Of a DNA stretch of 64,000 nt, positions 1 through 64,000 are shown piece by piece. Made by a program: the position numbers and the translations under genes. A model generated the notes under the pieces. The model saw only the letters and a list, made by a program, of their open reading frames with translations. It was not told the origin of the DNA and made no database searches. This stretch comes from a virus (lineage: Duplodnaviria; Heunggongvirae; Uroviricota; Caudoviricetes), in IMG/VR virus record IMGVR_UViG_3300021400_000141, positions 321,354 to 385,353 of that record. One strand, given 5' to 3'. Position 1 is the first letter of the stretch; the number at the start of each line of letters is the position of its first letter.

Positions 1-34
1 CACAACCTTGGTGTGTTCCTCTTCTTGAATATCA

Positions 35-616
35 TTAGGCTGATATTGCTTCGGTTTGCGAGAGTTCTTGGATTCGCTCATCGTAAAGCTCCTTGATTCG
101 TGTGGTAAGTCGTGCGTAGACAGTATGCTGTGCTACTGTGTCGGTAGGGATTTTGATAAGGTCATCGACTTCAGCCTGCGCCAGACCGTAGATAGTCTGT
201 GCGAACACGGACATGGTGTCGTTGTTAGTCTTCTTTTCGTTCAAGAAATCGACCAAGTCGGCAAGGGTCCAATTGCCAGCAGAAGTAGATTCGATAGCCT
301 TTCGCAGGAAGTTGTAACGACGAGTGTCACTCATCTTCAACTTAGCAGCTTCCGAATGGGTTTTGCCTTCCTTCGCCTTGGAAATCTTATCCTTAGTTTC
401 CTTGGACGGGTGTACACCTGTACGGGCCTTCCGCATGGCGGCCTTTGTCGCTTCGGAGTGGTGGTAGCCCTTCTTACGACCTCGCTTCTTGGGCTCGGCC
501 TTTTCGGGTGTTGCCACCTGAGTCGTAGACGGTTGAGTGACCATACTGGTGGCTCCACTGGATACGTCAGCGGAACCAACCATATCGGTCTCTTTGATAT
601 TAGGTTCAGTTTGCAT
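35..616 (-). CDS. NUMOD3-repeat DNA-binding protein (homing-endonuclease-associated module; no nuclease domain seen)
   Basis: three tandem HSE-x-TK-x-K-[IM]S-like motifs (HSEATKAAM, PSKETKDKIS, HSEAAKLKMS) preceded by basic KRGRKKG; own minus-strand promoter at 645-673. Confidence 0.5.
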   Translation of the reverse strand: MQTEPNIKETDMVGSADVSSGATSMVTQPSTTQVATPEKAEPKKRGRKKGYHHSEATKAAMRKARTGVHPSKETKDKISKAKEGKTHSEAAKLKMSDTRRYNFLRKAIESTSAGNWTLADLVDFLNEKKTNNDTMSVFAQTIYGLAQAEVDDLIKIPTDTVAQHTVYARLTTRIKELYDERIQELSQTEAISA

Positions 617-644
617 AGTGTACCTCTTTGTATGTTTACCCCCT

Positions 645-673
645 AATATACAAAATTAAAAGGGGCTTGTCAA
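645..673 (-). promoter_or_regulatory. sigma70-type promoter (TTGACA, 17 nt, TATATT) for minus-strand ORF 35-616
   Basis: revcomp reads ccccTTGACAagccccttttaattttgTATATTaggg; 17-nt spacing. Confidence 0.55.
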
Positions 674-702
674 GGGGTAAATATAAATAATTATTTTACC
701 TA

Positions 703-731
703 TTGACAATCGGGGATTTAGAGATTATATT
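703..731 (+). promoter_or_regulatory. sigma70-type promoter (TTGACA, 17 nt, TATATT)
   Basis: cctaTTGACAatcggggatttagagatTATATTgg, followed by RBS aggagg and ATG at 755. Confidence 0.55.
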
Positions 732-754
732 GGTAAAATATCAAGGAGGTCTAA

Positions 755-1054
755 ATGTCGCACTACATACAGGACGAAAAATGCTGCGAAATCGTCGAAA
801 ATGAGCGTTTTGGACAGTTTTTATATTGTAATGTCTGCCATAAGAGGTGTTTCGAGAGCTACTCGAAGGCCATGAGCGAGATTAGGCGGCAGCATCGTTC
901 GAAAAACAAGCATCATGATATATGTTCTAGGGCATACCAGTGTGATAAGTGCGGGTACTGGCATCTTACGTCACATGCCCCTTCCGCTACCAGCGAGCGC
1001 ATTAAGCGGATTCGTTTCCAGAAGAAAAAGAATCGCCTATCCGAGGCCTACTAA
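755..1054 (+). CDS. small zinc-ribbon protein
   Basis: CxxC pairs (CNVCHK, CDKCGYWH); strong RBS aaggagg. Confidence 0.5.
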   Translation: MSHYIQDEKCCEIVENERFGQFLYCNVCHKRCFESYSKAMSEIRRQHRSKNKHHDICSRAYQCDKCGYWHLTSHAPSATSERIKRIRFQKKKNRLSEAY

Positions 1055-1309
1055 TTGTCTGGAACAGTTTTCTGAACTCTAGACCGTGGTTATCAATCCA
1101 ACGACGAGCTAGGACATCCGACGACTCGTCGGAGCCTTCCTCTCGTTGTCTCATGATGTAGGCTCCTATAACCAACATCTGTATCTTCATTATGTTCTTT
1201 CCATGGTCCATACATATAGTTTATCGGCTAATTCTCGTACAATCCTTTATCCAGTGTGTTTGTGAAAAAATGTTTACATTTGATTTAATTAAAAATATTA
1301 TTCAACCTA

Positions 1310-1338
1310 TTGACAAAAGGATTATTTATTTATATTTT
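1310..1338 (+). promoter_or_regulatory. sigma70-type promoter (TTGACA, 17 nt, TATTTT)
   Basis: cctaTTGACAaaaggattatttatttaTATTTT upstream of ATG at 1366. Confidence 0.45.
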
Positions 1339-1365
1339 TGTTAAAAACTATCCAGCGGAAACTAT

Positions 1366-2139
1366 ATGAAAGCAAAATTTCTATCAGACATTCATTACGA
1401 CTTCGCTCGTGATGAAAAACAAAAACAAATTGTAGAATACGGCAAGGATGCAGACTTGCTGTTGATTGCTGGCGACTTTGGCAACTCCCTTGAAACTATT
1501 AAGGAGTGTCTTTCCTTTATATCCAATTCATGCAAACGGTTTGTCTTTGTTCTTGGGAACCACGACTTGACCGTGGAATGGGATAAGGATATTGATAAGA
1601 CAGCAGAAAAGATTGAGCGTATTGAAGAATTTGCCAGTACACTTGGCAATGCTACCATGTTGGGGCATAGCCAAAATATTGTCCTAGTGAACGATATCCT
1701 GATTGGCGGCACAATGGGTATATGGGATTATAAAATAGACGACTATATCGAAGAGTATGATTGGCGATACAAGTGGTTTGATGGTAAATACTGGGGAAAA
1801 GATGCTGGTATTCAAAAGGTGGCTATTGAAGAACGATATAGACTCGATTATATCACTAAGGCAAAGCCGCAAATCGTATTGACTCATTTTGCACCAAATC
1901 AGTGCAGTACCAATCCAAAATACTTTGGTACTAGGGAAAACCAGTATTTCTATTTCAATCTTGAACATTACAACTACTCTGGTATTAAATACTGGGGGTG
2001 TGGTCATACGCACGATGCACACAAGTTGAAGATTGGCGATATGCAGGTAATGTTGAACCCGCTTGGTTACGGCACTCATCAAGAAAATCCGTACGCTTTG
2101 AATAACTTGTCCGCAAACGACTTTACCGTGGAGATTTAA
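1366..2139 (+). CDS. calcineurin-like metallophosphoesterase
   Basis: motifs SDIHYD, LLLIAGDFGN, VLGNHD in the canonical order of the metallophosphatase fold. Confidence 0.7.
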   Translation: MKAKFLSDIHYDFARDEKQKQIVEYGKDADLLLIAGDFGNSLETIKECLSFISNSCKRFVFVLGNHDLTVEWDKDIDKTAEKIERIEEFASTLGNATMLGHSQNIVLVNDILIGGTMGIWDYKIDDYIEEYDWRYKWFDGKYWGKDAGIQKVAIEERYRLDYITKAKPQIVLTHFAPNQCSTNPKYFGTRENQYFYFNLEHYNYSGIKYWGCGHTHDAHKLKIGDMQVMLNPLGYGTHQENPYALNNLSANDFTVEI

Positions 2140-2257
2140 CAATGGCAGTCAAGGAAAGATATAGTCCTCTCGTATGCTTTCTCAGCATACTTTCGGCATG
2201 TGGCATCTTCTGGGGTGTCATTATCGCAGTAATCAACATGATACTGAAAGGTTAATT

Positions 2258-2551
2258 ATGGATGCGATTGAATTATTAGAAGGCTTACTTGGTCATCGTA
2301 TTGCGTGTGCGTTTATTGTAGTGGCAAACTTGAACCAGATGGAAATTTCTGCCGAGAATTATGCAGTGGGGCCGTCGTTGCATTTCAGCGGAAAGAATGC
2401 ACCTACATACGATATCCTTACAAACTCGCTTCCGAGTGACCGTCGTAAATGTGCGGAAATGTTGTTAGACCACATGTTCCCCAAGAGAAGTGTGAAATTA
2501 GAGGATTTCCCTGAAATTGCAAACTTATTTAACAAAGAGGAAAAAGTATGA
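2258..2551 (+). CDS. hypothetical protein
   Basis: ORF in same-strand tiling; start chosen at ATG after aaagg; start is uncertain (an alternative ATG lies at 2174). Confidence 0.35.
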   Translation: MDAIELLEGLLGHRIACAFIVVANLNQMEISAENYAVGPSLHFSGKNAPTYDILTNSLPSDRRKCAEMLLDHMFPKRSVKLEDFPEIANLFNKEEKV

Positions 2552-3111
2552 GCATGAGAGTATTATATGCGTATCTCTTCAAGGAAAACGCAGAATTCAA
2601 AGACATCCAAGAAGCAAGACAGTACATCAACGACTTGCGAGAGAAGTTCATCAAGTGGGTTCCGACCGATATGATAAAGTGGACTACCATCATGAAGCTT
2701 AGCCGTGCCGAACAGATGGAGAAGCTTGAAAAGGATACGCAGGACCCAGAAATTGGCGGGGTGTGGGATTATCAGCTCCAGTGTGTTATGTTTGCACGAG
2801 AAGTTGATGGAGTTAACTACATCGCATTGCAGTTCTTCCCGAGCAGACCTGTTGTAAAATTCTTGAAAGAGAATGTAAACCTGCGGGAGTTCTGGTATGA
2901 AAATCAGACTGACGAGGGGTTCGATTTGCCAGACTGGGAGTTTCGCAGAACGTTTTGGAATACTGTCTACCACAAGTATTGGACATCTAGTCAGGCAGGC
3001 TTTGCGTGCGACATCTATAACGGAACGGAATGGAATACCACAAGTTCCATCATGAGCGAGTTGGCAGTGCTGGCCGACAAGCAAAAAGAGAAAAAAGATA
3101 AAAAGGAATAA
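2548..3111 (+). CDS. hypothetical protein
   Basis: 187-aa ORF overlapping the previous stop (ATGA); RBS gaggaaaaag. Confidence 0.5.
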   Translation: MSMRVLYAYLFKENAEFKDIQEARQYINDLREKFIKWVPTDMIKWTTIMKLSRAEQMEKLEKDTQDPEIGGVWDYQLQCVMFAREVDGVNYIALQFFPSRPVVKFLKENVNLREFWYENQTDEGFDLPDWEFRRTFWNTVYHKYWTSSQAGFACDIYNGTEWNTTSSIMSELAVLADKQKEKKDKKE

Positions 3112-3114
3112 ACC

Positions 3115-3642
3115 ATGTACGAAGCGCTTTTCAAAAGAATCAAGTCTACGGACTTCCCGTTGAAGTGCAGGGGAATGTACTATTTCAGCAAGGGAAGGCA
3201 TGCCCACCAAGAACGAAAGGGTTCTGGGTTTCCCTACTTTGTCCATCCGAGAGGCGTTGCTTACATCGTGATGGAACACGGGGGAACGGTTGACCAGATT
3301 AACGCCGCGTTTGCACACGACTTGCTTGAAGATACCGAGACATCGTATCTAGAAATCATGACTGTGGCAAATTCCGAACACTGTGCCGACCTCTGCACTG
3401 AACTCAGAAACAACGAAATACTCAAAGAGGAAATGGGCAAGGAAGCGTATATTTCGGAAAAGCTTCTTGGTATGAGCGAGGATGCTCTGTTAATCAAGCT
3501 TGCTGACATGGTATACAACTCTTATGACCAGCCTGGTGAAAAGGCGTTGAACCGAATGTACAAGAATGTATGCCAACTCCTGTTGAAGCGCACGCTTAAT
3601 GAAAAGTGTAAGGAATTGGCAGAACTTGTTCTGCTTGCATAA
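3115..3642 (+). CDS. SpoT/RelA-type HD-domain hydrolase (small alarmone hydrolase-like)
   Basis: HPRGVAYIV...AAFAHDLLEDT matches the Rel/SpoT HD hydrolase signature (H...HDxxED). Confidence 0.6.
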   Translation: MYEALFKRIKSTDFPLKCRGMYYFSKGRHAHQERKGSGFPYFVHPRGVAYIVMEHGGTVDQINAAFAHDLLEDTETSYLEIMTVANSEHCADLCTELRNNEILKEEMGKEAYISEKLLGMSEDALLIKLADMVYNSYDQPGEKALNRMYKNVCQLLLKRTLNEKCKELAELVLLA

Positions 3643-3655
3643 ATCGGAGGTCTAT

Positions 3656-3949
3656 ATGCTGTTTTTGATTGAATCTGGTAATGTTGGAAGCGCTATCGTA
3701 GGGCATGGATTGACACTCGCTGACCTATCCGACCAGTTTTGTGAAGAAGTCGGGCGGCTGCTTTCCATCGGCGGTGTATCCGTTTACACCGTCACTGATA
3801 ACTTGCGTGAAACGAAGGTCTCGTTCTCGCCTACGTGTAACACAATGCACGAAAAGGTGTCGGATTTGAAACAATGCATGATGGACGGAAGTGTCTCACG
3901 TTTCCGTTTCAATGATATAGTGCTTACAATTCAGAACTATAAGCTATAA
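3656..3949 (+). CDS. hypothetical protein
   Basis: internal ATG with strong RBS cggagg; tiles with neighbours. Confidence 0.45.
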   Translation: MLFLIESGNVGSAIVGHGLTLADLSDQFCEEVGRLLSIGGVSVYTVTDNLRETKVSFSPTCNTMHEKVSDLKQCMMDGSVSRFRFNDIVLTIQNYKL

Positions 3950-3953
3950 TTGG

Positions 3954-4184
3954 GTGCTGCAAATGATTGCTATGAAAATGAAGAAAAAAGTAATAATCGA
4001 GTTGGACATCGATGCTTACAGCAGCTTTGGTGTCCCAGAAGAAAACCTTATTTCCCTCGTAATGGCAGACCTGAAATGGTCGATACAGGACCGTCTGCAT
4101 AATATGGAAGGCGATGTTGGTTGTGCTAACGACGGCAAGTCTTTCGGGTACAAATTTAAGCCAAACGATTTCAGTTTGGAGTAG
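3954..4184 (+). CDS. hypothetical protein
   Basis: 76-aa ORF in tiling; start uncertain. Confidence 0.35.
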   Translation: MLQMIAMKMKKKVIIELDIDAYSSFGVPEENLISLVMADLKWSIQDRLHNMEGDVGCANDGKSFGYKFKPNDFSLE

Positions 4185-4192
4185 GGTTCTTA

Positions 4193-4468
4193 ATGAAAAA
4201 TTCGCAAAAAGATAGATACTACAACAGGCTGCAAAAATGTCTGAAGGAAATCGATAAATTTACTCCGATGAGATATATGGAATGGGTTGCCCATCGTGAT
4301 AAAGTCTTGAAAGAGTATGGATTTACGATGGACGATTATTACAGGATGTGCAGCCTGACTGAATCCAACACTAAGGTCAGATGCGACGAAAGCGTTAGGA
4401 CATTCAAGGAAAAACAAAAGATTAAGCTTGACAAGAAGCTGGATGAATGTGAAATTCAAGGAGATTGA
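4193..4468 (+). CDS. hypothetical protein
   Basis: 91-aa ORF in tiling. Confidence 0.45.
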   Translation: MKNSQKDRYYNRLQKCLKEIDKFTPMRYMEWVAHRDKVLKEYGFTMDDYYRMCSLTESNTKVRCDESVRTFKEKQKIKLDKKLDECEIQGD

Positions 4469-4469
4469 T

Positions 4470-4793
4470 ATGTTGAACCAAGTAGATTGTTCACCCGATA
4501 CCCCCGTAATCGAAGCTGCTGCCGAACGAATGGCGCTCAAAGAAATGGATGACAAGAAGTTCCGTGATACGAACGAGATGTCTGGTTTCCATACTGGGTA
4601 CATGAAGGGGTTCCTCGAAGGGGCCGAGTTCATGCGCTCGTTCTATCGTTATAGGGACAATCGTGATAGACTGGCCAGGGTTGAGCGTGAAAAGAAGAAG
4701 CAAGCCGCTGCTGCGAATGACGACAACCGTATCAAGCCTGCCGAACCTATTACTGATGCTATTACTGATGTGTCTCCTTATCTTCGGAGGTAA
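4470..4793 (+). CDS. hypothetical protein
   Basis: ATG after RBS caaggag; tiles with neighbours. Confidence 0.45.
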   Translation: MLNQVDCSPDTPVIEAAAERMALKEMDDKKFRDTNEMSGFHTGYMKGFLEGAEFMRSFYRYRDNRDRLARVEREKKKQAAAANDDNRIKPAEPITDAITDVSPYLRR

Positions 4794-4795
4794 CT

Positions 4796-5230
4796 GTGGA
4801 CGAAGCATTTGTACGTAAAATTTTCAATCAGCTCTTCAACCATTACAACAATATCGATGCCGTTGCTGAATATATAGGAATCCACCAGGAATGTGCGGAA
4901 GACATGGTAAGAAGCGGGCACAAACTAGATATCATTGATGTACGACTGGAACCGATGATAGATAGGATAGTGGTCCACTACACGGTGGCTACCGACGGGG
5001 TAATAAGATACCGTACCTCCTATCCTTTTCGGTGGGAAGTATTTCTTGGTATAGTAGACGGGTTCGACAGGACGGGCTACAACCCATGGACGCAGCAACG
5101 GTATGAATATTCCAGCATCGTCAATGTGTTTGGACGCATGCGGAAGCTGAAAGGCCCGCCCCTCCGAGAAATGTCTCCAGATGATGAGAATAGGATATTG
5201 AACAGACAGGATTCGCACGGGGGTGTCTAA
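4796..5230 (+). CDS. hypothetical protein (GTG start)
   Basis: GTG start 7 nt after cggagg; 144 aa. Confidence 0.45.
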   Translation: MDEAFVRKIFNQLFNHYNNIDAVAEYIGIHQECAEDMVRSGHKLDIIDVRLEPMIDRIVVHYTVATDGVIRYRTSYPFRWEVFLGIVDGFDRTGYNPWTQQRYEYSSIVNVFGRMRKLKGPPLREMSPDDENRILNRQDSHGGV

Positions 5231-5301
5231 CTAATCATCTTGCAAGATTCTAAAAAATATATTATATTTGACAACGAAATAGTTATCAAATAGAGGATAC
5301 A

Positions 5302-5478
5302 ATGAAAAGCATTTACGATATCAAGTCCACTGGCAAATTCGTTCCTACACAGACATTCCGTGAAAAGAAGGCGGGTGTCAACCTTGGTCGCATGGAAAGT
5401 TCCATGAAGAAGCTGAACAAGGGACTGGCTAAGATGGCAAAGGAAAGGCATGAAGCCCGTTCAAAGAAGGGGGCATAA
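5302..5478 (+). CDS. small basic protein (58 aa)
   Basis: below the ORF-track cutoff; RBS agaggat then ATG; its stop overlaps the next ATG (taATG). Confidence 0.4.
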   Translation: MKSIYDIKSTGKFVPTQTFREKKAGVNLGRMESSMKKLNKGLAKMAKERHEARSKKGA

Positions 5479-5780
5479 TGAAAACGATTTTTGCCATCCT
5501 TTGTGTTGCAATGCTAGCCTTCGCCAGTGAAGACAATATCCAGTACGGAGTGCGTACGGGAAGCGTTAAGACTGAAGGTGGCTACATCGGCACTTACCAG
5601 TTCAATGACACCACGTTGACAATCCGTTTTACCAATCATGCTGTAAGCCATGTTCGCTACGACTTTGTGAACCACAAGCTGTACACCAATGGGAATGGAG
5701 TTGCAAAGGACGGAACCGTTGTGCCGCCTCCTCCGCAGCCCGAAGAGAATATGCAGGAAATCCGCCAATGGAACCCATAG
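5478..5780 (+). CDS. small secreted protein
   Basis: N-terminal signal peptide MKTIFAILCVAMLAFASE. Confidence 0.5.
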   Translation: MKTIFAILCVAMLAFASEDNIQYGVRTGSVKTEGGYIGTYQFNDTTLTIRFTNHAVSHVRYDFVNHKLYTNGNGVAKDGTVVPPPPQPEENMQEIRQWNP

Positions 5781-6121
5781 TTGTATTTGAGGAAGACTGT
5801 ACAGACCTTGCCGAGGACTACGACTACGGCGAGGAAGAGTATGTTGAACCAGAGTTCATCACTCTTCCTGACGTGAACTATGTCCCATCAAGGGTTAGGG
5901 AAATAGTTCACGACGGAACTCCACCGCTTGGGTTTCGTCTGGTTCTTCCTCCCCGTCCTTATGAGAAACCGTCCGATATTCCTCTGACTGAAAAGAAATT
6001 CATTTACATCAGAAGGGATACGGAAGAGGTTAGGATTTGTGACGTTCTTCCAATAGTAGGATACAACATAACAGACCATTGCTTGGACCTTTCAACTGAA
6101 TACGTGAGAAGACAATCATGA
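5768..6121 (+). CDS. acidic hypothetical protein
   Basis: D/E-rich N-terminal half (EEDCTDLAEDYDYGEEEYVEPEF); tiles with neighbours. Confidence 0.45.
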   Translation: MEPIVVFEEDCTDLAEDYDYGEEEYVEPEFITLPDVNYVPSRVREIVHDGTPPLGFRLVLPPRPYEKPSDIPLTEKKFIYIRRDTEEVRICDVLPIVGYNITDHCLDLSTEYVRRQS

Positions 6122-7020
6122 AAATCATAGACAACTTTGAACAAATCAGCAAGCTCCTGCGTTTCGAACGCACGGGTGATTGCTACTACCTCGAAATCCT
6201 GCTTCGGGCGAAGGACGGCAACGACGTTCGCAAGAAGCACAACAACGGTGATAGAACCATCCGTGAAATCCTCCTGAACCACGAAGGCCATCTGGAGGAA
6301 CTCCGTGAGGAAATCATCAAGCTGTGCCACGAGTTCAACGCCCGTGCCTACATCCGTCTCAACCGCAGGAACTATGCTGCAATCGGTTGGCACTATGTAA
6401 GGGAATTCATTTACCGTGCCAAGGAGAACGATACAAAGCAGTTCGAGCATCATCAGCAGGACCCGCAGCGTAACCCGTTCCGTGCCATGAGTACGGCCTG
6501 TGGAAAGGTCAATTCCGAACCGAGGGCCACTACAACATGGCTTATCGACTTGGATGACTGCACGATGGATAGCCCTATCGTAAAGGCGTTTGAAGCCGAG
6601 CTGCAGAAACCTGGTATGAACATGAAGATTGCTCCCGAGGACATGATTGTTGCCAAGATTCCTTCCAGAAGCGGGATTCACATGATTGTCCATCCGTTCA
6701 ACGCTGCGAACTACATCGAGGAAGGCGTGGTTGCTTGCCCGACAGAAGAGTTCCGCATGATGCATGCCGTCTTGACATGGGCTGTCGAGAACAAGCTTCC
6801 CATCGCCACGCTGAATACTTTCCTTCGTGGAGAGGAACAGATTGAAGAATCCGACGACCACCCGTACTTGACTGACGAGGATGTGTATGTCATGGAAAGG
6901 AATTACCGCAAGGTTAACGACAAGATTGATATCGCTGGCTTCAACATGACTGTTGGTGAATTTACTGCGGGTGTCCACAAGGACAATCCGACCATCTTGT
7001 ATGCGGAGGCTGACGAATGA
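6118..7020 (+). CDS. hypothetical protein, translationally coupled to glf
   Basis: 300-aa ORF; its stop overlaps the glf ATG (ATGA); no motif recognised. Confidence 0.5.
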   Translation: MKIIDNFEQISKLLRFERTGDCYYLEILLRAKDGNDVRKKHNNGDRTIREILLNHEGHLEELREEIIKLCHEFNARAYIRLNRRNYAAIGWHYVREFIYRAKENDTKQFEHHQQDPQRNPFRAMSTACGKVNSEPRATTTWLIDLDDCTMDSPIVKAFEAELQKPGMNMKIAPEDMIVAKIPSRSGIHMIVHPFNAANYIEEGVVACPTEEFRMMHAVLTWAVENKLPIATLNTFLRGEEQIEESDDHPYLTDEDVYVMERNYRKVNDKIDIAGFNMTVGEFTAGVHKDNPTILYAEADE

Positions 7021-8270
7021 AGTATTTGTTAGTTGGTGCTGGCCTGTATAATGCCGTAATCTATCAACGACTGGTGCATGAATTCAACGTGCATCCGCTT
7101 GACATCACCATCATCGAGAACCGTTCCCATGTTGGTGGGAACTGCTATACGGAAAATGTTGATGGAATCACCGTTCACAAGTACGGTGCCCATATCTTCC
7201 ATACGTCCGATGAAGAGGTATGGAAGTTCGCCAACCGTTTCGGCTCGTTCAACAATTTCGTCAACAGTCCGATTGCCGTGTATTTCAACGAAAAGACTGG
7301 CCAGTCAGAAACGTACAACCTTCCGTTCAACATGAACACGTTTGTACGTCTGTTTGAACGTGAACTGGCGGTGAAGAGGGTTACCCCGTATATTGTCAAG
7401 GAGGCTATCCAAGGTGAAATCGAGGCGTACAAGCTTTCCCATCCTTTTGATACTCCGAGAAATCTTGAGGAGCAGGCTATCTCGCTTGTTGGCACGACCT
7501 TGTACGAAAAGCTTATCAAGCACTATACGGAAAAGCAGTGGGGAAGACCGTGTACTGAACTTGACCCGTCGATAATCAAGCGGTTGCCGCTTAGGTTCAC
7601 CTACGACAACAACTACTTCAATGATGTCCATCAGGGCATTCCCGAGGAAGGCTACACAAAGTGGATTGAAAACATGTTCGAAGGACACGATATTCACTTT
7701 GATGAAAACTTCCTGAGCGACACATACCGCCACGAGGTTCATGGGATGGACAAGTTCGACCAGGTATTTTACTCTGGTGACGTATCCGCGTTGCTGAACG
7801 CAGTCATGAACTACGACAAGCTGGTGGCCGGGATGGTGCACGAGGATGGACTGGACGACTTTTGGCTTGACTGGCGTTCGTTGAAGTTTGCCGAGAAGGA
7901 ATACCCTACTGAAAACTGGCAGGGCAATGCCGTTGTCAACTATACGTCTGGTGAAGTCGGCTACACGCGCTCAATTGAGCATAAGTTCTTCAACCGCGAG
8001 AAGATGGACGATGACAAGACTATCGTGACGTTCGAGTATCCAGTGAAGTACAGGCTCGGGGATGAGCGATACTACCCTCTTGCTAGCGAGAAGGAGAAGT
8101 ATCAGAAGATTCTAGGCTACTTGCCGAAAAAGATTGTTCCAACTGGCCGCCTAGGCTTGTACGAATACATGGATATGGACGACGTTATTAGAGCTTCACT
8201 GTCAGATACAAGGATTCGGGTTGAGCCTGTGATTGAACCAGGTTGCATCTTCTCTACTGCATCAGTTTAA
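7017..8270 (+). CDS. glf: UDP-galactopyranose mutase
   Basis: N-terminal FAD fold VGAGLYNAV...GGNCYTE, then YGAHIFHT, NLPFNMNTF, LEEQAISLVG, YTEKQWGR and RFTYDNNYF; a near-collinear match to enterobacterial Glf as recalled from memory. Confidence 0.9.
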   Translation: MKYLLVGAGLYNAVIYQRLVHEFNVHPLDITIIENRSHVGGNCYTENVDGITVHKYGAHIFHTSDEEVWKFANRFGSFNNFVNSPIAVYFNEKTGQSETYNLPFNMNTFVRLFERELAVKRVTPYIVKEAIQGEIEAYKLSHPFDTPRNLEEQAISLVGTTLYEKLIKHYTEKQWGRPCTELDPSIIKRLPLRFTYDNNYFNDVHQGIPEEGYTKWIENMFEGHDIHFDENFLSDTYRHEVHGMDKFDQVFYSGDVSALLNAVMNYDKLVAGMVHEDGLDDFWLDWRSLKFAEKEYPTENWQGNAVVNYTSGEVGYTRSIEHKFFNREKMDDDKTIVTFEYPVKYRLGDERYYPLASEKEKYQKILGYLPKKIVPTGRLGLYEYMDMDDVIRASLSDTRIRVEPVIEPGCIFSTASV

Positions 8271-8294
8271 TTACACTCAATAAAGGACGAAAAA

Positions 8295-8603
8295 ATGAAT
8301 ATATTTTTCAGTATAACTAATGTTGCTTTTATTCATGTATACAAATTCCAAGCAAAATCTACAAATAAAGATGATGCTTTAAAAGAATTGTTTAAATATA
8401 ATAAAGAATTACTTAAACATGCAGAATATCCTGGCGACAAAAACATCCGACGTGTAATAGCTACGGAAAAGAACGAGCTGAGTGAATCTGAAGCAAGTTG
8501 GTTGCATGTTTCTAGTCTCCGATGGGATGTTGACCGCCCAGATTCTGCAATCTTTGATTCATATAGAGAAGGTTATCCTGATTATTTGCTTGAACAGAGC
8601 TAA
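8295..8603 (+). CDS. hypothetical protein (AT-rich moron-like)
   Basis: 102-aa ORF; codon composition clearly more AT-rich than the flanks. Confidence 0.4.
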   Translation: MNIFFSITNVAFIHVYKFQAKSTNKDDALKELFKYNKELLKHAEYPGDKNIRRVIATEKNELSESEASWLHVSSLRWDVDRPDSAIFDSYREGYPDYLLEQS

Positions 8604-8621
8604 GAAAAACATCTCCTTAAC

Positions 8622-8652
8622 GAAAAAACCGCCTTAATCGGCGGTCTTTTTT
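8622..8652. terminator. bidirectional rho-independent terminator
   Basis: hairpin accgcc-ttaatc-ggcggt flanked by an A6 run upstream and a T6 run downstream. Confidence 0.6.
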
Positions 8653-8857
8653 AATTGTGATGATGGTGAACGGGATATTTTTCTTTATGCCTGTGAGACC
8701 CGAGAAGGAATGAATGCCAAGATGATTCAATAGACTTCACCTTCTTCGATGTCTTGTACATGAATATCACGAGGATTACAAGCAATAGAAAAGAAATCGA
8801 TGTGATTATTGCCGAATAGACTAATAGTTCGTGCGTGTATATGTAAATAGTGTTCAT
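8651..8857 (-). CDS. small membrane protein (AT-rich)
   Basis: 68 aa with a hydrophobic stretch AIITSISFLLLVILVIFM; convergent with 8295-8603. Confidence 0.35.
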   Translation of the reverse strand: MNTIYIYTHELLVYSAIITSISFLLLVILVIFMYKTSKKVKSIESSWHSFLLGSHRHKEKYPVHHHHN

Positions 8858-8924
8858 TGTATTTCCTTTTGTGTTTGATTTACTGTAATAATATAGTTAA
8901 TTTTACGAAAATGTCAAGTATTTA

Positions 8925-8954
8925 CTTGACAAGACGGATTTAATATGCTATATT
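8925..8954 (+). promoter_or_regulatory. sigma70-type promoter (TTGACA, 18 nt, TATATT)
   Basis: cTTGACAagacggatttaatatgcTATATTg upstream of queC. Confidence 0.5.
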
Positions 8955-8985
8955 GATGAAAAACAACATCAACAAAAGGTCTCAT

Positions 8986-9933
8986 ATGACAAAAGCAAAA
9001 AACACCAGAACTCTCAAAACGCTTAAACATATCGCTGACAACTTCGGGAAGGATAAGCGCAAGTCTGAAAAGAAGGAACATCTTCTTGACAAGATTATGG
9101 CCAAGAAGGAGGAAGAACTTGTGGATGTTTTGGACGAAGGCGAGTCTCCGATGGAAGACGTTATGCCCGAAAAGGAAGCTGAACCCGCACATGAAGTTGC
9201 CCCTAAGCCGCTTGACGTAAGGCCGATTACCAAGAAATTTGACGGGATTAAGCAGAATGTTGTTGTTTTCAGTGGTGGCTTTGACAGCACCTTGATTTTG
9301 GTTGACCTGCTTGAAAAGGGCATTAAACCCAGGTTGCTTACTTTCCAGTGCAGACAGTTTGGTGAAAACCGTCATTTCACTTCTGAAATTGCAGCCCAGG
9401 AAAAAATCCTCGAATATCTCGCCAAGAAGTACGACTACGAGCCGAACCGTGATTACATGAAGCTTGAAGGCGACATGATTGGTTGGACTGGTGCTGAACC
9501 GTCCCTGTTCCAGCAGCCATTTATGCTTTCGATGGTTTCTATGGGTGGCCGTAACAACGCTTGCTACCACTTCGGATATCATCGTGGCGACGATTTCTGG
9601 CACAGTTCTCACAATATACTTGCCGCACAGGAACACCTGCTTGCAGTGGCCGGCCAGAAGAACATCATGTTCAGCTTCCCCCTGCAGTTCTTGACCAAGG
9701 CTGACATTATCCGTAACCTGAACCATTACCACTTCCCGACCGAACTCTGCACTTTCTGCTATTCGCCGACCTACAAGGGACGTTGCGGACATTGCGTTGC
9801 TTGCCAGACGTACGAAAAGGCGATGTCCGAAATTGTGCATCTGTCTGGAACCTATGAAGGAATGTCCAACCAGTTGTACTATCCTGATGGGTTCATCGAA
9901 CAGACGAAGCACCGTTCAATGTGGGATGATTAA
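8986..9933 (+). CDS. queC: 7-cyano-7-deazaguanine synthase QueC-like (PP-loop ATPase) with a K/E-rich N-terminal extension
   Basis: PP-loop VVVFSGGFDSTLIL; C-terminal Zn site CGHCVACQ; start set at the ATG after aaaagg because the upstream TTG/ATG lies inside the promoter -10 region. Confidence 0.75.
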   Translation: MTKAKNTRTLKTLKHIADNFGKDKRKSEKKEHLLDKIMAKKEEELVDVLDEGESPMEDVMPEKEAEPAHEVAPKPLDVRPITKKFDGIKQNVVVFSGGFDSTLILVDLLEKGIKPRLLTFQCRQFGENRHFTSEIAAQEKILEYLAKKYDYEPNRDYMKLEGDMIGWTGAEPSLFQQPFMLSMVSMGGRNNACYHFGYHRGDDFWHSSHNILAAQEHLLAVAGQKNIMFSFPLQFLTKADIIRNLNHYHFPTELCTFCYSPTYKGRCGHCVACQTYEKAMSEIVHLSGTYEGMSNQLYYPDGFIEQTKHRSMWDD

Positions 9934-9951
9934 CAACAAAGAGAATTTGAA

Positions 9952-10914
9952 ATGGAAAAGAAACTAAATACATATACAAACGGAAACCACAAGGTGACCA
10001 TCTATTCCGATGGCACCAAAATCAAAGAAACAATCGACCCCAAGGCCGACCATTTCACTTATGATTTTCCAGAGAACTTCGACATTAAAATCACCGACCA
10101 GTGCGATGGCGGTTGCGTATATTGTCACGAAAACTCCACTGTGAATGGAAAGCATGGAGACCTTCGTGCTTTGGAACCGATGATTGCAACCCTGCATGCT
10201 GGTACGGAATGCGCTGTGGGCGGGGGCAACGCATTGGCTCACCCTGACCTCGTATGGTTCCTAGAACGCTTGAAGGAACAGGGTGTCATTGCGAACATCA
10301 CCATCAACCAGCGTCACCTGAGACCGTACAAGGACCTCATCTGCAAGATTGTAGGTGAAGGCCTTGTTCACGGAATTGGCATTTCGCTGACCGATGCAAG
10401 CAACAAGGACGACTTTGCGTTTATCGACACTCTCGGAAACAATGTTGTCATCCACACGATTGCGGGCATCCTTTCGGAAAACGATGTTGCCCCCCTGTTT
10501 GGCCGCAAGATTCTTATCCTTGGCTACAAGGACTTGCGTCGTGGTCACACTTTGCTCGAAAAGCAGTCCGAAGAAATCAAGGCGAACATCAAGTGGTTGC
10601 AGAGCCTGTTGGTACGGATTGGTTCAACCAATATCAATCCGTTCAAGGTAATCTCGTTTGACTGCCTCGGTATCGAACAGCTTAACCCGAAGGCGTTGCT
10701 CAACATTTCCGACGCCCGTTATGATACCCTGTTCCAGGGTTCTGACACGGATGTTATGGACGCTGACGGAAACATTGCCTGTGCGACAATGTACATCGAC
10801 GTTCCCAACATGCAGGTTGCCCGTATGAGCACAGCCGCTTTGGACAAGCGTTATCCGTTCACTGGAAAAGAAAACATTCACGACCTTCTTCAGATTACTA
10901 CACAAGGATGGTAA
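9952..10914 (+). CDS. radical SAM protein, QueE-like (7-carboxy-7-deazaguanine synthase family)
   Basis: CDGGCVYC (Cx3Cx2C) followed by a GGGNALAHP segment resembling QueE SGGNP; longer than typical QueE. Confidence 0.5.
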   Translation: MEKKLNTYTNGNHKVTIYSDGTKIKETIDPKADHFTYDFPENFDIKITDQCDGGCVYCHENSTVNGKHGDLRALEPMIATLHAGTECAVGGGNALAHPDLVWFLERLKEQGVIANITINQRHLRPYKDLICKIVGEGLVHGIGISLTDASNKDDFAFIDTLGNNVVIHTIAGILSENDVAPLFGRKILILGYKDLRRGHTLLEKQSEEIKANIKWLQSLLVRIGSTNINPFKVISFDCLGIEQLNPKALLNISDARYDTLFQGSDTDVMDADGNIACATMYIDVPNMQVARMSTAALDKRYPFTGKENIHDLLQITTQGW

Positions 10915-10916
10915 AA

Positions 10917-11360
10917 ATGAAAACGATAAGACAATCAGTCTTTGAAACCAACAGTTCTAGCTGTCATTCGTTCAGCATCACGAATGAACGCAAGTTTGAC
11001 CCGAAGCGTTATCCCCGCATCAGGGTAAGCGGTAGCGGTGAGTATGGTTGGGACGGCCCCGACGTGGAAACTCCCGACGACCACCTAGACTACGCTCTCG
11101 TGGCGGGCAAGTATATCTTCGGCGAAGGCCTCCGTGACAGGCTCCCTGCTATTCGGGAATACTTCGAGGAACATGGCGTTATCGTCGATTTCGACTTCAA
11201 GGATGAACCGTCTGGCTACATCGACCACCAGAGCGCACCTGCCGCAGACGAAGACAGCCGTCACATTGGCAACATGCTTGACGACCCAGAGGAGCTGTTC
11301 AATTTCGTGTTCAGTGCCTCTGTAATCAAGATTCTTAACGACAACGATTCAATTTGGTAA
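10917..11360 (+). CDS. paralog family protein with N-terminus MKTIRxxVFETNSSSxH (member 1)
   Basis: MKTIRQSVFETNSSSCHSF; RBS aagga; the upstream ATG at 10908 lies inside the previous gene. Confidence 0.6.
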   Translation: MKTIRQSVFETNSSSCHSFSITNERKFDPKRYPRIRVSGSGEYGWDGPDVETPDDHLDYALVAGKYIFGEGLRDRLPAIREYFEEHGVIVDFDFKDEPSGYIDHQSAPAADEDSRHIGNMLDDPEELFNFVFSASVIKILNDNDSIW

Positions 11361-11364
11361 TGCT

Positions 11365-12078
11365 ATGAGAACAATCAGAATGAACGTGTTCGAAACCAAC
11401 TCGTCGTCCGAGCATGCTTTCAGTTATCCTAAGGGAACGGAACCTGCCCTACGCGACAAGTCGGAGTTCCCGCTGCCTGACGAGAACGGATTGCTCGAAA
11501 TCGAGCTGGATACTTTCTGGCAGTCTGGCAACCCGAAGTGCTACACTCACAATGTCAAGCGGATTATCCAGTATCTTGCCGCACATTCTGTATATTCCGT
11601 TCTTACAGAATGGAGAATTGACGGAGACAAGGGCGTTGTCTACAAGGTGCGGAAGGATATCAGGGAAAAGAACCATAAGGATTTCCTTGACCTGCTCAAT
11701 GGAGTGTATCAGGAGTTCGGTCTTCCCGAGATAAAGGACTACCGTTGCTATGCATTGACAGTGGATGGCGACAAGGTTGTCATCGATGGGGATGAACCGC
11801 AGGATTACAGGAACTGCGAGTTCGACCCTGCCGACATGGACCGTGACGAATACGATGCCATGGTAGCTAGGTTCCATGAGGATAGCGACTATCCCGAGTG
11901 CCCTAAGCTGGCCCATTACATTGGCATCTCTGGTAATTGCCTTACGGGAGACTCTTTCGCTGATGCGATGTCGTACTTTGGTCCAGAGGATTGGAGGGAC
12001 GACCTTGCGGGCAAGAAATACGACATGCCTCGTGACCTTCTCAGGAAACAAATGTCATTAACTTTCTGGCATAGCTAA
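11365..12078 (+). CDS. paralog family protein with N-terminus MKTIRxxVFETNSSSxH (member 2)
   Basis: MRTIRMNVFETNSSSEHAF; C-terminal region unrelated to member 1. Confidence 0.6.
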   Translation: MRTIRMNVFETNSSSEHAFSYPKGTEPALRDKSEFPLPDENGLLEIELDTFWQSGNPKCYTHNVKRIIQYLAAHSVYSVLTEWRIDGDKGVVYKVRKDIREKNHKDFLDLLNGVYQEFGLPEIKDYRCYALTVDGDKVVIDGDEPQDYRNCEFDPADMDRDEYDAMVARFHEDSDYPECPKLAHYIGISGNCLTGDSFADAMSYFGPEDWRDDLAGKKYDMPRDLLRKQMSLTFWHS

Positions 12079-12089
12079 AAGAGGAGAAA

Positions 12090-12827
12090 ATGAAGAAAAT
12101 TCTATTCGTATTATTGTTCTTGTTCTCGATGGCATCCGCTATCGAGATACCGCCGACACCGAAAAACACATTTGTGTACGACGGTGCTGGCATCATGTCC
12201 GCAAACGAGGTGTACCAGTTCAATGCAATCGCCGCTGACCTTGCAAAGAACGCAAACTTCGGTCTTGCCTTGGCCACATTCAAGTCGATTGACGGTCAGG
12301 ACCCCGTTGAATTCAGTTTGAAGGTTGCCCAGAAGTGGGCGATTTGCAGCAAGGATTCCAACGAGGGTGTCCTAATCTATGTCGTAATGGAGCCGCACCT
12401 GAGAGGCGTGCAGGTTGGCTACGGTTCGGAAGGCTATCTTCCCGATGTCCTTGTGGAACACATGCAGGAAGTCTCTCTTATCCCCGCATTGCAACAGGGT
12501 AAGGGAGGTCAGGGTGCCATCAAGCTTGCCAGCATGATTGCACAGAAGGTGCAGGAAGAGAAGAAGATTGCTCTGTCTGCAACACTCGATACGGCACAGC
12601 TCGCTCCTGCCGAAGGAGACCATCTCAAAGGGTGGCAGAAGGGTCTGATTATCTTCATTATCATCGCAGTTTTCATCCTGTTGGGCATCATCGAGGCGGT
12701 CACCGACATTCCGTGTTTGAGTGGTTTGCTTCTCATTCTTTCCTGCCTTGGTAAAGGCGGTGGAGGTGGTGGCCGTGGTTTCGGTGGAGGCGGATTCGGC
12801 GGTGGCGGAAGTCACGGTGGCTGGTAG
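12090..12827 (+). CDS. TPM-domain (YgcG-like) membrane protein
   Basis: signal peptide, TPM-like domain, TM helix GLIIFIIIAVFILLGII, Gly-rich C-terminus GGGGGGRGFGGGGFGGGGSHGGW. Confidence 0.6.
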   Translation: MKKILFVLLFLFSMASAIEIPPTPKNTFVYDGAGIMSANEVYQFNAIAADLAKNANFGLALATFKSIDGQDPVEFSLKVAQKWAICSKDSNEGVLIYVVMEPHLRGVQVGYGSEGYLPDVLVEHMQEVSLIPALQQGKGGQGAIKLASMIAQKVQEEKKIALSATLDTAQLAPAEGDHLKGWQKGLIIFIIIAVFILLGIIEAVTDIPCLSGLLLILSCLGKGGGGGGRGFGGGGFGGGGSHGGW

Positions 12828-12829
12828 CC

Positions 12830-12858
12830 TTGACAAGAATTAAATTAAATACTATATT
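12830..12858 (+). promoter_or_regulatory. sigma70-type promoter (TTGACA, 17 nt, TATATT)
   Basis: cTTGACAagaattaaattaaatacTATATTtt upstream of lemA. Confidence 0.5.
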
Positions 12859-12893
12859 TTAACCAAAACATTAAAACAAAGAGGTAAATAACC

Positions 12894-13490
12894 ATGTCTA
12901 CGGGCAAAATCATCCTTATCGTTCTCGCTGTTCTCGCATTCATCGGCGGAGCAACGCTTATCGGACAGTTCAACGGCATCCGCACCCTTGAAAACGGTGT
13001 GCAGATGAGCTGGGCCAATGTCGAAAACCAGTATCAGCGTCGTTACGACCTTATCCCGAACATCGTCGAATCGGTGAAGGGTGAGGCAAACTTTGAAAAG
13101 AGCACGCTCACCGAAGTCATCGAAGCACGCAGCCGCATGGGTGGCGTGATGAAGATGGATGAAAGCATGCTTGGCGACGAACGTGCAATGAAGCGCTTCC
13201 AGGAAGCTCAGAACAGCCTCGGTGGTGCATTGCAGCGTCTCATGATGCTTACTGAAAACTATCCCAACTTGAAGGCTAATGCCGCTTTCCGAGACTTGCG
13301 TGTTGAACTTGAAGGATGCGAAAACCGTATCGCCGAAGCAAGGCGTCAGTTCAACAAGTCTGTCAACGACTTGAACAACAAGGTAAGAACTTTCCCTGGC
13401 GTTCTCGTTGCTGGTATCGCAGGCGTGACCCCGAAGGTTCCGTTCTCCGCAGTGACTGGTGCTGATGTAGCACCGACCGTGAAGTTCTAA
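12894..13490 (+). CDS. lemA: LemA family protein
   Basis: N-terminal TM helix, then QYQRRYDLIPNIVESVKG, LTEVIEARSRM and RQFNKSVNDLNNKVRTFPGVLVAGIAG, the typical LemA signature. Confidence 0.8.
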   Translation: MSTGKIILIVLAVLAFIGGATLIGQFNGIRTLENGVQMSWANVENQYQRRYDLIPNIVESVKGEANFEKSTLTEVIEARSRMGGVMKMDESMLGDERAMKRFQEAQNSLGGALQRLMMLTENYPNLKANAAFRDLRVELEGCENRIAEARRQFNKSVNDLNNKVRTFPGVLVAGIAGVTPKVPFSAVTGADVAPTVKF

Positions 13491-13509
13491 TTTATTTAGA
13501 CTTTATCAA

Positions 13510-13540
13510 AGCGGATGGTGTGAAACTATCCGCTTTTTAT
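13510..13540 (+). terminator. rho-independent terminator
   Basis: agcggat ... atccgct hairpin followed by TTTTT. Confidence 0.6.
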
Positions 13541-13553
13541 CTTAGAGGATATT

Positions 13554-14036
13554 ATGAAAACAATTAGATTAGGGGTATTTGAAACCAATTCTTCCTCGGC
13601 TCATGTGATGACTTATACCCAGAAGGACAAATGGGAAAGGTTCGTTGCAGGAGACCCTAACCTGATTTGGCTTCGTTACAACCCGATGGTTGATAATACT
13701 CCGTATGACAAGTGTGATAACATTGTCGAAGTCAAGGACTATGCAAAATACCTACGTGAGCATTATCCTGACGACTTTGGCGAGTTGTCGTTGGAGTTTA
13801 TCGAAACCTTTATACGGATTACCGTAAATCATAAAACCTCTGGTGGAAATCCAATCAGTGAGTTGCTCTATAAATTAGAGGACGACCACAAGGCAAGCAA
13901 CTATCAGGAACTGAAGGACCTCTCTGCCGACTTTACCGAAGTGGGTGACTCCGAATGGGACCGTTCCGAAGTCAAGGAAGTTGTCGAAGGTGACAAGACC
14001 TTCGTGAAAGCCCGTGCCGTATGGTTCGATGGTTAA
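13554..14036 (+). CDS. paralog family protein with N-terminus MKTIRxxVFETNSSSxH (member 3)
   Basis: MKTIRLGVFETNSSSAHVM; RBS agagga. Confidence 0.6.
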   Translation: MKTIRLGVFETNSSSAHVMTYTQKDKWERFVAGDPNLIWLRYNPMVDNTPYDKCDNIVEVKDYAKYLREHYPDDFGELSLEFIETFIRITVNHKTSGGNPISELLYKLEDDHKASNYQELKDLSADFTEVGDSEWDRSEVKEVVEGDKTFVKARAVWFDG

Positions 14037-14047
14037 TGGAGGTTTCT

Positions 14048-14593
14048 ATGAGTCTCATCGACAGATTGTGGGAAGGTGTATGTGAAGGTGGGCCGTCTAT
14101 CCTAGCTTGTCATGAACGGATAATCGGCGGAATGGTCTATGCCTTTAAGAAGGCGTCTGAAACTGAAATAACTTTGGACGTATATTACGGAAATGACCAC
14201 TACGATTTTGGTGTGGTGTTCAGGTCGGTTGTAAATGACAAGGAGCACTCCCCGTGTGTGACCATGAAGTACCCACCGAAGGAAAAATACGAGTTCATCC
14301 ATGTTCAGGATGCTGTTGGAATGATTGGAACATCATTGCTTGGTGACTACAAGGAATGGAGTGATGATTCCATTAAACAGTGGGTTGAAAGCATGATTGA
14401 TGAGTACGGGAAGCTTGCCTCTTGGAGAATATGGGTTTCCAAGAAGTTCAAGGAACTGGAATCATCCCTGCTTGAACCTGACTGGAATATCGTAGCGGCA
14501 ATCACTAAGGAGATAAAAGCTCATTCCGACCTGATATTCAAACATGGACATGTCACATGTGAGGAAAGTCCCGAAGACGAGAGAGAGGGATAA
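14048..14593 (+). CDS. hypothetical protein immediately upstream of cas3
   Basis: RBS ggaggt; its stop lies 4 nt before the cas3 ATG, so probably co-transcribed. Confidence 0.5.
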   Translation: MSLIDRLWEGVCEGGPSILACHERIIGGMVYAFKKASETEITLDVYYGNDHYDFGVVFRSVVNDKEHSPCVTMKYPPKEKYEFIHVQDAVGMIGTSLLGDYKEWSDDSIKQWVESMIDEYGKLASWRIWVSKKFKELESSLLEPDWNIVAAITKEIKAHSDLIFKHGHVTCEESPEDEREG

Positions 14594-14597
14594 AAGC

Positions 14598-16838
14598 ATG
14601 AACCCGAACGACTTATTGGCGAAAAGTGATGGCACTACATTGATAGCTCATTCCAGAGCAGTAGCTGACATGGCAAAGAGAATTGCTGAAACACTTGGCT
14701 TCGATAGTGTGTTAACCGCACTATGCTATGTGGCCGGGCTTTTGCATGATATCGGCAAAGCAATATCACCTTTTCAGGAAATACTGCGTGAAAATGAGCA
14801 TGGGCCTGGTAAATTGAGCGACGATTGCAATGCTCGTCACAGTGCAGTAAGCGGATGGTTTATGGCTAACCATGCAGCAACGTTCGATAAGATGGTTCCT
14901 GGTGTGAATGGCAGAGCTAGTGAAATCTTGTGCCGTGCCGTTACATGGCACCACAAGCCATATTTTCCTGTTGAGGAAAGTCGGTTTGCGTACGATGAAC
15001 AGTTCGATGCAGAAATCAAGTCGTTTGTTGATGCACTCGTTGATAACCTTGATTGGAGCATTAGTTCTGACGATGATTTTGATTTTTCTGGTGGAGATTT
15101 TTCCTATTTCTATACAAGAAATCTTTCTGGTAAAATCAATTCTCGAATTCATGCTGTGAGGTCGGTAGTCATTCGTGCTGACTATCTTGTAAGTGGAGGT
15201 GTTTCCGAATACTCGATAAGTAAACTTGCACCTATTGATATTGATTCTATCGCATGCCCGATTGATTTCAATGCAGAGCGATTTGTATTTCAGCGAAACG
15301 AAATTGCAAAGAAAGCAATGGAATCTGGCAAGAAAACTGTTGTGATAAATGCACCCGCAGGTTTTGGAAAAACTATTATTGGTCTGCTTGCAGGACTTCA
15401 TCGAGGTGAAAAGATTTACTGGGTTGTTCCAAGAAACGTTATTGCCGAAGAAGTGTATCGTTCTATTTCGGATTTGCTGTCGATGTTGAATGTATCGGAA
15501 ACATATTCGTTGAACATGATTTTTGGCGGCAAGGTTCAGCTTGGCCCAGAAAATGCCGACATTACAGTAACTAACATTGATGCTATCTTGCAGCCGATGG
15601 GTCAACATGGAAATATGGGTTTGCAGTGTGATATGCTGAGTGGAACAATGATATTTGACGAATATCATGAACTGGTAGGAAATAGCCCGATGTGGTCGGC
15701 ATTTCTTATCCTCATGGCTGCAAGAATGGAGGCGAACGGTAGAAATATCCTCGTTTCGGCAACACCGTTAGATATCATGTCGTGTTTGAAAGTGAACCCT
15801 GATGATGTTCTGTATCTTCCAGGTAAGAACATCCATTACCAAGCACAGCATTCAGTTCCATACCATATCGAAACTGCTGACAGCATGCCCTCCTTGGTTA
15901 GTGGAGATAGCTTCGCTATCAGCAACTGCATTTCACGTGTGCAGAAAGTACAGTGTGGAATTATGTTTCATAGCAAGTATACTGACGAAGACAAAAACGG
16001 CATCATATCCCAATTATTGAATTCGTTCGGAAAGGGAAAGACCAATGTAGTCGATGGGGTATCAGCAGGCCCGATTTTGAGCACTTCGCTTGACCTATCG
16101 TGTACACATTTGTATGAAAGTGTATGCAGTCCTATGGATTCCATGCAGCGAATTGGGCGGTGTAACCGCTTTGGAAACAAAAGTGGATGCTCGGTAACCT
16201 TCGTGACTGGAAGCGTTCCAGGTGAACGAGATTATGTGGATATGAAATTTACGACGGAGCTTCGTTCAGAATGGTGTGACACTATCCGTCGGGAATTCAA
16301 TAAAAAAGATATTACTCTTGATGAAATGTATCGTTGCTACGATAAGTTCATGGAAGAAAATGCTGCCCGCATTAAAAGGTGGATGGTTGGTCTGCAACAA
16401 GAGAGCATTAACTGCCTCGTTACAAGCTGTGCCCCATGTGTCTTTGAAGTTGCTTTGCCGAAAAAGAACAAAGGCAAAAGCGGTGGTACTATACGAAACC
16501 CAGAACCAAATATGTACTACATAGTCCCATCTGCCGATGAGAAGACCTACTATGGGCCTTTCAGTATCGACATTGCCACGGCAAACGGGCCGAAGTATGG
16601 TAGAATATTCAGACAGGTGAACAACTTAACGGAATACGAAAAGGCCAAGCAGGCATCTCCTGCTCTTGTGAACGGAACGACAGAATATCTCTCTGGCGGA
16701 ACCCGTAAGAAACGGTGGTATAAGGAGAATGCAGACAAGTTGGCTAGAAACTCGGAAAGCCCGTTTGTCGTATCTGCTAGGTACATGACATACGACTCGT
16801 TCAATGGAGTTGTATTCAACTCGAATATGGAAGACTAA
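14598..16838 (+). CDS. cas3: Cas3 HD-nuclease/helicase (no Cas2 fusion)
   Basis: N-terminal HD motifs (LIAHSRAV, LLHDIGKA); helicase Walker A INAPAGFGKT, DExH box MIFDEYHE, SAT-like LVSATPL, motif VI QRIGRCNRFG. Confidence 0.85.
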   Translation: MNPNDLLAKSDGTTLIAHSRAVADMAKRIAETLGFDSVLTALCYVAGLLHDIGKAISPFQEILRENEHGPGKLSDDCNARHSAVSGWFMANHAATFDKMVPGVNGRASEILCRAVTWHHKPYFPVEESRFAYDEQFDAEIKSFVDALVDNLDWSISSDDDFDFSGGDFSYFYTRNLSGKINSRIHAVRSVVIRADYLVSGGVSEYSISKLAPIDIDSIACPIDFNAERFVFQRNEIAKKAMESGKKTVVINAPAGFGKTIIGLLAGLHRGEKIYWVVPRNVIAEEVYRSISDLLSMLNVSETYSLNMIFGGKVQLGPENADITVTNIDAILQPMGQHGNMGLQCDMLSGTMIFDEYHELVGNSPMWSAFLILMAARMEANGRNILVSATPLDIMSCLKVNPDDVLYLPGKNIHYQAQHSVPYHIETADSMPSLVSGDSFAISNCISRVQKVQCGIMFHSKYTDEDKNGIISQLLNSFGKGKTNVVDGVSAGPILSTSLDLSCTHLYESVCSPMDSMQRIGRCNRFGNKSGCSVTFVTGSVPGERDYVDMKFTTELRSEWCDTIRREFNKKDITLDEMYRCYDKFMEENAARIKRWMVGLQQESINCLVTSCAPCVFEVALPKKNKGKSGGTIRNPEPNMYYIVPSADEKTYYGPFSIDIATANGPKYGRIFRQVNNLTEYEKAKQASPALVNGTTEYLSGGTRKKRWYKENADKLARNSESPFVVSARYMTYDSFNGVVFNSNMED

Positions 16839-16876
16839 ATAAAGTATTTTGTAAATATAATTTTACATAATACGAC

Positions 16877-16904
16877 TTACATTCATGATTGAATTAACTA
16901 TATT
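16877..16904 (+). promoter_or_regulatory. possible internal promoter (TTACAT, 16 nt, TATATT)
   Basis: cTTACATtcatgattgaattaacTATATTtaat in the 98-bp AT-rich gap between cas3 and the next gene. Confidence 0.3.
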
Positions 16905-16936
16905 TAATATCAAATCAAACACAAAAGGAAATAAAT

Positions 16937-17965
16937 ATGATTAAACAGATTCCAACAATCAAACTTCATGTCACGTTCAAGGGTCAGGGAATAGTCAACT
17001 ATGACGGCAAAGACCAGAAGCAGGTTATTTTGGACACCAAAGCAATTACACTTCCTCGTGATAATCAAGGGAAAGTTCGTGATAACCTTAAAATTGCCAA
17101 GGCCACGTATGCCATTGATGGTGATGGAAACGTAAAACGCTCTGTAAAGGTGTCTTCAGATTGTATTCGTCAGGCCATTTTCAGATTAAAACATAACCCG
17201 AACATTGTTTTTAGCCCAGTATTGTTTAACGACTGGATTTCATCAAAGACAGCGCTAGTGAGAGGATATTTTTTTCCAAAAGATGGGGGAAATGCGGCTA
17301 GCCGAAAGAGCCCTCTGACCGTGCTTGATGCACTAGAAGTAAGTGGGCAGATTTCCACGTTTAACGTTCATAGTAACAGCGGTGCTCGTACCGACAATAG
17401 TCTGTACTATGTGGAAGAGATTGGGGAAACCCGTTTCGAAAACGACATGTATATCGACCTTTCTGAACTTAAGCATATCGTGTTATCTGACACATACGGT
17501 AGAAACAGTGTGTTTTCTGACGGTGAAGAATCCCTTGTTGCAAAGCTCCGTGAAAAGTACGGTGTAGTCACAACAGGGTTTTTCCGCATGGATGGAGAAA
17601 CTGTGGAGGTTCCTGAATACGGGGCGGAAATCTCTGATGAAGCAGTTGTGTCTATTGTACGGGATTTGATTGACCATATAAAGCAGTTACATATCAACCG
17701 TTCTAACGCATACCTGGAATGTGATACCATTGAGGTGTTTGCATTCGAAAACGGTGCGTGGATTCCTATGGATGAAAAGAGCAACTTTACTGTCAAAAGT
17801 AGTTATGTTCTCATTGAAGACCAAGACGGTGCAAAAACGCTTCATGACGATGTATGTGACAAGGCAAATCAGGGACAGACTGCCCGCAAAGAAGCAAAGA
17901 AAGAAGAAGCCGCAAAGAAAGCTGCAAAGAAAGCTGCCAAAAAAGCAGCAAAGGACAATACATAG
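16937..17965 (+). CDS. putative Cascade subunit A (Cas5/Cas8-like or Cas7-like) with Lys/Ala-rich C-terminal tail
   Basis: position between cas3 and cas6; 342 aa; C-terminal AKKEEAAKKAAKKAAKKAAK; no confident motif match. Confidence 0.4.
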   Translation: MIKQIPTIKLHVTFKGQGIVNYDGKDQKQVILDTKAITLPRDNQGKVRDNLKIAKATYAIDGDGNVKRSVKVSSDCIRQAIFRLKHNPNIVFSPVLFNDWISSKTALVRGYFFPKDGGNAASRKSPLTVLDALEVSGQISTFNVHSNSGARTDNSLYYVEEIGETRFENDMYIDLSELKHIVLSDTYGRNSVFSDGEESLVAKLREKYGVVTTGFFRMDGETVEVPEYGAEISDEAVVSIVRDLIDHIKQLHINRSNAYLECDTIEVFAFENGAWIPMDEKSNFTVKSSYVLIEDQDGAKTLHDDVCDKANQGQTARKEAKKEEAAKKAAKKAAKKAAKDNT

Positions 17966-17967
17966 CC

Positions 17968-18912
17968 ATGGCGTTTCTTGACCTGACAATTAAACTTACC
18001 GATGGTAAGCGGTTTCGGGCGGCAGACCGAATTAATCAAAATAGTACAGATTTTAAGTCGAGTAATATTCATGACGATTGCCCTGATGATACAATCCCTA
18101 TAACATCTGTTGCAAACATCCTCGCTAAACTGTCTGGTCATCGTCCATGGAAGCGTAATGACATTGAACTAGGAAAGGTTCCTATTAGTTTCTCCCGTTT
18201 CATGAATATGGCAAATCGGTCTCGTGTGGAGATATTCACTGTAGGTGGAAACAAGGAACTTATGCGAAGTTCAAAGGCATCCCATTCTGGTACAAAACAA
18301 ACGTGGAAACTTAGACTTGACGGCAATCTGTTTCCTATAGTGCGTAACTTACCTACTTATGAAACCATCCAAGCAGTACTCCCTGAGGTAGACTGGAAAA
18401 ACTTGGAGGCAATGCTCATAAACCTGTTTGGCTCAGATTACCGTACCAACTTGACCTCAGGAGCGACATCTGCTGCAGCGATGATTGAGAATCTCCGTAA
18501 AGAATATCTGCGTGGCAACAAAGAGGTTATTGCATTTTGCGAATACTACAAGAATACATCGACCAAACTTCGTGATTTGCTTATTGTCCCGCTGACAACA
18601 GGTTCTCCAGTCCGAGATGGTAAAAAATACAAGGTATTCCGCATTGACAGTCCAATAGGAAAGACTTCTGTAGAAAGGCTTTTACATAACAAGACAAATA
18701 CCCACGGCATTCTCATGGCTCAGGTAGTTTCTGGTGTTTTGCATGTCAAAATTGCCGAGAGTGAATTGGAGATGTTTCGTAACGGTCCAGGATTTGCCAC
18801 ATTCCTAGACGGAGGTGTGGCAGAAATTGAAACGCTTGACCTTGACTACTGGCAAAGTGAAACCGATAGCTTACCGAATCCGTTTATATCAAAAACAACA
18901 AAACAGGAGTAA
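17968..18912 (+). CDS. putative Cascade subunit B (Cas7-like or Cas5-like)
   Basis: 314 aa; starts 2 nt after the stop of the preceding gene; position matches the I-F variant layout cas5fv-cas7fv-cas6f. Confidence 0.4.
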   Translation: MAFLDLTIKLTDGKRFRAADRINQNSTDFKSSNIHDDCPDDTIPITSVANILAKLSGHRPWKRNDIELGKVPISFSRFMNMANRSRVEIFTVGGNKELMRSSKASHSGTKQTWKLRLDGNLFPIVRNLPTYETIQAVLPEVDWKNLEAMLINLFGSDYRTNLTSGATSAAAMIENLRKEYLRGNKEVIAFCEYYKNTSTKLRDLLIVPLTTGSPVRDGKKYKVFRIDSPIGKTSVERLLHNKTNTHGILMAQVVSGVLHVKIAESELEMFRNGPGFATFLDGGVAEIETLDLDYWQSETDSLPNPFISKTTKQE

Positions 18913-18917
18913 CCTAT

Positions 18918-19472
18918 ATGCGAACTGTATTCTACTGCACTATTCATCATGACCATAAGGCTACCCACAACGATATTCACAAAAAGATAACAGCCATTTA
19001 CCAACAATCCCCTGGCCCTCGTTGGTGTAGCAACGGCTCGGTTGTTGAGGTTGTTAGCGATAAAATGCCTATACGTTGCGACCAGGTTTCATCTGTTCGT
19101 GAAGTTAGTGTGCCTACTGGGTTACTTACACTATCGTTTCAGTACCCTGCAATACGTCGTAGCAATGATGGTAAGAAGGAGCATGTAAAGATATACGATT
19201 CCCCTGCTATTGCAAAAAAACAAATTTCTGAGAAGGTATGCACCCGTCTGAGCGAACTTGGAATGTCTGATGTTCGTATAGTGGAATATGTACACAACGT
19301 ATGTCGTCTTGACTTGCATGACCGTAAGAATGGTATATCAAAAGTTCCCGTGTCGTTCATCGTTGCCAAGTGCGTTTGTGCAGATGAGGATAAAGTACGA
19401 CATCTTATGGTGAACGGAATAGGAAAGTTCCGCTTCGCAGGCCTCGGGATGATTTATGTAACAGAAGGGTAA
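18918..19472 (+). CDS. cas6: Cas6-family CRISPR repeat endoribonuclease (Cas6f-sized)
   Basis: 184 aa; C-terminal glycine-rich loop GIGKFRFAGLG (GhGxxxxxGhG); its stop codon directly abuts the first CRISPR repeat. Confidence 0.7.
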   Translation: MRTVFYCTIHHDHKATHNDIHKKITAIYQQSPGPRWCSNGSVVEVVSDKMPIRCDQVSSVREVSVPTGLLTLSFQYPAIRRSNDGKKEHVKIYDSPAIAKKQISEKVCTRLSELGMSDVRIVEYVHNVCRLDLHDRKNGISKVPVSFIVAKCVCADEDKVRHLMVNGIGKFRFAGLGMIYVTEG

Positions 19473-19925
19473 GTTTCCCGTGCATACGGGAATTGAAATG
19501 AATACAAAGCCCTATCTTATTCATTGAAAATATGTTTCCCGTGGGAGCGGGAATTGAAACTTTGCACTCGTCCCTCGTAATGGGTTTTCAAAATGTTTCC
19601 CGTGAATACGGGAATTGAAAGAGCGCACTTGTTCCTCGGAATGGGTTTATACAATGTTTCCCGTGTGTTCGGGAATTGAAACGAATACGATACCTGGCTA
19701 CGACAGAGCTACAATGTTTCCCGTGTTTGCGGGAATTGAAAGAGATACGTGTGAGGGTTTCCCCATTCTCCAGTAGGTTTCCCGTGTTTGCGGGAATTGA
19801 AACTCATATTGGACCTCGCCGTTTACGATGTCGAAAGGTTTCCCGTGTGTGCGGGAATTGAAACGATACATTGACAGACCCGAAACATTGGGACGAATGT
19901 TTCCCGTTTATGCGGGAATTAAAAA
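19473..19925 (+). CRISPR. CRISPR array, 8 repeats and 7 spacers, type I-F-like hairpin repeat
   Basis: repeats (ATGTTTCCCGTG-NNNN-CGGGAATTGAAAC) start at 19473, 19534, 19595, 19656, 19716, 19777, 19838 and 19899 with 60-61 bp periodicity; 6-bp stem TTCCCG/CGGGAA with a variable 6-nt loop; unique 32-34 nt spacers; last repeat degenerate (..CGGGAATTAAAAA). Confidence 0.9.
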
Positions 19926-19954
19926 AGCCCACACCATTAAGGTGTTGGCTTTCT
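19921..19954. terminator. bidirectional rho-independent terminator shared by the CRISPR array and clpX
   Basis: aaaaaa-agcccacacc-attaa-ggtgttggct-ttct; 9/10 bp stem; the A6 on plus gives a T6 for the minus-strand clpX transcript. Confidence 0.65.
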
Positions 19955-19966
19955 AACTTAATTTTC

Positions 19967-21214
19967 TTATGATGCTTTCCGTTCTTGTATATTGAAGTGT
20001 TCCATCACCATGTCTTGCGTGATGTGGATTTCCTTCTGTTCGCTGTCGGGGCCCATGAACATTGCGTTATGGAGCAACTCTTCGACGATTGAACGGAGGC
20101 CACGAGCGCCCGTATGACGGTCGATTGTCAGCCTTGCGATTTCACCAAGGGCTTCTTCGTCGAGCGTGAGTTTAATGCCGTCAAGTTCGAGGAGTTTTGT
20201 GTACTGCTTGATGATGGCATTCTTCGGTTCGGTCAGGATGCGACGGAGGGCTTCTTCGTCAAGTTCATCGAGTGCGACGGTAACGGGAAGTCGTCCCACA
20301 AGTTCAGGCATGAGGCCGAACTTCACGAGGTCATCGGGTTCGCACTTATCGAAGAGTTCACTGAGGCTCTTCTTTTCCTTATTGTGGATGGTGGCACCGA
20401 ATCCCATGCCGCCACTCTCGGTACGCTCGGAAATGATGTCTTCCAGCCCCTCGAACGCTCCACCGCAGATGAAGAGGATGTTCCTCGTGTCAATTGAAAT
20501 AAGTTTCTGCTCGGGGTGCTTTCGTCCGCCCTGCGGATTGATTTTAGCCTCGGTTCCTTCCAGGAGTTTCAACAGTCCCTGCTGAACACCTTCGCCAGAA
20601 ACGTCTCGGGTGATAGATGGGTTGGAACTCTTCCTTGCAATCTTGTCGATTTCGTCGAGGAAGATGATGCCGTGTTCAGCGGCGATAGCGTCCATGTCTG
20701 CAGCTTGGAGGAGACGGGAGATGATGCTGTCCACATCTTCGCCCACGTAGCCTGCCTCGGTAAGGACGGTTGCATCGGCGATTGCGAACGGCACGTCGAG
20801 CATCTTGGCGATAGCCCTTGCGAGCATCGTCTTTCCGCAACCAGTCGGGCCCACGAGGAGGACATTAGACTTCTCGATTTCCACATCGTCGTCCGAACGG
20901 ATTGCGTTGTAGTCCAGACGCTTGTAATGGTTGTACACGGCGATAGAAAGGGCTTCCTTGGCCTTGTCCTGACCGATTACGAACTGGTCGAGGTGTTCCT
21001 TAATCTTGTGCGGGGATGGCAGAGCAGCGGCTTTCTTTGGCTTAGGTTCCTTGAGCATGGGGGATTTTGCACCCATCATGCTACTGGCGAGCTTGACGCA
21101 GTCTTCGCAAATCGTTGCGTACATTCCGCTTACGGCCTTCGCTGTAGGTGCAAGGGGCTTTCCGCAGAAGCTGCAAGCAGGGGTAGTTTCTTGTGTAGGT
21201 TTTTTAGTTGCCAT
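19967..21214 (-). CDS. clpX: ATP-dependent Clp protease ATP-binding subunit ClpX
   Basis: N-terminal zinc-binding domain CSFCGK...CEDC; Walker A LLVGPTGCGKT; IIFLDEIDKIARK; full-length ClpX architecture (415 aa). Confidence 0.9.
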   Translation of the reverse strand: MATKKPTQETTPACSFCGKPLAPTAKAVSGMYATICEDCVKLASSMMGAKSPMLKEPKPKKAAALPSPHKIKEHLDQFVIGQDKAKEALSIAVYNHYKRLDYNAIRSDDDVEIEKSNVLLVGPTGCGKTMLARAIAKMLDVPFAIADATVLTEAGYVGEDVDSIISRLLQAADMDAIAAEHGIIFLDEIDKIARKSSNPSITRDVSGEGVQQGLLKLLEGTEAKINPQGGRKHPEQKLISIDTRNILFICGGAFEGLEDIISERTESGGMGFGATIHNKEKKSLSELFDKCEPDDLVKFGLMPELVGRLPVTVALDELDEEALRRILTEPKNAIIKQYTKLLELDGIKLTLDEEALGEIARLTIDRHTGARGLRSIVEELLHNAMFMGPDSEQKEIHITQDMVMEHFNIQERKAS

Positions 21215-21239
21215 GTGTAATTCCTTGGTTCTTGCATTT

Positions 21240-21268
21240 AATATAGTATATTCTGTTTATCTTGGCAA
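21240..21268 (-). promoter_or_regulatory. sigma70-type promoter for clpX (TTGCCA, 17 nt, TATATT)
   Basis: minus strand reads ccccTTGCCAagataaacagaatatacTATATTaaatgc. Confidence 0.5.
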
Positions 21269-21298
21269 GGGGTTTTGAAAAATAATTAGGTATTTCCC

Positions 21299-21327
21299 TT
21301 GACAATCGAAAACGAAGTATGTATATT
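21299..21327 (+). promoter_or_regulatory. sigma70-type promoter (TTGACA, 17 nt, TATATT), divergent from the clpX promoter
   Basis: cccTTGACAatcgaaaacgaagtatgTATATTttgg. Confidence 0.55.
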
Positions 21328-21345
21328 TTGGTAAAAGAGGTTTAT

Positions 21346-21705
21346 ATGGCAAACGAAGAAAAAAGACTTACCGAAGAACTCGAAAAGCTGATAGAGCTTC
21401 GTAAGGGTATTGAAAACGAAATGGAACAGTTCAACAAGAAAATGGAAGGTGTCCTTGGCGGTGATACCCGTTCGATGTATTTCGGGCCTAGCCACTTGTT
21501 TGACGATTATCTAATCAAGTGGATTATGAGAAACCTGAATGAAGCCAGGTATGGTGCCGAATGGTTCCTGTATGAGGCTCTGGGACAAATGTCTAAAGGC
21601 GGTTATACTTTTGTTGTAGAAAATGGCAAGAAATACACTCTTCACAATGTTGCTGAATATGTAAGTATGTGTGTAAAAACTCATGTAAAGGGGAAGAAGA
21701 AATGA
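21346..21705 (+). CDS. hypothetical protein
   Basis: RBS aaagagg then ATG; the track start 21319 lies inside the promoter -10. Confidence 0.5.
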   Translation: MANEEKRLTEELEKLIELRKGIENEMEQFNKKMEGVLGGDTRSMYFGPSHLFDDYLIKWIMRNLNEARYGAEWFLYEALGQMSKGGYTFVVENGKKYTLHNVAEYVSMCVKTHVKGKKK

Positions 21706-22274
21706 GTCGGACAGTGGAAGAAAATAAGGCTCTGTTGGAGAAGTACCCGATACTTCGCCAGAGGAATGTCTACACGGGCGAACCGATTGATAACAACGAC
21801 GAGTACACCTATCTCGACGCAATGCCTAAGGGATGGGCTAAGGCGTTCGGCATCCCGATGTTCGAGGATATCCAGAACGAGGTAAATACTTGGCCGAAGG
21901 AAGAACAGGAACGATTCTTCTTTACCGACATCAAGGAAAAGTATGGAGAACTCCGTGTGTACACCTCGCACATGACAGACAATATGTTCAACATCCTCGA
22001 AGCGTACTGTGCAATTTCTCGCAACGTATGCATTATTTGCGGAAAGTTGGATGTTCCTATGGTCAATCGCGGGTGGATTAGCCCGTACTGCCGTGACTGT
22101 GCAACGAAAGCTGACATAGACAGTATGGAAGAATATGACGATGCCGTCAAAGATGAGCGCAAGACCATCGTGACCAGTCTCAAGTTCAGCACAGTCAAGG
22201 ACGGAAAGGAATATCCGTTTGAGCTCGATATTTCCGAATACGTCAAGAAAGTTAGAGATTACAACAAGGAATAA
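21702..22274 (+). CDS. zinc-finger hypothetical protein
   Basis: CIICGK...CRDC cysteine pairs; ATGA overlap with the previous gene. Confidence 0.5.
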   Translation: MSRTVEENKALLEKYPILRQRNVYTGEPIDNNDEYTYLDAMPKGWAKAFGIPMFEDIQNEVNTWPKEEQERFFFTDIKEKYGELRVYTSHMTDNMFNILEAYCAISRNVCIICGKLDVPMVNRGWISPYCRDCATKADIDSMEEYDDAVKDERKTIVTSLKFSTVKDGKEYPFELDISEYVKKVRDYNKE

Positions 22275-22276
22275 AC

Positions 22277-22783
22277 ATGCAAGTTATTCTTGATATTGAA
22301 AATACAGTAATAGACAGCCTGTTCTCGTGCAGGTTCATGGATGAAAACTGTAGGAAGATTGCGGAGTTCATTAAGAAGTATGACCCTCTATTCGTACATC
22401 TGTTTACATGGGGATGGAAGACCAGCAATGATGCTGACCTCGCAATCGCCAACAGGATATATGACCGACTTGGGGTGGATGGGTTCAACCGTGGTTTACT
22501 TTACACGAAGAACGACTCTGTTGATTATGCAATCAGCCGTGGTTGGCTGAATGAAGAGGACAGGGAAGAAGTTCTAAACCCAGGCATGATGGGAGTGTAC
22601 GGTCTCACCAAGGTAAACCTGGTGGTTGAACAGTTCGAGAACAACGACCTGAGCAAATACGAAGGTGGCGAATATGTCATCATAGACGACCTTGTCAGTG
22701 AAAAGGAACACAATACCCGTCCTTACTTTAACATACTGCTTCTCAACCCATCCAAAGACCTTATCATAAAAAAGGAATCATAA
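22277..22783 (+). CDS. hypothetical protein, weak HAD-like features
   Basis: N-terminal ILDIENTVID (a DxExT variant of HAD motif I) and a later IIDD; tentative. Confidence 0.35.
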   Translation: MQVILDIENTVIDSLFSCRFMDENCRKIAEFIKKYDPLFVHLFTWGWKTSNDADLAIANRIYDRLGVDGFNRGLLYTKNDSVDYAISRGWLNEEDREEVLNPGMMGVYGLTKVNLVVEQFENNDLSKYEGGEYVIIDDLVSEKEHNTRPYFNILLLNPSKDLIIKKES

Positions 22784-22784
22784 C

Positions 22785-23066
22785 ATGCTGATACGTGACA
22801 AGGACGGAAACGAGAGAATCGCATACTCCGAGGACTTCCAGGATACATCAATAACGCTGACTCCGCAGGAGTGGCAGGAACTGTGCGCTCTGCTGGAATA
22901 CCGTAAGCAGACGAAGCCGTGTGCCTTCGCCAAAGCGAACATGAAGATATACGAGAAGCTGATGACCAACCCTCCGTTATTGCGAGATGGTGTGACTGAA
23001 ATAAAGACGGAGGACACGATGGCCAATAACCAAGCAAATCAAGGAGATTCACATGAAAACAATTAG
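22785..23066 (+). CDS. hypothetical protein
   Basis: RBS aaaaagga; 93 aa. Confidence 0.45.
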   Translation: MLIRDKDGNERIAYSEDFQDTSITLTPQEWQELCALLEYRKQTKPCAFAKANMKIYEKLMTNPPLLRDGVTEIKTEDTMANNQANQGDSHENN

Positions 23067-23784
23067 AAATTCCGTATTCGAAACCAATTCATCTTCAATG
23101 CACGCAATCGTTATACCGAGGGATAGCGTGCACAACGAGACACCTGTCGATGTCTGTATGGACGGGAGCATGGATTTTAGCTCGAGAATGCTTATCGAGA
23201 GGAAGCTGCCTGACGAAAAGGCTAGCTACTGCTTTCTCATTATCATGAAATACTGGTGCGACAAGTTTACTTGTGGCAAGTGGTCTGAGAAAAAGAAGGG
23301 CTACCTGAACATTACTGATGAGGAAATCAAGCGTAATGATGAGATTATAGCAGCGTTTCGCAAGTTCATTACGTACATGAAGAAGAGTTTTAAAAGGCAC
23401 TGGGCAATCAACCTTACAATCAAGAATTACACAGTAAAATCTATGAAAAACGGAGCATACATCTCTCCGAAGGATTGGGCTACTAACGGATGCTATGGAC
23501 ATGATGTCTTAAACTCTATCCTTATGAAACGGTTGCTCGAAAGGATTGACGAGATTACCGAGCCAGATGCAGACTTGTCTGTGCTGAGAGCGGATGATAA
23601 TACATGGAATTCATTCCTGGACTTCTGTGACCTTGCTTCCTTTATTCTGGACCCGAATGCGGTTATCATCCAGCATACTGACGAGTATGACGAATATGAC
23701 CTTAAGCTTATGCAGAAGATGGTAATTGACTATGTAAAGAAAAACAAGGGCATGTGCTTCGTTGACTGGCCTGCAGGCGGCTAA
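23053..23784 (+). CDS. paralog family protein with N-terminus MKTIRxxVFETNSSSxH (member 4)
   Basis: MKTIRNSVFETNSSSMHAI; RBS caaggag. Confidence 0.6.
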   Translation: MKTIRNSVFETNSSSMHAIVIPRDSVHNETPVDVCMDGSMDFSSRMLIERKLPDEKASYCFLIIMKYWCDKFTCGKWSEKKKGYLNITDEEIKRNDEIIAAFRKFITYMKKSFKRHWAINLTIKNYTVKSMKNGAYISPKDWATNGCYGHDVLNSILMKRLLERIDEITEPDADLSVLRADDNTWNSFLDFCDLASFILDPNAVIIQHTDEYDEYDLKLMQKMVIDYVKKNKGMCFVDWPAGG

Positions 23785-23850
23785 CCTCTTGACAGCCAGT
23801 TTTAAATTTACTATATTTCAAACTAACAAACAATCAACAAAGAAGGACCT

Positions 23851-24531
23851 ATGTCTTTTATCAAAAACAAATTCCGTGCGCTGTACATGGCAGCGTTTAT
23901 CATCTTCACCGTCATCTTCACCATCATGATGCCTGACGGCCATACGGCGATGTGGTTCGCAATGCTCACCGCACTTCTGGGAACGATATCCACCGTGATG
24001 TTCGCACAGAAGAACATCTGGGCTTACGTACCCAGTTTCGTGTTCAACTTCATGTATATGTACATCTGTTGGGAAAGCCGTCTGTGGCTTGAATTTGGCG
24101 AATACATTTTCTACAACGTGACTATGGTTTATGGTGTCTACGCATGGTACAAGCAGCTCGAAAAGGACAAGACTCACGTTATCCCGAAGAGGCTGTCCCC
24201 CAAGGCGTGGGTCGCTTCCATTATTGCCACCATCATCCTTACGGTCGGCTTCGGTACATTCGATAAGTTTGTTCTGGACGGTGCAGTTCCGTACATGGAT
24301 GCGTTAAGCATCAGCTTCACTGTTATCGCCCAGATTCTCATTGTCACTTGTTACCGTGAACAGTGGTTCTTCTGGTTTGTTCTTGACGCAATTTCCATTG
24401 TTACGTTCGCACTGATTGGCGAATGGGCAATGGTTGCAATGTATGTGTGCTGGTTCATCAACACCATCTACGGATGGATTGAATGGTCTCATAACGAGAA
24501 GAAACTCGAAACGGACACCGTGGAGGATTAA
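23851..24531 (+). CDS. pnuC: nicotinamide riboside transporter PnuC
   Basis: multi-TM 226-aa protein; VYGVYAWYKQ matches the PnuC IYGWYAW signature; stop overlaps the nadR ATG. Confidence 0.75.
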   Translation: MSFIKNKFRALYMAAFIIFTVIFTIMMPDGHTAMWFAMLTALLGTISTVMFAQKNIWAYVPSFVFNFMYMYICWESRLWLEFGEYIFYNVTMVYGVYAWYKQLEKDKTHVIPKRLSPKAWVASIIATIILTVGFGTFDKFVLDGAVPYMDALSISFTVIAQILIVTCYREQWFFWFVLDAISIVTFALIGEWAMVAMYVCWFINTIYGWIEWSHNEKKLETDTVED

Positions 24532-25680
24532 ATGTTTGGCGACGTGATTAACAACATCTGCGGTGCGCCTCGTGAATACGGGGTTGTGCTCGGGTCTTTC
24601 AGCCCGATGCACACAGGTCATCTTGACCTCGTAATGGCAGCGAAGAAGCTCTGCTCTAAGGGCGCTATCATTGCCGTTTGCGGTCTTGATGGTGACCGTG
24701 GCACGAGAATCGGTCTCCCTATTGAACGCCGCTATGAAATCATCAAGAAGATGTTTGAAGGCGACCCGCTTGTACACGTCGTCATGATGAAGGATAACGA
24801 TATCGGCATCGCAGGTTACATGGACAAGTGGGCTGAATGGTTGGAAGCCCTAAGCTATAAAATAGCTGAAGTCGTGTATGGCAATGCTGATATTAGCAAG
24901 AGAAAGTGCATGAAATTGCTTCAACGCACGACTGTCTTTACTGGTGAAGAGTCGTACAGACAGGCAATCATGTCGTTGGTGATGAAGGGCCCTAATGTGT
25001 TCCAGTTGTCCAGGAAATTGAATACGATTTCTGCGACAAAGATACGAAAGCAACCGATGAAGTATTGGGACGAAATCATTGGGTATGAGTTCAAGGCTCA
25101 GTTCGCCAAGCGTGTCTTGATTATCGGTACGGCATCGGAAGGAAAGTCTACTCTCACGAAAGACCTTGCACGATATTTCGATGCGGGTTGCACCGAGGAG
25201 TATGGACACACGTATATTGCCGATGTGAATGGTGAAACCCCACATCCAGACGATACCAAGCTGACCTACGATGACTACATCCGTTTCCTTGACGAACAGT
25301 ATCGTGTCAACTCGGCAAGCTGGCATAAGGTTAACATCTGTGACAGTGACGCAATGACGACGCTCATGTATGCCAAATACTATTCGATGGATGACAGGTA
25401 TGCCATCACCGAAGAAGATTACAAGCGTATCGAAGCGCATGCAAAGTTCCTGAAGTACGATGCAATCTTTGTTCTTCCACCGAAGAAGGACAGTTGGGTG
25501 CAGGACGGCAGCAGGGATTGCCTCACCAACAGTTTCGAAGACCGTAAGAAGCAGTACCAGGTATTGATGAGCATTATCGGACAGCACTACTGCACCGAAG
25601 ATATCGTTTACCTGAACGGCACTTATCACGAGAACTTCATGAGGGCCAGAGACAAAATCAAGAGTTTGCTTTCTGACTAG
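24532..25680 (+). CDS. nadR: bifunctional NMN adenylyltransferase / ribosylnicotinamide kinase (NadR-like, no HTH)
   Basis: N-terminal HxGH nucleotidyltransferase motif GSFSPMHTGH; C-terminal Walker A GTASEGKST. Confidence 0.75.
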   Translation: MFGDVINNICGAPREYGVVLGSFSPMHTGHLDLVMAAKKLCSKGAIIAVCGLDGDRGTRIGLPIERRYEIIKKMFEGDPLVHVVMMKDNDIGIAGYMDKWAEWLEALSYKIAEVVYGNADISKRKCMKLLQRTTVFTGEESYRQAIMSLVMKGPNVFQLSRKLNTISATKIRKQPMKYWDEIIGYEFKAQFAKRVLIIGTASEGKSTLTKDLARYFDAGCTEEYGHTYIADVNGETPHPDDTKLTYDDYIRFLDEQYRVNSASWHKVNICDSDAMTTLMYAKYYSMDDRYAITEEDYKRIEAHAKFLKYDAIFVLPPKKDSWVQDGSRDCLTNSFEDRKKQYQVLMSIIGQHYCTEDIVYLNGTYHENFMRARDKIKSLLSD

Positions 25681-25692
25681 GCTGAATGGACT

Positions 25693-25767
25693 CGGGTAGT
25701 ATCCCAACTGGTAGAGGAATGGGACTTAAAATCCTTACAGGTGTGGGTTCGAATCCCACCTGCCCGA
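25693..25767 (+). tRNA. tRNA, anticodon loop cTTAAaa (anticodon UAA, Leu-type) in a short-variable-arm scaffold
   Basis: acceptor cgggtag/ctgcccg (one G-U pair), U8, D-loop with GG, T-arm gtggg-TTCGAAT-cccac, discriminator A; anticodon stem only 4 bp. Confidence 0.5.
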
Positions 25768-25786
25768 TTAAAAGTAAGGTGTAATT

Positions 25787-26980
25787 ATGATTGAGATACA
25801 GGGAAAGTTTAATACGGCCAAGGTGTTCACCGACAATATCGAGCCCGAGGCTTACACACAGTTGTTGAACATGATGTGCCAGTGCTGGGCTAAGGACATG
25901 CAGGTTCGCGTCATGCCCGACGTACATGCTGGAAAGGGGTGTACGGTTGGAACCACTATGACCATCAAGGACAAGGTTGTTCCTAACCTGGTCGGGGTGG
26001 ACATTGGGTGTGGTATGCTTGTCGCCAAGTTGAAAGACCGTTCGGTTGATTTCGACAAGTTGGACAAGGCTATCCGTGAAAGGATTCCATCTGGTAAGAG
26101 CCACCGTGAAAGCAAGCATTCGATGGCAAAGGACTTTCCTATCGAGGATATGATTGTCTACAAGGAAGGGAAGATGGAGTATACCGAGCTGTTGTCGCTT
26201 GGGTCACTCGGCGGTGGCAACCACTTCATCGAACTGGACAAGGATTCCCACGGCAATCTGTACATCGTAATCCACTCTGGTTCCCGTCATCTTGGGTTGG
26301 CAACATGCGATTACTGGCAGGGACTTGCAATCGACGAATGCAATGACCTTACGCAGCAGCGTGGGGCCATTATCGCCAAGTACAAGCGTGAGGGACGTGA
26401 AAACGAGCTTGAAGCGGCGTTGGCAAGCATCCCTCATTTCCCGCCACCGAAGGAACTGTCTTACCTCACTGGCAAGTCGTTCGACGGATATCTGCATGAC
26501 ATGGCGTTGGCACAGGAGTTTGCAACACGCAACCGCGAAGCGATGCTTGAAGAGATTGTCAGGGCGCTCCGCCTGCATGTTGTGGACAAGTTCTGCACAT
26601 TGCATAACTACATCGACTTGAAGCACATGATACTCCGCAAGGGTTCTGTATCGGCTCAGGAAGGTGAGCGTCTTATCGTTCCTTTGAACATGAGGGATGG
26701 TTCTCTTATCTGCACTGGTAAGGGAAACCCTGACTGGAACTTCTCGGCTCCTCACGGTGCAGGACGCAAGATGTCCCGTTCAAAGGCTAAGGAAAGCATC
26801 TCCCTTGAAGCGTACCAGAAGGCCATGCGTGGCATCTACACGACTTGTGTAAACAAATCTACTTTGGATGAATCCCCGATGGCATACAAGCCGTCCAAGG
26901 AAATAATCGAGAACATCAAGGATAGTTGCGATGTTGTAGATACTATCAAGCCTGTGTACAACTTCAAGGCATCTGACTGA
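25787..26980 (+). CDS. rtcB: RtcB-family RNA 3'-phosphate/2',3'-cyclic-phosphate ligase
   Basis: MPDVHAGKGCTVGT, GCGM, SLGGGNHF, HNYI and APHGAGR motifs in RtcB order. Confidence 0.9.
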   Translation: MIEIQGKFNTAKVFTDNIEPEAYTQLLNMMCQCWAKDMQVRVMPDVHAGKGCTVGTTMTIKDKVVPNLVGVDIGCGMLVAKLKDRSVDFDKLDKAIRERIPSGKSHRESKHSMAKDFPIEDMIVYKEGKMEYTELLSLGSLGGGNHFIELDKDSHGNLYIVIHSGSRHLGLATCDYWQGLAIDECNDLTQQRGAIIAKYKREGRENELEAALASIPHFPPPKELSYLTGKSFDGYLHDMALAQEFATRNREAMLEEIVRALRLHVVDKFCTLHNYIDLKHMILRKGSVSAQEGERLIVPLNMRDGSLICTGKGNPDWNFSAPHGAGRKMSRSKAKESISLEAYQKAMRGIYTTCVNKSTLDESPMAYKPSKEIIENIKDSCDVVDTIKPVYNFKASD

Positions 26981-26988
26981 GGTGGAAT

Positions 26989-27648
26989 ATGAAAAATCGA
27001 AAGTCGCTCTACAACGATTCTAGCATACAGCTTATCCGTGAGGATGACCACTATGTGCTTGTCACTAAGGAAAAGAAAGTCAAGATAGAGAATCGTACTT
27101 ATGACGAAGACCAGAAAGCCATGCTTGAAGGAGCTACGGTTGATGCGTGGTGCAAGAAATTCGATGTCGTGTATAGTGTATTCGATGTACCAGCAGTCAA
27201 TGGAAAGCTTTTTGTCTATACCACCAATGGAAACTTCTCCAGACGGGTAATGACAATGGGTGAACACGAGGATTTCGCCAAGATTGTCATTAACGAGTAC
27301 AAGCTGCCGTATATGTTCTATGGTGAAATGAAGGATGCGGACGAGTCTGGATATGTCATGATGTTCGGGTGTAGGATTGGCGATGATGATTTCGTTTCAG
27401 ATGACTTCTGCGAAAGGATGGTACTTGAAACATCCAATCCTAAGGTCAAGTGGCATTTATATTGCTTTGACGAGCATGACGAGCCTGAGAGCGATGTTGT
27501 CGATGAGATATTCGACAAGTACCGTCTCAAAGAAGACAAGATGATGGGCCTGTATATGTCCAACGACAACTGTGGATGCCACTGGGCTTTTCTCGAATTT
27601 CCGAACTGGAAGATAATTCCAGGCAGTGCATATTCTAAACGGAGGTAA
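26989..27648 (+). CDS. hypothetical protein
   Basis: RBS gaggtgg; 219 aa; acidic C-terminal half. Confidence 0.5.
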   Translation: MKNRKSLYNDSSIQLIREDDHYVLVTKEKKVKIENRTYDEDQKAMLEGATVDAWCKKFDVVYSVFDVPAVNGKLFVYTTNGNFSRRVMTMGEHEDFAKIVINEYKLPYMFYGEMKDADESGYVMMFGCRIGDDDFVSDDFCERMVLETSNPKVKWHLYCFDEHDEPESDVVDEIFDKYRLKEDKMMGLYMSNDNCGCHWAFLEFPNWKIIPGSAYSKRR

Positions 27649-27650
27649 CT

Positions 27651-27938
27651 ATGGTTATCAAGAAAATCGACCTTACATCTGACAGGTTCGCCGAACAGAA
27701 AATCGTAATTCAATTGAATTACAGCGAGCTGACTAAGATTGCAAACGCAGTCCACAACATTAAAGTCAAGGACAAGGATGATGCTTGGCTCAAATGGGAA
27801 TTTGCTGCACTCCGTGACCTGTGCCATGATGAGGGATTTATGACCGATTTCGCCCCGGCCACCATCTTTCCTAGAATAATGAAAGAACTCAAGGCTGTTG
27901 AAAAAAAGCAGAATAAAAAGGAGACAACCAATGAATAA
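27651..27938 (+). CDS. hypothetical protein
   Basis: RBS acggagg; 95 aa. Confidence 0.5.
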   Translation: MVIKKIDLTSDRFAEQKIVIQLNYSELTKIANAVHNIKVKDKDDAWLKWEFAALRDLCHDEGFMTDFAPATIFPRIMKELKAVEKKQNKKETTNE

Positions 27939-28098
27939 AGAAGATGCCGTCTTTTTTGCTGGACAGATGGAAGATTTTCTGGATATTCCATCTATGTTCT
28001 GCGAAAAAATCGAGAAAATGCTGACCGAAGGAAAGGCAATGGAAGTGTGCGAGTACATTGTACGCCGTCGCAGGGAACTTGTCAAGAAAAAGGATTAA
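27931..28098 (+). CDS. small hypothetical protein (55 aa)
   Basis: ATG after aaaaaggag, overlapping the previous stop. Confidence 0.4.
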   Translation: MNKEDAVFFAGQMEDFLDIPSMFCEKIEKMLTEGKAMEVCEYIVRRRRELVKKKD

Positions 28099-28100
28099 AT

Positions 28101-28301
28101 ATGAACGTAGAAGAACTCAAGGCCAAGCTCTGTGAACGTATTTCCAATACGGAACTGGACAAGACATTCAGGGTGGTCGTGGCCCGAAAGAAGAAGCGTG
28201 GTGGATATGATATCTACCCCTGTGTCAAGGATGTAGAACTGGCATACGTTCCGATTCCAGGTGAAACTAACCCAGTTGCCGCAATCGTATTTGAGGACTA
28301 A
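28101..28301 (+). CDS. small hypothetical protein
   Basis: ATG after aaaaagga. Confidence 0.4.
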   Translation: MNVEELKAKLCERISNTELDKTFRVVVARKKKRGGYDIYPCVKDVELAYVPIPGETNPVAAIVFED

Positions 28302-28302
28302 T

Positions 28303-28551
28303 ATGGCTGACCGTAATGAATTTCATAATGACCTTGAAGTGTTTTGCTCTGCACAGGAACACAAGGGAATGGTTCTTGAACTGATTAGGGTGTACGGCGA
28401 GTCTGTCACCTTGAAGGATGTACTGGATAGCATAAACTACCAGATGGACAAGTACGAGAACCTTCTGTTCAATCATCATCTTTTGAAACCCGCAATCAAC
28501 CTTGCTACTGCGGTCATGTCGTCTATCAACGACGTGAAGGAAACCAAATGA
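28303..28551 (+). CDS. small hypothetical protein
   Basis: ATG after ttgagga; tiles exactly with neighbours. Confidence 0.4.
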   Translation: MADRNEFHNDLEVFCSAQEHKGMVLELIRVYGESVTLKDVLDSINYQMDKYENLLFNHHLLKPAINLATAVMSSINDVKETK

Positions 28552-28718
28552 AAATCTACAATGTGTTCCAAGTATCGGGCATGGGCTACCACATGTATAT
28601 GGCCACTTGTAAGACACGGGAGGCTGCTAACAAGTTTGTTGCAAAACTTTGTAAGAAGCATCCTGACATCTACAAGAAATCTTACTTGAAGGTAAGGGTT
28701 GGAAAAATCTTGGAGTAG
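28548..28718 (+). CDS. small hypothetical protein (56 aa)
   Basis: below the ORF-track cutoff; ATGA overlap with the previous stop; fills an otherwise empty 170-bp gap. Confidence 0.35.
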   Translation: MKIYNVFQVSGMGYHMYMATCKTREAANKFVAKLCKKHPDIYKKSYLKVRVGKILE

Positions 28719-28721
28719 GCC

Positions 28722-28913
28722 ATGTGTAAGTATTGCGAACAGTTGGATGGACTTGGCTGCGGTGAAGACTTCACGGATGACGATAGTTGGACTGACCGTT
28801 TTCATCTGCGTCGAGATAGCGACGGTAAATATCGTATCGAATGCTATGCCGACCAAAGTTCACCAATCAATTTCTGCCCTAAGTGTGGGAGACCGTTATG
28901 CGACCCGAAATAA
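28722..28913 (+). CDS. small zinc-ribbon protein
   Basis: CKYCEQ ... CPKCGRPLC cysteine pairs. Confidence 0.45.
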   Translation: MCKYCEQLDGLGCGEDFTDDDSWTDRFHLRRDSDGKYRIECYADQSSPINFCPKCGRPLCDPK

Positions 28914-29164
28914 AGGAACTACTACAAGATAGACTTGAGTCGTTCGTGACTGAGTATCTGAATGATGCCGCAAAGAATGCCGATGGAGGATGCTGCGGCG
29001 TTCACATAACCAACCCAGAGATGCGATACTACAAGGGATATATCGACGGCATGTGCTGTGCCTTGAATTTCAAGGGATGGGGACTTGAAGGCGAATACTG
29101 GGTTGTGCGTGATGCTCGTAACCGTATTGTAATCAAATGTAAGAACGAATGGGAAGAGGAATAA
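28898..29164 (+). CDS. hypothetical protein
   Basis: ATG start (the track start 28883 is a GTG); 88 aa. Confidence 0.4.
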   Translation: MRPEIKELLQDRLESFVTEYLNDAAKNADGGCCGVHITNPEMRYYKGYIDGMCCALNFKGWGLEGEYWVVRDARNRIVIKCKNEWEEE

Positions 29165-29165
29165 A

Positions 29166-29747
29166 ATGAGAAGACTGTTTATTATCAGAAAGGATTTGCA
29201 GCTGCAGCCAGGTAAGCTTGCAGCTATGGTGGCCCACTGTGCCGAAGGGTACTGGCTAAACGTATTTAAGTATCTGAGCGTAGTCGAGGACAACGAATAC
29301 GATACACTGCCAGTAGAAACTCCGAACGACCCTGATTACTGGATGCGTTATCGTCATCCTGCTGTATTTGAGGCGGCGAAAGCTGCTCACGAACGGGGTG
29401 AGAAAACCTTTAAGTTCAAGGCGGAAAACTCCCGTCCTACAAAGACGATTTCATTTGAAATCCCGAAAGAAATCTGGGATGGCTACATCAATGATATCTT
29501 CACGAAGACAATCTGCGAGGCAAAGAATCTTAACCATCTAATGAAGGTGGAAGAGGTTGCCACGGAACTTGGTCTTGTCCCGCTCGTTGACTACGGGTAT
29601 ATCGACGATGTTTGCAAGACCGATTTGACCCCAGAATTCACAGACGAGAACGGTGTGGGCCGTTGCCGTGTTGGCATCTGGTTCAAACCGCTTCCTGACG
29701 ATATCAGCCATAAGCTGAGCAAGAAGTACCAGCTTTACAAGGGGTAA
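29166..29747 (+). CDS. PTH2-type peptidyl-tRNA hydrolase-like protein
   Basis: N-terminal LFIIRKDLQLQPGKLAAMVAHCAEG resembles the PTH2 motif VRxDLxMxxGKxAAQxxHAA; longer than canonical PTH2. Confidence 0.5.
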   Translation: MRRLFIIRKDLQLQPGKLAAMVAHCAEGYWLNVFKYLSVVEDNEYDTLPVETPNDPDYWMRYRHPAVFEAAKAAHERGEKTFKFKAENSRPTKTISFEIPKEIWDGYINDIFTKTICEAKNLNHLMKVEEVATELGLVPLVDYGYIDDVCKTDLTPEFTDENGVGRCRVGIWFKPLPDDISHKLSKKYQLYKG

Positions 29748-29749
29748 AC

Positions 29750-30034
29750 ATGAAGGATACTAGGATAGAAGACTTGGTCAAGGCCATCATGGAGGCGACC
29801 AGTGTGAAGGAAGTTGTTGACGCTGACGGAAACCGTATGCACGTAGGTTCAAACCGTCTCCATCTGAGTGTTACCGATGATGTCGATATCATTATAGAGA
29901 CGGATATGGGGCCTATGTATGACGTGTGGATTCAGAACCATACCGAGGGAGAGGGATGCACAGTCGCCCGTACTGAGGACTTGGAGAAAGTAGCGGCATT
30001 CATCCTAAGCGTGTTCAAACTCTGTGGAAAATAG
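29750..30034 (+). CDS. hypothetical protein
   Basis: RBS aagggg; 94 aa. Confidence 0.45.
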   Translation: MKDTRIEDLVKAIMEATSVKEVVDADGNRMHVGSNRLHLSVTDDVDIIIETDMGPMYDVWIQNHTEGEGCTVARTEDLEKVAAFILSVFKLCGK

Positions 30035-30037
30035 CCT

Positions 30038-30352
30038 ATGCATAGCCGTCAAGACCTAATTCAATTAGAACTGACAGAAGATGAAGCTCAGGAAATAATA
30101 AACTCCCTGCCCGAGAATAATTGGGCGGGGATGAGTGTTAAGACCAAGTTGAAATCCCTGTTGGATAAAAAGAAACAGCGGGATAGCCATCCCCACAAAC
30201 TTGCCGATGAATACGAGGCAATGAAAAACTGCCCGTATCGTGGAGACTGGCACTACTGTTGCAGATGTGAATTTGATTATATCTGCACTGGTTCTAACCA
30301 TTACGATAAGAACATGGTGAAGAAACACATTGAAGAAAACAGAGGCAAATAA
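30038..30352 (+). CDS. hypothetical protein
   Basis: 104 aa; last plus-strand gene before the strand switch. Confidence 0.45.
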   Translation: MHSRQDLIQLELTEDEAQEIINSLPENNWAGMSVKTKLKSLLDKKKQRDSHPHKLADEYEAMKNCPYRGDWHYCCRCEFDYICTGSNHYDKNMVKKHIEENRGK

Positions 30353-30634
30353 CTAGGCCTTCTTGTTTTCTTTTACACCGAAGCGCTGCATCTGGTATTC
30401 ACGCAGCGCTTTTCTTTCTATACGGTTCTTTCGCATCTGGAGTTCAGCGTTCTTGCCGTGGCCAAGTACCCCAAGCACGAAGGAAAGGTCGGATTTGGAG
30501 TTGCGACGGCTGTTCATCATCTTCTTTACAAGATGGATTGCATAGTCGTATTCTGTGTCGAACACGAGGTTATGCTGAGCATCAACATGATAGGGGTTGC
30601 CGATAAGGTCTAACTGGTGTTTTGCTTTTTTCAT
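30353..30634 (-). CDS. hypothetical protein
   Basis: start moved to the internal ATG with RBS aaagga downstream of the minus-strand promoter at 30663-30691; the track start is a TTG inside the -10. Confidence 0.45.
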   Translation of the reverse strand: MKKAKHQLDLIGNPYHVDAQHNLVFDTEYDYAIHLVKKMMNSRRNSKSDLSFVLGVLGHGKNAELQMRKNRIERKALREYQMQRFGVKENKKA

Positions 30635-30662
30635 GGTATGTCCTTTTGAAGTTTCTATACAC

Positions 30663-30691
30663 AATATAGAAACTTAAATGCGATTTGTCAA
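30663..30691 (-). promoter_or_regulatory. sigma70-type promoter (TTGACA, 17 nt, TATATT), minus strand
   Basis: minus strand reads ctaTTGACAaatcgcatttaagtttcTATATTgtg. Confidence 0.5.
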
Positions 30692-30698
30692 TAGTTAA

Positions 30699-31298
30699 TT
30701 AAATAATTCCGACAGTTTCCTTGATAGCTTCAAGGTTGCGGTCAATTCGCTGCATGTATTGGTGAATCATTGTGATGGCATTGTACTTCTTGCTTTGTAC
30801 GGCGCCAGGGTTGAATTGAAGTTTCCATGCTTCGGCAGGGTCATCCGCCTTGTTGAACTGGATTACTTCCCATGACATCATCTGCATCGCCTGACGCATA
30901 TCATGGTATTCTCCACCCAAATGGAATTCGTTTAGTCGGTATCCTAGTTCCACCATCATACGGGTTCCGTTCGGGGTATTTGGAAGGTGGTGTTGATGCA
31001 CATTAGCCATTCGGAAAGGTTCAAGCATGCTGTCCAGCTTTTCGATGATACGCTGGATTTCCTGCTTGTTTACGCTAACTTCCTCAGACGGTTCCTCCAA
31101 GGCTGAACCCTCTGGTTTCTCGTCAATTTCTCCGCTAAGAGCGTCCTGCATATCTGACGGGTTTTCATCGGCTATGAGATTGGGTTCGCCTTCGTGCGTT
31201 GCTTCGAACAGGGAAACAACGGCATCTTCCTTCTCTTTACTCAAACCGAGGTTGTGAACGCTTTCCAAGAACAGTTTTTTGCGATACATAGTGAACAC
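30699..31298 (-). CDS. hypothetical protein
   Basis: 199-aa ORF, minus-strand tiling. Confidence 0.5.
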   Translation of the reverse strand: MFTMYRKKLFLESVHNLGLSKEKEDAVVSLFEATHEGEPNLIADENPSDMQDALSGEIDEKPEGSALEEPSEEVSVNKQEIQRIIEKLDSMLEPFRMANVHQHHLPNTPNGTRMMVELGYRLNEFHLGGEYHDMRQAMQMMSWEVIQFNKADDPAEAWKLQFNPGAVQSKKYNAITMIHQYMQRIDRNLEAIKETVGII

Positions 31299-31321
31299 CA
31301 GTGTAATTCAACTACAGTTTA

Positions 31322-31356
31322 TAACAAAAGCCCGCATGGGAATCCACACGGGCCTT
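31322..31356 (-). terminator. rho-independent terminator (minus strand)
   Basis: minus strand reads gcccgtgtggattcccatgcgggc followed by ttttgttat. Confidence 0.55.
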
Positions 31357-31371
31357 CTGAACAGGATTTGA

Positions 31372-31479
31372 TTACTTCTTGTCCTTCTTCAACTTATTGT
31401 TTTCTTTGATGATAGCAACAAGTTTGCAGAAAAGGCAACCGAGGGCAAATCCGAGACAAATACCGAACAGTACCGCCAT
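31372..31479 (-). CDS. small hydrophobic peptide (35 aa) coupled to the SPFH gene
   Basis: MAVLFGICLGFALGCLFCKLVAII...; its ATG lies 1 nt after the SPFH gene stop; terminator follows. Confidence 0.3.
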   Translation of the reverse strand: MAVLFGICLGFALGCLFCKLVAIIKENNKLKKDKK

Positions 31480-31480
31480 A

Positions 31481-32428
31481 TTATTCCACCTTGCTCATGT
31501 TGATTCCCGAGAAGTTCGGGGTGATAGTGTTGGCTTCTGAACCAGGGAACTTGCCGTTCCACTTTTCGAGACGGGCCATAGTTTCTTCATGACGCCATGC
31601 GCTCTGCTGAATTGCATAGTTGGCGGCGATAGCCTTGTTCTTTGCAATCATTGCCTTAGCTTCTGCTTCTGCGGTCACGATGGTAGCCTCAGCGTTTTTC
31701 TTGGCGATTTCAAGTTCGTTTTCAGCCTTGTTGAGAGCATTGCGGTAGGTTGCCGAGTCAGCCCTCAACTGAGCCTGTTGAGCAACGACCTTCTTTTCGT
31801 TGATTGCACGTTCGATTTCCACGTCAGCCTTTGCAGTCTTTTCCTTCTGGGTCTTAATCATCGTTTCCTTAATCTGGTTGTCGAAGTCTTTTGTCCAGTC
31901 CCAGTTGGTAATGTTGACATCCTGAATGGTAATCGGGAACTTTGCACACTTCTTTTCCATCAAAGCCTTCACTTCATCCGCAATCTTGTCGGTTTCCTTG
32001 GTAAGGTCATAGATGGAATACTTGCCGATGACAACCTTCAATGAAGTTTTCATGTTGGACTTGAAGAAGCTTTCCATAGAGCTTCTGCTATAGTTGCGGA
32101 CGAAGTTTTCGGCTTCATCTTCGTTGAACACATAAATGATGGAGGTGGAAACACCAACCGTCTGCATGTCCTTCGTGATTGCACCGTCATCGCCGACTTC
32201 GTATGTAAAGTCGTCCTTCTGCGGAGAAAGGTCGATGGTGGTGATAGACTGGATGAACGGAACCTTCAATGTGTAACCGTTGCCACGAGGAATCGTGCCC
32301 GAAATAGAGCCTGCCGTCTTGACGACACCGACTTCGGTCGGTTCCACGCAAGTGATAGAACCGAGCGCAAGGGCGAAGATTGCCACGACTGCGCAAATGA
32401 TGATGATGATTTTGGTATTACTGTTCAT
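31481..32428 (-). CDS. SPFH/band-7 domain membrane protein
   Basis: N-terminal TM helix, an EVGVVKT-type start of the SPFH domain, and a long coiled-coil Ala/Lys/Glu-rich C-terminus typical of the stomatin/HflK family. Confidence 0.6.
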   Translation of the reverse strand: MNSNTKIIIIICAVVAIFALALGSITCVEPTEVGVVKTAGSISGTIPRGNGYTLKVPFIQSITTIDLSPQKDDFTYEVGDDGAITKDMQTVGVSTSIIYVFNEDEAENFVRNYSRSSMESFFKSNMKTSLKVVIGKYSIYDLTKETDKIADEVKALMEKKCAKFPITIQDVNITNWDWTKDFDNQIKETMIKTQKEKTAKADVEIERAINEKKVVAQQAQLRADSATYRNALNKAENELEIAKKNAEATIVTAEAEAKAMIAKNKAIAANYAIQQSAWRHEETMARLEKWNGKFPGSEANTITPNFSGINMSKVE

Positions 32429-32457
32429 TGGTTTCTCCTTTGAGAGTTGTGTTGGAA

Positions 32458-32706
32458 TTAATTTAAATTGTTCAGAAGGCCTAGAGATGCGTATAGACTG
32501 ATTGCCTGTCTCGACGCATCACGCTCACGCTTTTTCAACAGGGCTGCAGCCTCTGGGTAAACCAGTTCTCGTGAACCGTCTTTCAATCCGAAGATTGCAT
32601 CACGTACACGGTCGAAGTGTTCATCGTCCGATGCGAACAGCTTGTCGCACCACGAGATGTGAATCCACTTGTCACGAAATTCGTATTGGAGGAATGTATA
32701 CTTCAT
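32458..32706 (-). CDS. hypothetical protein (near-leaderless)
   Basis: ATG about 4 nt downstream of the predicted TSS of the promoter at 32717-32745. Confidence 0.45.
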   Translation of the reverse strand: MKYTFLQYEFRDKWIHISWCDKLFASDDEHFDRVRDAIFGLKDGSRELVYPEAAALLKKRERDASRQAISLYASLGLLNNLN

Positions 32707-32716
32707 TGTACTAAAT

Positions 32717-32745
32717 AATATAGTAAGTTAAAAGGCGGTTGTCAA
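32717..32745 (-). promoter_or_regulatory. sigma70-type promoter (TTGACA, 17 nt, TATATT), minus strand
   Basis: minus strand reads cTTGACAaccgccttttaacttacTATATTattt. Confidence 0.5.
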
Positions 32746-32761
32746 GAGAATATATGAAATT

Positions 32762-33061
32762 TTATGTTTTATTTTTCGCACGGGAAATAGGGAACACGTT
32801 CCTGTGGCACAGGGGGCATCTGGAAATAGTGAAGGACATTGCCAAAGACTTCGCTTCGCATTCTTTGTCATAAGCGATACTTTCCTTTGTCTCGCACCAT
32901 GCGCCAACATATACCTTCAGGTGGTTTCCTTCAAGTTCATAGCACTTGTTCATTCCAATTCCGATATAAGCTCCCCCGTATCTTTCCTTTGGGGTGAACT
33001 CTTTGAAATACTTACCTTTGCCATTTTTGGGTTGGCACAGCGGACATCTTTTATTTTTCAT
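32762..33061 (-). CDS. zinc-finger hypothetical protein
   Basis: CPLCQ ... CPLCHR cysteine pairs. Confidence 0.45.
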   Translation of the reverse strand: MKNKRCPLCQPKNGKGKYFKEFTPKERYGGAYIGIGMNKCYELEGNHLKVYVGAWCETKESIAYDKECEAKSLAMSFTISRCPLCHRNVFPISRAKNKT

Positions 33062-33069
33062 GTGTACCT

Positions 33070-33702
33070 CTACATATGGATTTCATCGGGTGAGGGCATG
33101 TCTGTCATGGGAGTTACCAGACGGTTATTTCTCTCGCATTTTTCCTTGAACTCGATATGAATAAGCTCCAGTTGCATATCGAGAGTTGCAGGGTCGTCGG
33201 CACAGAAGTATGTACCCCCGCTACGGTCAGATATGTAGATGACATCTTCAATCATGTGGATTGTACTTTTCAGGAGTATAGACTTGTCGCTTAGAACTAG
33301 GGTCTTCTCTGTTTCCTTTACCACGTCCCAACCGCCGTGCCATTCGCCATTCCATTTCATTCCAGGGGCGGTCACTTTCTTCCAGCCCAATGTGGGGTAT
33401 TCCACCTTGGGCTTGAACACGGGCTGTTCCTTCTCGTAGTAGTCTTTAAGGTTGCCCATTTCTCCCTTCCTGCGGACACAGGAACGATGGCAGTCCCAAC
33501 GGTTCCTGTAAGTGTGGATGCACTTCATTTCCCTACATTCGTCGAATGTATGCTTGGGAACCAGGTCGTATGCTTCCTGTTGGAGTTCCTTTATTTGCGA
33601 GTTGAGTTCATCTATGCGGGCGGCGATTGCCTTCAGTTTGGCTCGTGTCTCGTCGGAAAGAACTTCCATTACCATAGGTGTCTTTTTATCAGTCGGTTTC
33701 AT
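33070..33702 (-). CDS. hypothetical protein with N-terminal coiled coil and Cys/His-rich region
   Basis: 210 aa; AARIDELNSQIKELQQEAYDL, then CREMKCIHTYRNRWDCHRSC. Confidence 0.45.
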   Translation of the reverse strand: MKPTDKKTPMVMEVLSDETRAKLKAIAARIDELNSQIKELQQEAYDLVPKHTFDECREMKCIHTYRNRWDCHRSCVRRKGEMGNLKDYYEKEQPVFKPKVEYPTLGWKKVTAPGMKWNGEWHGGWDVVKETEKTLVLSDKSILLKSTIHMIEDVIYISDRSGGTYFCADDPATLDMQLELIHIEFKEKCERNNRLVTPMTDMPSPDEIHM

Positions 33703-33929
33703 ACCATGAATATTCCTACCGCAAATTTCAAGAACAAGATGATTACCAAGAAAACGAACAGGCCTCCTAATAGGGTGTCTCCTATTATATTCTTCGGATA
33801 GACCTTGTTGAAGTCTTCCTTAGCTGCTTCAATAGAATTGAAACAACGTCCATTGTCTCGGCAATGATGCCACTTTCCGTCACGCTGGTAGTACATTTCG
33901 CCACGGCGTTCTCCAAATTCTCTAGCCAT
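33699..33929 (-). CDS. small membrane protein
   Basis: C-terminal hydrophobic helix LGGLFVFLVIILFL. Confidence 0.4.
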   Translation of the reverse strand: MAREFGERRGEMYYQRDGKWHHCRDNGRCFNSIEAAKEDFNKVYPKNIIGDTLLGGLFVFLVIILFLKFAVGIFMV

Positions 33930-33931
33930 TG

Positions 33932-34294
33932 TTATCTCCCGTTAAGAGTGTGAATGAAGTCGTCGAAGTTGTGTCTTCCAGGACGGTCCGCCCTTCCTTC
34001 ATAGAAGAGTTCGTCTGGAATTCCAAACGCCATCTTCTCAAAGTAATCCAATTTGGCAAACTCACCTTCCTTCAACGGGGCACGCTTGATGATAGCGTAC
34101 GAGTCTTTTCCGTGGAGCAGGCTGATGCCGCCCCAAGTCCCGTGGATATTTCCCGCGTCGTCAATGCTCTGGACAACCCCTTCCTTGCCTACGTAGATGC
34201 CTTCTGCTGGGTCATGGGTGCCGTCGGCGTTAGGGGCCAGGGACAAGATACGGATAGTGTCACCTACCCTTACTGTGCTAATGTATTCTGCCAT
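33932..34294 (-). CDS. hypothetical protein
   Basis: 120 aa, tiles with neighbours. Confidence 0.45.
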   Translation of the reverse strand: MAEYISTVRVGDTIRILSLAPNADGTHDPAEGIYVGKEGVVQSIDDAGNIHGTWGGISLLHGKDSYAIIKRAPLKEGEFAKLDYFEKMAFGIPDELFYEGRADRPGRHNFDDFIHTLNGR

Positions 34295-34297
34295 AAT

Positions 34298-34594
34298 CTA
34301 CTCCTTTTGGTAGCGCCATGCCTTTACATCGACAGAGTATACAGGGTCGGTGTTGTCATCGACGAATAGCCATTCCTTGGTGTAGTCCTCAACGACAGAA
34401 CCATCGTCGTCGGTGTAGTTGCAAGGAACTTCGTCTGGGTACAACTGACCGTCTACAATACTGCCGTCTTTCATGATGTATTGGACGTTGTGATAACCCC
34501 AACCACTACTAATCTCTGCTGGTATCGAGCAATAGAGGTGGGTATCTCCAAGTTCAATCCAGTCAGACCATACTTCTTTTTTGCCTTCAGCCAT
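34298..34594 (-). CDS. hypothetical protein
   Basis: 98 aa. Confidence 0.45.
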   Translation of the reverse strand: MAEGKKEVWSDWIELGDTHLYCSIPAEISSGWGYHNVQYIMKDGSIVDGQLYPDEVPCNYTDDDGSVVEDYTKEWLFVDDNTDPVYSVDVKAWRYQKE

Positions 34595-34887
34595 TACTTG
34601 TTTACCTTCTGCTTGTCGTGAACGGTGATTTCGAGCTTGGAGAAATCGCCGTTGAAAATGAACGAGCCTACCTTGAATTGGCTATGGAGTTCCTGACCAA
34701 TACGCAAGGTGTTGTAGAAATCGCAGTCAACGGGGAGTTGGAGGAACTGCTTGTTGGCCTCGTTCTTCAAATGCTCGCTGATGCTCAGAGTGAACGTTGA
34801 CTGCTTAATCTTGAAAGTGACCACGCAGAGTTCACCTGCGAACGAGGAGAGTTCGAACAACATGATGATTGCAAAGATTTTCTTCAT
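34594..34887 (-). CDS. small secreted protein
   Basis: start moved to the internal MKKIFAIIMLFELSSFA signal peptide; the N-terminal extension of the track ORF overlaps the upstream gene. Confidence 0.45.
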   Translation of the reverse strand: MKKIFAIIMLFELSSFAGELCVVTFKIKQSTFTLSISEHLKNEANKQFLQLPVDCDFYNTLRIGQELHSQFKVGSFIFNGDFSKLEITVHDKQKVNK

Positions 34888-34888
34888 T

Positions 34889-35185
34889 TTACTTTTCCAT
34901 TGGTGGATAATGTTTATTGACCCAATCCACAAACAAATGGTCCAGAGCCCTGCGGGTACCAAAGTCGGACCACTTTTCGACAGGCATATTTGCGGACGGG
35001 GAGTTGAGTTTAATAACCATAGAGAGGTTTTCAAGAGGAATCGGCTTCGGTGCGTTCGGGTCTGGACCGCCGCTGTCCACACGGTAGCCTTCGAACAACT
35101 CGGGGTTGATACCGTGCTTCTTGAACATGGCGTTCATGGTTTCCTTGTAATAGTCGGGTTGCATGGGGAGGGTGATGTTGCTCAT
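34889..35185 (-). CDS. hypothetical protein
   Basis: 98 aa. Confidence 0.45.
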   Translation of the reverse strand: MSNITLPMQPDYYKETMNAMFKKHGINPELFEGYRVDSGGPDPNAPKPIPLENLSMVIKLNSPSANMPVEKWSDFGTRRALDHLFVDWVNKHYPPMEK

Positions 35186-35361
35186 GGGTAATCCTTTTTT
35201 AGATAGTCGTCACAGAGGTTTAAAATATGTATGATTGGGTTGTTTGTTATAATACGGCCACACGCAAAACAGTAGTTGAGGTGGTCTTTGGTTCCCTTGG
35301 ATAGGTCATCGTTAACATAGTCGTCTCCAGGGAACCGTTGACAGTAGGGGCAGAAGTCCAT
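35182..35361 (-). CDS. small zinc-ribbon protein (59 aa)
   Basis: below the cutoff; CPYC ... CFAC; its TGA overlaps the next ATG (ATGA). Confidence 0.4.
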   Translation of the reverse strand: MDFCPYCQRFPGDDYVNDDLSKGTKDHLNYCFACGRIITNNPIIHILNLCDDYLKKDYP

Positions 35362-35364
35362 AGG

Positions 35365-35502
35365 CTATCTATCCCCCCAATCTAAATCGTCGTCGAGATG
35401 GGACATGGCAACGATGCTTTCCTGCATCGCCTCGCCGCTCAATCTGCGTTCGAAATCGACCTGAACGGTCTCTTGACGCTTTTCGGTATTGTTTTCAGCC
35501 AT
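35365..35502 (-). CDS. small acidic protein (45 aa)
   Basis: start moved to the ATG with strong RBS aaggagg downstream of the promoter at 35524-35552; the track ORF start lies upstream of that promoter. Confidence 0.4.
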   Translation of the reverse strand: MAENNTEKRQETVQVDFERRLSGEAMQESIVAMSHLDDDLDWGDR

Positions 35503-35523
35503 GTTGGCCTCCTTTGGGTTGAT

Positions 35524-35552
35524 TACATGACTAAATATACATAAATAAATCA
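35524..35552 (-). promoter_or_regulatory. sigma70-type promoter with hairpin around the -35 (minus strand)
   Basis: minus strand reads atcacccgtgtcTTGACAtgggtgatttatttatgTATATTtag; inverted repeat atcaccc/gggtgat. Confidence 0.5.
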
Positions 35553-35599
35553 CCCATGTCAAGACACGGGTGATAAAAAAGTGAAATGTTTATAATTTT

Positions 35600-35944
35600 T
35601 TACATATGGGAGATGGCAGCGTGCTTCATTATGCAATCCTTGCAGATATAGAGGGAGGTCTTTCCGAGTTTCTTGTTTTCGGCTTCATCTACTGTATATA
35701 TGTCGATTCGGATGCTTGTGTCTGCACCGCAGTACCGACACTTCTGGTAAATGTACACTCTCGGTTTTCTTCCTTTGAACTTGTTCGGGTTATACGCCCC
35801 AGGACGCCTCGTCTTCAATGCAATCACCAGGGTGGTCGGGGAAACACCGAGCTTGGCAGCGGCGTCTTTTGCACACATGTGTTGAAGTCCTAGGTCTTCC
35901 CACATCGTGCAGATTTTTTCATATTTCTCTTCTGTTTGTGTCAT
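35600..35944 (-). CDS. HTH plus zinc-ribbon putative transcription regulator
   Basis: helix-turn-helix-like AAAKLGVSPTTLVIAL; CRYCG ... CKDC. Confidence 0.45.
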   Translation of the reverse strand: MTQTEEKYEKICTMWEDLGLQHMCAKDAAAKLGVSPTTLVIALKTRRPGAYNPNKFKGRKPRVYIYQKCRYCGADTSIRIDIYTVDEAENKKLGKTSLYICKDCIMKHAAISHM

Positions 35945-36257
35945 TTTTCTGCCTTGTCTTTTCTTTCTGGTATTCCCACTGTTGGAAGATTTCCTGTGGT
36001 GATTTGTGAGTGAAATTTAATTCTTTTTCCTTTTCGTCCAGTTCGAACTTGTACGCTAGGAAATGCTCGTGTTCTCGTTTCATCTGTTTGAACAGGCTGT
36101 CGGCGTTGTCTGCCATTATTTTTGCTACATGTTCCCAGAATTCGAGTTGGCTCATCGTAGGAACACCCTCTCTCAGGTACATCTTGAATGCAGCGTCGAT
36201 TTTCTCCTTGTATGAACCAAACGTGTTGGAGTATGCCTCGTTAATCTTATCTAGCAT
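35919..36257 (-). CDS. hypothetical protein
   Basis: 112 aa. Confidence 0.45.
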   Translation of the reverse strand: MLDKINEAYSNTFGSYKEKIDAAFKMYLREGVPTMSQLEFWEHVAKIMADNADSLFKQMKREHEHFLAYKFELDEKEKELNFTHKSPQEIFQQWEYQKEKTRQKNDTNRREI

Positions 36258-37057
36258 GGTTGTTCCCCCTTTGTCAACTTAATTCGTTCAATGCTGTACT
36301 TGACCTGCTCGGCAGATATTTCGCTGCCAAGGTACTGCATGCCTAATGCGACGGCACCGACAGCGGTTGTACCTGTGCCTATGAACGGGTCGAACACCAC
36401 GGTTTCCTTCTCTGGTGGAGCATACAGTTCCAACAGGGATGTCACCAGCTTGGTGCTGAATGCGGCCTTGTTGAGATTGTTCTTTCCGTCGTTGTTGGGA
36501 GCCTCGATAAAGTTGTAGAACGGGGAGTACATCTTCTGCCCAGTCGGCCTGACAGAAGACACCTTCTTGTTGGCCTTGAACGTCTTGAACTCGCCCGAGC
36601 GGGCGATGACATAGACGAACTCGCAGAGGCGTGTCGCCTTGTTCGGGGACTGGTTGTCAGGTAGCGCCGACTTCTTTTTCCATGTGATGACATCGGCGAT
36701 TGTAAACCCTTCCTGAATGATGCGGTTGAGCGCAAGGAACATCGCATTTGCGTTCTCGTTTCCGTAACTGGCGTTCCACAGGATTACACCGTTCGGTTTC
36801 AACACCTTGTCGAAACCCTTGAAACATTCCGCAACAAAGTCGCAATACTGGTCGTTGGTAAGGTTGTCGTCGTAGCCGTCGTATCTGGCGTAGGTGAACT
36901 CACCCTGCTTGGCATGAACCGTGTTTGTGTTGACCTTGGAGGAGCCCTTCTTGTTCGTGTTGTATGGAGGGGAGGTCAGGATTACATCGACGCAGCCCGC
37001 GTCCATCTCCTTCATGAGGTCCAGACAGTTCATGTTGTATATGGTATTAAATTCCAT
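36251..37057 (-). CDS. DNA methyltransferase (N6-adenine or N4-cytosine, beta class), orphan
   Basis: motif IV SPPY near the N-terminus and motif I DPFIGTGTTAVGA near the C-terminus; no adjacent endonuclease. Confidence 0.75.
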   Translation of the reverse strand: MEFNTIYNMNCLDLMKEMDAGCVDVILTSPPYNTNKKGSSKVNTNTVHAKQGEFTYARYDGYDDNLTNDQYCDFVAECFKGFDKVLKPNGVILWNASYGNENANAMFLALNRIIQEGFTIADVITWKKKSALPDNQSPNKATRLCEFVYVIARSGEFKTFKANKKVSSVRPTGQKMYSPFYNFIEAPNNDGKNNLNKAAFSTKLVTSLLELYAPPEKETVVFDPFIGTGTTAVGAVALGMQYLGSEISAEQVKYSIERIKLTKGEQPC

Positions 37058-37081
37058 TCTGTTTCCTGTACAGTTTCTATA

Positions 37082-37110
37082 AATGTAGATAATTAATTAC
37101 TATTTGTCAA
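37082..37110 (-). promoter_or_regulatory. sigma70-type promoter for the methyltransferase (TTGACA, 17 nt, TACATT)
   Basis: minus strand reads cccTTGACAaatagtaattaattatcTACATTtat. Confidence 0.45.
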
Positions 37111-37280
37111 GGGTGGAGTCTATCCAATCTTCGTTTCGTTTCGCCTCGGTATAGGCGGCAAAGATGAGGGGGCTGAGAATTGCGACCCCGAGCATGAAAA
37201 TAGTTGCCAATACAGTATCTGCTATTCTTTTGAGCATGTCTTTTCCAAGTATATTTCCCTATTTAATTTATAATTTTCGG

Positions 37281-37309
37281 TTGACAGATTTAATTACATA
37301 TTGTATATT
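37281..37309 (+). promoter_or_regulatory. sigma70-type promoter (TTGACA, 17 nt, TATATT)
   Basis: cggTTGACAgatttaattacatattgTATATTatatgg. Confidence 0.5.
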
Positions 37310-37339
37310 ATATGGTGGATTTAACTAATGAGGAAACCA

Positions 37340-37564
37340 ATGATTGAGATTACCAAGCCTGGAAAGAAACCAGAGCCAGAAAAGAGAGCTGTATTGACAT
37401 TCACTTGCCCGAATTGCGGATGCGAGTTTCGTACGGACGAGTATAGCAAATGTGCGGAACGTTGCCCGAACGGTCGCCGCTGGATTGAAGTCAAGTGCCC
37501 TGAAAAGGATTGCTGCAACACTTTCTCCGTGGAAGATAAACATGCCAAGGCTGTTCTGGGGTGA
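37340..37564 (+). CDS. small zinc-ribbon protein
   Basis: CPNCGCEF ... CPNGRRW ... CPEKDCC; RBS tgaggaaacc. Confidence 0.45.
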   Translation: MIEITKPGKKPEPEKRAVLTFTCPNCGCEFRTDEYSKCAERCPNGRRWIEVKCPEKDCCNTFSVEDKHAKAVLG

Positions 37565-37591
37565 TATGGACAATCAGGCATTTCTGTTCGA

Positions 37592-37627
37592 GAAGAAGAA
37601 GAAGAAGAAGAAGAAGAAGAAGAAAAG
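37592..37627. repeat. (GAA)11-12 trinucleotide microsatellite
   Basis: perfect gaagaagaa... run in a 357-bp region with no convincing gene. Confidence 0.9.
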
Positions 37628-37921
37628 CACCCTCTTTCCAGGCAGTATTAAGTATGGAATTTCTTAATGGAAGCGAATTGTTTCACATGCACAGTGGGCA
37701 TTTCACGATACTCCAGCTGTGGCTTGGCGAACGTGTCTTTGACATCAGTTATTATCCGCAGCACACATTTCATTTCTGGTGCCATTCAAACGGGGCCGTG
37801 AAAGGTAAAGACAGTTGCCTTGACTTGAACCTGCATATTCTTGGCGTTTTCTTTTCGTATACCGATTACGGCTATTATCGCTACAAGAGGAGAAAATAAT
37901 GATTTTCACTAAGGAGAATTT

Positions 37922-38170
37922 ATGAACGCCGTCAGGCATGAATTCTGTGATAATAATACCCTGTTGAAGTATTATGATGCACAAGACCGTATTGTAGAAA
38001 TTGCATTCATTACCTCTGGAAACGGATGCACAATCCAGTATGACGTATCCCTGGAACGACCAGATGAACGCATAGTCCGTTGGGACAACGGGGAAGTGTT
38101 CCGTACTTGGACAGAAGAGGGAAAGACCAAGTTTGTGAGGCTGAACGATGTGCAAGAGTGGCACTACTGA
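37922..38170 (+). CDS. hypothetical protein
   Basis: strong RBS ctaaggag; 82 aa. Confidence 0.5.
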   Translation: MNAVRHEFCDNNTLLKYYDAQDRIVEIAFITSGNGCTIQYDVSLERPDERIVRWDNGEVFRTWTEEGKTKFVRLNDVQEWHY

Positions 38171-38326
38171 GTTGCACCCATTTGATATACGGAAGTTCGA
38201 ACTGTATACTGGACGAGGCATTTCTGCTGCATACAATGCTGGTGGCTACGAGGGTGCCAAGAAATTCTATGAAACCGAAACGGGAAGCTCGTTCGAAAAA
38301 GACCTTGAAAAAGCGAGGAAGTATTA

Positions 38327-38568
38327 TGAAAGTGAAAATAACAAACAAGAAAGATGAGACTGATTCATACTCGTTAAACCTATCCAAGGCGTTTGGAGTC
38401 AGGCGTATGGGAGATGCGTTAATCGTGTATTATCCTGGGTATAATACCATGTTTTCGTTTCCGTCAAAACAATATAAGTTTGAAGAAGTCGAAATGTCGG
38501 CTGATGGTCGGGCTCATTATAGCGAGCGTAATATTGAGGAAATAGCAGAGTATTTCCTGTATGATTGA
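38327..38568 (+). CDS. hypothetical protein
   Basis: ATG after gaggaag; competes with the overlapping frame 38148-38357. Confidence 0.35.
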
Positions 38569-38607
38569 CATCATCTGAAAAAATATAGAAAATTTAAACA
38601 ACCCCCC

Positions 38608-38636
38608 TTGACAAAGGGGGTTTAATTATCTATATT
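38608..38636 (+). promoter_or_regulatory. sigma70-type promoter with hairpin around the -35 and conserved TTTAATTATCTATATT core
   Basis: aaccccccTTGACAaagggggtttaattatcTATATTatt. Confidence 0.55.
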
Positions 38637-38665
38637 ATTCAAGTAAACACAAAAAGGAACCAAAA

Positions 38666-39091
38666 ATGAAAGCACCGAAAAAGACAATCAATGTCATTGT
38701 GAATCCTACAAAGGGAGCAATCGAGCGTATTGCAAGCGTCAGGTTGATTCGTGGGTACGATGACGGTCGCATCAAGAAACAATTTGCCAAAGTGGACGGA
38801 TGCGCTATTTTATATCCTGAAACACATCTCATGCCGAAGGATGCTGCTGTTCGTACAAAGAATGTTATTGACCTGTTCCTTGAAAGTGATGGAACTGAGT
38901 TTAACATACTCACTGTATCGACCGATGTATGCATTCTCGCACACGATTACGGTAAACACAAGAAGTGCAAGGTGAAGTTGTCCTATCAGGACAAACCGTC
39001 TACACTTGCAAAAGTGTTCAAGAAGTTCAATGAATTTTTCACTTACAATGCCAGGGTGACTGAAGACATAGACAGTATTTGGCATGAGTAA
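38666..39091 (+). CDS. hypothetical protein
   Basis: RBS aaaaagga; 141 aa. Confidence 0.5.
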   Translation: MKAPKKTINVIVNPTKGAIERIASVRLIRGYDDGRIKKQFAKVDGCAILYPETHLMPKDAAVRTKNVIDLFLESDGTEFNILTVSTDVCILAHDYGKHKKCKVKLSYQDKPSTLAKVFKKFNEFFTYNARVTEDIDSIWHE

Positions 39092-39108
39092 CCAAAAGAG
39101 AGGAAATC

Positions 39109-39417
39109 ATGGCATACAAATCATTCGACGAAAATGCCAAGGAACTCGGGGGCATAACAAACAAGGAGAACAACATGACGGAAACAAAGGAAACCATCCC
39201 ACAGCGCATCACGCTTGACGGCGTGGAAGTTCGCAATATCGAAATTCATGATGGCCAGTTCGACAGTCACTATGAAGACCTGGTTAGCCTGGAGGATGTC
39301 GAGCGCCTCGTTGAGCAGGCGAATTGCCTCATTTGCCTTAGCGAAGGCAAGGCCTCTGGCCTCCAATATGCGCTTAACGCGCTTCTTGAAAAGACACACA
39401 AGTCCAATAAAGGTTAA
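39109..39417 (+). CDS. hypothetical protein
   Basis: RBS agagagga. Confidence 0.5.
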   Translation: MAYKSFDENAKELGGITNKENNMTETKETIPQRITLDGVEVRNIEIHDGQFDSHYEDLVSLEDVERLVEQANCLICLSEGKASGLQYALNALLEKTHKSNKG

Positions 39418-39430
39418 AAGGAGTTAAAAA

Positions 39431-39814
39431 ATGGAATACAAATCATTCGAAGAAAAAATCAAGGACTATGATGCCCGTAGCGACATACACTACCATGTGT
39501 ATTTCAGTTCTGCATCGTACACCTATTGCGTGGACGTGCTTCAGTTCAAGAAGAAGTCCGATATCAAGAACGACTTATACAAGAACAAGAAGTATTATTC
39601 CACTTATGCGGAAGCACAGGCAGTCGCTGATAAGCTCAATGCAAAGGACACCGATGTTGGCCATCTTTTCGGCAGGGCTGCAAGTGAATTTGAGCATAAG
39701 ATGTATGAACTCCTTAAAATGGGAGGAATGACAGAGGCCCAGAAGTATGCTATTGAAGCGGCGAATGCTAATGTGCATGCGCTAACCAAGCTTATCAACG
39801 ACGAGCACTTCTAA
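39431..39814 (+). CDS. hypothetical protein
   Basis: RBS aaaggag. Confidence 0.5.
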   Translation: MEYKSFEEKIKDYDARSDIHYHVYFSSASYTYCVDVLQFKKKSDIKNDLYKNKKYYSTYAEAQAVADKLNAKDTDVGHLFGRAASEFEHKMYELLKMGGMTEAQKYAIEAANANVHALTKLINDEHF

Positions 39815-40074
39815 TGCGTTGCAACGGATGTCCATACGAAAGTTACGACTACCAGGAAGGATACCCGACCTGCAGACTGTTCGGTGATGACGACGAATTC
39901 ATCTACGAGAACGCAAAGGGCGAACTCGGATGTAGGTTCAACCAACGTGGCTTGCAAAAGTACATCAGGATGCATGAGGCAGAAGAAGAGGAAATCGTCA
40001 GACAGATGGGCGATTTCGCCAAATGGTATGAAGAAACATATAAAACCCAATCCAATCAGGAAAACGCCAAGTAA
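39814..40074 (+). CDS. hypothetical protein
   Basis: stop/start overlap; C-x2-C ... C pattern (CNGCPYE, CRLF). Confidence 0.45.
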   Translation: MRCNGCPYESYDYQEGYPTCRLFGDDDEFIYENAKGELGCRFNQRGLQKYIRMHEAEEEEIVRQMGDFAKWYEETYKTQSNQENAK

Positions 40075-40087
40075 AGGAAACTGAATT

Positions 40088-40570
40088 ATGTACATGATGA
40101 GAAGAGTACACGCTGAGCAGAGCCCAAAAGGCGGCCACATGAATGTCTGGGTAATGCAGTGGAAACACGCTGACCTCAACGAATTGATTAAAAAGGCCAG
40201 ATTCAACCTTGACCCGTTCAAGGAAGTTCCTGGTTGCTGCATGTGGGAAGACCACTCCCCTGACCAGAATAAGTTGCCAGGATGCGTGTGGCAGGGCCGT
40301 GTGGACGAGAATTTCGAATGGAACGACAGTATTGTTCACGGGATTACCCACTGCATGATTTTCAACATCTCGAAATGCTGGTACAGTTCCGTTCTGTCCC
40401 GAGAGACGAGCGATTGCGACAACGCCCTTATCCGTTTCAACTGCAAGTTTGATGATGAAGTATACCCGTCGTTCGCCACAATCAAGGAATGCGTGGACTA
40501 CCTGACAAGCCCAGAGGGTATCGGGATATGTAGCAACAGAGATATCAAACCTGTGGAGGTTGACAAATGA
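40088..40570 (+). CDS. Cys-rich hypothetical protein
   Basis: RBS aaggaaa; many Cys/His residues. Confidence 0.5.
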   Translation: MYMMRRVHAEQSPKGGHMNVWVMQWKHADLNELIKKARFNLDPFKEVPGCCMWEDHSPDQNKLPGCVWQGRVDENFEWNDSIVHGITHCMIFNISKCWYSSVLSRETSDCDNALIRFNCKFDDEVYPSFATIKECVDYLTSPEGIGICSNRDIKPVEVDK

Positions 40571-40767
40571 CAGCGTTATACATCGGTATCTACATCATCG
40601 TCGCACTCGTAATCTATCTCGCCGCACTGTTCGCATGGGCGTTTGGCTTCGGGATGGCTTATCCCTATGCCAAATGGTATCACTGGTCCAACCTCGGATG
40701 CGCATGCATTATGTTCGGATATCCCATCGCTGCAATCGCAGCAGGAATTCTAATCTTCGCTCGATAA
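40567..40767 (+). CDS. small membrane protein
   Basis: two hydrophobic helices; ATGA overlap with the previous gene. Confidence 0.45.
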   Translation: MTALYIGIYIIVALVIYLAALFAWAFGFGMAYPYAKWYHWSNLGCACIMFGYPIAAIAAGILIFAR

Positions 40768-40794
40768 AAAATCATAAAATTTACATAAACCCGC

Positions 40795-40823
40795 TTGACA
40801 AGGCGGGTTTAATTGTCTATATT
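40795..40823 (+). promoter_or_regulatory. sigma70-type promoter with hairpin around the -35
   Basis: aaacccgcTTGACAaggcgggtttaattgtcTATATTaac. Confidence 0.55.
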
Positions 40824-40859
40824 AACACATGTAGCACACAAACAAAAAAAGGAACAAAC

Positions 40860-41576
40860 ATGCTTGCATATCTCAAATGGTTATTTACCCCGAAGTCCCG
40901 TCCTGCCTATGTTTTGGACTGGTTCAACAAGAATATCGCAGTGAATCCCAAGTTGGCTCCCTTCATGGGCAGATTGAAGGTGGAAACTGCACAGGATGAA
41001 CTTCGGTTCATCGTATCATCAGGTATCTATAGCAATAAACAACTGTGGGAAGTTCATTGCACTAATGTGAAGCGTCTGTACACTCGTGCAATGGAATACC
41101 CGAATGCGAAACAGGGGGATTCCTTGATTGACAGCATCATCTATCATATTAAAGAGGTGGATGCTGCGGTAAAGTCGTTGGACAAGTATTTTCTCCGTAT
41201 TTTTGACAACTCTAATTTTAATCTGACTGACTTTGATTACAGTTCATCTACGTTTGGCCAAGTGTCTTTGTGCCCTGCTGGTGTTCTTCCTCTGATGGAG
41301 GCGACTGAAAAGGATATCAAGAGGCAGGGTAACCATTTGTACAATGATGAACTTGCTCTGAAGGCAGACCTCGGTAATTATTATAACTACATTATCAAAG
41401 AATTTTCGAAGCGGCTTAACGGTCGTAAGCCTAAGGCAAGTTCCCCTCATATTGATGTCAAGACATTTGAAGAATGGCGTATAGACAGAGACATTATTGC
41501 CAAGGCTGATGCGGAAGAAGAACGGTTGAGCAAGGCCTGTACCAAGGTTCTTGACGACATAAGTAGAGGAAAATAA
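40860..41576 (+). CDS. hypothetical protein
   Basis: start set at the ATG downstream of the promoter with RBS aaaaaggaac; the track ORF has a 100-aa spurious N-terminal extension. Confidence 0.5.
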   Translation: MLAYLKWLFTPKSRPAYVLDWFNKNIAVNPKLAPFMGRLKVETAQDELRFIVSSGIYSNKQLWEVHCTNVKRLYTRAMEYPNAKQGDSLIDSIIYHIKEVDAAVKSLDKYFLRIFDNSNFNLTDFDYSSSTFGQVSLCPAGVLPLMEATEKDIKRQGNHLYNDELALKADLGNYYNYIIKEFSKRLNGRKPKASSPHIDVKTFEEWRIDRDIIAKADAEEERLSKACTKVLDDISRGK

Positions 41577-41577
41577 T

Positions 41578-41985
41578 ATGAAAACACTTTTCTATGTTCG
41601 CTCGGCTATGCTCACCCTGTTTGAAGCATATCCTGATGACCCGAAGACTGGTTGGATGGCGGGGCGTGAATGCCTAGGTTCCACCAATCTGGATTACCGT
41701 GGTAAGTACGACTCGATTGCATCCCTGCTAACCTACATATCCCCTAATGACACATACTATCCCATTAGCGAATGGGAAGTGTCCAATGTTGAGGATGGCG
41801 GGTTCCTGCTTAACTTGGATGTACTTGTTGACCACAATAAGCTCGCACCGTCGCCCGACCGTATTAAAGCGTGGAAGGAAGGTCATGCACACTTGTGCCA
41901 TGGCTACTATTCCATCGAGGTGAAGGCACAGCGTATCGAGGATATTTCCGCAGACGAACTGCAGAAACTTATTGAAAAGGCATGA
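41578..41985 (+). CDS. hypothetical protein
   Basis: RBS gaggaaa. Confidence 0.5.
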   Translation: MKTLFYVRSAMLTLFEAYPDDPKTGWMAGRECLGSTNLDYRGKYDSIASLLTYISPNDTYYPISEWEVSNVEDGGFLLNLDVLVDHNKLAPSPDRIKAWKEGHAHLCHGYYSIEVKAQRIEDISADELQKLIEKA

Positions 41986-41992
41986 GGAAACC

Positions 41993-42568
41993 ATGAGAAA
42001 AGCGGCAGCAAAAAAGATAAAGGCGCTTGAAGACAAGATTGATGCCTTGCGAAACAAGCAGGATGAAATCAGGCATAAGGAATGGGAATATGAAGAGGCC
42101 GAAGAGAAACGTAAGTGGATGAAGGACAATGCCGAGTGCATTCCGTTCTGTAAGGCTCTTGTAGGCAAGGCATTCACCTTTGGCGATTCTGTGATAAAGC
42201 ATCATACGGACACGGAGAATGGTGTTGTCACCAGTGAATATGATTATATCAGCATCTATTTTGCAAAGATAGTCAGCTATCGTGAGAAGTCTAAGGTGTG
42301 CATGGCGGTCAGGCACATGTACAGTGGTGACACATACGCCACATTAGATGACAACACTGAGATGTTCATTAGTTTGGAAAAGCGTGGCAAAGACTGGATG
42401 GCCGATGAACGTGGCAGAAGTTTCCTCGGAAAGGTGCATGTATTAACCGATGAAGAACTGCAGGAAGCGTTCGCATTCTGGGAAAAACGTATGTCCGAAC
42501 TTGGGCGTAATGCGTTTATCGACCCTTCCAAGAACAGGTGGGTATGCCCGACGTTGTCGAATAAATGA
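41993..42568 (+). CDS. hypothetical protein
   Basis: ATG after gaggaaacc. Confidence 0.5.
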   Translation: MRKAAAKKIKALEDKIDALRNKQDEIRHKEWEYEEAEEKRKWMKDNAECIPFCKALVGKAFTFGDSVIKHHTDTENGVVTSEYDYISIYFAKIVSYREKSKVCMAVRHMYSGDTYATLDDNTEMFISLEKRGKDWMADERGRSFLGKVHVLTDEELQEAFAFWEKRMSELGRNAFIDPSKNRWVCPTLSNK

Positions 42569-42579
42569 CTGAGGTAAAT

Positions 42580-43152
42580 ATGCAAAAACGAATGAAGACT
42601 AAAAAAGATTATGATGCGGCCATGGACGCTATCGATTGCAAGCTTGCACAGATTAGCAAGACCGCTGATGAACTGGAAGCCAAGCGGAGAGCGCTGCAGA
42701 ATAAAAAGAGGGCTAAGTTCGACCCAGAATACCGTGCCGAACAGGCAAGGCGACGGAAAGTCAACGCCGAGCGCAAAAGATTGATAGCGGACGCCGCCAA
42801 GAAGTTCGTCGGCAAATGGGTGTTCCTTGACGACGGAACGTACATACATATTTGTGGCGTAGACGCTCCTACGAAAGAATCCTCCAGTGGAGAATACCAG
42901 GGTGAAGGATATCTCGTGTTTCCTACGCACTACGACATAAGCGTTGTGGCTGGCGACGGTAACGTCAAAATAGCCAATGGAACGTCAAAGAACCATGGAG
43001 TGGTATATCTCACCTTATATGCTGAGGACGTGATTAAAGTACCAAAGAAGGATGTCATGGAAGACCTGGAGAGCAAATTGGGTGATGTAATGTCCAACTA
43101 CAAGGCATTGTGCAAGCGGATGAAATGGAAACCTTCCGTATGCAAAGCATGA
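42580..43152 (+). CDS. hypothetical protein
   Basis: ATG after gaggtaaat. Confidence 0.5.
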   Translation: MQKRMKTKKDYDAAMDAIDCKLAQISKTADELEAKRRALQNKKRAKFDPEYRAEQARRRKVNAERKRLIADAAKKFVGKWVFLDDGTYIHICGVDAPTKESSSGEYQGEGYLVFPTHYDISVVAGDGNVKIANGTSKNHGVVYLTLYAEDVIKVPKKDVMEDLESKLGDVMSNYKALCKRMKWKPSVCKA

Positions 43153-43177
43153 CGTGTGTTTTTTTTGCATAAACCCC

Positions 43178-43206
43178 TTGACAAGAGGGGTTTAATTATC
43201 TATATT
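43178..43206 (+). promoter_or_regulatory. sigma70-type promoter with hairpin around the -35
   Basis: aaaccccTTGACAagaggggtttaattatcTATATTatg. Confidence 0.55.
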
Positions 43207-43247
43207 ATGTCGTGTAGAATGCACAAAGGCATCAAAAAGGAGTTATT

Positions 43248-43772
43248 ATGTATTCCGAAATTCAAGACGGGCCTGCACGTATCGGAACATCCAAGTTTTT
43301 CTTCGATGTGTGGTATAAGATAACCAATGAAAAAGCGTTGGTTCCGTGTGGGTATTGCGGGAATGGTTGGAATGCCGATTCCAACGAGCCGCCCAAGACT
43401 TATTTTGTTGGTGACTATTCCAGGGAACAGTTCAACTCGGTGCTGTTTCGATTGAGTATCTCGAAATCTTCATTGTGGGAAGGCAAATATGATGTCAAGG
43501 TGCTTTGCTTTGCCGACACCAGAGAGTGCGGGGCTGAAACTATCGTCTATATGAAGACTGATGACCCAAATAAGATTGAGGCTCGCATGTTCGAATATGC
43601 AGCCGACGTGCTTTCCCGTTCTGGTGCTGTATTGGACCATGAATTGAACCAGAAGGATTTCGAATCACGTAAAGAAAAGATTGCTACCATGCAGGCGTAT
43701 AACGACAAGTTGGCCAGAATTATGCAAATCGATAAAATCGGTAAAAACTTGAAAGAGCTTTTTCATAACTAG
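43248..43772 (+). CDS. hypothetical protein
   Basis: RBS aaaaaggag; 174 aa. Confidence 0.5.
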   Translation: MYSEIQDGPARIGTSKFFFDVWYKITNEKALVPCGYCGNGWNADSNEPPKTYFVGDYSREQFNSVLFRLSISKSSLWEGKYDVKVLCFADTRECGAETIVYMKTDDPNKIEARMFEYAADVLSRSGAVLDHELNQKDFESRKEKIATMQAYNDKLARIMQIDKIGKNLKELFHN

Positions 43773-43780
43773 GAGTTAAC

Positions 43781-44326
43781 ATGGCTGTAAAACTACCAGA
43801 TGAGCCTAAACAGTTGAAATCCCTTTGTGAAAGGTATCAGAAGCAAGTCAAGGAACTCACGCAGAAGTGCGAACGCGAGAACCTAAAATGGGGGATGGAG
43901 GAATACTATCTCACCCAGAAGATTCGTGACTTCGAGAAGCTATGCGAGAACAACGACATTGGTTTCGACATCGTGAACGAGCTTGACAAAAAGCGTCGCC
44001 ACCTGCCAAGTGCCAAGAAAGAGCCTGTCACCGAGGAACAGTTCCTGTCGGTGTTCACTCATTATTACCCTCATGCCTATATTCACAATGTGGATGATAA
44101 AGACTTCGACGATATCTGGGTTCGTGCCAAAGGATTTTGGGAGGCCGACAGAATACTGTACAGCCGTTCCGATAAGGAAATCCGCATGTGGAGAACCAAA
44201 GGCCAATATGACTACCATTTCAATTCAATCAAGGAATTTGAATGCTGGTTAGAGAGAGCGCTGTTTAGAGACAGAGAATTTGAAAGAAAGAGTGAAAATA
44301 ATGAAGAGGCAAGGTGTACAATTTGA
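43781..44326 (+). CDS. hypothetical protein
   Basis: RBS taggag. Confidence 0.5.
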   Translation: MAVKLPDEPKQLKSLCERYQKQVKELTQKCERENLKWGMEEYYLTQKIRDFEKLCENNDIGFDIVNELDKKRRHLPSAKKEPVTEEQFLSVFTHYYPHAYIHNVDDKDFDDIWVRAKGFWEADRILYSRSDKEIRMWRTKGQYDYHFNSIKEFECWLERALFRDREFERKSENNEEARCTI

Positions 44327-44341
44327 ATAAGGAGATGTCAT

Positions 44342-44599
44342 ATGACGTTCTTTGAAATGGAAGGATATAAAGAGGGCGAACGCTATCCAGAATGCACCGT
44401 TAGGTATACCACGTTCAAGGGAGCTGTCGAACATTTGTCCCGCTCCGTTGGGGGTCTCGGACACCTGTCCAGAGTGGTTGTATACTACGTTGGTCAGGCG
44501 CATCCTAGCGCCAAGCTCATCAGGCTTTCTAAATGGATGGTGTCATCCCGAAAGCTGTGTAAATTTATCTTGAACAATTGTCCGTTTATTGAGAAATAG
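44342..44599 (+). CDS. hypothetical protein
   Basis: RBS aaggag. Confidence 0.4.
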   Translation: MTFFEMEGYKEGERYPECTVRYTTFKGAVEHLSRSVGGLGHLSRVVVYYVGQAHPSAKLIRLSKWMVSSRKLCKFILNNCPFIEK

Positions 44600-44606
44600 G
44601 GTTGAT

Positions 44607-45017
44607 ATGACTGCATCAGAAGAAATGCACAAGGAATATGTAGAGCAGGCTGCAAAGAACATTGATTTCGTGTTCGTTCCTGCGTTGCTTAAATTTGATG
44701 GAAAATACTGTAATGTGCCTGAACTTCATTGGGAACAGTCAATGAAGCCGTACCCACAGGATGACCCCCGTGCGTTCGGCTATCACATCGGAAATTTCAG
44801 TGCTCGTTTCGAGCGTAATCCTGATACGCACAGACTCGACACATTGGTACTCACGTTTGAAGAAGGAACTTTCGAGGGATTCCTTCATCCAGACGACAAG
44901 GTGAAAATCGACATGACCAAGGATGCTTTCACCAAGTTCCATGTAACCTATGACCCGAAGACGGAAAAGCTTAAACTCGACCGTCTTGAAGAGAATGTAA
45001 AAATCGCAAAGGAGTAA
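44607..45017 (+). CDS. hypothetical protein
   Basis: internal ATG with a short upstream purine run. Confidence 0.45.
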   Translation: MTASEEMHKEYVEQAAKNIDFVFVPALLKFDGKYCNVPELHWEQSMKPYPQDDPRAFGYHIGNFSARFERNPDTHRLDTLVLTFEEGTFEGFLHPDDKVKIDMTKDAFTKFHVTYDPKTEKLKLDRLEENVKIAKE

Positions 45018-45019
45018 TC

Positions 45020-45304
45020 ATGGCTACAGCATCAGAAAATGCAAGAAAAGTCCTTAATTCAATCAAGGCTAAACTCAATCTGGATAAGTTCCCCCGTGGA
45101 ACATTTATCGAAGGGTTTGGCGATGACCTAGCCTACATCCGATACAACGGTTGTATTGAAGGCCGTTTCTCCTCTGGGGAACTTACTGACGAGGAAGCAG
45201 AAGAACGGGCCCAGAAAATAATCGACACCTGTGGCGCACCTGAGCTGAACACCTCAGAGGATTTTCTTGCCCCAGAAGACATTCCACCCTGCATGAGAGG
45301 TTAA
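45020..45304 (+). CDS. hypothetical protein
   Basis: RBS aaaggag. Confidence 0.5.
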   Translation: MATASENARKVLNSIKAKLNLDKFPRGTFIEGFGDDLAYIRYNGCIEGRFSSGELTDEEAEERAQKIIDTCGAPELNTSEDFLAPEDIPPCMRG

Positions 45305-45591
45305 TGATGCAACGGGTAAAGGAATATCTCGAAGAAATCAATGTCCCCTACACCGAGGAAAATGCCGATGGAATGACTGTGCTCAAACTCAAGTACCACG
45401 ATGACTTGCTGGCAATCTTCCCTCCTGATGACGGAGAGGAAGAATTCCATGCGGTCACCGCCTACAACGGGAAGGTGCAGCAGTACGGTAAGATGAAACT
45501 CGATGCCCTCAAAGATTGGCTTCATGCCGTATTCATCGAGGAGTCTCCCGATTATGTCTACGAAGATGAAGCCTTCACTGAAAATAATTAG
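45304..45591 (+). CDS. hypothetical protein
   Basis: RBS gagagg. Confidence 0.5.
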   Translation: MMQRVKEYLEEINVPYTEENADGMTVLKLKYHDDLLAIFPPDDGEEEFHAVTAYNGKVQQYGKMKLDALKDWLHAVFIEESPDYVYEDEAFTENN

Positions 45592-45611
45592 GTATTTTTA
45601 CAGGACACCCC

Positions 45612-45639
45612 TTGCATTTTGAAATAATTTTCCTATATT
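45612..45639 (+). promoter_or_regulatory. sigma70-type promoter (TTGCAT, 16 nt, TATATT)
   Basis: ccccTTGCATtttgaaataattttccTATATTttt. Confidence 0.45.
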
Positions 45640-45799
45640 TTTGTTGTGCAGTACGTTAGTGGAGAGAACACCTGGCTAGGGGCTGGGTGGCGGTTACCGT
45701 TGCGATGCGTGTATCGGCGGGATAGTTCATTCCACAAGGGCGGGGAGAGTATCAGGCGCATGACAAACTCCCGTCCGCACAACTTTTATTGGAGCTTTT

Positions 45800-46033
45800 A
45801 TGGAGAAAGATTTCATCGAGGATATGGAAAGGGTTGCCCACCGCATCACTCTGAGTATGGAACACTTGGGTGATGGTTGTTTCAAGTGGGAGCGAACTGA
45901 GGAACCAGACTTCTGGGAAACAATGAAGGAAGACAGGCCGAAGACCGCCGAGGAGAAACTCGAAGAGGCTGAGTTCGTCGAGTGCGAAATCATCGAGGAA
46001 AACACCGTTGCAATCGGATATGAAGCGGTTTAA
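45800..46033 (+). CDS. hypothetical acidic protein
   Basis: 77 aa; weak RBS; preceded by a ~140-nt GC-rich leader. Confidence 0.35.
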   Translation: MEKDFIEDMERVAHRITLSMEHLGDGCFKWERTEEPDFWETMKEDRPKTAEEKLEEAEFVECEIIEENTVAIGYEAV

Positions 46034-46108
46034 GGAGACTTCTATGGTAGATAATGGTTTCAACCTCGCTGAAACATTGCAATACAACCCGAAAATGAGG
46101 TAACACCT

Positions 46109-46333
46109 ATGACATATGCCGACCTGAAAGAACTTGTTGAGACCATGGACGAAAACTACAACGCCGAGTACCTCGCCAACAAGGAAGTTGTAATCGAATA
46201 CAAAGACAAGAACGGTCACTACCATTATTACGGCATCGGTGATTGGAAGTTCAACCAGTGCGGCGATGAGTCGATGGACTGCCTGTATCTTCGGTGCGAC
46301 GACGATGTACCGTGCATGGAGAAAACAACATGA
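46109..46333 (+). CDS. hypothetical protein
   Basis: RBS tgaggtaa. Confidence 0.45.
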   Translation: MTYADLKELVETMDENYNAEYLANKEVVIEYKDKNGHYHYYGIGDWKFNQCGDESMDCLYLRCDDDVPCMEKTT

Positions 46334-46521
46334 GCAAAAAGAAGAATGAATCTCCTGTCGTATACATGATTACAGGCATCATTCCTTACTCTGGCGGGGA
46401 CCGCTCGGTAATCAATGTCTATCTTGACGAAGAGAAGGCGAACAAGCGTTACGAAGAATTGCGTAACGGCAGTGACTATTATCTCGATGTGCAGATGGAC
46501 ACTTATGAGGTGGATGACTAA
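46330..46521 (+). CDS. small hypothetical protein
   Basis: internal ATG after gagaaaacaac. Confidence 0.4.
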   Translation: MSKKKNESPVVYMITGIIPYSGGDRSVINVYLDEEKANKRYEELRNGSDYYLDVQMDTYEVDD

Positions 46522-46534
46522 GGTCGGAGGTAAT

Positions 46535-46918
46535 ATGGCCAAAGAAAATGATGAAATTGTATGTGTCCCTCTTGCCAAACTTTTTGTTACCGACAAGAAG
46601 CCGTATAAGGGTCATGTTGAAAAGCCAGTGTTTGCTGACGATTGGGAGACGCAGGGTATAGACTGCTCGGAGGTTCCTTCTGTAATCAAGCCAGACATGG
46701 ATGGGCCGTCCCTAACCAAGGTTGCAATAAGCCTTCGTAGAGAAGCGAAAGCTTGGCTCAAAAGCAATAAGAATCTGAGTGACAATGGTGCAAAACTGTT
46801 TGCAAAGAACTTTGCATGTGCTCTCAAGGCTGCTATTAACGCCACTTACAATAACAAGGACCTTGCAGAAATTCTTGCTAAGGAAGGATTTACCAACACG
46901 CTGACGATATGGAGATAG
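46535..46918 (+). CDS. hypothetical protein
   Basis: ATG after tcggaggtaat. Confidence 0.5.
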   Translation: MAKENDEIVCVPLAKLFVTDKKPYKGHVEKPVFADDWETQGIDCSEVPSVIKPDMDGPSLTKVAISLRREAKAWLKSNKNLSDNGAKLFAKNFACALKAAINATYNNKDLAEILAKEGFTNTLTIWR

Positions 46919-46926
46919 CATAGCTA

Positions 46927-47196
46927 ATGATTGATACTGAATGGCACTCAGCTTTCAAGGAATGTGGACCGTTCGACCATGAGGACGAATGGGACAAATC
47001 ATGGGTTATCCCAATCGAATTTAAGATGCATGATGGGAAAATCAAGAAGACAAACTTGATTTATACAGAAGATGAACACGGAAAGGGCTTCGACTATGAT
47101 GAAAACAGTGGGGACTTCTGTGCTTATTTTGATGTTTACGATATAGTAGCATGGCGTTTCCCTGTCATGCCAGGACAACTTAACAACAAGGAGTAA
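46927..47196 (+). CDS. hypothetical protein
   Basis: 89 aa. Confidence 0.45.
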   Translation: MIDTEWHSAFKECGPFDHEDEWDKSWVIPIEFKMHDGKIKKTNLIYTEDEHGKGFDYDENSGDFCAYFDVYDIVAWRFPVMPGQLNNKE

Positions 47197-47198
47197 TT

Positions 47199-47378
47199 AT
47201 GGGATTATTTTCTAGTATTTGTGATATGATTGCCGACACGGCTGATACCGCTGTCGATGTGGCATCCTCCGCAACCAAGGCTGGCGTGCGTGGAGTAAAA
47301 AAGGTGGCGAACGATGCAGAACGGGTGGCAAAGAATGTGGTTGACCCCTTCCAGATTTTTCACGATGATGAGGAATAG
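47199..47378 (+). CDS. small hypothetical protein (59 aa)
   Basis: below the cutoff; RBS caaggag; fills the gap. Confidence 0.45.
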   Translation: MGLFSSICDMIADTADTAVDVASSATKAGVRGVKKVANDAERVAKNVVDPFQIFHDDEE

Positions 47379-47382
47379 GCGT

Positions 47383-47847
47383 ATGAACAACGAAGCGAAG
47401 ATGGACGCAAAGTTCGTCAAGGCAAGTCACCATAACGGTGACCCTAACCACGATGCACAGTGGGAAAACAACGGTATCAAGCAACTGAAAATTTCTGACA
47501 TTCCTCAGCTAATTATTTCCATGAAGCACGCTTTGGATAAATTCAATTACAAGTACGTGTGCAATTTCATGGCCACTGAGCATGACCTGAACATTTTGAA
47601 CCCAGATGCGTTAAAGGCGTTTATGTATGAGAATGCGATGAACGCTATTGCGAAACTATCCAGTATCATTATAGACGGAGCTTCCTGTGCTCCAAGGGAA
47701 TTTTGGCTTGATGAAACATGGCTGCAAGCAAACATTGCGTTCACACTTCCGATTCATTGCCGCATCAGGCAATATCCAGAAGAACCGTTGAAGGTCATCT
47801 TGGAATTCATCCCGTTCGCAACAGAAATGTCCATCGAAAGGCGATAA
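47383..47847 (+). CDS. hypothetical protein
   Basis: ATG after gaggaat. Confidence 0.5.
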   Translation: MNNEAKMDAKFVKASHHNGDPNHDAQWENNGIKQLKISDIPQLIISMKHALDKFNYKYVCNFMATEHDLNILNPDALKAFMYENAMNAIAKLSSIIIDGASCAPREFWLDETWLQANIAFTLPIHCRIRQYPEEPLKVILEFIPFATEMSIERR

Positions 47848-47848
47848 T

Positions 47849-48049
47849 ATGGATATGGCATCGACGTATCAAGAACAGCTCCGACTGGCGGATATTTATG
47901 CGTCCGAAAATAGTTGGAATGATACCGACTGGCAGAAGGTTTATAACTGGCTGAAAGAAAACCAGAGGGAAATCGACAAGAACACAGTACGCAGTTTATG
48001 TAAATCAGCAGACGAATCCGAAGACATCATTTGGACACTGGGGCTCTAA
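47849..48049 (+). CDS. small hypothetical protein
   Basis: RBS gaaagg. Confidence 0.45.
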   Translation: MDMASTYQEQLRLADIYASENSWNDTDWQKVYNWLKENQREIDKNTVRSLCKSADESEDIIWTLGL

Positions 48050-48426
48050 TGAAAAAGAAAAGCACGACACTTACTTTATCCTTGAAACGGAAATGGTTCG
48101 ACCTTATCAAGAGTGGGGTCAAGCTTGAGGAATATCGGGAATACAACCCGTATTGGTGCTCCCGTTTCTTTGTCAAAGAACCTGGGTTCAAGGACTGGGT
48201 TCATGTCCGTATAGACTACACGGAACTTGTATTCACCTTGGGGTATCCTAAGAAGGATGACATGTCCCGCAGGCTCGTATTCAAGAATCCTCGCATCTAT
48301 ATTAGGACGGGTAAGCCAGAATGGGGTGCAGAACCAGGTAAACCCTATTTCGTAATCACATGGGATGCTCCAAATGTCGAAGAGAAAAACGTTTCCACTG
48401 ACAATTTACGAGAAGAACCAGTTTAA
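48049..48426 (+). CDS. hypothetical protein
   Basis: ATG overlapping the previous stop (taATG). Confidence 0.5.
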   Translation: MKKKSTTLTLSLKRKWFDLIKSGVKLEEYREYNPYWCSRFFVKEPGFKDWVHVRIDYTELVFTLGYPKKDDMSRRLVFKNPRIYIRTGKPEWGAEPGKPYFVITWDAPNVEEKNVSTDNLREEPV

Positions 48427-48498
48427 GCCGCCGTATTCTGGAATTTACAACCCGTTAGAAACAGTGTTCATAAAGATACGAGTTATTAGGAGGAAACC

Positions 48499-48666
48499 AT
48501 GTGGATTTACCGACCGACAGATGAGATGATTAAAAAAGATTTCAAGAAGCATAACTGGTACAATACGGCAATTGACGAGGCAGATTGTAAAAAGAAAATT
48601 GCAGAACTTATAAAATCTGGTAAATACAAAAAAGGTGAACTCATGTATGACGATTTCCGATGGTAA
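48499..48666 (+). CDS. small hypothetical protein (55 aa)
   Basis: below the cutoff; strong RBS taggaggaaacc. Confidence 0.45.
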   Translation: MWIYRPTDEMIKKDFKKHNWYNTAIDEADCKKKIAELIKSGKYKKGELMYDDFRW

Positions 48667-48677
48667 AAGGAGTACCT

Positions 48678-49022
48678 ATGGCTACCAACCGTGAATACCT
48701 TAATGCTATATTGTTCTCTGGAATGCTGGATGCTTGTACACCATCCCAGATGACCAACTACATGAAGAACGCTTCCGAGAATATACCGAAGTATGTATAC
48801 AAGTACAAAAAGGTTGTCGGAAATCCACCGACTGCTGAACACACTCAAATCGTCGTAACGAAACGCTACGAACTGGAAAAGGTTAGCAAGTACACAGTCC
48901 TTCACTGCATGGAAAGCCAGATGCGTGCTATCGAAAATTTGCCTGCATGTAAGGCATTGCCTCTGTTGAAAGATGCTATCGACCAGTTCGAAAAGGAACA
49001 CGAAGGTGGCAAGGATGAGTAA
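48678..49022 (+). CDS. hypothetical protein
   Basis: RBS aaaggag. Confidence 0.5.
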   Translation: MATNREYLNAILFSGMLDACTPSQMTNYMKNASENIPKYVYKYKKVVGNPPTAEHTQIVVTKRYELEKVSKYTVLHCMESQMRAIENLPACKALPLLKDAIDQFEKEHEGGKDE

Positions 49023-49719
49023 GAAGTTTGTTCGAGCAAATCCGTTCCTGAAACAGAGCGAGATTTCCGAGAATTTCCATGGGCAGGAAGTATATAAGTC
49101 TGGCCCATGGCATCCGTATTATCGTTATGAGGAGCGTGATGAACTTGGGAGACTTACAGGTATCTACTACGCTGATGAACACAAGAAGCCAAGGCCGAGG
49201 ACACTCGTAGTCAAGTATTCAGATGACAGCAAGCGCCCGTATGCAATATGGTTCTGCTACGACGGCTCCGAAGAAATGCACTTCTGCTTTAAGTACAAGA
49301 AAAACGGAGACCTTGACACGATTTACTTCTGGGGTGACGGTGGTAATACATGCAACGAGTTTCATTACAAAAAAGCGATAGAGACAAATACGGTTAAAAC
49401 AGGTCGCCGAGTTACATACAAAGAGAGTTGGCCAGCAATCACAATCAACGGCCATACTGCATTGTTCCTCCGTGAACTGCCAGACATGACCAAGGTTGCT
49501 GGGTTCTACTATACCCACGAGAAAGACCCTTTCTATCCCCAGACCCTAATTGAAAACGACTGGGCAATCCACGACTGGCTAGGCATAAGTGCAGAAACCC
49601 TGTACGACAGATATCCAAAGAGACCTCCACGTCCGTTTGACCCGAAAGTGGACGGATATTGTGTAAGGAAGATGATGGAAATACAGAACGCAATTAACAG
49701 ACCACAACTCGGAGAATAA
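49015..49719 (+). CDS. hypothetical protein
   Basis: ATG after ggcaagg; 234 aa. Confidence 0.5.
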   Translation: MSKKFVRANPFLKQSEISENFHGQEVYKSGPWHPYYRYEERDELGRLTGIYYADEHKKPRPRTLVVKYSDDSKRPYAIWFCYDGSEEMHFCFKYKKNGDLDTIYFWGDGGNTCNEFHYKKAIETNTVKTGRRVTYKESWPAITINGHTALFLRELPDMTKVAGFYYTHEKDPFYPQTLIENDWAIHDWLGISAETLYDRYPKRPPRPFDPKVDGYCVRKMMEIQNAINRPQLGE

Positions 49720-49720
49720 T

Positions 49721-50155
49721 ATGGCAACGAAAACTATGGGAACACTTAAATTTATTCATCTTGCGATAACCGACCTGATGGCAGACTGTATGTTCATCAT
49801 GTGGTTTGGAATGGTGCTTGATAACATACTGGTAGTCTATGCGTTGATAACTGGCGTGGATATGATTGTGTTTCCAGACAGGGCTAGCACGCTCCGTATA
49901 TTATTTGCCGTATATGGAGGACTAAACACATTCTTTCTTATTATGACCTATTGTTATATTCTGGAACCGCATGAGCGAGGGTATACCAGGGAAGAACGGT
50001 ATGACCGTTATGGCAAGGCGCTAGCACCGATGCTGGTACTATGGCCGCTTGCATTGCCTATGTGGGCAGGTTTCATAGTAGCCATGATTGTCTTCGGTAT
50101 CGGATGGCTCATATACACAGGTTACAAAACGCTTGAAAACAAATTGCTTAAATAG
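49721..50155 (+). CDS. membrane protein
   Basis: multiple hydrophobic helices. Confidence 0.5.
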   Translation: MATKTMGTLKFIHLAITDLMADCMFIMWFGMVLDNILVVYALITGVDMIVFPDRASTLRILFAVYGGLNTFFLIMTYCYILEPHERGYTREERYDRYGKALAPMLVLWPLALPMWAGFIVAMIVFGIGWLIYTGYKTLENKLLK

Positions 50156-50163
50156 AGGTTGGC

Positions 50164-50622
50164 ATGTTAAAATTTTACATCGAAGCTCTCAAATTCGTAT
50201 GGGCATGGACTAAGAAATTCCTGCTTGCTATTACTGTTCTGCTCCCAGGCATCATCTTCCTGATATACATGTTTGCCGAAAATATGCCAGATGTAGGGAT
50301 AATCCCAGGCCTCCTCGTCATTGCCGCTATTGCACTGTGGGCACCAATTCCTCTGCGTCCGTTCTTCTTTCAAGGCCAGAAATTGATTGAATGCTATGTG
50401 ACAATGTTTGGGGCGATAGGTATTGCGATTGCGTTCTGCCTTGTCTTGTTAGGCTGGCTTGTGTGGTTGCTCCTTCCTATCCTAACTGGATTGGTTATAA
50501 GCGCCGTATTGAACCGTGAACCAAAACCACTTGAATGTGTAGGAACAATAGTATTCAACATTGTTTGGGGCCCAGGTGCTCATTACGTTTACCAAAAGCT
50601 GCTTGACAAAGTAATTAAATAA
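50164..50622 (+). CDS. membrane protein
   Basis: multiple hydrophobic helices. Confidence 0.5.
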   Translation: MLKFYIEALKFVWAWTKKFLLAITVLLPGIIFLIYMFAENMPDVGIIPGLLVIAAIALWAPIPLRPFFFQGQKLIECYVTMFGAIGIAIAFCLVLLGWLVWLLLPILTGLVISAVLNREPKPLECVGTIVFNIVWGPGAHYVYQKLLDKVIK

Positions 50623-50643
50623 TCCTATATTCAATGAAGATAA

Positions 50644-50718
50644 TGCCCCGTAGCTCAATGGACTTAGAGCGTCGCTCTCCGAAGGCGAAGGTTACGAGTT
50701 CAACCCTCGTCGGGACAA
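50644..50718 (+). tRNA. tRNA-Arg (anticodon CCG)
   Basis: acceptor tgccccg/cgggaca (one C-A mismatch), U8, D-stem gctc/gagc, anticodon loop cuCCGaa, variable aggtt, T-arm acgag-TTCAACC-ctcgt, discriminator A. Confidence 0.65.
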
Positions 50719-50722
50719 CTAA

Positions 50723-50815
50723 AAGGGTAGGGACCCCTGAAGGGTGCATTTTCGAATGATTTCCCTAAACGTCCTTCGAACCAAACACTTGCACCTGGGT
50801 CCTACCCTTAATTTT
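50723..50815 (+). terminator. long imperfect hairpin (about 19-bp stem, 50-nt loop) then T-run; probable terminator or structured RNA after the tRNA
   Basis: agggtagggaccc..gggtgca pairs with tgcacctgg..gggtcctaccct, followed by taattttttaaaa. Confidence 0.45.
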
Positions 50816-50831
50816 TTAAAATGGAGAAGTC

Positions 50832-51554
50832 ATGGAACTGCATCACAAGATAATCGAAGTTCTTAATCAGGAATTCCCGACATTGGTACTTCCCGAAATT
50901 CAGAAAGGATTTAAAATAGCCATCACAGTGACCCTCGAACGGCTTGCACCTGACCCGAAAAATCCAGTACAATATATGGAGTTTTCCTACTACTCCGAAA
51001 CAGGTGATTTCACTTACGTTCCTATCCTGTTGAGCTCTGGCATAGGTCACCAAACCACAGTAGAAGAGTTCCAGAGAGAACTTCAGTGGGCTAAGGAAAA
51101 TGGACCATTCAAGGTAAATGCTTCGGTCAATTTCGTTTGCCCTTCAATAACTGTCTACAACAAAACCACAGTGAATTCCGATAATAATTTTTCTCAGGAA
51201 ACTTTCACCGATGAGGAAATCAAAATGGCTCGTGAACGAGAGAACGATACGTTCGGTGTGGAAGTGTCCGAAGACAAGTTTAAAATCAAGGTGTTCCCGA
51301 AAGATAAAAACTCCATTTATGACTCTCTCCTTCTTACGGTCGAACGCCATATCAAGTTCCCTAAGGACAGGATGTGGCACCTCGAACTTCTGACCGATAT
51401 TCCCAACATTGGCACTGACCCGCACAATGACCTGAGCAATCACACAAGGTGGGCTGGAATCCCTTTTAGCGTCATGCTCGACAAGATGTTCGACCTTTAT
51501 GAAGATGATGGTTATACGGTGATTCCAGCCGCAGGAAATTTAAAAGAAAATTAG
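50832..51554 (+). CDS. hypothetical protein
   Basis: RBS aaaatggag; 240 aa. Confidence 0.5.
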   Translation: MELHHKIIEVLNQEFPTLVLPEIQKGFKIAITVTLERLAPDPKNPVQYMEFSYYSETGDFTYVPILLSSGIGHQTTVEEFQRELQWAKENGPFKVNASVNFVCPSITVYNKTTVNSDNNFSQETFTDEEIKMARERENDTFGVEVSEDKFKIKVFPKDKNSIYDSLLLTVERHIKFPKDRMWHLELLTDIPNIGTDPHNDLSNHTRWAGIPFSVMLDKMFDLYEDDGYTVIPAAGNLKEN

Positions 51555-51563
51555 TGAACCCCC

Positions 51564-51592
51564 TTGACAGCACTTTCGTTCTTTTCTATATT
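51564..51592 (+). promoter_or_regulatory. sigma70-type promoter (TTGACA, 17 nt, TATATT)
   Basis: cccccTTGACAgcactttcgttcttttcTATATTtat. Confidence 0.55.
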
Positions 51593-51599
51593 TATAAAC

Positions 51600-51900
51600 G
51601 GACACAGGGGAAACCCTGTGGGACAGCAAACCAAGCCGTGGATGGCGGCTACATACGCTGTTCATCCCTTCATGGATGCATCGTGAAGCGGTTGGAGTCG
51701 GACCGTATGAGCGACCAAGGTTCAGCCCGTCTCCTAAATGGGGCCAGTTGACGCTTTTCGAGTTTCGATGATTAAGCCATCGCGATGGTCTGATGTAAAC
51801 TCGTAGCACTTGCGACGACTAAACTTGCCCTCGGGGTAATTTGAATGCCGCAGCGTATCCCCCCTACGCTTAGCCTCATCAGCAGGGGGTTTTCTTTTTA
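51600..51900 (+). ncRNA. candidate ~300-nt non-coding RNA with its own promoter and terminator
   Basis: no ORF with an RBS inside; 5' hairpin cacagggg-aaa-ccctgtg just after the predicted TSS; several internal hairpins; ends with cccccc...ggggg then ttttcttttt. Confidence 0.4.
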
Positions 51901-51916
51901 TAGAGAGTAAGTCAAA

Positions 51917-52447
51917 ATGGAAGAAGTTTATCAAGTTTCCTCGGTTCCTGTCATGGGCATATGGTGCGCCTACAAGCTCGCACCACTCTACCCGTTCTTC
52001 TCATCGTTCAATGTCTCGGAAGCGAAACACGGTCAGAACTCCGTTAAAATCCTCTCCACCGAACGGGGGAAATTCAGTCAGAAAGGAACTATCCACCGCA
52101 GGATTAACTCGAACGACCTACTCAGTTCACACCCAATCGAGGTGGATGTCCCCTATGAATACAGGATAAAGTTCCAGCTCGAAGACGGAACACTCCAGAC
52201 AGTCTACACCAATTCCGACGAGGCAGGCTGCCTGCTCCGTCTCATGTCCTCCCAAGAGAATATTGACAAATTCCGTAAACTTGCTCTCAAAGGCTATTGG
52301 GCGGCTGCTATGACCGCTCTCATGGGTGAAGAAGTTGTTGAAAAATCCTTTATCAGCATGACAGACAAGGAAAATCTTGAAGCGCTTGCTAAATTGGGCG
52401 GTAAGAAAGTAGATGATGCGGCAAACAATTCACCCAAGGTAGAATGA
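51917..52447 (+). CDS. hypothetical protein
   Basis: 176 aa. Confidence 0.5.
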   Translation: MEEVYQVSSVPVMGIWCAYKLAPLYPFFSSFNVSEAKHGQNSVKILSTERGKFSQKGTIHRRINSNDLLSSHPIEVDVPYEYRIKFQLEDGTLQTVYTNSDEAGCLLRLMSSQENIDKFRKLALKGYWAAAMTALMGEEVVEKSFISMTDKENLEALAKLGGKKVDDAANNSPKVE

Positions 52448-52680
52448 TGAACAATCTGCAATATTTTGTGAGAAATGAGAAGAACATCCATAGGCTAATC
52501 TATGTTCTTGGGAGCGACGATTGCGATGTATGCCCAGCGCACTCGTTCTGCTTGGCTGACGGCAAAAGGGCCGAGCCCAAGTATGAGGATTGCGGAGATG
52601 CCTTCGTCGCTTGGGCAATGAAGGAAAAGAAAATAAGAAGCAAAACGGATAAACCCTGGCTTGAAACACCAAACATCTGA
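52444..52680 (+). CDS. small Cys-containing protein
   Basis: ATGATG overlap; CDVCPAHSFC. Confidence 0.45.
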   Translation: MMNNLQYFVRNEKNIHRLIYVLGSDDCDVCPAHSFCLADGKRAEPKYEDCGDAFVAWAMKEKKIRSKTDKPWLETPNI

Positions 52681-52687
52681 GGAACCT

Positions 52688-52951
52688 ATGATTGTCCGAA
52701 TAACTGAAACAGTTTACAGCGAGTTCAGCGGCGTGTATAAACGTGAACCCGTCCTATACAAGATACCAGGAGAACTGCAGAAGATGGTTGATGATATCCA
52801 CAAGATGTCAAGGGATAGCGCAATCAAGGCAGATATCTTCTCCGCAGAACTGACAGACAGCGATAATCTCCTTTGTAATAATCCATATCATAATAGTCCA
52901 AGTTGTAATAAGGAGGAGTCAGATGGTTGTGACACAGGAACGAGTGATTGA
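52688..52951 (+). CDS. hypothetical protein
   Basis: ATG after gaggaacct. Confidence 0.45.
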   Translation: MIVRITETVYSEFSGVYKREPVLYKIPGELQKMVDDIHKMSRDSAIKADIFSAELTDSDNLLCNNPYHNSPSCNKEESDGCDTGTSD

Positions 52952-53097
52952 TTGGCTCGAACGTCAGATAGGATTCGTAAAGGCGAACCACCTCGAAAAT
53001 TGCCTTATGACAAATGATGGCGACCTGAAGATGGAGCCAGAGCATCCTAACCTATGCACCATCGTCATCTATGACCCGAGGATTCCAGCAATATAAT
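52924..53097 (+). CDS. small hypothetical protein (57 aa)
   Basis: below the cutoff; strong RBS aaggaggag. Confidence 0.4.
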
Positions 53098-53130
53098 GTA
53101 AGAATTTTTAAAAAAATGTCCGAACCCGCT

Positions 53131-53159
53131 TGACAATGCGGGTTTAATTATTTATATTG
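53131..53159 (+). promoter_or_regulatory. sigma70-type promoter with hairpin around the -35
   Basis: gaacccgcTTGACAatgcgggtttaattatttaTATTGg. Confidence 0.55.
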
Positions 53160-53184
53160 GTAGCACAGCATAAGGAAATAGAAA

Positions 53185-53493
53185 ATGTCGAACCTATTGA
53201 AACTCCGTGTAGAACTGGCAGATGGCTGCATTCTTGTGGGCGAGGTAGTCAGCGTAGGCAGCAAACCACAGTCCCCAGAATACTTTGACAAACCTCAGAT
53301 GAAGTGGTTTATGGACTTACGGACGGACACGCTCGGGAAGGTCGAAATTAACGCTCTCAACATCGTAAAAATGGGACCAGACCCTATTAAGATGCAGGAA
53401 TTCAAGGACCCTGTGGAGGTAGTCAACCACGTGATGGAGCTTATGCGGGTTGCCAAAAACATGCCCCTCGACTTCCTGAAACTAAGAGAGTAA
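53185..53493 (+). CDS. hypothetical protein
   Basis: RBS aaggaaa. Confidence 0.5.
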   Translation: MSNLLKLRVELADGCILVGEVVSVGSKPQSPEYFDKPQMKWFMDLRTDTLGKVEINALNIVKMGPDPIKMQEFKDPVEVVNHVMELMRVAKNMPLDFLKLRE

Positions 53494-53496
53494 ACT

Positions 53497-53718
53497 ATGG
53501 CTTATACAATCGGATACTGCAATTGCTGCCATAAGCCGCTTCTGAACAATTTACAGTACTTGACTGCAAATCTTGATGACATCCTGTGTCCATACTACGG
53601 GAAACCGAAACTCGCATACTGCTCGGATGAATGTGTAGAAAAAGATGTGAAATTTGTTTTGGAACAGTTGAAACAAAAAAGGAAAAAACAATGTCTTACC
53701 CAAAACCAGGCGTTATAA
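53497..53718 (+). CDS. small zinc-ribbon protein
   Basis: CNCCHK ... CPYYG ... CSDEC. Confidence 0.45.
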   Translation: MAYTIGYCNCCHKPLLNNLQYLTANLDDILCPYYGKPKLAYCSDECVEKDVKFVLEQLKQKRKKQCLTQNQAL

Positions 53719-53987
53719 TCTACTTGACCGATAAAGAAACGGGTGAAACCACGGTTACGAACACGAGCACGGACGAGCATTACAAACTGTCAGAAAAGTG
53801 TGAACCAGGCCCGTTCGGACTTGTTCATGGCGGACCGTCCAACCCAATCTGTTTTGTATGCGGCGCTCCCCTTGCAGGAAAGTGCTACGCTTCTAACGGC
53901 CTAGGAGACTTCTGCCTTGAATGCTCCGACGAGGCAGATTACTATGTTAATGCAATGAAAGGCCGTGGCTTCCACGGTACGAGGTAA
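53691..53987 (+). CDS. hypothetical protein
   Basis: ATG after aaaaaggaaaaaaca; CFVCGAPLAGKC ... CLEC. Confidence 0.45.
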   Translation: MSYPKPGVIIYLTDKETGETTVTNTSTDEHYKLSEKCEPGPFGLVHGGPSNPICFVCGAPLAGKCYASNGLGDFCLECSDEADYYVNAMKGRGFHGTR

Positions 53988-53990
53988 ACC

Positions 53991-54212
53991 ATGAACAACC
54001 TGTTGAACCCAGCTAACCCGATTTCCCCGCTAAACCCGATTAACCCCATATCCCCTCTGCACGACGGCCTGTTCAAGTCGCCCTCTGACACACTATACAA
54101 TATGGCAGCGGCAACATCGACCGATATTCCTATGTTCGTTCTGGGTATGTTCCTTGGCATCGTATTCACTCTCATTCTATGCGTATTCATCTTTCTTTGG
54201 AAAAAAGGATAA
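53991..54212 (+). CDS. small membrane protein
   Basis: PISPLNPINPISPL repeats, then a TM helix. Confidence 0.45.
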   Translation: MNNLLNPANPISPLNPINPISPLHDGLFKSPSDTLYNMAAATSTDIPMFVLGMFLGIVFTLILCVFIFLWKKG

Positions 54213-54216
54213 CACC

Positions 54217-54372
54217 ATGAAGAAACCTCTCGTCGTATTCAAGGATTGGTGCATCTGCACGGATAGCCCAGTCATCTACTACTCCATCGTTGTACTGTCT
54301 TCCCTAGCCCTAGGATTCTTTATCGCCTATGTATGGATTCCCTTAGTGCAATGGATACACACCTATGTCTGA
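54217..54372 (+). CDS. small membrane protein (51 aa)
   Basis: ATG after aaaaaaggata; hydrophobic C-terminal half. Confidence 0.4.
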   Translation: MKKPLVVFKDWCICTDSPVIYYSIVVLSSLALGFFIAYVWIPLVQWIHTYV

Positions 54373-54541
54373 AAAGCAAGATGGCATGTCATACCTGATG
54401 TTCACAAACAGGGATACGAACCGTTTCTTGTGGAACAACAAGGTTCGCAAAGAGATTCTCGAAGAGAACAGACCGAAGGAACCACTTGAACCAGTTGAAC
54501 AAGAAGACGATGGTTAACTAAATTCAATGTAAAGGAAACCT

Positions 54542-54826
54542 ATGGCAACCCCGATTAACTTCGTCCTACCTGATAGCGGCCCGTTCCGCTTCATCCATGA
54601 ACAGTTCCGCAACGACAAGCGGTTCGCAGATGAGGTTCGCAACGGCGGTGCAATCGTCGTCCTATCCATGACAAAACCCATTATCAAAGTCAAGGTCGCA
54701 AAAGACGGAAAGACACTGTTTGCCGACGAACAGGGCCTCTATGAGGACTGGCTATACTGCTGCCCTGGAAAAGAATATCTCAAAACTTTCGAACGCACAA
54801 CCACATACAAACGAATCAAAAGGTAA
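54542..54826 (+). CDS. hypothetical protein
   Basis: RBS aaaggaaacc. Confidence 0.5.
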   Translation: MATPINFVLPDSGPFRFIHEQFRNDKRFADEVRNGGAIVVLSMTKPIIKVKVAKDGKTLFADEQGLYEDWLYCCPGKEYLKTFERTTTYKRIKR

Positions 54827-54830
54827 ACCT

Positions 54831-55124
54831 ATGTCACAACCAATCGTAATCTCTCCCGAAGCGGCGAGCGAAGTAAACCAGAAAATCAAGGAACTCAAAG
54901 AAACCCTCGAAAAGCACAACCTGCTCATGGTGTTCAATGTCGAAATCGGTGAGGGATTCCTGTTCCCGAACACATACAAGGTATGTTCTATCGACGACCC
55001 TGAATACGACGAGGCGGACCCCACCGATTTGCCCATGTCCGTAGACGGCACCCGAACCAAGATTGGTGACTGCATGTCCACCTTCGAGAAGCATTACAAC
55101 GCAATTATTTCAACCAAGAGGTAG
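54831..55124 (+). CDS. hypothetical protein
   Basis: ATG after caaaaggtaaacct. Confidence 0.5.
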   Translation: MSQPIVISPEAASEVNQKIKELKETLEKHNLLMVFNVEIGEGFLFPNTYKVCSIDDPEYDEADPTDLPMSVDGTRTKIGDCMSTFEKHYNAIISTKR

Positions 55125-55129
55125 ATATT

Positions 55130-56191
55130 ATGATGTCGCTTGACGAATGCAAGAAGCATGCGGCAAACGGTGAACCATGCCAGATGATGACTCCTGATGG
55201 CAAATGGGTTCCGTTTAATGAAACACAAGTAATAACGAAGTTCCGTGTCGCTCCCCGTCTGTTCGAGAACAGCGGCCCGAGAATCGTGATGTACGCCTTG
55301 CTCAGCCTCGAAAAAATGGTCGAACGCCATTTCCGCAACACATTCTTGTGGATTGACCTGCCGCAATCTGGTTTCAAGGAAGACTGGACTCTGACCGCTG
55401 GCTACCATGGCAAACTCGGTGCTCGTGACATAAGGGTTGAACCAAGTATCGAAGACCAGGTAAGAGCCGTACTGGGGAAACCGAAGACGGAATATCTTGA
55501 CCGTACGGATTTACGCCTCAGAGATATATTCAGAACGTATTTCCGTGTCCGTAAAGTAAAACCAACCGTGTACGAAGTCCAGTGCCGCTCTCTGACGAAA
55601 GCCCAAGACGATAACAACTGGATTACCATATTCAGGGTGAAACAGGAGCATTTCAAGGAACACGACGATTTCAATCTTGCCTCTAAGGATGCACCTCTTA
55701 GCTGGTGCATCGAAACCTGCGCTGATTACTCGTATATACCTAAAGAATGGAAGGAAAGGCTTGGAACATACCAGTATAGTACAACTGAGCGATATCGAAT
55801 CAAGCAACAGCGTATCAAGAGCGTATCAAAAATAACGCCATGCGGAACCGAGATTCTCAACAACATCGCACTCTGGATTTGCAACTACCTGACGTTCATC
55901 AGCCATATCGACATGAACCTGAAGGACTTCTCGGATTTCATCGAGAATAACATGGAAAAGACAGACAGCCCGACTCACCGTCTGGCTACACCAGGATGGA
56001 CTACGAACAACAGGAGCCTTGTCATATACTACCAGTACAGCGAATTTGCAAAATATCGAGATGCCGCCCTTGGGAGACGCCAGTATGATGAAAACGGGTA
56101 CTTAGATTACCGACAGGCACACGCAATACTTCTGCGATACTTCAATATGAAATATCACGGGACCATCTATGAAGTGAGAGAGAAACAGTAG
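55130..56191 (+). CDS. hypothetical protein (353 aa)
   Basis: RBS aagaggtag; largest unassigned ORF in the right half. Confidence 0.55.
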   Translation: MMSLDECKKHAANGEPCQMMTPDGKWVPFNETQVITKFRVAPRLFENSGPRIVMYALLSLEKMVERHFRNTFLWIDLPQSGFKEDWTLTAGYHGKLGARDIRVEPSIEDQVRAVLGKPKTEYLDRTDLRLRDIFRTYFRVRKVKPTVYEVQCRSLTKAQDDNNWITIFRVKQEHFKEHDDFNLASKDAPLSWCIETCADYSYIPKEWKERLGTYQYSTTERYRIKQQRIKSVSKITPCGTEILNNIALWICNYLTFISHIDMNLKDFSDFIENNMEKTDSPTHRLATPGWTTNNRSLVIYYQYSEFAKYRDAALGRRQYDENGYLDYRQAHAILLRYFNMKYHGTIYEVREKQ

Positions 56192-56240
56192 TTCATTAGG
56201 CGATATCAAACAAAATCTAATCAAATCAGGAGATAACACC

Positions 56241-56651
56241 ATGTTCAAACGTGAATTGACAAACCTTGAAGAAAGACTTTACGACTTCCTCGACTTCGCA
56301 GACAGCACACTGGAATACGATGTCTCCCAGAAGTCATGGGAAAAGCTGCGGGAAGCAATGAAACGCTGCAAGGAAGACTGCAAGGTGAAATACGGAGTCA
56401 TCAACAACGGTTACTCCCTCCATGTGGAACTTCCCTTCGACGTGGACAAGTACATGAAGCAACAGGAAAAGAAGAGCAACCTCCTGCAGGACATGAAGGA
56501 AGACCCAGCAGCCAACAAGCTCGGCGAATTCATCGTCAACCAGCTCGGTATCAACCTCGTTTCCGTCGATGGCATCAAGGTCGAAAGACAGCATGACGGC
56601 CAGATTACCGATATCCACATCGCTTTCATCCCCGCACCAAAGGAAGCATAG
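56241..56651 (+). CDS. hypothetical protein
   Basis: RBS caggagat. Confidence 0.5.
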   Translation: MFKRELTNLEERLYDFLDFADSTLEYDVSQKSWEKLREAMKRCKEDCKVKYGVINNGYSLHVELPFDVDKYMKQQEKKSNLLQDMKEDPAANKLGEFIVNQLGINLVSVDGIKVERQHDGQITDIHIAFIPAPKEA

Positions 56652-56653
56652 TT

Positions 56654-57079
56654 ATGACAAAGCCAGTTTCACCTGTTCCAGTTTCCCAGTTTAACTACAA
56701 CTGCATGAAGAACCTCTGCAACAACGAAGTCCACCAGTTCAAGAGACCTGCTCCTTGGGACAATGACAAGGAAGTAAATGCGGCCCACTGGGTTTTCAGT
56801 GAGGAATACGCCCTTAACCACGACGGGTTCGAACTCTTCTGGCATACACCTGGAGTTATGGACGGTGGTGAGTATGTAGTAGCCAAGTTTCCCAAGGACG
56901 GCCCAAAGGACACGCTCGTGGTAGAAGCGCATAAGGACGGCTTCGTTCCGATGGGTGTCATCAAAAGTACAGAAATCAAGCTGGAACGTGGCAAGAACAG
57001 GATGATTCTCCTCTACTATGGCGAACTAACGAGTGAATTCAAGGTCTACTTTGTAGATGAACAAAATAAATCAAATTAG
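56654..57079 (+). CDS. hypothetical protein
   Basis: RBS aaggaag. Confidence 0.5.
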   Translation: MTKPVSPVPVSQFNYNCMKNLCNNEVHQFKRPAPWDNDKEVNAAHWVFSEEYALNHDGFELFWHTPGVMDGGEYVVAKFPKDGPKDTLVVEAHKDGFVPMGVIKSTEIKLERGKNRMILLYYGELTSEFKVYFVDEQNKSN

Positions 57080-57088
57080 AGGTAAACT

Positions 57089-57349
57089 ATGTCACTGAAA
57101 GCTAAAAGAACCCTGGTCGTATCCTTTGTCATCCTCACGGCATTCTCCCTGGGTCTGGCCCTCATTTCGATGCGTGGCTTCTCCATTGCAGGATGGCTCC
57201 TCCTCTCCATGCAGGTGGAACTCGGTATACTCGTATTCGCCTTGCTCGTCATAGGCATCATCGTAGGTTACGGATGGGCCCTTACCGCAGATGCCCACAA
57301 GTCGTTCTTGGCATATCTCAAATTCATCGTTCAACACGTACTGGAGTAA
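57089..57349 (+). CDS. small membrane protein
   Basis: two TM helices; RBS agaggtaa. Confidence 0.45.
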   Translation: MSLKAKRTLVVSFVILTAFSLGLALISMRGFSIAGWLLLSMQVELGILVFALLVIGIIVGYGWALTADAHKSFLAYLKFIVQHVLE

Positions 57350-57353
57350 ACCT

Positions 57354-57635
57354 ATGGCCGTACACTACTCGATGCTCTGCAACCCACGAAAGGACGGGGA
57401 CGGAAAAGCCATTGCCGAAGACCTGAGGAAGAGACTGAGAGAAAGCCTCGTGGCGTTCACAGCCGACAAGAAAAAGGATGAGTTCGTCAGGATAACATCT
57501 AGCCGCTACCTCTCCGATGGAGATATCAGGGTGTGTTTCATCATGGACGACAACTCCGCCCAGAAACTCACAGGCTTCCTCTATGACCATCAGGACGAAC
57601 TGGACATAGATATCCTAGAAGCGGGAAAAGACTAA
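57354..57635 (+). CDS. hypothetical protein
   Basis: ATG after ggagtaaacct. Confidence 0.45.
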   Translation: MAVHYSMLCNPRKDGDGKAIAEDLRKRLRESLVAFTADKKKDEFVRITSSRYLSDGDIRVCFIMDDNSAQKLTGFLYDHQDELDIDILEAGKD

Positions 57636-57652
57636 AAATACAAAAAATATCT

Positions 57653-57681
57653 TGACAACCAAGATTTAATTATCTATATTA
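57653..57681 (+). promoter_or_regulatory. sigma70-type promoter with inverted repeat overlapping the -35
   Basis: atcTTGACAaccaagatttaattatcTATATTaatg. Confidence 0.5.
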
Positions 57682-57686
57682 ATGGC

Positions 57687-57863
57687 ATGAAGACTATAAA
57701 ATTTGTATTAAGATTATTGTTTTTCAATTTTATTACTTGGATTTCTGTAGTAATTGCACTTTTAATTGTTGACAAGTCCGAAACTTGTACATATATCAGT
57801 TATGTACTTGTAAACATTTTTGTTTTTACCTGGATATACATTTTAACCCATCCTGCTAACTGA
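57687..57863 (+). CDS. small AT-rich membrane protein (58 aa), apparently leaderless
   Basis: ATG about 7 nt after the -10; no RBS; hydrophobic LLFFNFITWISVVIALLIV. Confidence 0.35.
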   Translation: MKTIKFVLRLLFFNFITWISVVIALLIVDKSETCTYISYVLVNIFVFTWIYILTHPAN

Positions 57864-57872
57864 TTTCATATT

Positions 57873-58505
57873 ATGGAAAACAAAAAGAAATACACATTCT
57901 TCTCCGCTGGCGAACTCGAAAACGAAATCGCTGGCAAATGGGCTTACCAACCCCTCGGCTTGCTTATGGTGTATGCCAGCAAGCTAGCCGACGAGTTCTA
58001 CGAGGGTGTCAACGATACCGTCGGCCCCATGCTGCAGGACACCGTTGACGACCTCTATGATGCCTATGCCGAAATCAAGGACGAGAACATCAAGGTCAAA
58101 TCCCTTAAACAACTCAGGGCGTGGATGGATGCCATCGTCCCCACCTTCGAATGGATTGAAGCCAATATCACCGACCCGGCCACCCGTGGAATGTTCGAAA
58201 ACAAGGTCGCAGGCAACGGTGCAGGCCCCCTCGGCATCCTCGTAGGATACTCATCTAATCTCTGGCACGATACCTCCAAGGCAATCGCATACAAAATCGG
58301 AACACCCCTCCGTGAATCCGTGGACAGCTACTACGCCAAGGATAAGCAAATCACGGACAAGAACGCAAGGATGAAAGCCCTCAAACGTATTCGAGTTTGG
58401 CTCGATGTAATAATCGACGCTGTCTCCTATGTCGAAGAAAGAACCGACAACTCCGATTTAACCATCAAGAAAAAGGACCACAACCAGATTTTTCCAATGA
58501 GGTAA
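57873..58505 (+). CDS. hypothetical protein
   Basis: 210 aa. Confidence 0.5.
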   Translation: MENKKKYTFFSAGELENEIAGKWAYQPLGLLMVYASKLADEFYEGVNDTVGPMLQDTVDDLYDAYAEIKDENIKVKSLKQLRAWMDAIVPTFEWIEANITDPATRGMFENKVAGNGAGPLGILVGYSSNLWHDTSKAIAYKIGTPLRESVDSYYAKDKQITDKNARMKALKRIRVWLDVIIDAVSYVEERTDNSDLTIKKKDHNQIFPMR

Positions 58506-58510
58506 CAACC

Positions 58511-58921
58511 ATGTCCAGAAGAACACGTGAATTGGAATATGACTTCAAAAACCACATGCAAGAACCCGTAAAAATCCGCCTCGTCCATGATTTCGACGAC
58601 GAATACGCAATGGAATTCTGTCTCCTGAATGAAAGCCCCTGTTGGCATCAGGTTCAGGAGTACATACATACCCTAGACCATACATATGAACCTGGTTCAA
58701 GCACATGCTATAGCAGCGGTGTATGGACCACCCGTTGGTTCAAAGTCAACGACATCGGCCACGGCAAGAAGATTCTCGAATATTACAGGGGGAAAATCAA
58801 TACGGTTGCCGATATATACTGCCTCTTCATTGAAAAGGGAATCCGTGAGCGTGAACGAGATATTGAAGCCTACAAGAAGTATAAGGCACACCTAGAGTCA
58901 ATCCCAGATACAATCGAATAG
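58511..58921 (+). CDS. hypothetical protein
   Basis: ATG after gaggtaacaacc. Confidence 0.5.
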   Translation: MSRRTRELEYDFKNHMQEPVKIRLVHDFDDEYAMEFCLLNESPCWHQVQEYIHTLDHTYEPGSSTCYSSGVWTTRWFKVNDIGHGKKILEYYRGKINTVADIYCLFIEKGIRERERDIEAYKKYKAHLESIPDTIE

Positions 58922-58950
58922 GTAAAAATATACAAAAAAGGAACAAAACT

Positions 58951-59349
58951 ATGCTTGATTTTCTGTTTGGAAACAATGAAAAAAGGGCAGTCCTAGACTG
59001 GCTTGTGGAACATGATAACGGTGATTATCATGGCTTTTATATGACTTATGGCTATGAACTTAATCGGTTTTATTACGAACAAACTTACAGTTTGGATGCG
59101 CTGAAGCAAATGAAAGAAGATATGATTGCTAAACACAATCGTTATCTTTATGAAAAAGCCCACCCGAAGCCGAAAATCGGGGAAACCTACAATGTCTACC
59201 TATGCGGCAACCACGTAGATACCCTCTACCACGTCACGAACGTTTCCTCCAACGAACACGGAGCCTTCTTCACCATCACGAACGAGGACGGAACCACCTC
59301 CCTCAAGGAATACTGGGGCTCTGGCAGCATCAACTGGACTAAAGAATGA
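58951..59349 (+). CDS. hypothetical protein
   Basis: RBS aaaaaggaac. Confidence 0.5.
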   Translation: MLDFLFGNNEKRAVLDWLVEHDNGDYHGFYMTYGYELNRFYYEQTYSLDALKQMKEDMIAKHNRYLYEKAHPKPKIGETYNVYLCGNHVDTLYHVTNVSSNEHGAFFTITNEDGTTSLKEYWGSGSINWTKE

Positions 59350-59927
59350 CACTTATGACCCCACTAAAGCAAACACTGGAATATATCCGCTCGCTCGACC
59401 ATGACGGATGCCAGAAGGAACTGGAACAGATTGGCCACGCCCTGTTCACGAGTAATGGCAAAGTGATTCACGACAATATAAGAAACGACAAGATTGTCAG
59501 GAAACACTACGATGAAGAAAAACGCCGCTTCACCGAACAGATGTTCTCCTATGTCTCCAACGGGCAGATGATACCCGTGGAGCTGGTAAACAGCCTGTGC
59601 CGCTTCCTGTACCAGTCCCACAGGCACTGCTTCCCTGGCTTCATGGGCTTTAACCGAGTTAACGACCGCAAGCACATTACAAGGTGGCTCGACGACATGA
59701 AACATCCCGAGGAGGCATGCGTACATGCCTGTTACGTGATTCGTAAGTATATCAACGGGAAGGGAGCCACCGATATAATGCTTGGCAACCTCAAGAAAGG
59801 GTTCCAGCACTACGGACGTGCCAAGGACCCGAACCAAAGGATATGGTCGTTGATTGAAACCATGTTCATTAACTCAGTACACCAGTATTACTGGACGATG
59901 GAAAAGAAGATGCATGACCCGTTCTAA
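59346..59927 (+). CDS. hypothetical protein
   Basis: ATGA overlap with the previous gene; 193 aa. Confidence 0.5.
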   Translation: MTLMTPLKQTLEYIRSLDHDGCQKELEQIGHALFTSNGKVIHDNIRNDKIVRKHYDEEKRRFTEQMFSYVSNGQMIPVELVNSLCRFLYQSHRHCFPGFMGFNRVNDRKHITRWLDDMKHPEEACVHACYVIRKYINGKGATDIMLGNLKKGFQHYGRAKDPNQRIWSLIETMFINSVHQYYWTMEKKMHDPF

Positions 59928-60264
59928 CGGAAGCAGGGTTGAACGAGGCTTCTACAACGAGAGGTTACATCAGTTGATGCGTACTAAACAAATAACAGTT
60001 ACACCGAACAAGGATGCTCCAATATATACGGTGCAGTTCCATGCTTGGCTGTATAATGAACTAAAAGAATATATCGATAAGAAGATTATATCTATATTTT
60101 ACAGTTCAGCGTACGGTTGCGTAGTTACTCTGCGAGACACGCCATCGGAAGAATTGCGAGTTTTGGAAATGTCTCCACTAATGTCCAGGGATGATTTATT
60201 ATTCAACATCAAACTATGGATTAGACTGAAAACTTCGGATGCAGAACACCATGACCGACCGTAA
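59914..60264 (+). CDS. hypothetical protein
   Basis: in-frame ATG overlapping the end of the previous gene. Confidence 0.4.
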   Translation: MTRSNGSRVERGFYNERLHQLMRTKQITVTPNKDAPIYTVQFHAWLYNELKEYIDKKIISIFYSSAYGCVVTLRDTPSEELRVLEMSPLMSRDDLLFNIKLWIRLKTSDAEHHDRP

Positions 60265-60301
60265 GGAATCATAGCCAGTCAAAAATACAGGAGACGCTAA
60301 T

Positions 60302-60448
60302 ATGCCAGTTATGGACAAGCTGAGACAATGTGCTGAAAAAATGGGTTATCATCTAGGCCCTATAGACCAGAAAATGGAAAAGGCTATCGACGAAGCCTTC
60401 GACGCAGTCTTTGAAGATGAAGAAAAATCGAATAAAGAACAAAAATAA
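60302..60448 (+). CDS. small acidic protein (48 aa)
   Basis: below the cutoff; RBS caggagacg. Confidence 0.35.
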   Translation: MPVMDKLRQCAEKMGYHLGPIDQKMEKAIDEAFDAVFEDEEKSNKEQK

Positions 60449-60466
60449 AAAATGTTTCAAAACCCC

Positions 60467-60495
60467 TTGACAACCGTGCTTTAATTATGTATATT
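60467..60495 (+). promoter_or_regulatory. sigma70-type promoter (TTGACA, 17 nt, TATATT) with TTTAATTATGTATATT core
   Basis: aaccccTTGACAaccgtgctttaattatgTATATTctt. Confidence 0.55.
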
Positions 60496-60532
60496 CTTTA
60501 TACCAATCACGGAAACCAAACAAGGAGTTACC

Positions 60533-60727
60533 ATGAAAAACAGGAGATTTCCTATCGGAACGGGCAAGTTCAAGTGTGTCGAACCGTATTCGGAAAACGG
60601 GATTGAACTTGTCAAGGGGAAGACCTACGAAGTGTATTCCTACGACAGCAACTTCGTCTATATCTGGGGAATCAAGGACGCAAAGTTCTCACACATGTTC
60701 TTCTGGGAACATTTCGAAGAAGCTTAA
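60533..60727 (+). CDS. small hypothetical protein
   Basis: RBS caaggag. Confidence 0.45.
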   Translation: MKNRRFPIGTGKFKCVEPYSENGIELVKGKTYEVYSYDSNFVYIWGIKDAKFSHMFFWEHFEEA

Positions 60728-60753
60728 CCAAACATTAAACAAGGAAACCTAAG

Positions 60754-60900
60754 ATGAACCGTAAGGAATTCGAAAAGAAGTACAAAGGCAGCAGCGATGA
60801 AATGTTCAAGGACGCCCTCTCCGTCTTCGACTCCCTCGAAAAAAAGCTGAAGGAAGAGGAAGAGTCCAGATACTACGACTCCTTCATGGGAGCAGGGTAA
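60754..60900 (+). CDS. small acidic protein (48 aa)
   Basis: below the cutoff; RBS caaggaaacc. Confidence 0.35.
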   Translation: MNRKEFEKKYKGSSDEMFKDALSVFDSLEKKLKEEEESRYYDSFMGAG

Positions 60901-60928
60901 ACTCAAACTTAATCCAGTTAAAGGAAGC

Positions 60929-61159
60929 ATGAAACTCAAAGACTATATCAAACAGGTCAGGAACCATATCCTGTGCTATGAATACTCTACCACCTCCGAC
61001 CTCGCTAACCATATCGTCGAAGAGGACCGTGAGTACATAGAAGAAAACTTCAACAACCATGTACCGACCGACGATACCGCCCATCAGGTCTGGAACCGAT
61101 GGGTTTGCCCCTCAGGTATCGAACCCTTTGTCAACCAAGGAGATAACCAATGCAGTTAA
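60929..61159 (+). CDS. hypothetical protein
   Basis: RBS aaaggaag. Confidence 0.45.
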   Translation: MKLKDYIKQVRNHILCYEYSTTSDLANHIVEEDREYIEENFNNHVPTDDTAHQVWNRWVCPSGIEPFVNQGDNQCS

Positions 61160-61365
61160 CCCTCAATACCCTCATTGACCAACTTACCCGCATCCGTGAC
61201 AAGTACGACGCAGGGGAAGCCCTCGTCGAAACCCGCTACGAAGAAGATATCGACCTCGTTGAAGAAATCATCACGGCCAAAGTTGTTTCAGTTGATACTC
61301 CCCCGAAGTTGAAACCCCACAAGGTTATCATCAACATGGATAAACCAATACCGAAATACTACTAG
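61150..61365 (+). CDS. hypothetical protein
   Basis: RBS aaggagat, overlaps the previous gene. Confidence 0.45.
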   Translation: MQLTLNTLIDQLTRIRDKYDAGEALVETRYEEDIDLVEEIITAKVVSVDTPPKLKPHKVIINMDKPIPKYY

Positions 61366-61375
61366 GAGATAACCC

Positions 61376-62179
61376 ATGAGCACAGAAGCTGAACTGCCAT
61401 CCTCCCCCTCCTGGGGCGAACCGTCCCTCCCCGTCAAGGGCCCACTCAACGACTTCCTTGCCAAACGTCTGGTAAAGGAGGAACAAGGCAAAATGGAGAA
61501 ATCTATGTCAGAACCCAAAAAATCAAAAAATATTTCCGTACCAGAACAGGATATCCCCCCTGTAGATGACCTGTCCTATTCCCTCGTAAAGCTGTACTTC
61601 AAGGTCAACACTTCATCCCGAAACGACGAAGACGACTATGACCCTTACCTCCTCCAACGGGACTACTTCCCCGAACTCCTCTGGGCCTTCTCCATGACCT
61701 ACATGGGAAACCACTTCCCCAACAAGGCGGAAGACCTCCCCGAAGGCGTCAAACCCGCCCAGCACTACCTCGCATACTCCCCCACGGAAGGCATCCTCCT
61801 CTGCGTAGGATACTACTTCAAGAACAGCATCCTCCAACGCTCGTCGGCAGAATACTTCAAGGACTGCCTCGAAAAGATTGTCGATAACATCGACGGCCAG
61901 TTCCTCGACGGATGGGGCGAAAACGGATTCCAGTTCATATACAAGGATAAGTACATAGTCGCAAACTTCGAAAGCAGACTCCTCTATGTCATCGCCGATG
62001 TCTTCAGCGTGGATTCCCTCCATGTCAGATGGGACTCCATCCAGGAAATCGACAACCTCGACTGGATGCTATCCTATAAGGCATACGAATGGCTCTATGA
62101 ACACCGCAGGTTTATGGACCAGTCCCAAACCCAACTGGATTACCTTACAAAACACAAGGGAAACTTCTTCTTCGCGTAA
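61376..62179 (+). CDS. hypothetical protein (267 aa)
   Basis: RBS taggagat. Confidence 0.55.
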   Translation: MSTEAELPSSPSWGEPSLPVKGPLNDFLAKRLVKEEQGKMEKSMSEPKKSKNISVPEQDIPPVDDLSYSLVKLYFKVNTSSRNDEDDYDPYLLQRDYFPELLWAFSMTYMGNHFPNKAEDLPEGVKPAQHYLAYSPTEGILLCVGYYFKNSILQRSSAEYFKDCLEKIVDNIDGQFLDGWGENGFQFIYKDKYIVANFESRLLYVIADVFSVDSLHVRWDSIQEIDNLDWMLSYKAYEWLYEHRRFMDQSQTQLDYLTKHKGNFFFA

Positions 62180-62206
62180 ACCCAAATTGTTTAGGAAGGC
62201 GTAATA

Positions 62207-62602
62207 ATGGTACTTGAACAATTATACCAGTATCTCGGTAGCTATATCCGTAATGGCTATGGCCACCTGAATGTAGCAGTCGAGAATGCGTTTGGAGAAG
62301 GCGGAGACCTTAATTCCATCAGCATTGCAAATGACGGAAAGACAATCTATCTGAAAGAGTCCCATGGCCCTCAGTTTTTTGAAGGGGGTCTCTATGAGGT
62401 AGATGCAGGCAGTTTCTTTATCGCAAAACGGGCTACAGGTGAAGAAGGCCCTGGCATTCATGTGGGTGACCCCATCCTCGAACGTGACGAAGGAAACAAG
62501 ATGATGCATACGATTGCTGGGATTCCCGAGAATGCCAGGTTTACTGGAATAGTTGTACATTTCAGTATTCTGGAAAAGGGAGAGAGGAACATAACCCTAT
62601 GA
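62207..62602 (+). CDS. hypothetical protein
   Basis: RBS aggaagg. Confidence 0.5.
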   Translation: MVLEQLYQYLGSYIRNGYGHLNVAVENAFGEGGDLNSISIANDGKTIYLKESHGPQFFEGGLYEVDAGSFFIAKRATGEEGPGIHVGDPILERDEGNKMMHTIAGIPENARFTGIVVHFSILEKGERNITL

Positions 62603-62919
62603 ATACCCTGGAACAAAGATGCCTCAACTACATGAAGGCCTATAAGGCACCCAGAGAGGAATTCTTCCAACACCTCTGGGATTCAATAGTTTGCCCCAAG
62701 GAGTTAGCACAAAAAGCCCTAACCCATGCTGGCATCCCGTTTGGAAAAGTCTGGACCCTCAATGCCCGTGTCGCCCATAACCCATGTACGGATAAGGATG
62801 AACTGACACTGGACTGGCTCACCGTTGCCTACTACCTGGAACAAAACCATGCTATTACCCTAAACAATACCGCAGAGGCAAAAGACAGGGTAAACCAGTA
62901 CCTTGCATCAATCCCCTAA
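62599..62919 (+). CDS. hypothetical protein
   Basis: ATGA overlap with the previous gene. Confidence 0.5.
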   Translation: MNTLEQRCLNYMKAYKAPREEFFQHLWDSIVCPKELAQKALTHAGIPFGKVWTLNARVAHNPCTDKDELTLDWLTVAYYLEQNHAITLNNTAEAKDRVNQYLASIP

Positions 62920-62993
62920 AAAATCAAAAAATATCCCCCAGGTTAATCACCCAGGGGATTCCTCATGTATTGAATATACGGCAGGAAGAAATG

Positions 62994-63404
62994 TCATCTC
63001 TTCAATACACGCTTTAAAATCGTGGTAAGACTATCTATCTTCCCGAACATCTCACTTATGGCTAACATCACGCTAGTAGAGGTAAGGGTGCACGTCTCCA
63101 CATAATCCCTGTCAAGTCTCCTTACTCCCCCAAAATTGTAATAGTTCGGAAAGTAAAAGCGGCTGCACTTGGAGTTCTCCCACCCGATGGAAAGAAAGGC
63201 CCTAACCTCCTTGAACTCACCCTTCTTTGTATACTCTATCGAAACACAGAGGTAACCGTATTTCATGTACAGGTAGAAAACACCCTTGCATAACCCGTCC
63301 TCGATAAAACCCTGCTTCTTCAAATACTTGCGGAAAGCAAAAATTTCTCTATTAGTTGGCTTAACCATACAATGCCTCCAAACATTCGTCAATGCCATCG
63401 CCAC
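62994..63404 (-). CDS. hypothetical protein
   Basis: 136 aa; convergent with the plus-strand block. Confidence 0.5.
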   Translation of the reverse strand: MAMALTNVWRHCMVKPTNREIFAFRKYLKKQGFIEDGLCKGVFYLYMKYGYLCVSIEYTKKGEFKEVRAFLSIGWENSKCSRFYFPNYYNFGGVRRLDRDYVETCTLTSTSVMLAISEMFGKIDSLTTILKRVLKR

Positions 63405-63588
63405 CCCCTACATAGGAACCCGCCTTACAGTCGAACATCCCCCAGTGGTCCTCCTGACGTATCAGCTTGATATGAGTATCGGGAAGACTCACTATCCTAC
63501 CCGTGCTTGAAACACTTATCTTCCCCTCGTCGAATTCAACCCCCAGGGTCTTCAAACACTCGATTACACTCTGCTTCAAATCTACCAT
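63361..63588 (-). CDS. hypothetical protein
   Basis: 75 aa; downstream of the minus-strand promoter at 63624-63652; RBS aacggaggtttcc. Confidence 0.45.
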   Translation of the reverse strand: MVDLKQSVIECLKTLGVEFDEGKISVSSTGRIVSLPDTHIKLIRQEDHWGMFDCKAGSYVGGGDGIDECLEALYG

Positions 63589-63623
63589 TGGAAACCTCCG
63601 TTGTTTTAACTAGGTATATTACC

Positions 63624-63652
63624 AATATAACAAATCTCCCCCAGTCTGTCAA
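63624..63652 (-). promoter_or_regulatory. sigma70-type promoter (TTGACA, 17 nt, TATATT), minus strand
   Basis: minus strand reads ccctaTTGACAgactgggggagatttgtTATATTggt. Confidence 0.5.
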
Positions 63653-63692
63653 TAGGGTAATATAAGAAAATTAAAAATTATTTTCCATCCCT

Positions 63693-63716
63693 GGGGGGCA
63701 GCGAAGCTGCCCCCCA
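63693..63716. other. perfect 10-bp GC-rich hairpin with a GAA loop
   Basis: ggggggcagc-gaa-gctgcccccc; sits in a non-coding A-tract-rich region. Confidence 0.6.
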
Positions 63717-64000
63717 TGTTTTCACAAAAAATCAAAAATTATTTTGAACACCAGAAAAATCAAAAAAATTTTTTACCCGTGGTGAAAACCCCCTGTTTTG
63801 AAATTGGCCAAAAAACGCTAATTTCGCCATAGGTTATTACCCAAGACGATACGTTCTTCGGACGTATGAGCGGCGCGGCGCTGTTATAAAATGAATTGTT
63901 TTGAAACTGATTTAATTATGTATATATTTACACAGGGCTGTTAAAGAAGGGATAAGACCTAACCCTCGTGTGTCTCAACAGGTTATCAACAGGTTTTCTA

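Follow-up and report, generated by a model that had tools for sequence, protein, structure and literature searches.

A conserved N-terminal peptide on dissimilar phage proteins is linked to a dedicated radical SAM gene

Tagged genes and their neighbors at the locus

The window (the whole 64-kb stretch of DNA analyzed here, part of a larger phage genome) carries four plus-strand open reading frames (ORFs) whose products begin with the same peptide, M[KR]TIRxxVFETNSSSxH, as an earlier note made from the sequence alone had claimed (Table 1). We refer to this 17-residue start as the tag, and to the remainder of each protein as the body. Matches to the back-translated pattern GTNTTYGARACNAAY were limited to exactly these four sites (0.03 expected from shuffled sequence, with four or more matches in 0 of 100 shuffles), and a six-frame scan of the 64 kb found no further copy. 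All four ORFs are real genes with conserved orthologues. For paralogue 1, the ORF lister begins at an ATG at 10908, overlapping the stop of the upstream gene; because family alignments place the start at 10917, we used that position, 3 bases past the radical SAM stop codon. Across the four copies, codon choice varies at nine of the 12 invariant tag residues, each of these being encoded in two or more ways (e.g. Ser13 by AGT, TCG, TCT and TCA). The synonymous differences described previously were thus borne out, and since the codons differ in this way, the accompanying claim that the tag is maintained by selection, and not by recent duplication, also stands.

The gene directly upstream of paralogue 1 encodes a radical SAM (rSAM) enzyme, which scored 36.1 bits for Pfam Radical_SAM (PF04055), above the cut-off of 29.5. 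Residues C51, C55 and C58 are invariant across 11 diverse homologues, all of which match PF04055, placing the protein in the radical SAM superfamily. These three cluster cysteines are the only invariant ones, with no auxiliary-cluster cysteines; no RRE or SPASM/twitch domain was detected, and Radical_SAM is the sole Pfam domain common to all members. The window enzyme also has an N-terminal hairpin (Y.NGN..V.I..DGTK.R). Matches to NCBIfam maturases fell far under their cut-offs, and other weak matches included the nucleotide-acting MoaA, viperin and QueE. The enzyme also matched phrog_16999 (E = 3.8e-38) and gp128 of Microcystis phage Ma-LMM01 (40% identity, E = 1e-58). A QueC-like ATPase gene lies just upstream of the window rSAM gene; it was considered as a member of a conserved module and rejected, being absent from the conserved neighborhood of rSAM loci.

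Three of the tagged copies lie upstream of cas genes, as the earlier note had stated. This cas neighborhood is not general for the family.

Table 1. Positions of the tagged paralogues and of selected features in the window
Feature	Position	Strand	Description
Radical SAM enzyme	9952-10914	+	320 aa; C51-x3-C55-x2-C58
Paralogue 1	10917-11360	+	147 aa; type A body; tag is codons 1-17 (10917-10967)
Paralogue 2	11365-12078	+	237 aa; tag 11365-11415
Paralogue 3	13554-14036	+	160 aa; tag 13554-13604
cas3	14544-16838		3' of three tagged copies; followed by Cas7fv-like and Cas6-like ORFs
Repeat array	19467-19932		8 repeats; after the Cas7fv-like and Cas6-like ORFs
ClpX homologue	19967-21214		between third and fourth tagged copies
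Paralogue 4	23053-23784	+	243 aa; tag 23053-23103

Conservation of the tag and diversity of the bodies

A profile of the N-terminal 40 columns retrieved 6,603 representatives (E ≤ 0.001) among 1.84 billion, with the consensus M-x-x-[IV]-R-x-x-[VT]-F-E-T-N-S-S-S-x-H at the extreme N-terminus. Of the 150 matches listed, almost every one had the motif starting at residue 1, and the exceptions carry a Met just ahead of it. Conservation among 378 unique proteins was 100% for R, 99% for F, 98% for T, 96% for the third S and 100% for E, N, the other two S and H, while F occupied residue 9 or 10 in 431 of 458 proteins. Tagged proteins had a median length of 172 aa (5–95% range 115–262). The earlier note proposed looking for the same tag in related phage genomes; it occurs in very different phages, among them Lak megaphages, Microcystis myoviruses and contigs that had been binned with Firmicutes, Bacteroidota and archaeal MAGs. 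Further sources were rumen and gut megaphages, isolate genomes (in prophage-like regions) and contigs assigned to candidate-phyla bins. The four window ORFs are members of a very large, uncharacterized phage-borne superfamily, defined by its N-terminal peptide and comprising many unrelated-looking body classes.

Past the first 17 residues, only D28 and D144 are invariant among the four paralogues, and the bodies fell into four different BLAST clusters. Full-length homology between classes (hhalign, 93–154 columns) was considered and rejected, as a rerun without the tag showed that the tag drives those alignments. Tag-less profile-profile comparison of the body classes gave no significant match (best P 0.004–0.011, probability ≤8%), leaving the tag as the sole region common to the classes in profile comparisons and BLAST clusters. 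The previous description of the remainder of each protein as unrelated therefore holds at the level of detection, and so does that of the tag as an autonomous N-terminal module on proteins with no detectable relation elsewhere.

Paralogue 1 has additional family motifs (GEYGW, LDYAxVA, GYIDHQS and a C-terminal DNDN), and the invariant polar residues of its type A class are W45, Y59, D103, H104, S106, N141, D142 and N143. The body of paralogue 2 represents a narrow family confined to close relatives of the window phage (C-terminus ...LTFWHS), and its profile aligns with other classes across the first 25–27 residues only. Paralogue 3 has a short, type B-like body that lacks the DHQS and DNDN motifs (C-terminus ...ARAVWFDG). 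Paralogue 4 belongs to a class with DFSxR, PxEKASY, GCYGH, IIQxTDE and a C-terminal WPxGG, one member of which directly adjoins the radical SAM gene at another locus (L010).

At the six variable tag positions, identity was 56% for paralogues of one genome whose bodies are unrelated, compared with 36% between genomes and 40–49% for between-genome pairs with similar bodies. This contrast points to concerted evolution of the tag and speaks for engagement of a common enzyme, although gene conversion or lineage-specific duplication could also produce it.

Two tagged proteins were modeled with AlphaFold. Both models were confident except at the tag (pLDDT <50), although the alignments were shallow (35 and 23 sequences), which may account for some of the low confidence there. 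Each places three successive strands ahead of a helix that starts at residue 53, a weak hint of a common architecture. A Foldseek search against BFVD returned one uncharacterized Myoviridae protein as its sole match. Scans of the four proteins against Pfam, NCBIfam, PADLOC and PHROGs gave no meaningful family, nor did a Pfam scan of 35 type A members, and sequence and profile searches of the PDB with tagged proteins found nothing. Searches of phage records with the window region (megablast) and with the "classic" member P0299 (tblastn) yielded no match, and literature searches on the motif, and on radical SAM together with phage and N-terminal motif, found nothing. A known enzyme family with an N-terminal active site, which the earlier note had named as the finding that would remove its tag interpretation, did not appear in sequence, profile or fold searches. 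Ntn-hydrolase and pyruvoyl self-processing were dropped as pure speculation, given that no feature supports either.

Genetic linkage of the tag superfamily to a single radical SAM enzyme

A full-length rSAM match was present at 29 viral loci, and 28 of these had one to nine tagged ORFs, encoded on the same strand and no more than about 3 kb away. In the other direction, this rSAM gene was present within 6–10 kb at 57 of the 77 viral loci and 60 of the 78 genome or MAG loci seeded with the tag. The loci in all of these counts are not phylogenetically independent, and some overlap. About a quarter of tag-seeded loci had no rSAM within the flank, several of them being second clusters on contigs that carry rSAM elsewhere, and one rSAM homologue (L016) had no tagged neighbor. 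Across 96 rSAM loci, the rSAM and tag families alone were common to more than 90, and the next most frequent family occurred in 18. Within 50,697 phage records, rSAM (E ≤ 1e-46) and the tag were found in the same 24 (15 Lak and 9 Microcystis phage records).

Eight jumbo-phage contigs encode both parts as a single protein of 470–546 aa, in which a tagged type A domain precedes the rSAM domain and the tag still starts at residue 1. In all eight fusions V-F-E is replaced by G-[FHL]-A, while R and TNSSSxHS are invariant; loss of V-F-E is the pattern expected if these residues serve docking in trans. The two-way linkage, the perfect co-occurrence in complete phage genomes and the fusions together show that the tag superfamily is genetically locked to one dedicated rSAM. 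Type A is the class most often adjacent to rSAM and the class fused to it, and retains GW, DHQS and GNDN, so the type A body (paralogue 1 in the window) is probably the core partner of the enzyme.

The same pairing occurs in Ma-LMM01, where gp130 (phrog_28997, unknown function) starts MLSIQVRQGVFETNSSSTHS, with the same N-terminal motif (..VRQGVFETNSSSTHS) and type A motifs as the family, and lies two genes from gp128 ("Fe-S oxidoreductase", phrog_16999), the homologue of the window rSAM. The window family likewise combines an N-terminal FETNSSSxH peptide with a nearby phrog_16999 radical SAM gene. While gp130 itself matched phrog_28997 at E = 5e-115, paralogues 1, 2 and 4 matched it over residues 4–24 only, not over the full length (E = 0.0023, 0.22 and 0.011, respectively), and paralogue 3 had no match to it. 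Ma-LMM01 has one tagged copy, whereas the window phage has four with different bodies. Neither gp128 nor gp130 has a known function, and gp128–gp130 are absent from the early and late genes named in the Ma-LMM01 transcriptome paper (PMC5780444).

Possible roles of the tag

Because tagged proteins are nearly always beside or fused to rSAM, the tag is probably a means of working with that enzyme, and not of capsid targeting. We give roughly even chances to the idea that each paralogue engages rSAM by way of this peptide, with a single enzyme serving one to ten tagged proteins per genome. It could do so as a leader-like recognition or modification site, the enzyme post-translationally modifying the TNSSSxH stretch, or as a docking arm that enters rSAM and completes its active site, in which case the paralogues would be interchangeable partner subunits. 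Fusion of a substrate to its enzyme is unusual, which favors the docking arm, or consecutive enzymes of one pathway, over a modification site. Observations that count against engagement in either form include the rSAM having a CxxxCxxC cluster only, without the RRE or SPASM typical of peptide maturases, and the tag-seeded loci and the L016 homologue that show no linkage. The polar residues that are invariant in the tag (E, T, N, S, S, S and H) would also suit a catalytic or ligand-binding loop.

A different explanation, which we consider unlikely, though the most serious competitor, is that the tagged protein is a stand-alone enzyme and the tag its catalytic or ligand-binding loop, ordered only with bound substrate, metal or phosphate. 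This enzyme would act consecutively with rSAM in a small-molecule, nucleotide or DNA-modification pathway, and any extra paralogues would be neofunctionalized or inactive copies. Type A proteins retain the full invariant polar set, also when fused, and a fusion of consecutive enzymes is the classical Rosetta-stone reading; the QueC-like ATPase upstream of the window rSAM and the weak matches to MoaA, viperin and QueE would also fit such a pathway. However, the tag is invariant in body classes without DHQS, DNDN or any type A motif, and is therefore independent of that putative active site. Its strict position at residue 1, even in fusions, is unnecessary for a catalytic loop, no third conserved pathway gene was found among the rSAM loci, and the fold and family searches matched no enzyme. 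A role of the tag in sorting or turnover, without any connection to rSAM, is far less probable still; it could act, for example, through ClpX recognition, through non-classical export or as a strand-swap arm for self-assembly. Such signals are typically at the extreme N-terminus, the tag is flexible in the AlphaFold models and a phage-encoded ClpX lies between the third and fourth copies, but ClpX is outside the conserved neighborhood and both the rSAM linkage and the fusions would be left unexplained. The peptide is polar and has no hydrophobic core, which also makes the secretion signal suggested in the earlier note unlikely, at least as one of the Sec, Tat or lipoprotein type.

The earlier note had suggested a capsid-targeting sequence or propeptide, which would bring diverse proteins to the prohead, where the prohead protease would cut after VFE. 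Phage T4 internal proteins carry such a sequence, MKTYQEFIAE. Like theirs, the window tag is a short conserved N-terminal peptide on diverse, multi-copy phage proteins, and MKTIRxxVFE resembles the T4 peptide in length and in its hydrophobic-x-E ending. In a T4-type sequence, conservation would be expected only within the 10 or so residues that are cleaved off; invariance here runs seven residues past the proposed cleavage point (T, N, S, S, S and H 96–100% conserved), even though VFE fits hydrophobic-x-E. The motif is common to very different, unrelated phages, for which one shared protease specificity is not expected. Its universally linked gene encodes a radical SAM enzyme and not a protease; none was found in the conserved neighborhood of rSAM loci and none was seen among the sampled ORFs of the window. 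Moreover, the tagged genes are located in accessory or replication regions, and on the fusions, where the E is an A, the tag would pull a 50-kDa enzyme into the capsid. The capsid-targeting claim is unsupported on these grounds, and we regard it as the least probable of the explanations considered, with hardly any chance of being correct.

Engagement of rSAM by the tag has partial parallels in known systems. Prochlorosins with ProcM, and radical SAM RiPP clusters with tandem precursor genes, similarly have an invariant N-terminal recognition sequence before a hypervariable remainder. In the window family, one to ten tandem tagged genes accompany a single, adjacent radical SAM gene and share its strand, and tag positions co-vary within a genome. 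In contrast to short precursor peptides, the tagged "precursors" are proteins (median and range as above), and the two that were modeled fold confidently apart from the tag. Their invariant part includes likely reactive residues and not a leader alone, the enzyme has none of the RRE, SPASM or twitch domains of the maturases, no protease or exporter accompanies it, and natural fusions exist. In pairs of an anaerobic sulfatase-maturating enzyme (anSME) with its sulfatase, or of an activase with its glycyl-radical enzyme, a dedicated rSAM gene also adjoins a protein with a short invariant motif, which in sulfatases contains a Ser, as the tag does. However, neither (C/S)xPxR nor RVxG[FWY] is present in the four sequences or the family consensus sequences, and the window-type rSAM differs in having no auxiliary clusters and many dissimilar partners per enzyme.

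More tentatively, and with the odds somewhat against it, these sequences may represent an unrecognized, widespread phage system in which hypervariable, multi-copy proteins with bodies of about 100–250 residues carry a universal 17-residue peptide that either serves as the target of a dedicated minimal rSAM or completes it. Such a system could include a new post-translational modification installed on the TNSSSxH stretch. Phage counter-defense effectors are often hypervariable and multi-copy, and the variable bodies could act as host-takeover or anti-defense effectors.

The peptide is carried by no fewer than 6,600 clusters of "hypothetical" proteins (at 50% identity) without Pfam, NCBIfam or PADLOC annotation, and the pairing with rSAM makes an anonymous motif a testable biochemical pair. 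Should the enzyme modify the peptide, both the protein modification and the way in which a radical SAM enzyme recognizes its substrate would be new. Should the peptide instead complete the enzyme, the novelty would lie in a modular architecture whose partner subunits are interchangeable. Both versions offer a way into a set of genes that is hypervariable and multi-copy.

Tag-bearing genes in the window

As the earlier note had claimed, four ORFs with a common N-terminus, M[KR]TIRxxVFETNSSSxH (hereafter the tag, with the remainder of each protein the body), were found in the window (see table), and all were taken to be real genes since each has conserved orthologues. A degenerate DNA pattern for VFETN matched four window sites, all of them the tagged ORFs (0.03 expected from shuffles), and a six-frame scan of the window gave no fifth copy. 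Codons varied among copies at 9 of 12 invariant residues in the DNA alignment (the first Ser is AGT, TCG, TCT or TCA), so conservation is at the protein level, which bears out the proposal that the tag is kept by selection. Only two columns are invariant beyond residue 17 in the alignment of the four copies. Family alignments place the start of copy 1 at 10917; the ATG given by the ORF lister (10908) overlaps the upstream gene's stop codon.

Features of the window around the tagged genes (all four tagged copies begin M[KR]TIRxxVFETNSSSxH)
Feature	Position	Strand	Remarks
QueC-like PP-loop ATPase	8953-9933		directly upstream of radical SAM gene; weak QatC similarity; ~100-residue N-terminal extension
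Radical SAM protein (rSAM)	9952-10914		directly upstream of copy 1; Pfam 36.1 bits (cut-off 29.5)
Tagged copy 1	10917-11360	+	147 aa
Tagged copy 2	11365-12078	+	237 aa
TPM-domain and LemA-family proteins	12090-13490		pair between copies 2 and 3
Tagged copy 3	13554-14036	+	160 aa
190 aa ORF	14021-14593		overlaps end of copy 3 and start of cas3
CRISPR-Cas set	14544-19932		type I-F-variant-like; downstream of copy 3
Cas3			first gene of set; HD plus helicase; best PADLOC match Cas3fv, E 3e-53
Cas7fv-like ORF	16937-17965		
ORF of cas set	17968-18912		no assignment
Cas6-like ORF	18918-19472		
CRISPR array	19467-19932		8 repeats, period 61
ClpX homologue	19967-21214	-	opposite strand, right after CRISPR array
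Tagged copy 4	23053-23784	+	243 aa
PnuC-like transporter and NadR-like protein	within 23851-26980		NAD salvage; after copy 4
tRNA-Leu(TAA)	25692-25768		after PnuC-like and NadR-like genes
RtcB-type RNA ligase	25787-26980		after tRNA-Leu(TAA)
tRNA-Arg(CCG)	50644-50719		second tRNA of window

A contig of 101 kb, binned into a sheep-reticulum MAG of Bacteroidaceae, was nearly identical to the window (tag 100%, rSAM 98.4%), and IMG/VR contigs of 175-422 kb were related to the window. Neither cas1 nor cas2 was seen near the phage-borne CRISPR-Cas set, and this cas neighbourhood is specific to the phage lineage, not to the tag family. The TPM-domain protein has a glycine-rich C-terminal tail (GGGGGGRGFGGGGFGGGGSHGGW). 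The 190 aa ORF had no family match; its orthologue occupies the same place in a syntenic contig (L001, 10468-11040).

A shared N-terminus on dissimilar bodies

Curated family libraries recognised none of the four tagged proteins, and in PHROGs residues 4-24 weakly matched a single family of unknown function (phrog_28997). Copy 1 has 461 full-length homologues, many from contigs of 200-440 kb, with the common motifs GEYGW, LDYAxVA, GYIDHQS and a C-terminal DNDN(H) besides the tag (type A bodies). Copy 4 belongs to a separate family (DFSxR, PxEKASY, GCYGH, IIQxTDE, WPxGG), and copy 2 has close orthologues only. A profile of the first 40 columns, run against 1.84 billion proteins, matched 6,603 representatives of 50%-identity clusters at E ≤ 0.001; the tag began at residue 1 in nearly all of the 150 matches listed. 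In the few internal cases among these, Met immediately precedes the motif, so these are wrongly called starts or tandem genes fused by read-through. In the database, P0213 (288 aa) and P0215 (395 aa) each carry two tags, with Met ahead of the second, and each probably represents a pair of tandem genes run together by a frameshift, a recoded stop codon or a true fusion.

The tag is strictly N-terminal and under selection: among 378 unique members extracted from fetched loci, R5 was conserved in 100%, F9 in 99%, E, N, the first two S and H in 100%, T in 98% and the third S in 96%, and 431 of 458 genes had F as residue 9 or 10. Tagged proteins from these loci had a median length of 172 aa. The tag is also the sole element common to very different bodies, which formed 36 BLAST clusters, each window copy in a different one. 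Long tag-included alignments suggested full-length homology between body classes; this signal was driven by the tag and lost on its removal. Profile-profile comparisons without the tag were not significant (best P 0.004-0.011, probability ≤8%), so the earlier description of a conserved tag with unrelated remainders stands at the level of detection. The sole hint of shared architecture came from the AlphaFold models of copies 1 and 4 (pLDDT 87.8 and 85.9), both with three strands and then a helix from residue 53. These models were confident throughout save for the tag (pLDDT <50 at residues 1-11 and 1-13, respectively), the first strand beginning at residue 15.

Loci held 1 to 10 tagged copies, with five in a 175 kb contig related to and syntenic with the window. 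Three related rumen phage contigs (L011, 12269-20620; L129 and L130, about 2,100-10,900) have 9-10 tandem tagged paralogues within ~10 kb downstream of rSAM, an extreme local family expansion. At the six variable tag positions, same-genome paralogues with unrelated bodies were 56% identical (521 pairs), compared with 36% for pairs from different genomes, or 40-49% where such pairs had similar bodies (all uncorrected for phylogeny); the tag therefore follows genome of origin more closely than body class.

Genetic coupling of the tag to one radical SAM enzyme

The window rSAM shares 40% identity (E 1e-58) with gp128 of Microcystis phage Ma-LMM01, and also matches phrog_16999. The only invariant cysteines of the family are those of CxxxCxxC, an N-terminal hairpin (Y.NGN..V.I..DGTK.R) is conserved, and neither an auxiliary-cluster motif nor a close solved structural relative (best E 6.6e-5) was found. 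On one phage contig (L046, 12617-14710), the gene is split by an intein-like insertion (...TECA / CLSGNT ... LTHN / CGGGN...) that carries a LAGLIDADG_3 domain (E 4e-8) and falls precisely on the conserved GGGN motif.

We assessed the linkage between tag and enzyme from both sides. The earlier note had proposed looking for the tag in related phages; short-peptide tblastn of 50,697 phage records located it in 15 records of Lak megaphages (3-5 places in each) and 9 of Microcystis phages, and in no others. Among complete records, rSAM (E ≤ 1e-46) occurred in exactly these 24, besides one weak partial match, in Salmonella phage Arash, to another rSAM. In Ma-LMM01, the tagged protein gp130 (MLSIQVRQGVFETNSSSTHS...) is encoded two genes away from gp128, which is annotated 'Fe-S oxidoreductase'. 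Seeding with rSAM gave 35 viral loci (29 full-length matches, six weak), and in 28 of the 29, same-strand tagged ORFs (1-9 per locus) lay within ~3 kb. Seeding with the tag placed rSAM at most 6-10 kb away, in most cases as the adjacent gene, in 57 of 77 viral and 60 of 78 genome or MAG loci; several of the remainder are second clusters, with rSAM elsewhere on the same contig. The next-gene arrangement recurred on two short contigs obtained for unrelated reasons. The one clear exception is an rSAM homologue with insertions (L016, 9935-10993; 39% identity to the window enzyme) that has no tagged gene within 10 kb. When ORFs within 5 kb of rSAM were clustered across 96 loci, only the rSAM and tag families were common to more than 90 loci, the next family reaching 18. 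ClpX, near the tag genes in the window, lies outside this conserved neighbourhood, and the QueC-like gene outside the rSAM-plus-tag module of other phages.

The coupling is sometimes covalent. The six weak rSAM loci looked tag-free because the search pattern required Glu, and four of them encode tag-rSAM fusions. Overall, eight distinct jumbo-phage contigs encode both parts as one 470-546 aa protein, ordered as a type-A-like domain (M-x-I-x-N-V-R-L-G-[FHL]-A-T-N-S-S-S-x-H-S ... FGW ... IDHQS ... GGNDN), the conserved hairpin and the rSAM core (Pfam Radical_SAM at residues 221-327 in the L035 contig's protein). The tag still starts the protein at residue 1, and all eight have G-[FHL]-A where V-F-E would stand, with R and TNSSSxHS invariant. 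No free tagged paralogues were found near the fusion genes.

Possible roles of the tag

We infer that the tag is the element by which each paralogue engages rSAM. It may be a leader-like site that the enzyme recognises and modifies, or a docking arm that would complete the rSAM active site, making the paralogues interchangeable partner subunits. For type A, both the fusions and the additional polar motifs conserved in this class speak for a stable association between enzyme and partner. The specific loss of VFE in fusions fits a role for VFE in docking in trans, with R...TNSSSxH playing a chemical one. The main rival takes the tag as a catalytic loop belonging to an independent enzyme that shares a pathway with rSAM. 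It accounts for the fusions, but leaves unexplained why the tag must lie at residue 1 and why it is just as invariant in bodies without every other type-A motif.

The earlier note had likened the tag to a capsid-targeting or prohead-protease propeptide. Nothing was found in support of that reading, and several observations count against it: invariance runs beyond the proposed cleavage site, fusions have A in place of E, the constant partner is rSAM and not a protease, and unrelated phage types share the motif. The polarity of the peptide makes a secretion signal of the Sec, Tat or lipoprotein kind unlikely. The early and late genes named in the Ma-LMM01 transcriptome paper do not include gp128-gp130 (PMC5780444).

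The motif string did not occur in the searchable literature, and searches linking radical SAM enzymes to Ma-LMM01, to huge phages or to conserved N-terminal motifs gave no description of the tag-rSAM pairing. The pairing would be of a known kind, in which a radical SAM enzyme has protein partners or substrates dedicated to it; its mechanism has a substantial chance of being new.

What the first reader, a model, noticed from the sequence alone, without database searches (positions are those of the whole stretch)
14048..19954. Compact type I CRISPR-Cas locus without adaptation genes in a phage-like genome (cas3, two Cascade-like genes, cas6, array)
The locus is a contiguous operon ending in an 8-repeat CRISPR array.
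- Cas3: HD-helicase with HD motifs, Walker A GFGKT, DEYH box and QRIGRCNR.
- Two mid-sized proteins of 342 and 314 aa, which I call putative Cascade subunits. Neither has a confident motif match.
- Cas6: 184 aa with a C-terminal GhGxxxxxGhG loop.

No cas1, cas2 or cas4 is present anywhere in the window. Cas3 is not fused to Cas2. The gene layout, the Cas6f-sized nuclease, and the repeat (about 28 nt, hairpin plus an 8-nt 3' tail, about 32-nt spacers) resemble minimal type I-F variants (Cas5fv/Cas7fv/Cas6f). The Cas3 differs from the I-F Cas2-3 fusion. The flanks are phage-like: dense small ORFs, strong sigma70-type early promoters, tRNAs, and anti-defence-type genes. So this is probably a phage-borne interference-only CRISPR-Cas system used against competing mobile elements or the host. 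The exact subtype may be undescribed.
Basis: partly seen in the sequence, partly recalled or inferred. Interest (0 to 1): 0.92.

Follow-up and report, generated by a model that had tools for sequence, protein, structure and literature searches.

The report
Phage-borne minimal CRISPR-Cas3, I-E/I-Fv hybrid
A roughly 419-kb rumen or gut phage carries a four-gene, interference-only CRISPR-Cas3 system with a small fixed set of seven guides; it mixes parts of two known subtypes (I-E and I-Fv) in a combination I could not find described, although phage CRISPR systems without adaptation genes are already known.

Summary
Window 14598-19925 holds cas3, a cas7fv-like gene, a 314-aa gene in the cas5 position, cas6, and 8 repeats with 7 spacers. 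No cas1, cas2 or cas4 was found in about 81 kb of a 419,315-bp ORFan-dense contig.

The subtype call needs correcting:
- Cas3 and Cas7 are I-Fv-like.
- The 184-aa protein has a Cas6e (Cse3) fold, not a Cas6f fold.
- The repeat has E. coli I-E geometry (29 nt, 7-bp stem, 61-nt period).
- Cas3 has no Cas2 domain.
- The 314-aa protein fails all Cas5fv tests except a weak N-terminal motif.

Related metagenomic elements, some from the same samples, carry the same module plus a Cas1e and long arrays of uniform repeats. So the adaptation-less state here is a derived loss.

The array looks functional rather than decaying. All 14 repeat substitutions avoid the stem core and the handle. The hairpin covaries. 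The cas genes show purifying selection. Some spacers are shared between diverged lineages.

No target was found for any spacer.

Verdict: a new variant of a known kind (huge-phage, adaptation-less type I CRISPR-Cas). Interest is moderate to high.

The parts
14598..16838 (+). cas3: stand-alone HD nuclease plus SF2 helicase, 746 aa (764 aa if the upstream in-frame ATG at 14544 is used); no Cas2 domain
   Evidence: Pfam HD, DEAD, ResIII, Cas3-like_C_2 and Cas3_HD. PADLOC Cas3fv 3.3e-53 is the best hit, against Cas3e 1.8e-21. PDB 9g44_A 1.8e-32. It aligns to residues 109-839 of a 994-aa I-Fv Cas2/3, with the HD, motif I, II and VI residues conserved.
16937..17965 (+). cas7 (Cas7fv-like backbone subunit, 342 aa) with a C-terminal Lys/Ala-rich tail
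   Evidence: NCBIfam NF040577 Cas7fv 3.5e-25 (89 bits, below the 200-bit cut-off). PADLOC Cas7fv 1.6e-18 and Cas7f 6.4e-15. PDB 5o6u_C Cas7fv 1.5e-11. Relatives carry the precomputed Pfam PF28157 Cas7fv-like mark.
17968..18912 (+). 314-aa protein in the cas5 position (putative Cas5; not demonstrated)
   Evidence: No Pfam, NCBIfam or PADLOC hit. The AF2 model is poor (pLDDT 44), so its fold search is meaningless. A profile search finds about 50 clusters of ~300-aa relatives. Where context was available, these lie between a Cas7fv-like gene and a Cas6e-like gene. hhalign against Cas5fv gives probability 4.5%, aligning only the Cas5-type N-terminal helix motif. It has a C-terminal glycine-rich loop, FRNGPGFATFLDGG.
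18918..19472 (+). cas6: Cas6e (Cse3)-like double-RRM endoribonuclease, 184 aa; the stop codon overlaps the first repeat
   Evidence: AF2 pLDDT 86. Foldseek PDB top 24 hits are all Cse3/Cas6e or I-E Cascade Cas6e chains, best 2y8y 1.8e-8, TM 0.66. PADLOC type IV-A3 Cas6 6.6e-7 and Cas6e 0.041. His21 and the G-rich loop are invariant in 12 homologues. No similarity to the Cas6f of an I-Fv locus.
19471..19925 (+). CRISPR array: 8 repeats and 7 spacers. Each repeat is 28 conserved nt, ATGTTTCCCGTGnnnGCGGGAATTGAAA, plus a variable 29th nt. Repeats start at 19471, 19532, 19593, 19654, 19714, 19775, 19836 and 19897. With a 29-nt repeat the spacers are 31-32 nt: 19500-19531, 19561-19592, 19622-19653, 19683-19713, 19743-19774, 19804-19835, 19865-19896. 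There is no leader. R8 has a degenerate handle.
   Evidence: The predicted hairpin is 4 nt + 7-bp stem + 4-nt loop + 7 nt, the same as the E. coli I-E repeat. Covariation count. The array is identical in 5 independent metagenome contigs apart from one loop base.
19926..19954 (.). Bidirectional intrinsic terminator-like hairpin shared by the array and the convergent clpX homologue (19967-21214, - strand)
   Evidence: A terminator-like site on the - strand at 19945-19931 followed by a T run. Read on the + strand from the sequence: AGCCCACACC-ATTAA-GGTGTTGGCT-TTCT. The Rfam Thr_leader sub-threshold hit is this hairpin. It is conserved after the array in L007 and L016.
14048..14593 (+). 181-aa ORF of unknown function immediately upstream of cas3.
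   Evidence: No family hit. It is present, with the 160-aa ORF at 13554-14036, upstream of cas3 in the syntenic phages L001-L008. It is absent from the loci of L011, L013 and L019-L021. A terminator-like hairpin at 13508-13536 precedes the pair.

Best explanation

**Proposed mechanism**
1. The operon (possibly starting after the terminator-like hairpin at 13508-13536) is transcribed through cas3, cas7, the cas5-like gene and cas6 straight into the leaderless array. It stops at the hairpin at 19926-19954.
2. The Cas6e-like protein binds each 7-bp repeat hairpin and cuts at its 3' base. This yields seven crRNAs, each with a 7-8-nt 5' handle (A)UUGAAAN, a ~32-nt guide and a 3' hairpin.
3. These crRNAs assemble with about six Cas7fv-like subunits, one copy of the 314-aa Cas5-position protein and Cas6. 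The result is a Cascade without Cas8 or Cas11, as in type I-Fv.
4. After PAM-dependent R-loop formation on double-stranded DNA, the stand-alone HD-helicase Cas3 is recruited and degrades the target.

**Evolutionary reading**
- The system is chimeric at subtype level. The effector and nuclease genes are I-Fv-like. The crRNA-processing enzyme, the repeat and (in relatives) Cas1 are I-E-like.
- This lineage has lost cas1, a possible cas2 and the leader that its relatives keep.
- It keeps a small, slowly evolving guide set, part of which is shared with diverged sister phages.

**What is shown and what is inferred**
- Shown: gene identities except Cas5, the repeat structure, the absence of adaptation genes within 81 kb, sequence conservation and selection, and the existence of Cas1-bearing relatives.
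- Inferred: complex stoichiometry, the cleavage site, PAM dependence, DNA degradation, and that the targets are competing mobile elements or host DNA.
For: - **Gene identities.**
- **Catalytic motifs.** The Cas3 HD and helicase motifs are intact and align with Cas2/3fv.
- **Repeat hairpin.** 99.4% of cells paired, with compensatory changes in 3 of 7 pairs. Its geometry is identical to E. coli I-E.
- **Selection on the repeats.** In repeats R1-R7, all 14 substitutions relative to the uniform repeat of the Cas1-bearing relative fall at position 2, the loop, or the loop-closing base. None falls in stem positions 5-10/17-22 or handle positions 23-28. By my arithmetic, (10/28)^14 is about 5e-7 if substitutions were spread evenly.
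- **Selection on the proteins.** For cas5, window vs L007, nucleotide identity is 0.77, 0.84 and 0.55 at codon positions 1, 2 and 3.
- **Shared spacers.** One spacer is 33/33 identical in L007, L016 and L030, although cas6 four-fold sites are only 57-59% identical between L007 and the other two. Window S2 is 32/33 identical to L030 S6.
- **Stability.** The same array occurs in five samples.
- **Cas1-bearing relatives.** L013 has Cas1e at PADLOC 1e-54 and at least 27 uniform repeats. L018-L021 and L032 have a Cas1 that matches E. coli Cas1e at 3e-26 but Cas1f at only 2e-11.
- **Phage context.** The contig is 419,315 bp. Relatives are on 418-kb and 406-kb contigs. A relative is held in IMG/VR. 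Only 28 Pfam families hit 111 ORFs. The region also has tRNAs, a NUMOD3 motif, and NadR/PnuC, RtcB and QueC-like genes.
Against: - No protospacer was found for any of the seven spacers, so neither the target nor a PAM is known. Searches covered GenBank phages, PLSDB plasmids, IMG/VR, GTDB genomes, JGI metagenomes, the window itself and all fetched loci.
- The Cas5 assignment rests on position, size and weak motifs only.
- No phage hallmark gene (capsid, terminase, portal) was seen in the 81 kb inspected.
- About 338 kb of the contig was not inspected and could hold cas1/cas2 or another array.
- No promoter could be assigned.
- Window spacer S1 has diverged from its homologue about as much as neutral sites have (26/33 vs 0.72-0.84 at four-fold sites), so not every spacer shows constraint.
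Confidence: 0.75

Rival explanations
1. It is simply a member of the known type I-F2 (I-Fv) subtype, as in Shewanella putrefaciens, that has lost cas1 and the Cas2 domain.
For: The gene order cas3-cas7-cas5-cas6-array is the same as in canonical I-Fv plasmid loci. The best hits of Cas3 and Cas7 are Cas3fv and Cas7fv. There is no Cas8 or Cas11 gene.
Against: Cas6 has the Cas6e fold and no similarity to Cas6f. The repeat is 16/28 identical to the I-E repeat and 12/27 to the I-Fv repeat, with I-E hairpin geometry and a 61-nt period rather than 60. Relatives use Cas1e, not Cas1f. Cas7 scores 89 bits against a 200-bit equivalog cut-off. The NCBIfam and PADLOC scans, which name Cas7fv and Cas3fv, return no hit for the 314-aa protein, and NCBI annotation does name canonical Cas5fv.
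Confidence: 0.12
2. The locus is a decaying remnant. After cas1 was lost, the array and genes drift and no longer act.
For: The loop bases differ between repeats and the last repeat is degenerate. The array is short and has no leader. No targets were found. Window S1 has diverged at about the neutral rate.
Against: All four ORFs are intact in several lineages separated by saturating synonymous divergence, with third codon positions much more diverged than first and second positions. Repeat substitutions avoid the stem and handle completely. Several spacers are conserved beyond neutral expectation. The Cas3 catalytic motifs are intact.
Confidence: 0.06
3. The system acts on the host rather than on competitors. 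Hard-wired guides direct Cas3 to conserved host chromosomal or defence-island DNA (host shut-off or counter-defence, as with ICP1 against PLE), or they act by repression.
For: Guides are fixed across samples and partly conserved across diverged phage lineages, which fits a conserved target. In the S1 pair, 6 of 7 differences fall in one codon phase. In the S2/S3 pair, all 3 differences in the conserved core do. By my arithmetic these give p of about 0.02 and 0.11, suggesting protein-coding targets with synonymous variants. Precedents are reported in PMC7162821 and PMC11656645.
Against: Degenerate-pattern scans of 185,579 species-representative genomes for S1 and S2/S3 found nothing. Spacer GC tracks the GC of the carrying element, which fits related phages as targets. 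Surveys report phage spacers mostly hitting other phages (PMC13037316, PMC7162821).
Confidence: 0.2
4. The region is part of a bacterial chromosome or a large plasmid, not a phage, and the system is ordinary host immunity.
For: One relative protein is deposited under a Bacteroidaceae MAG name. No capsid, terminase or portal gene was seen in the 81 kb inspected. ClpX, LemA, TPM and SPFH genes are also common in bacteria.
Against: 111 ORFs average about 165 aa, and only 28 Pfam families hit at E<=1e-4. Three independent assemblies give 406-419-kb contigs. A near relative is an IMG/VR viral genome. The gene content is typical of huge phages: tRNAs, RtcB, NadR/PnuC, QueC-like plus radical SAM, dUTPase, a NUMOD3 endonuclease motif and a methyltransferase. 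No adaptation genes and a 7-spacer array are atypical for host immunity.
Confidence: 0.05

Closest known systems
Type I-F2 (I-Fv) CRISPR-Cas of Shewanella putrefaciens CN-32 and of Legionella/Acinetobacter plasmids (PDB 5o6u, 9g44; PMC4937334)
   Same: A minimal Cascade without Cas8 and Cas11. The gene order is cas3-cas7-cas5-cas6-array. Cas7 and the Cas3 helicase-nuclease are homologous (E 1.5e-11 and 1.8e-32 to the solved structures). The repeat ends in ...GAAA.
   Different: - Cas3 has no N-terminal Cas2 domain and is about 250 aa shorter.
- Cas6 is Cas6e-fold, not Cas6f.
- The repeat hairpin and the 61-nt period are I-E-like.
- The Cas5-position protein is not recognisably Cas5fv.
- Relatives carry Cas1e, not Cas1f.
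- Cas7 has a Lys/Ala-rich tail.
- The system is phage-borne and lacks adaptation genes.
Type I-E CRISPR-Cas (E. coli K-12 casABCDE-cas1-cas2)
   Same: A Cas6e-type endoribonuclease. A 29-nt repeat with a 7-bp stem and 4-nt loop, and 61-nt spacing. The last repeat base is variable, as if PAM-derived. Cas3 is a stand-alone HD-helicase. Relatives have Cas1e.
   Different: There is no Cas8e (Cse1) and no Cas11 (Cse2). Cas7 and Cas3 are closer to the I-Fv proteins. The handle sequence (AUUGAAAN) differs from AUAAACCG.
Adaptation-less CRISPR-Cas loci of huge phages (Al-Shayeb et al. 2020, PMC7162821; jumbo-phage survey PMC13037316)
   Same: It sits on a phage genome larger than 200 kb, has no Cas1/Cas2/Cas4, and has a compact array (the reported median is six repeats). 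The presumed use is against competing phages or host functions.
   Different: The type I example detailed in that paper is a I-C variant with a helicase in place of Cas3. I did not find this I-E/I-Fv gene combination in the papers I could read. The 2022 Cell survey could not be read.
Vibrio phage ICP1 type I-F system (PMC10161043)
   Same: A phage-encoded type I system with a compact Cascade lacking a Cas11-like element, which depends on Cas3 for target destruction.
   Different: ICP1 has Cas1, a Cas2/3 fusion, Cas8f (Csy1) and Cas6f. It acquires spacers, and its target (PLE) is known.
Type IV-A3 plasmid systems (bioRxiv 10.1101/2023.06.23.546257)
   Same: An element-borne class 1 system without its own adaptation genes. 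Its Cas6 and repeats are I-E-like, and it acquires spacers in trans from I-E Cas1-Cas2. The best PADLOC hit of the 184-aa protein is the IV-A3 Cas6 model.
   Different: Type IV uses DinG and Csf proteins and has no Cas3. Here an intact Cas3 and a Cas7fv-like backbone are present.

Membership tests
Type I CRISPR-Cas (class 1) | Cas3 with an HD nuclease and an SF2 helicase | tested here: met
   Pfam HD, DEAD, ResIII and Cas3 C-terminal domains. NCBIfam cas3_HD at 65 bits, above its 43-bit cut-off. Catalytic motifs align with Cas2/3fv.
Type I CRISPR-Cas (class 1) | Cascade RAMP subunits (Cas7, Cas5) plus a Cas6 and a repeat-spacer array | tested here: inconclusive
   Cas7 is met. Cas6 is met by fold. 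The array is met. Cas5 is not demonstrated.
Type I-F2 / I-Fv | Cas7fv backbone subunit | tested here: inconclusive
   It is homologous (NF040577 E 3.5e-25; 5o6u_C 1.5e-11), but at 89 bits it is far below the 200-bit equivalog cut-off. Relatives fall in Pfam 'Cas7fv-like' PF28157.
Type I-F2 / I-Fv | Cas5fv with an inserted helical domain that replaces Cas8 | tested here: inconclusive
   No HMM hit. A profile against the PDB found nothing. hhalign against two Cas5fv sequences gave probability 4.5%. The only confident part of the AF2 model is a helical segment at 130-210, flanked by predicted strands, which is compatible but not diagnostic.
Type I-F2 / I-Fv | Cas6f (Csy4) endoribonuclease | tested here: not met
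   The Foldseek top hits are all Cas6e/Cse3. BLASTP against the Cas6f of an I-Fv locus gives E 2.5.
Type I-F2 / I-Fv | Cas2-Cas3 fusion protein | tested here: not met
   The alignment starts at residue 109 of the 994-aa Cas2/3fv, so no Cas2 domain is present.
Type I-F2 / I-Fv | 28-nt I-F repeat (GTTCACYGCCG...GAAA) with 32-nt spacers, period 60 | tested here: not met
   The period is 61. Identity is 12/27 to the I-Fv repeat and 16/28 to the I-E repeat. The stem is 7 bp against 5 bp.
Type I-F2 / I-Fv | No Cas8 and no Cas11 gene | tested here: met
   Only four genes lie between the upstream ORFs and the array. The two upstream ORFs have no hits and are not conserved with the module.
Type I-E | Cas6e (Cse3) and a 29-nt repeat with a 7-bp stem and 61-nt period | tested here: met
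   A remote relative's Cas6 carries Pfam PF08798.
Type I-E | Cas8e (Cse1) and Cas11 (Cse2) subunits | tested here: not met
   No such genes are in the locus and no hits to them were found.
Type I-E | Cas7e and Cas5e | tested here: not met
   The best hits of Cas7 are Cas7fv and Cas7f, and no Cas7e model was reported. The 314-aa protein hits no Cas5e model.
Type I-E | Cas1e-Cas2e adaptation module | tested here: not met
   It is absent from the window and flanks. Cas1e is present in the relatives L013, L018-L021 and L032. An 82-aa ORF after cas1 resembles Cas2e only non-significantly.
Huge-phage adaptation-less CRISPR-Cas (Al-Shayeb 2020) | Located on a phage genome larger than 200 kb | tested here: inconclusive
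   The contig is 419,315 bp, its content is ORFan-dense and phage-like, and a relative is in IMG/VR. No structural hallmark gene was seen in the 81 kb inspected.
Huge-phage adaptation-less CRISPR-Cas (Al-Shayeb 2020) | Lacks Cas1/Cas2/Cas4 and has a compact array | tested here: met
   within 81 kb. The array has 8 repeats.

The most novel reading that the evidence does not exclude
The locus represents an undescribed, subtype-level lineage of type I CRISPR-Cas that sits between I-E and I-F2. It combines a Cas8/Cas11-less Cascade with Cas6e, an I-E-type repeat, Cas1e and a stand-alone Cas3. It circulates among rumen or gut huge phages and smaller mobile elements. In several phage lineages it has been reduced to a 5.3-kb, four-protein (1,586 aa) interference module with a hard-wired, selectively maintained guide set against a conserved but still unidentified target. 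That guide set may be refreshed in trans or by recombination from Cas1-bearing relatives in the same community.
Probability: 0.4. Interest if true: 0.72.

Novelty: new variant of a known kind. Interest (0 to 1): 0.6.

Why it matters
- **Classification.** If the chimeric architecture is real and undescribed, it adds a link between subtypes I-E and I-F. It would show that the Cas8/Cas11-less 'minimal Cascade' solution is not confined to the Shewanella-type I-Fv systems.
- **Biotechnology.** It offers one of the most compact Cas3-based effectors known: four genes, about 5.3 kb. That is relevant for long-range deletion tools.
- **Biology.** A phage that keeps a fixed, partly conserved set of guides after discarding adaptation points to a stable adversary, either a competitor phage, a satellite or a host locus. 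Such an adversary could be identified and tested.
- **Method.** The pattern of loop drift with stem and handle conservation is a simple sequence signature. It separates functional adaptation-less arrays from decaying ones.

Tried and rejected
- **Spacer targets: all searches negative.**
  - BLAST of the array against GenBank phages and PLSDB plasmids.
  - Exact or degenerate pattern scans for S1, S2/S3, S5, S6 and S7, and for one spacer of the Cas1-bearing relative, in IMG/VR.
  - Scans for S1 and S2/S3 in GTDB genomes and in JGI metagenomes.
  - A self-match search in the window with up to 9 mismatches.
  - All 80 unique spacers against all fetched loci.
  - These scans need near-exact matches, so diverged targets would be missed.
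- **Fold of the 314-aa protein.** The AF2 model was too poor (pLDDT 44) and the Foldseek result is noise.
- **Sequence and profile tests of the 314-aa protein against Cas5fv.** All were negative or inconclusive: the PDB profile, NCBIfam on 51 remote relatives, and hhalign.
- **Rfam.** No CRISPR repeat family matched. The only hit is the terminator hairpin, mis-scored as Thr_leader below threshold.
- **Promoter scan.** It gave nothing above chance. If the host is a Bacteroidota member, the sigma-70 consensus used would not apply anyway.
- **PHROGs.** Ten large unknown ORFs were scanned and one hit a family of unknown function.
- **GenBank phages and plasmids.** tblastn of Cas3 against phages found only a 22%-identity match in Listeria phage records, and Cas7 against plasmids found nothing.
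- **The search for related loci.** The distant alignment failed for lack of conserved columns.
- **Literature.** The 2022 Cell survey of virus-encoded CRISPR-Cas could not be retrieved.
- **Rejected idea.** I considered that conserved spacer ends (…AT at the 3' end, a variable C-rich first base) meant a longer repeat or non-CRISPR units. The uniform arrays of the Cas1-bearing relatives show that the repeat simply starts with AT and that the 29th base is variable.

Full report
**1. What is in the sequence**

Between 14.0 and 20.0 kb the + strand carries a tight gene row.
- Two small ORFs of unknown function lie at 13554-14036 and 14048-14593.
- A 746-aa Cas3 follows at 14598-16838 (764 aa from an upstream ATG).
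- Next come a 342-aa ORF (16937-17965), a 314-aa ORF (17968-18912) and a 184-aa ORF (18918-19472).

The stop codon of the last ORF overlaps the first of eight direct repeats spaced 60-61 nt apart. A terminator-like hairpin follows the last repeat. It is shared with a convergent clpX homologue.

**2. Identity of the proteins**

- **Cas3.** It has the HD, DEAD/ResIII and Cas3 C-terminal domains. Its best PADLOC model is Cas3fv (3.3e-53), ahead of Cas3b and Cas3e. It matches PDB chain 9g44_A at 1.8e-32. That entry also holds a chain named Cas7 (9g44_F) matching this Cas7 at about the same E-value as Cas7fv 5o6u_C. Against a canonical 994-aa I-Fv Cas2/3 from a Legionella plasmid it aligns from residue 109 to 839. 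The HD, motif I, II, III and VI residues are conserved. So it lacks the Cas2 domain and part of the C-terminus.
- **The 342-aa protein.** It is a Cas7fv homologue (NCBIfam NF040577 3.5e-25, 5o6u_C 1.5e-11). It is divergent, at 89 bits against a 200-bit cut-off. Its relatives carry the Pfam mark 'Cas7fv-like'.
- **The 184-aa protein.** It gave a confident AlphaFold model (pLDDT 86). All its best PDB matches are Cse3/Cas6e, free or inside I-E Cascade (best 1.8e-8, TM 0.66). It has no similarity to the Cas6f of a real I-Fv locus. His21 and the C-terminal glycine-rich loop are invariant in the family.
- **The 314-aa protein.** It stays unassigned.
  - It has no HMM hit, a poor model (pLDDT 44), a meaningless fold search and no PDB profile hit.
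  - hhalign against Cas5fv gives probability 4.5%. Only the N-terminal 'T-h-x-x-V-x-x-h-L-x-x-L-x-G' helix typical of Cas5 aligns.
  - A full HMMER scan of 1.84 billion representatives found about 50 clusters of ~300-aa relatives.
  - In the three contexts I could see, these lie between a Cas7fv-like and a Cas6e-like gene. One further contig (L015) has only the downstream Cas6e-like gene identifiable.
  - Position, size, a glycine-rich C-terminal loop and a helical middle segment fit a Cas5fv-like subunit. This is inference.

**3. The array**

Arrays of Cas1-bearing relatives fix the repeat boundaries. The repeat is 28 invariant nt, ATGTTTCCCGTGTGTGCGGGAATTGAAA, followed by a variable, C-rich 29th base. 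Spacers are about 32 nt.

The predicted fold is 4 nt, a 7-bp stem, a 4-nt loop and 7 nt. This is exactly the geometry of the E. coli K-12 I-E repeat, which I fetched for comparison. That repeat also has a 61-nt period. Ungapped identity is 16/28 to the I-E repeat and 12/27 to the I-Fv repeat. The canonical I-Fv array has a 60-nt period and a 5-bp stem. Over 25 repeat variants the hairpin is paired in 99.4% of cells, with compensatory changes in three pairs. All slid controls collapse.

Within the window, the loop bases differ from repeat to repeat. All 14 substitutions in R1-R7 fall at position 2, in the loop, or at the loop-closing base. None touches stem positions 5-10/17-22 or the handle. 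Chance would give this with p of about 5e-7 (my arithmetic). I read this as neutral drift in an array that is no longer homogenised by spacer acquisition, combined with purifying selection on what Cas6 and Cas5 must recognise.

**4. Context: a huge phage**

The exact Cas7 protein occurs on ENA contig NODE_150 of 419,315 bp, and the window maps to roughly 324.85-388.85 kb of it. Relatives sit on contigs of 418,090 and 405,834 bp. One relative is on a 174.8-kb IMG/VR viral contig.

A simple gene call gives 114 ORFs in 64 kb, averaging about 165 aa. Of the 111 outside the cas genes, only 28 Pfam families hit at E<=1e-4. What is recognisable is typical of huge-phage accessory regions:
- two tRNAs and RtcB;
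- NadR plus PnuC;
- a QueC-like protein plus a radical SAM enzyme;
- UDP-galactopyranose mutase, ClpX and an SPFH protein;
- a DNA methyltransferase, a NUMOD3 endonuclease motif and dUTPase.

No capsid, portal or terminase gene lay in the 81 kb I could inspect. The phage assignment is therefore strong but not proven. One relative protein is deposited under a Bacteroidaceae MAG name. That is a hint to the host or a binning artefact.

**5. Adaptation genes**

No Cas family appears among the listed Pfam or PADLOC hits of the 111 ORFs, nor in the precomputed Pfam marks on the flanks. The array starts at the cas6 stop codon, so there is no leader.

The wider family does have adaptation genes.
- A 406-kb phage contig (L013) carries Cas3fv-like, Cas7fv-like, Cas5-position, Cas6e-like and Cas1e genes (PADLOC 1e-54). 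About 250 nt further on there are at least 27 uniform repeats.
- A smaller element of 42-46 kb (L018-L021, L023; also L032) has proteins 62-66% identical to those here. It carries a cas1 directly after cas6 and an array with at least 26 spacers. Its repeat is identical to window repeat R7 from position 3 onward (R7 has G for T at position 2).
- That Cas1 matches E. coli Cas1e at 3e-26 and Cas1f at only 2e-11.
- This element occurs in two of the same samples as the window's phage (ERZ27257202 and JGI 3300028833).
- An 82-aa ORF after its cas1 aligns end to end with E. coli Cas2, but not significantly.

So the interference-only state here is a derived loss. A compatible Cas1 exists in the same communities.

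**6. Evolution of the guide set**

The array is identical in five independent assemblies apart from one loop base. In sister phage lineages without cas1 (L007, L016, L030) the arrays differ but share units.
- One spacer is 33/33 identical in all three, although cas6 four-fold degenerate sites are only 57-59% identical between L007 and the other two. Neutral expectation is about 0.58^33, roughly 2e-8 (my arithmetic).
- Window spacer S1 is its homologue at 26/33. Six of the seven differences fall in one codon phase.
- Window S2 equals L030 S6 at 32/33.
- Window S2 and S3 are paralogues. Their conserved core differs only at three positions spaced by multiples of three, and both read ALVPRNGF in one frame.

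cas6 plus the array is 93-94% identical at protein level to L016 and L030, while cas5 is only 67-71% identical. So recombination shuffles the cas6-array module between lineages. Third codon positions of cas5 and cas6 are much more diverged than first and second positions, which shows purifying selection on the proteins. Together these points argue that the system is in use and that at least part of the guide set is maintained by selection.

**7. Targets**

None was found. The searches are listed under 'tried and rejected'. They were near-exact scans of public collections and would miss diverged protospacers and data that are not indexed. Spacer GC tracks the GC of the carrying element in every lineage. 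That weakly favours related phages as targets. Published surveys report that huge-phage spacers often hit other phages and sometimes host genes (PMC7162821, PMC13037316).

**8. Comparison with what is known**

- Phage-encoded CRISPR-Cas without Cas1/Cas2/Cas4 and with compact arrays is established for huge phages (PMC7162821; review PMC11656645).
- The minimal Cas8/Cas11-less Cascade is established for I-Fv (PMC4937334; PDB 5o6u).
- Adaptation-less element-borne systems with I-E-like Cas6 and repeats that borrow I-E Cas1-Cas2 are established for type IV-A3 (bioRxiv 10.1101/2023.06.23.546257).

What I did not find described is this combination: I-Fv-like Cas3/Cas7 (and presumably Cas5) with Cas6e, an I-E-type repeat, Cas1e in relatives, and an unfused Cas3. 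The membership tests fail for I-F2 on Cas6f, the Cas2-3 fusion and the repeat. They fail for I-E on Cas8e, Cas11 and Cas7e. None of the family's proteins carries a name in the databases searched. There are no relatives in GenBank phages or PLSDB. I could not read the 2022 Cell survey of virus-encoded systems, so prior description cannot be excluded.

**9. Verdict**

The finding is real and the general interpretation holds: a phage-borne, interference-only type I CRISPR-Cas. The subtype assignment should change from 'minimal I-F variant with Cas6f' to 'I-E/I-Fv chimeric, Cas8-less variant with Cas6e and a stand-alone Cas3'. I rate it a new variant of a known kind. Interest is 0.6. It is not a new principle. 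It is a compact, apparently undescribed architecture with clear signs of function, an informative evolutionary series from Cas1-bearing to Cas1-less forms, and a conserved guide set whose target is an open and testable question.

Noticed in passing
window 17907-17953 (C-terminus of cas7, 16937-17965): Cas7 ends in a Lys/Ala-rich tail (AAKKAAKKAAKKAAK) encoded by a 12-nt tandem repeat. A similar basic tail is present in the Cas7 of the Cas1-bearing relative (L018). It might compensate for the missing Cas8/Cas11 DNA contacts.
   Followed up: no
window 11365-12078 and 13554-14036: Two paralogous ORFs (237 and 160 aa) share an N-terminal M(K/R)TIR..VFETNSSS(A/E)H motif and have no family hit. One sits two genes upstream of cas3 and is syntenic in the sister phages, but it is absent from other loci of the family.
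   Followed up: partly
window 17968-19925 compared with L016 and L030: There is a recombination mosaic. cas6 is 93-94% identical at protein level to L016 and L030, while the adjacent cas5-position gene is only 67-71% identical. So the cas6-array module is exchanged between phage lineages.
   Followed up: partly
L018 316-1379 (- strand); L019 11606-14348; L020; L021; L032: A 42-46-kb element from the same samples carries the same module plus a Cas1e and an array with at least 26 spacers and uniform repeats. Two of its spacers share a 20-mer with different flanks. An 82-aa ORF after cas1 looks Cas2e-like but is not significant, and it runs into the first repeat, leaving almost no leader.
   Followed up: partly
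L011 8927-14741 / L012: Another relative has a different gene order: cas7, cas5, cas6, an array of about 13 repeats (some degenerate), then cas3. It has higher GC (55.6%) and sits next to an NAD-dependent DNA ligase and a Tad6-family gene. No cas1 is in the flanks.
   Followed up: no
window 23851-26980 and tRNA-Leu(UAA) at 25692-25768: A PnuC transporter, a NadR-like NMN adenylyltransferase/kinase, tRNA-Leu and RtcB RNA ligase lie in a row. This is a plausible NAD+ salvage and tRNA-repair counter-defence cluster. RtcB is 397 aa here but 711 aa in the syntenic phage L007, possibly because of an intein or insertion.
   Followed up: no
window 7017-10914: This stretch holds UDP-galactopyranose mutase, a QueC-like protein and a radical SAM enzyme. 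They may be involved in nucleotide or DNA modification or in sugar chemistry.
   Followed up: no
window 19967-21214 (- strand): A full-length ClpX homologue with its zinc finger is convergent with the CRISPR array and shares its terminator. It is conserved at this position in all syntenic phages.
   Followed up: no
all arrays (window, L007, L011, L013, L016, L019): Mean spacer GC follows the GC of the carrying element (for example 44% vs 45.5% here, and 54% vs 53% in L019). This suggests targets of similar composition.
   Followed up: no
window 19465-19480 and L017 (- strand, about 150-165): The cas6-array junction sequence GGGTAAGTTTCCCG recurs at a degenerate repeat in the trailer of the Cas1-bearing relative's long array. 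This may be coincidence or a trace of how the leaderless arrangement arose.
   Followed up: no
window 35-616 (-), 31481-32428 (-), 36251-37057 (-), 50644-50719: Other content of the window: an ORF with a NUMOD3 motif (homing-endonuclease type), an SPFH/Band 7 protein, an N6/N4 DNA methyltransferase and tRNA-Arg(CCG). PADLOC also reported IetA-like and mad2-like hits and Pfam a PTH2 peptidyl-tRNA hydrolase, each for one unlocated ORF.
   Followed up: no

Follow-up and report, generated by a model that had tools for sequence, protein, structure and literature searches.

Adjacent homologous spacers as probable alleles of one guide in a phage-borne CRISPR array lacking Cas1 and Cas2

The second and third spacers (S2 and S3) of a seven-spacer CRISPR array in the window, the whole 64,000-nucleotide stretch of viral DNA analysed here, are homologous to each other, and their differences follow a codon structure. 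We consider it probable that the two are alleles of one guide in the array of a phage without Cas1 and Cas2, that they correspond to diverged versions of a coding sequence, and that together they give a wider coverage of target variants. The coding origin of S2 and S3 and the homology of their targets are suggested by comparison with the arrays of related phages, in which the two alleles occur separately and in which many other guides form similar allele families.

The array and its cas operon

The positions of the array, the cas genes, and the neighboring features are listed in Table 1. Direct repeats of constant length alternate with unique spacers of similar length, and cas3, cas7fv, the putative cas5, and cas6 adjoin the array upstream on the same strand. 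The repeats start at 19471, 19532, 19593, 19654, 19714, 19775, 19836, and 19897, with a period of 61 nt that is once 60 nt, and the 28-nt repeat unit consists of ATGTTTCCCGTG, four variable nucleotides, and CGGGAATTGAAA. All repeats form a hairpin of 6-7 bp, UUCCCG(U)/(G)CGGGAA, with energies of -8.8 to -10.4 kcal/mol and UUGAAA after the hairpin; the hairpin is conserved, and pair 10:17 covaries from G:C to A:T. The eighth and last repeat is degenerate (AATTAAAA). The first repeat contains the stop codon of cas6, so the array has no leader, and at the other end a terminator-like match on the minus strand (19945-19931) lies at the junction with clpX. A first-pass annotation of this DNA gave a range that takes in S2, repeat 3, and S3, and gave the two spacers 34 nt, having counted in two bases (AT) of the repeat; with the boundaries used here both are 33 nt long.

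Table 1. Features of the CRISPR-Cas locus and its surroundings (positions in the window)
Feature	Position	Strand	Remarks
cas3	14544..16838	+	HD nuclease and helicase, without a Cas2 domain
cas7fv-like backbone subunit	16937..17965	+	NCBIfam, PADLOC, and PDB matches
putative cas5fv, 314 aa	17968..18912	+	assigned by position and size only
cas6-like repeat endoribonuclease, 184 aa	18918..19472	+	weak profile match; cas6 of a relative
CRISPR array	19471..19924	+	8 repeats of 28 nt and 7 spacers of 32-33 nt
spacer 1 (S1)	19499..19531	+	allele family present in most relatives; 7 alleles known
spacer 2 (S2)	19560..19592	+	CTTTGCACTCGTCCCTCGTAATGGGTTTTCAAA
repeat 3, between S2 and S3	19593..19620	+	loop AATA; hairpin fold
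spacer 3 (S3)	19621..19653	+	GAGCGCACTTGTTCCTCGGAATGGGTTTATACA
spacers 4-7 with repeats	19682..19896	+	S4 19682-19713, S5 19742-19774, S6 19803-19835, S7 19864-19896
hairpin terminator, array/clpX junction	19925..19953	.	AAAGCCCACACCATTAAGGTGTTGGCTTT, seen in the sequence
clpX	19967-21214	minus	Pfam match; convergent to the array, terminator common to both

The cas3 product contains the Pfam domains HD, DEAD, and Cas3-like_C_2, with the HD domain starting at about residue 30; its best PADLOC match is Cas3fv (3.3e-53), and it matches cas3_HD (8e-18) and cas3_core (2e-18) in NCBIfam. The Cas7 backbone subunit matches the NCBIfam Cas7fv model NF040577 (E 3.5e-25) with 89 bits, which is under the curated cut-off of 200 bits, as well as the PADLOC Cas7fv profile (1.6e-18) and chain C of PDB 5O6U, the Cas7fv of the S. 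putrefaciens I-Fv Cascade (E 1.5e-11). The 314-aa putative Cas5fv had no match in Pfam, NCBIfam, PADLOC, or the PDB sequences, and is 65% identical to the product of the same-position gene of L003, a related locus with the gene order cas3-cas7-cas5-cas6-cas1-cas2. In type I-Fv, an additional helical domain of Cas5fv stands in for Cas8f, and the 314-aa ORF lies where the gene for such a subunit would be expected. The Cas6-like protein shows a weak PADLOC match to type IV Cas6 (6.6e-07), 60% identity to the L003 cas6 product, and a glycine-rich C-terminus (GIGKFRFAGLGM). These three ORFs are the only ones between cas3 and the array, and none is Cas8-like. The locus has the Cas7fv backbone of type I-Fv together with the absence of both the Cas8f large subunit and Cas11. 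A tblastn search of the 64-kb window with L003 Cas1 and Cas2 as queries detected no homologue of either, the ORFs flanking the cas operon gave no match in HMM scans, and no cas1/cas2 homologue was found around the related loci L004 and L010 either. The adaptation module of type I-Fv, Cas1 and a Cas2-Cas3 fusion, is absent, and because of this absence the locus, judged from its gene content, is an interference-only, phage-borne derivative of type I-Fv, short of a full member.

The carrier looks like a huge phage. The same Cas6 is encoded on contigs of up to 419 kb, one IMG/VR viral contig, 174.8 kb long, is syntenic with the window, and the CRISPR-Cas locus sits on a phage genome; the window contains two tRNA genes, numerous short ORFs, and PHROG families that include NMNAT and RtcB.

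Among characterized systems, the type I-Fv (I-F2) system of Shewanella putrefaciens CN-32 resembles this locus in the Cas7fv match, the cas7-cas5-cas6 order, the lack of a Cas8 or Cas11 gene between cas3 and cas7, the 28-nt hairpin repeats with a GAAA end, and the spacers of 32-33 nt. The present locus differs from it in having no cas1, a Cas3 without a Cas2 domain, a leaderless array abutting cas6, a phage carrier, a Cas5 candidate without a sequence match, and a Cas7 score under the curated NCBIfam cut-off. In passages of the survey of huge phages by Al-Shayeb et al. (2020, Nature; PMC7162821), adaptation genes are described as almost always absent, the arrays as compact with a median of six repeats, the repeats as sometimes resembling host repeats, and some spacers as aimed at core structural genes of other phages; on every one of these counts this locus agrees, whereas homologous spacer allele sets and a codon-phased spacer origin do not figure in those passages. 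The Vibrio phage ICP1 likewise encodes a type I-F-related system directed against a competing mobile element (PMC10161043). ICP1, however, has Cas1, Cas2/3, and a small Cas8f and acquires spacers, while the present locus lacks these adaptation components and has a Cascade of the Fv kind. Virus-borne mini-CRISPR arrays, which passages of Medvedeva et al. (2019; PMC6858448) connect with interviral conflicts, are similarly carried by viruses that lack adaptation genes of their own, and are proposed there to target other viruses. The array studied here, with seven spacers and a full interference module, is unlike them. Mini-arrays reportedly hold one or two spacers, lack cas genes, and are said to need the host's Cas proteins. 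Finally, primed adaptation in type I systems also gives several spacers against one target, but the required machinery is absent here, and priming gives neighboring or overlapping sites and is not known to capture an identical register repeatedly from diverged homologues.

Homology and codon structure of S2 and S3

In register, S2 and S3 agree at 23 of 33 positions, for which the binomial probability (23 or more matches in 33) comes to 1.0e-7 per pair and to 2e-6 over the 21 spacer pairs in the array. The likeness reported in the first-pass annotation holds, but its count of about 26/34 does not (25/34 with the earlier boundaries, 23/33 with the corrected ones). The ten differences fall at positions 1-4, 10, 13, 19, 29, 30, and 32, and in the core (positions 5-28) 21 of 24 positions match. 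The pair of 61-nt units was also picked up by a repeat search and by TRF, with 77-80% identity. An origin of the likeness by chance or low complexity is hardly credible given these values, since the remaining 20 pairs of the array match at only 3-14 of 33 positions and the S2/S3 family recurs in four allelic forms on independent contigs. A diversity-generating retroelement was rejected as a source, the differences between S2 and S3 being not adenine-specific, as seen in the sequence.

Read from the second base of the spacer (frame +1), S2 encodes FALVPRNGFS and S3 encodes SALVPRNGFI, so the peptide A-L-V-P-R-N-G-F proposed earlier for both is correct, as is the claim that the three internal differences (CTC/CTT, GTC/GTT, CGT/CGG) are synonymous in that frame. 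The opposite strand is equally open, with FENPLRGTSAK in S2 and CINPFRGTSAL in S3. Two S2-type alleles require an R-to-L change in frame +1. Read in frame -0, this change becomes synonymous (CGA/AGA), at the cost of an L-to-F change in S3. The target protein would carry the motif G-[F/S]-A-L-V-P-[R/L]-N-G-F in frame +1, or [F/V/C]-[E/I]-N-P-[L/F]-R-G-T-S-A followed by Pro on the opposite strand. Both candidate frames are phased as the PAM logic set out below expects, and frame +1 is favored by analogy with the other spacer families.

These families are widespread in the clade. With an allele family defined by the same register and at least 20 identical positions, 55 of the 93 distinct spacers in the arrays of the phage clade belong to 16 families, where about 0.3 such pairs would be expected by chance among 5253. 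Four of the 16 families have two alleles within one array, namely S2/S3 in arrays of the window type, b/b' in L005, in L019 and others, and in L046, K1/K2 in L019 and L020, and one pair in L050; the earlier suggestion that the array covers target diversity is in this way borne out across the clade. K1 and K2 both encode KSAYEVWLD, with Ser written TCT in one and AGC in the other, and b and b' both encode SAMMLAK, with Ser written AGC in one and TCG in the other. Synonymous TTG/CTG switches are also present in sister families, and a P-loop-like family, CGKTLV[AT]AMW, shows five synonymous changes. Escape variants, the other possibility raised in the first-pass annotation, are the weaker reading, because ten differences in 33 positions and three-base Ser switches in the sister pairs indicate deep divergence and make a single-step escape unlikely as the origin.

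In a column-shuffle test over the 16 families, 34 amino acid columns vary, where 3000 shuffles gave 67.8 on average and never fewer than 54 (P<3e-4); an earlier version of the test gave 23 variable columns against 35.1. In the S2/S3 family, with four alleles, there are three variable amino acid columns in the better of the PAM-phased frames (+1, -0), with P=0.004, in agreement with the earlier claim that the differences between the two spacers are codon-structured and not random. In 13 of the 16 families frame +1 scores best or ties for best, and 86% of 74 spacers are stop-free in this frame, compared with 51-74% in the other frames. It appears from these sequences that the spacers come mostly from the coding sense strand and start at the third base of a codon.

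Related arrays and candidate targets

Arrays beside Cas6 homologues were gathered from IMG/VR, NCBI, ENA, JGI, and Logan contigs, and a search of IMG/VR for further Cas6-linked arrays returned only two loci that were already known. The seven spacers of the window are identical in six sequences, the window and five other independent samples, and a single repeat loop base differs across five copies of this array; since the same seven spacers are present in five independent samples, the array is static. Each of the two alleles is also found alone. S3 occurs without S2, and identical at 33 of 33 positions, in L005 and L046-L049, where cas6 has 95.7% nucleotide identity to that of the window. S2-type alleles occur without S3 in L068 (two differences; cas6 96.6%) and in L029-L032 (two differences; cas6 93.3%). 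A duplication after the split between the window and L005 would be expected to give about 1.4 differences between S2 and S3, and ten are observed (P=2.5e-6). From this excess and from the separate occurrence of the alleles, the pair is not a recent internal duplication, the finding that the first-pass annotation had named as one that would refute it.

S1 differs at 11 of 33 positions between the window and L005, where 1.4 would be expected from the background at this cas6 identity (P=3e-7); the same two arrays have S5 (with two differences) and S6 (identical) in common, and S7 is common to the window and L068 with one difference. Spacer families are inherited over cas6 divergence down to about 80% identity (L007) and about 63% (L010), several of them at similar relative positions in different arrays. 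At positions 10 and 18 of the S2/S3 family all four haplotypes are present, which argues for recombination, repeated sampling of a polymorphic target, or recurrent mutation. In L046, the alleles b and b'' differ at positions 2-4 only and have one derived base in common; to judge from this pair, adjacent alleles exchange sequence. Units have been gained or lost within arrays via repeat recombination in L019, L020, L022, L024, L025, and L027. The repeat loops have diverged individually between repeats, so the arrays are old; used as orthology markers of the units, the loops give conflicting signals.

A complete relative, which has cas3fv, cas7fv, cas5, cas6 (60% identical), cas1, and cas2 as well as a leader and a long array, was found on a 42-kb contig of JGI sample 3300028833; the same sample also contains a copy of the window array. 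Of the 31 repeats of this relative, 25 or more are the same as one another and equal to the consensus of the window array. In L002, a relative with Cas1/2, two spacers derive from overlapping stretches of one target.

The protospacer pair in homologous phage genes with a consistent PAM, which the first-pass annotation had proposed as a check, was looked for in phage, plasmid, genome, and metagenome collections and not found. Searches of IMG/VR, JGI metagenomes, GTDB genomes, INPHARED, and PLSDB brought up no protospacer for either spacer, and none of the seven spacers of the window matched in the collections searched. The codon-degenerate S2/S3 core gave 0 matches in IMG/VR. When the three variable sites were set to N, the core retrieved the related array L005 and nothing else from JGI metagenomes, and had 0 matches in GTDB genomes. 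With a looser S2/S3 pattern, nine scattered matches of at most 24 of 33 nt were obtained in GTDB genomes. These include TldD/PmbA-like proteins with ALVPRNGFR in two phyla and a Paenibacillus gene in another reading frame, which from its appearance we take to be PspA-like; Rfam found no RNA family at the match sites, and all nine were judged to be chance or motif-level matches. In blastn searches of S2 and S3 against INPHARED and PLSDB, only chance matches of 17-23 nt with E>=3 were returned. The P-loop family and the b family had 0 matches in IMG/VR, the search with the CACTTTC family returned a related array only, and the concatenated spacers of the window clade gave nothing against INPHARED at E up to 10. 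As regards self-targeting, no spacer matched the window or the flanks of its relatives outside the arrays, and none of the S1, S2/S3, b, and K peptide motifs is present in the window outside the array. An in-frame alignment of S3 on Microviridae VP1 (SALVPRNGFI against SAIVPEAGYV) was also considered and set aside, having 5/10 identity, a non-GG flank, and no significance, and a bait search for S3 with chimeric VP1 fragments found nothing.

Candidate targets, or homologues of targets, were found for sister spacers. A codon-degenerate search with the K family led to collagen-like phage tail-fibre proteins, in which the motif GKSAYEVWLDxGNxGTxxDFL recurs two to seven times per protein, among them proteins on viral contigs of 175 kb, 252 kb, and 422 kb; a second family, with the core AGGACTTC, corresponds to the other half of the same motif. 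The nucleotide identity at the K-family tail-fibre sites is only 24-25 of 34, and these sites are therefore homologues of the targets and not the targets themselves. Spacer 17 of L010 matches a Microviridae VP1 capsid gene at 30 of 32 nt and 10 of 10 amino acids, and spacer 12 of the same array matches this VP1 gene at 25 of 32 nt. L010 is a more distant phage relative, and the Microviridae genome bearing this VP1 gene came from cattle faeces.

Both VP1 sites and every tail-fibre site examined are directly preceded by GG, on the 5' side of the spacer-sense strand, and this GG is the first two bases of a Gly codon, from which the bias of the spacers towards frame +1 follows. The frames of the spacers are phased as for Gly (GG|N) or Pro codons. 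The PAM of types I-F and I-Fv has been described as two G:C pairs (PMC6546366). The GG flank, known from the sites of sister spacers, agrees with such a PAM, although its strand could not be brought into line with the convention of the literature. It suggests a source rule for such guides, in which the third base of a Gly codon is the first base of the spacer, beside a GG PAM.

Origin of the pair and its meaning for the phage

In the explanation we prefer, S2 and S3 would go back, in two diverged versions, to one PAM-flanked 33-nt site in a protein-coding gene. The versions would be either orthologues from different lineages of a competing mobile element, with another phage as the likeliest such element, or repeats that have diverged within a single gene, and this source sequence would have diverged under constraint at the protein level. 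The leaderless array would be read through from cas6 and used by an I-Fv-like effector (Cas7fv, the putative Cas5fv, and Cas6) together with Cas3, with S2 and S3 each giving rise to its own crRNA. In type I-F systems, positions 1-4 form the PAM-proximal seed. As S2 and S3 differ at these four positions and at six others, neither guide would be expected to recognise the target of the other, and the two would cover a broader range of variants. The pair may be one case of clade-wide collections of guide alleles that are inherited, recombine, and change slowly, and that are directed against conserved protein motifs. The adjacency of S2 and S3 would most likely result from unequal crossover between the diverged arrays of co-infecting relatives or from capture by Cas1-Cas2 that a related complete system provides in trans, a third option being that old duplicated units track their targets by selected point mutations. 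For the crossover route, the internal gain and loss of units and the exchange between adjacent alleles are visible in the arrays compared. Besides the negative protospacer searches and the two candidate frames, it counts against the allele explanation that a local duplication also fits adjacent pairs in a phage without adaptation genes, and that the repeated capture of exactly the same register is left unexplained.

Tandem duplication of a repeat-spacer unit in the array, followed by neutral drift, would make the likeness uninformative about targets. The adjacency of S2 and S3, the lack of cas1 and cas2, the gain and loss of units in six related arrays, and the age of arrays with diverged repeat loops all suit such an origin, but it does not explain how S3 has stayed unchanged over a cas6 divergence of 4.3% when S2 and S3 differ at ten positions, nor why each allele occurs alone in other lineages and why the differences are codon-structured in the family as well as across the clade. 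In addition, all of the first four positions differ, which has a probability of about 0.005 under uniform drift with ten differences in 33 sites, and the sister pairs contain three-base synonymous Ser switches; we regard this origin as very improbable. If the duplication of the unit, or an unequal crossover of positional alleles, was old and each copy then tracked its own target lineage via selected point mutations, so that guides are updated by mutation instead of acquisition where Cas1-Cas2 are lacking, codon-structured differences would also arise, with the guide mirroring its target. Static arrays, spacer families inherited at similar relative positions as far as L007 and L010, and repeats that diverged individually, as expected without copying at a leader end, are all consistent with this. 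Some alleles nevertheless exceed the background divergence by far, such as S1 between the window and L005, the Ser switches and the complete difference in the first four bases could hardly be reached step by step with function kept, and the four haplotypes at positions 10 and 18 would need recurrent mutation, which makes updating by mutation quite unlikely as the source of the pair.

Both spacers may also come from one target genome, as diverged copies of a motif repeated in one gene or as tandem paralogues. The tail-fibre proteins provide a precedent, in that the K family and the family with the second core map to the two halves of a recurrent motif whose copies diverge in nucleotides about as much as the alleles do. 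Nothing speaks specifically against this origin, but the separate segregation of S2-type alleles and S3 fits lineage-specific targets at least as well, and pattern searches of IMG/VR and GTDB genomes found no repeat-containing target with the ALVPRNGF or NPLRGTSA motif; we think an origin in a single genome unlikely. The earlier proposal that the spacers target two relatives of one gene stands as regards the homology of the two spacers, and the evidence does not distinguish two such relatives from two repeats inside one gene.

A phage-borne, interference-only I-Fv derivative is in itself already known, as it is of the kind reported for huge phages in PMC7162821. We found no description, in the literature examined, of a guide repertoire organised as codon-structured allele families with two alleles in some arrays. 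The question addressed by these observations is how guide sets without adaptation genes arise and stay useful. The allele families, which contain more than half of the guides, the alleles placed side by side, and the stability across samples point to long-term selection against conserved coding motifs, and the same features point to updating by recombination, re-capture, or target-tracking mutation. We tentatively propose, as a possibility that we hold at less than even, that in huge phages whose I-Fv-like system lacks Cas1/Cas2 the array behaves more as an inherited multi-allelic gene family than as a record of recent infections, with guides that recombine and track their targets. A restricted number of PAM-phased sites in conserved protein motifs of competitor phages, such as tail-fibre repeats, a P-loop, and possibly Microviridae capsid genes, would then be kept over the long term, while guides would be exchanged at repeats between relatives and would diversify into alleles, in some arrays two together as with S2/S3, that follow synonymous variation in the targets. 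The candidate competitors hit are small Microviridae and tailed phages, and paired alleles might widen the range of exclusion, if confirmed. If true, a virus would here be using CRISPR in a broad-spectrum, quasi-innate manner.

Start and repeats of the window array

In the region 19467–19500 of the window, the stop codon of cas6 (TAA, 19470–19472) falls within the first repeat; hence, the window array lacks a leader, and its expression presumably comes from transcriptional read-through of the cas operon. We searched for a promoter-like site in the cas6–array interval of the window and found none. In the arrays of the window and of eight related phage sequences (L005, L007, L010, L019, L029, L045, L046, and L050), the repeat stem is conserved, including a G:C-to-A:T covariation at pair 10:17, and the loop (positions 11–16) differs in nearly every repeat copy, with 57 variants among 100 repeats. 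In the Cas1/Cas2-linked relative (L002/L003), 25 of the 31 repeats are identical. The variety of the loops in the phage arrays fits a situation in which the leader-proximal repeat is no longer copied.

Some other genes of the window are listed in the table together with the sites discussed below. The adjoining QueC-like and radical SAM ORFs could be part of a 7-deazaguanine-type DNA modification pathway. Two unknown ORFs and then cas3 lie immediately downstream of the LemA-family gene and its neighbor. The NMN adenylyltransferase-like, RtcB, and tRNA genes are typical of the content of huge phages.

Features of the window and spacer-related sites in other sequences
Feature	Sequence	Coordinates	Details
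QueC-like ORF and adjoining radical SAM ORF	window	8953–10914	weak NCBIfam matches to QueC, QatC, and MoaA
LemA-family gene and adjoining ORF	window	12090–13490	LemA Pfam E 2e-52; neighbor: weak match to photosystem II repair protein Psb32
NMN adenylyltransferase-like gene and RtcB RNA ligase	window	24532–26980	on either side of tRNA-Leu(TAA)
tRNA-Leu(TAA)	window	25692–25768	between NMN adenylyltransferase-like gene and RtcB
tRNA-Arg(CCG)	window	50644–50719	farther along the window
L010 spacer 17 match	L064 (MG945580.1)	3566–3597	30/32 nt
L010 spacer 12 match	L064 (MG945580.1)	2768–2799	25/32 nt
ALVPRNGFR	L057 (Methylomirabilia MAG)	5609–5632	conserved
ALVPRNGFR	L059 (Nitrospirae MAG)	291–314	conserved

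Reading frames and paired spacers

Of the 74 phage-array spacers analysed, frame +1 is free of stop codons in 86% and frame -0 in 74%, compared with 51–68% for the remaining four frames. The protospacers seem to begin directly 3' of a GG in a sense-strand Gly codon, or to stop short of an antisense-strand Pro codon.

The L007 allele of one spacer family (spacer 6) carries an in-frame TAG within the motif SG[ST]E-Q-DF[LF]D; the other alleles (spacer 3 of L050, L065, and L066) have CAG (Gln) at this site. The phage targeted by this family may decode TAG as glutamine.

In L046, the adjacent spacers 3 and 4 represent alleles b and b''. They are distinguished by positions 2–4 alone, AGC versus TCG, both encoding Ser, and have a derived T at position 13 in common; this near-identity and the common derived T suggest crossover or gene conversion between neighboring homologous spacers. 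Two spacers of the long Cas1/Cas2-linked array of L002 (IMGVR_UViG_3300028833_000278, ~1170–1360, minus strand) share ACCAAGGAAGCGCGCGACCG and derive from overlapping parts of a single target, which would be the pattern expected from primed acquisition.

Spacer matches outside the arrays

The peptide of window spacers 2 and 3, extended to ALVPRNGFR, is conserved in two MAGs, in proteins that we take, from their translated context, as TldD/PmbA-like and homologous to each other. No other protein context of this peptide was found more than once, and the occurrence is probably a coincidence.

L010, a relative of 205 kb, has two spacers (17 and 12) with matches in the gene for the major capsid protein VP1 of one Microviridae genome from cattle faeces (L064), and GG, the candidate PAM, lies 5' of the protospacer at both sites. 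Huge phages may turn CRISPR against small ssDNA phages.
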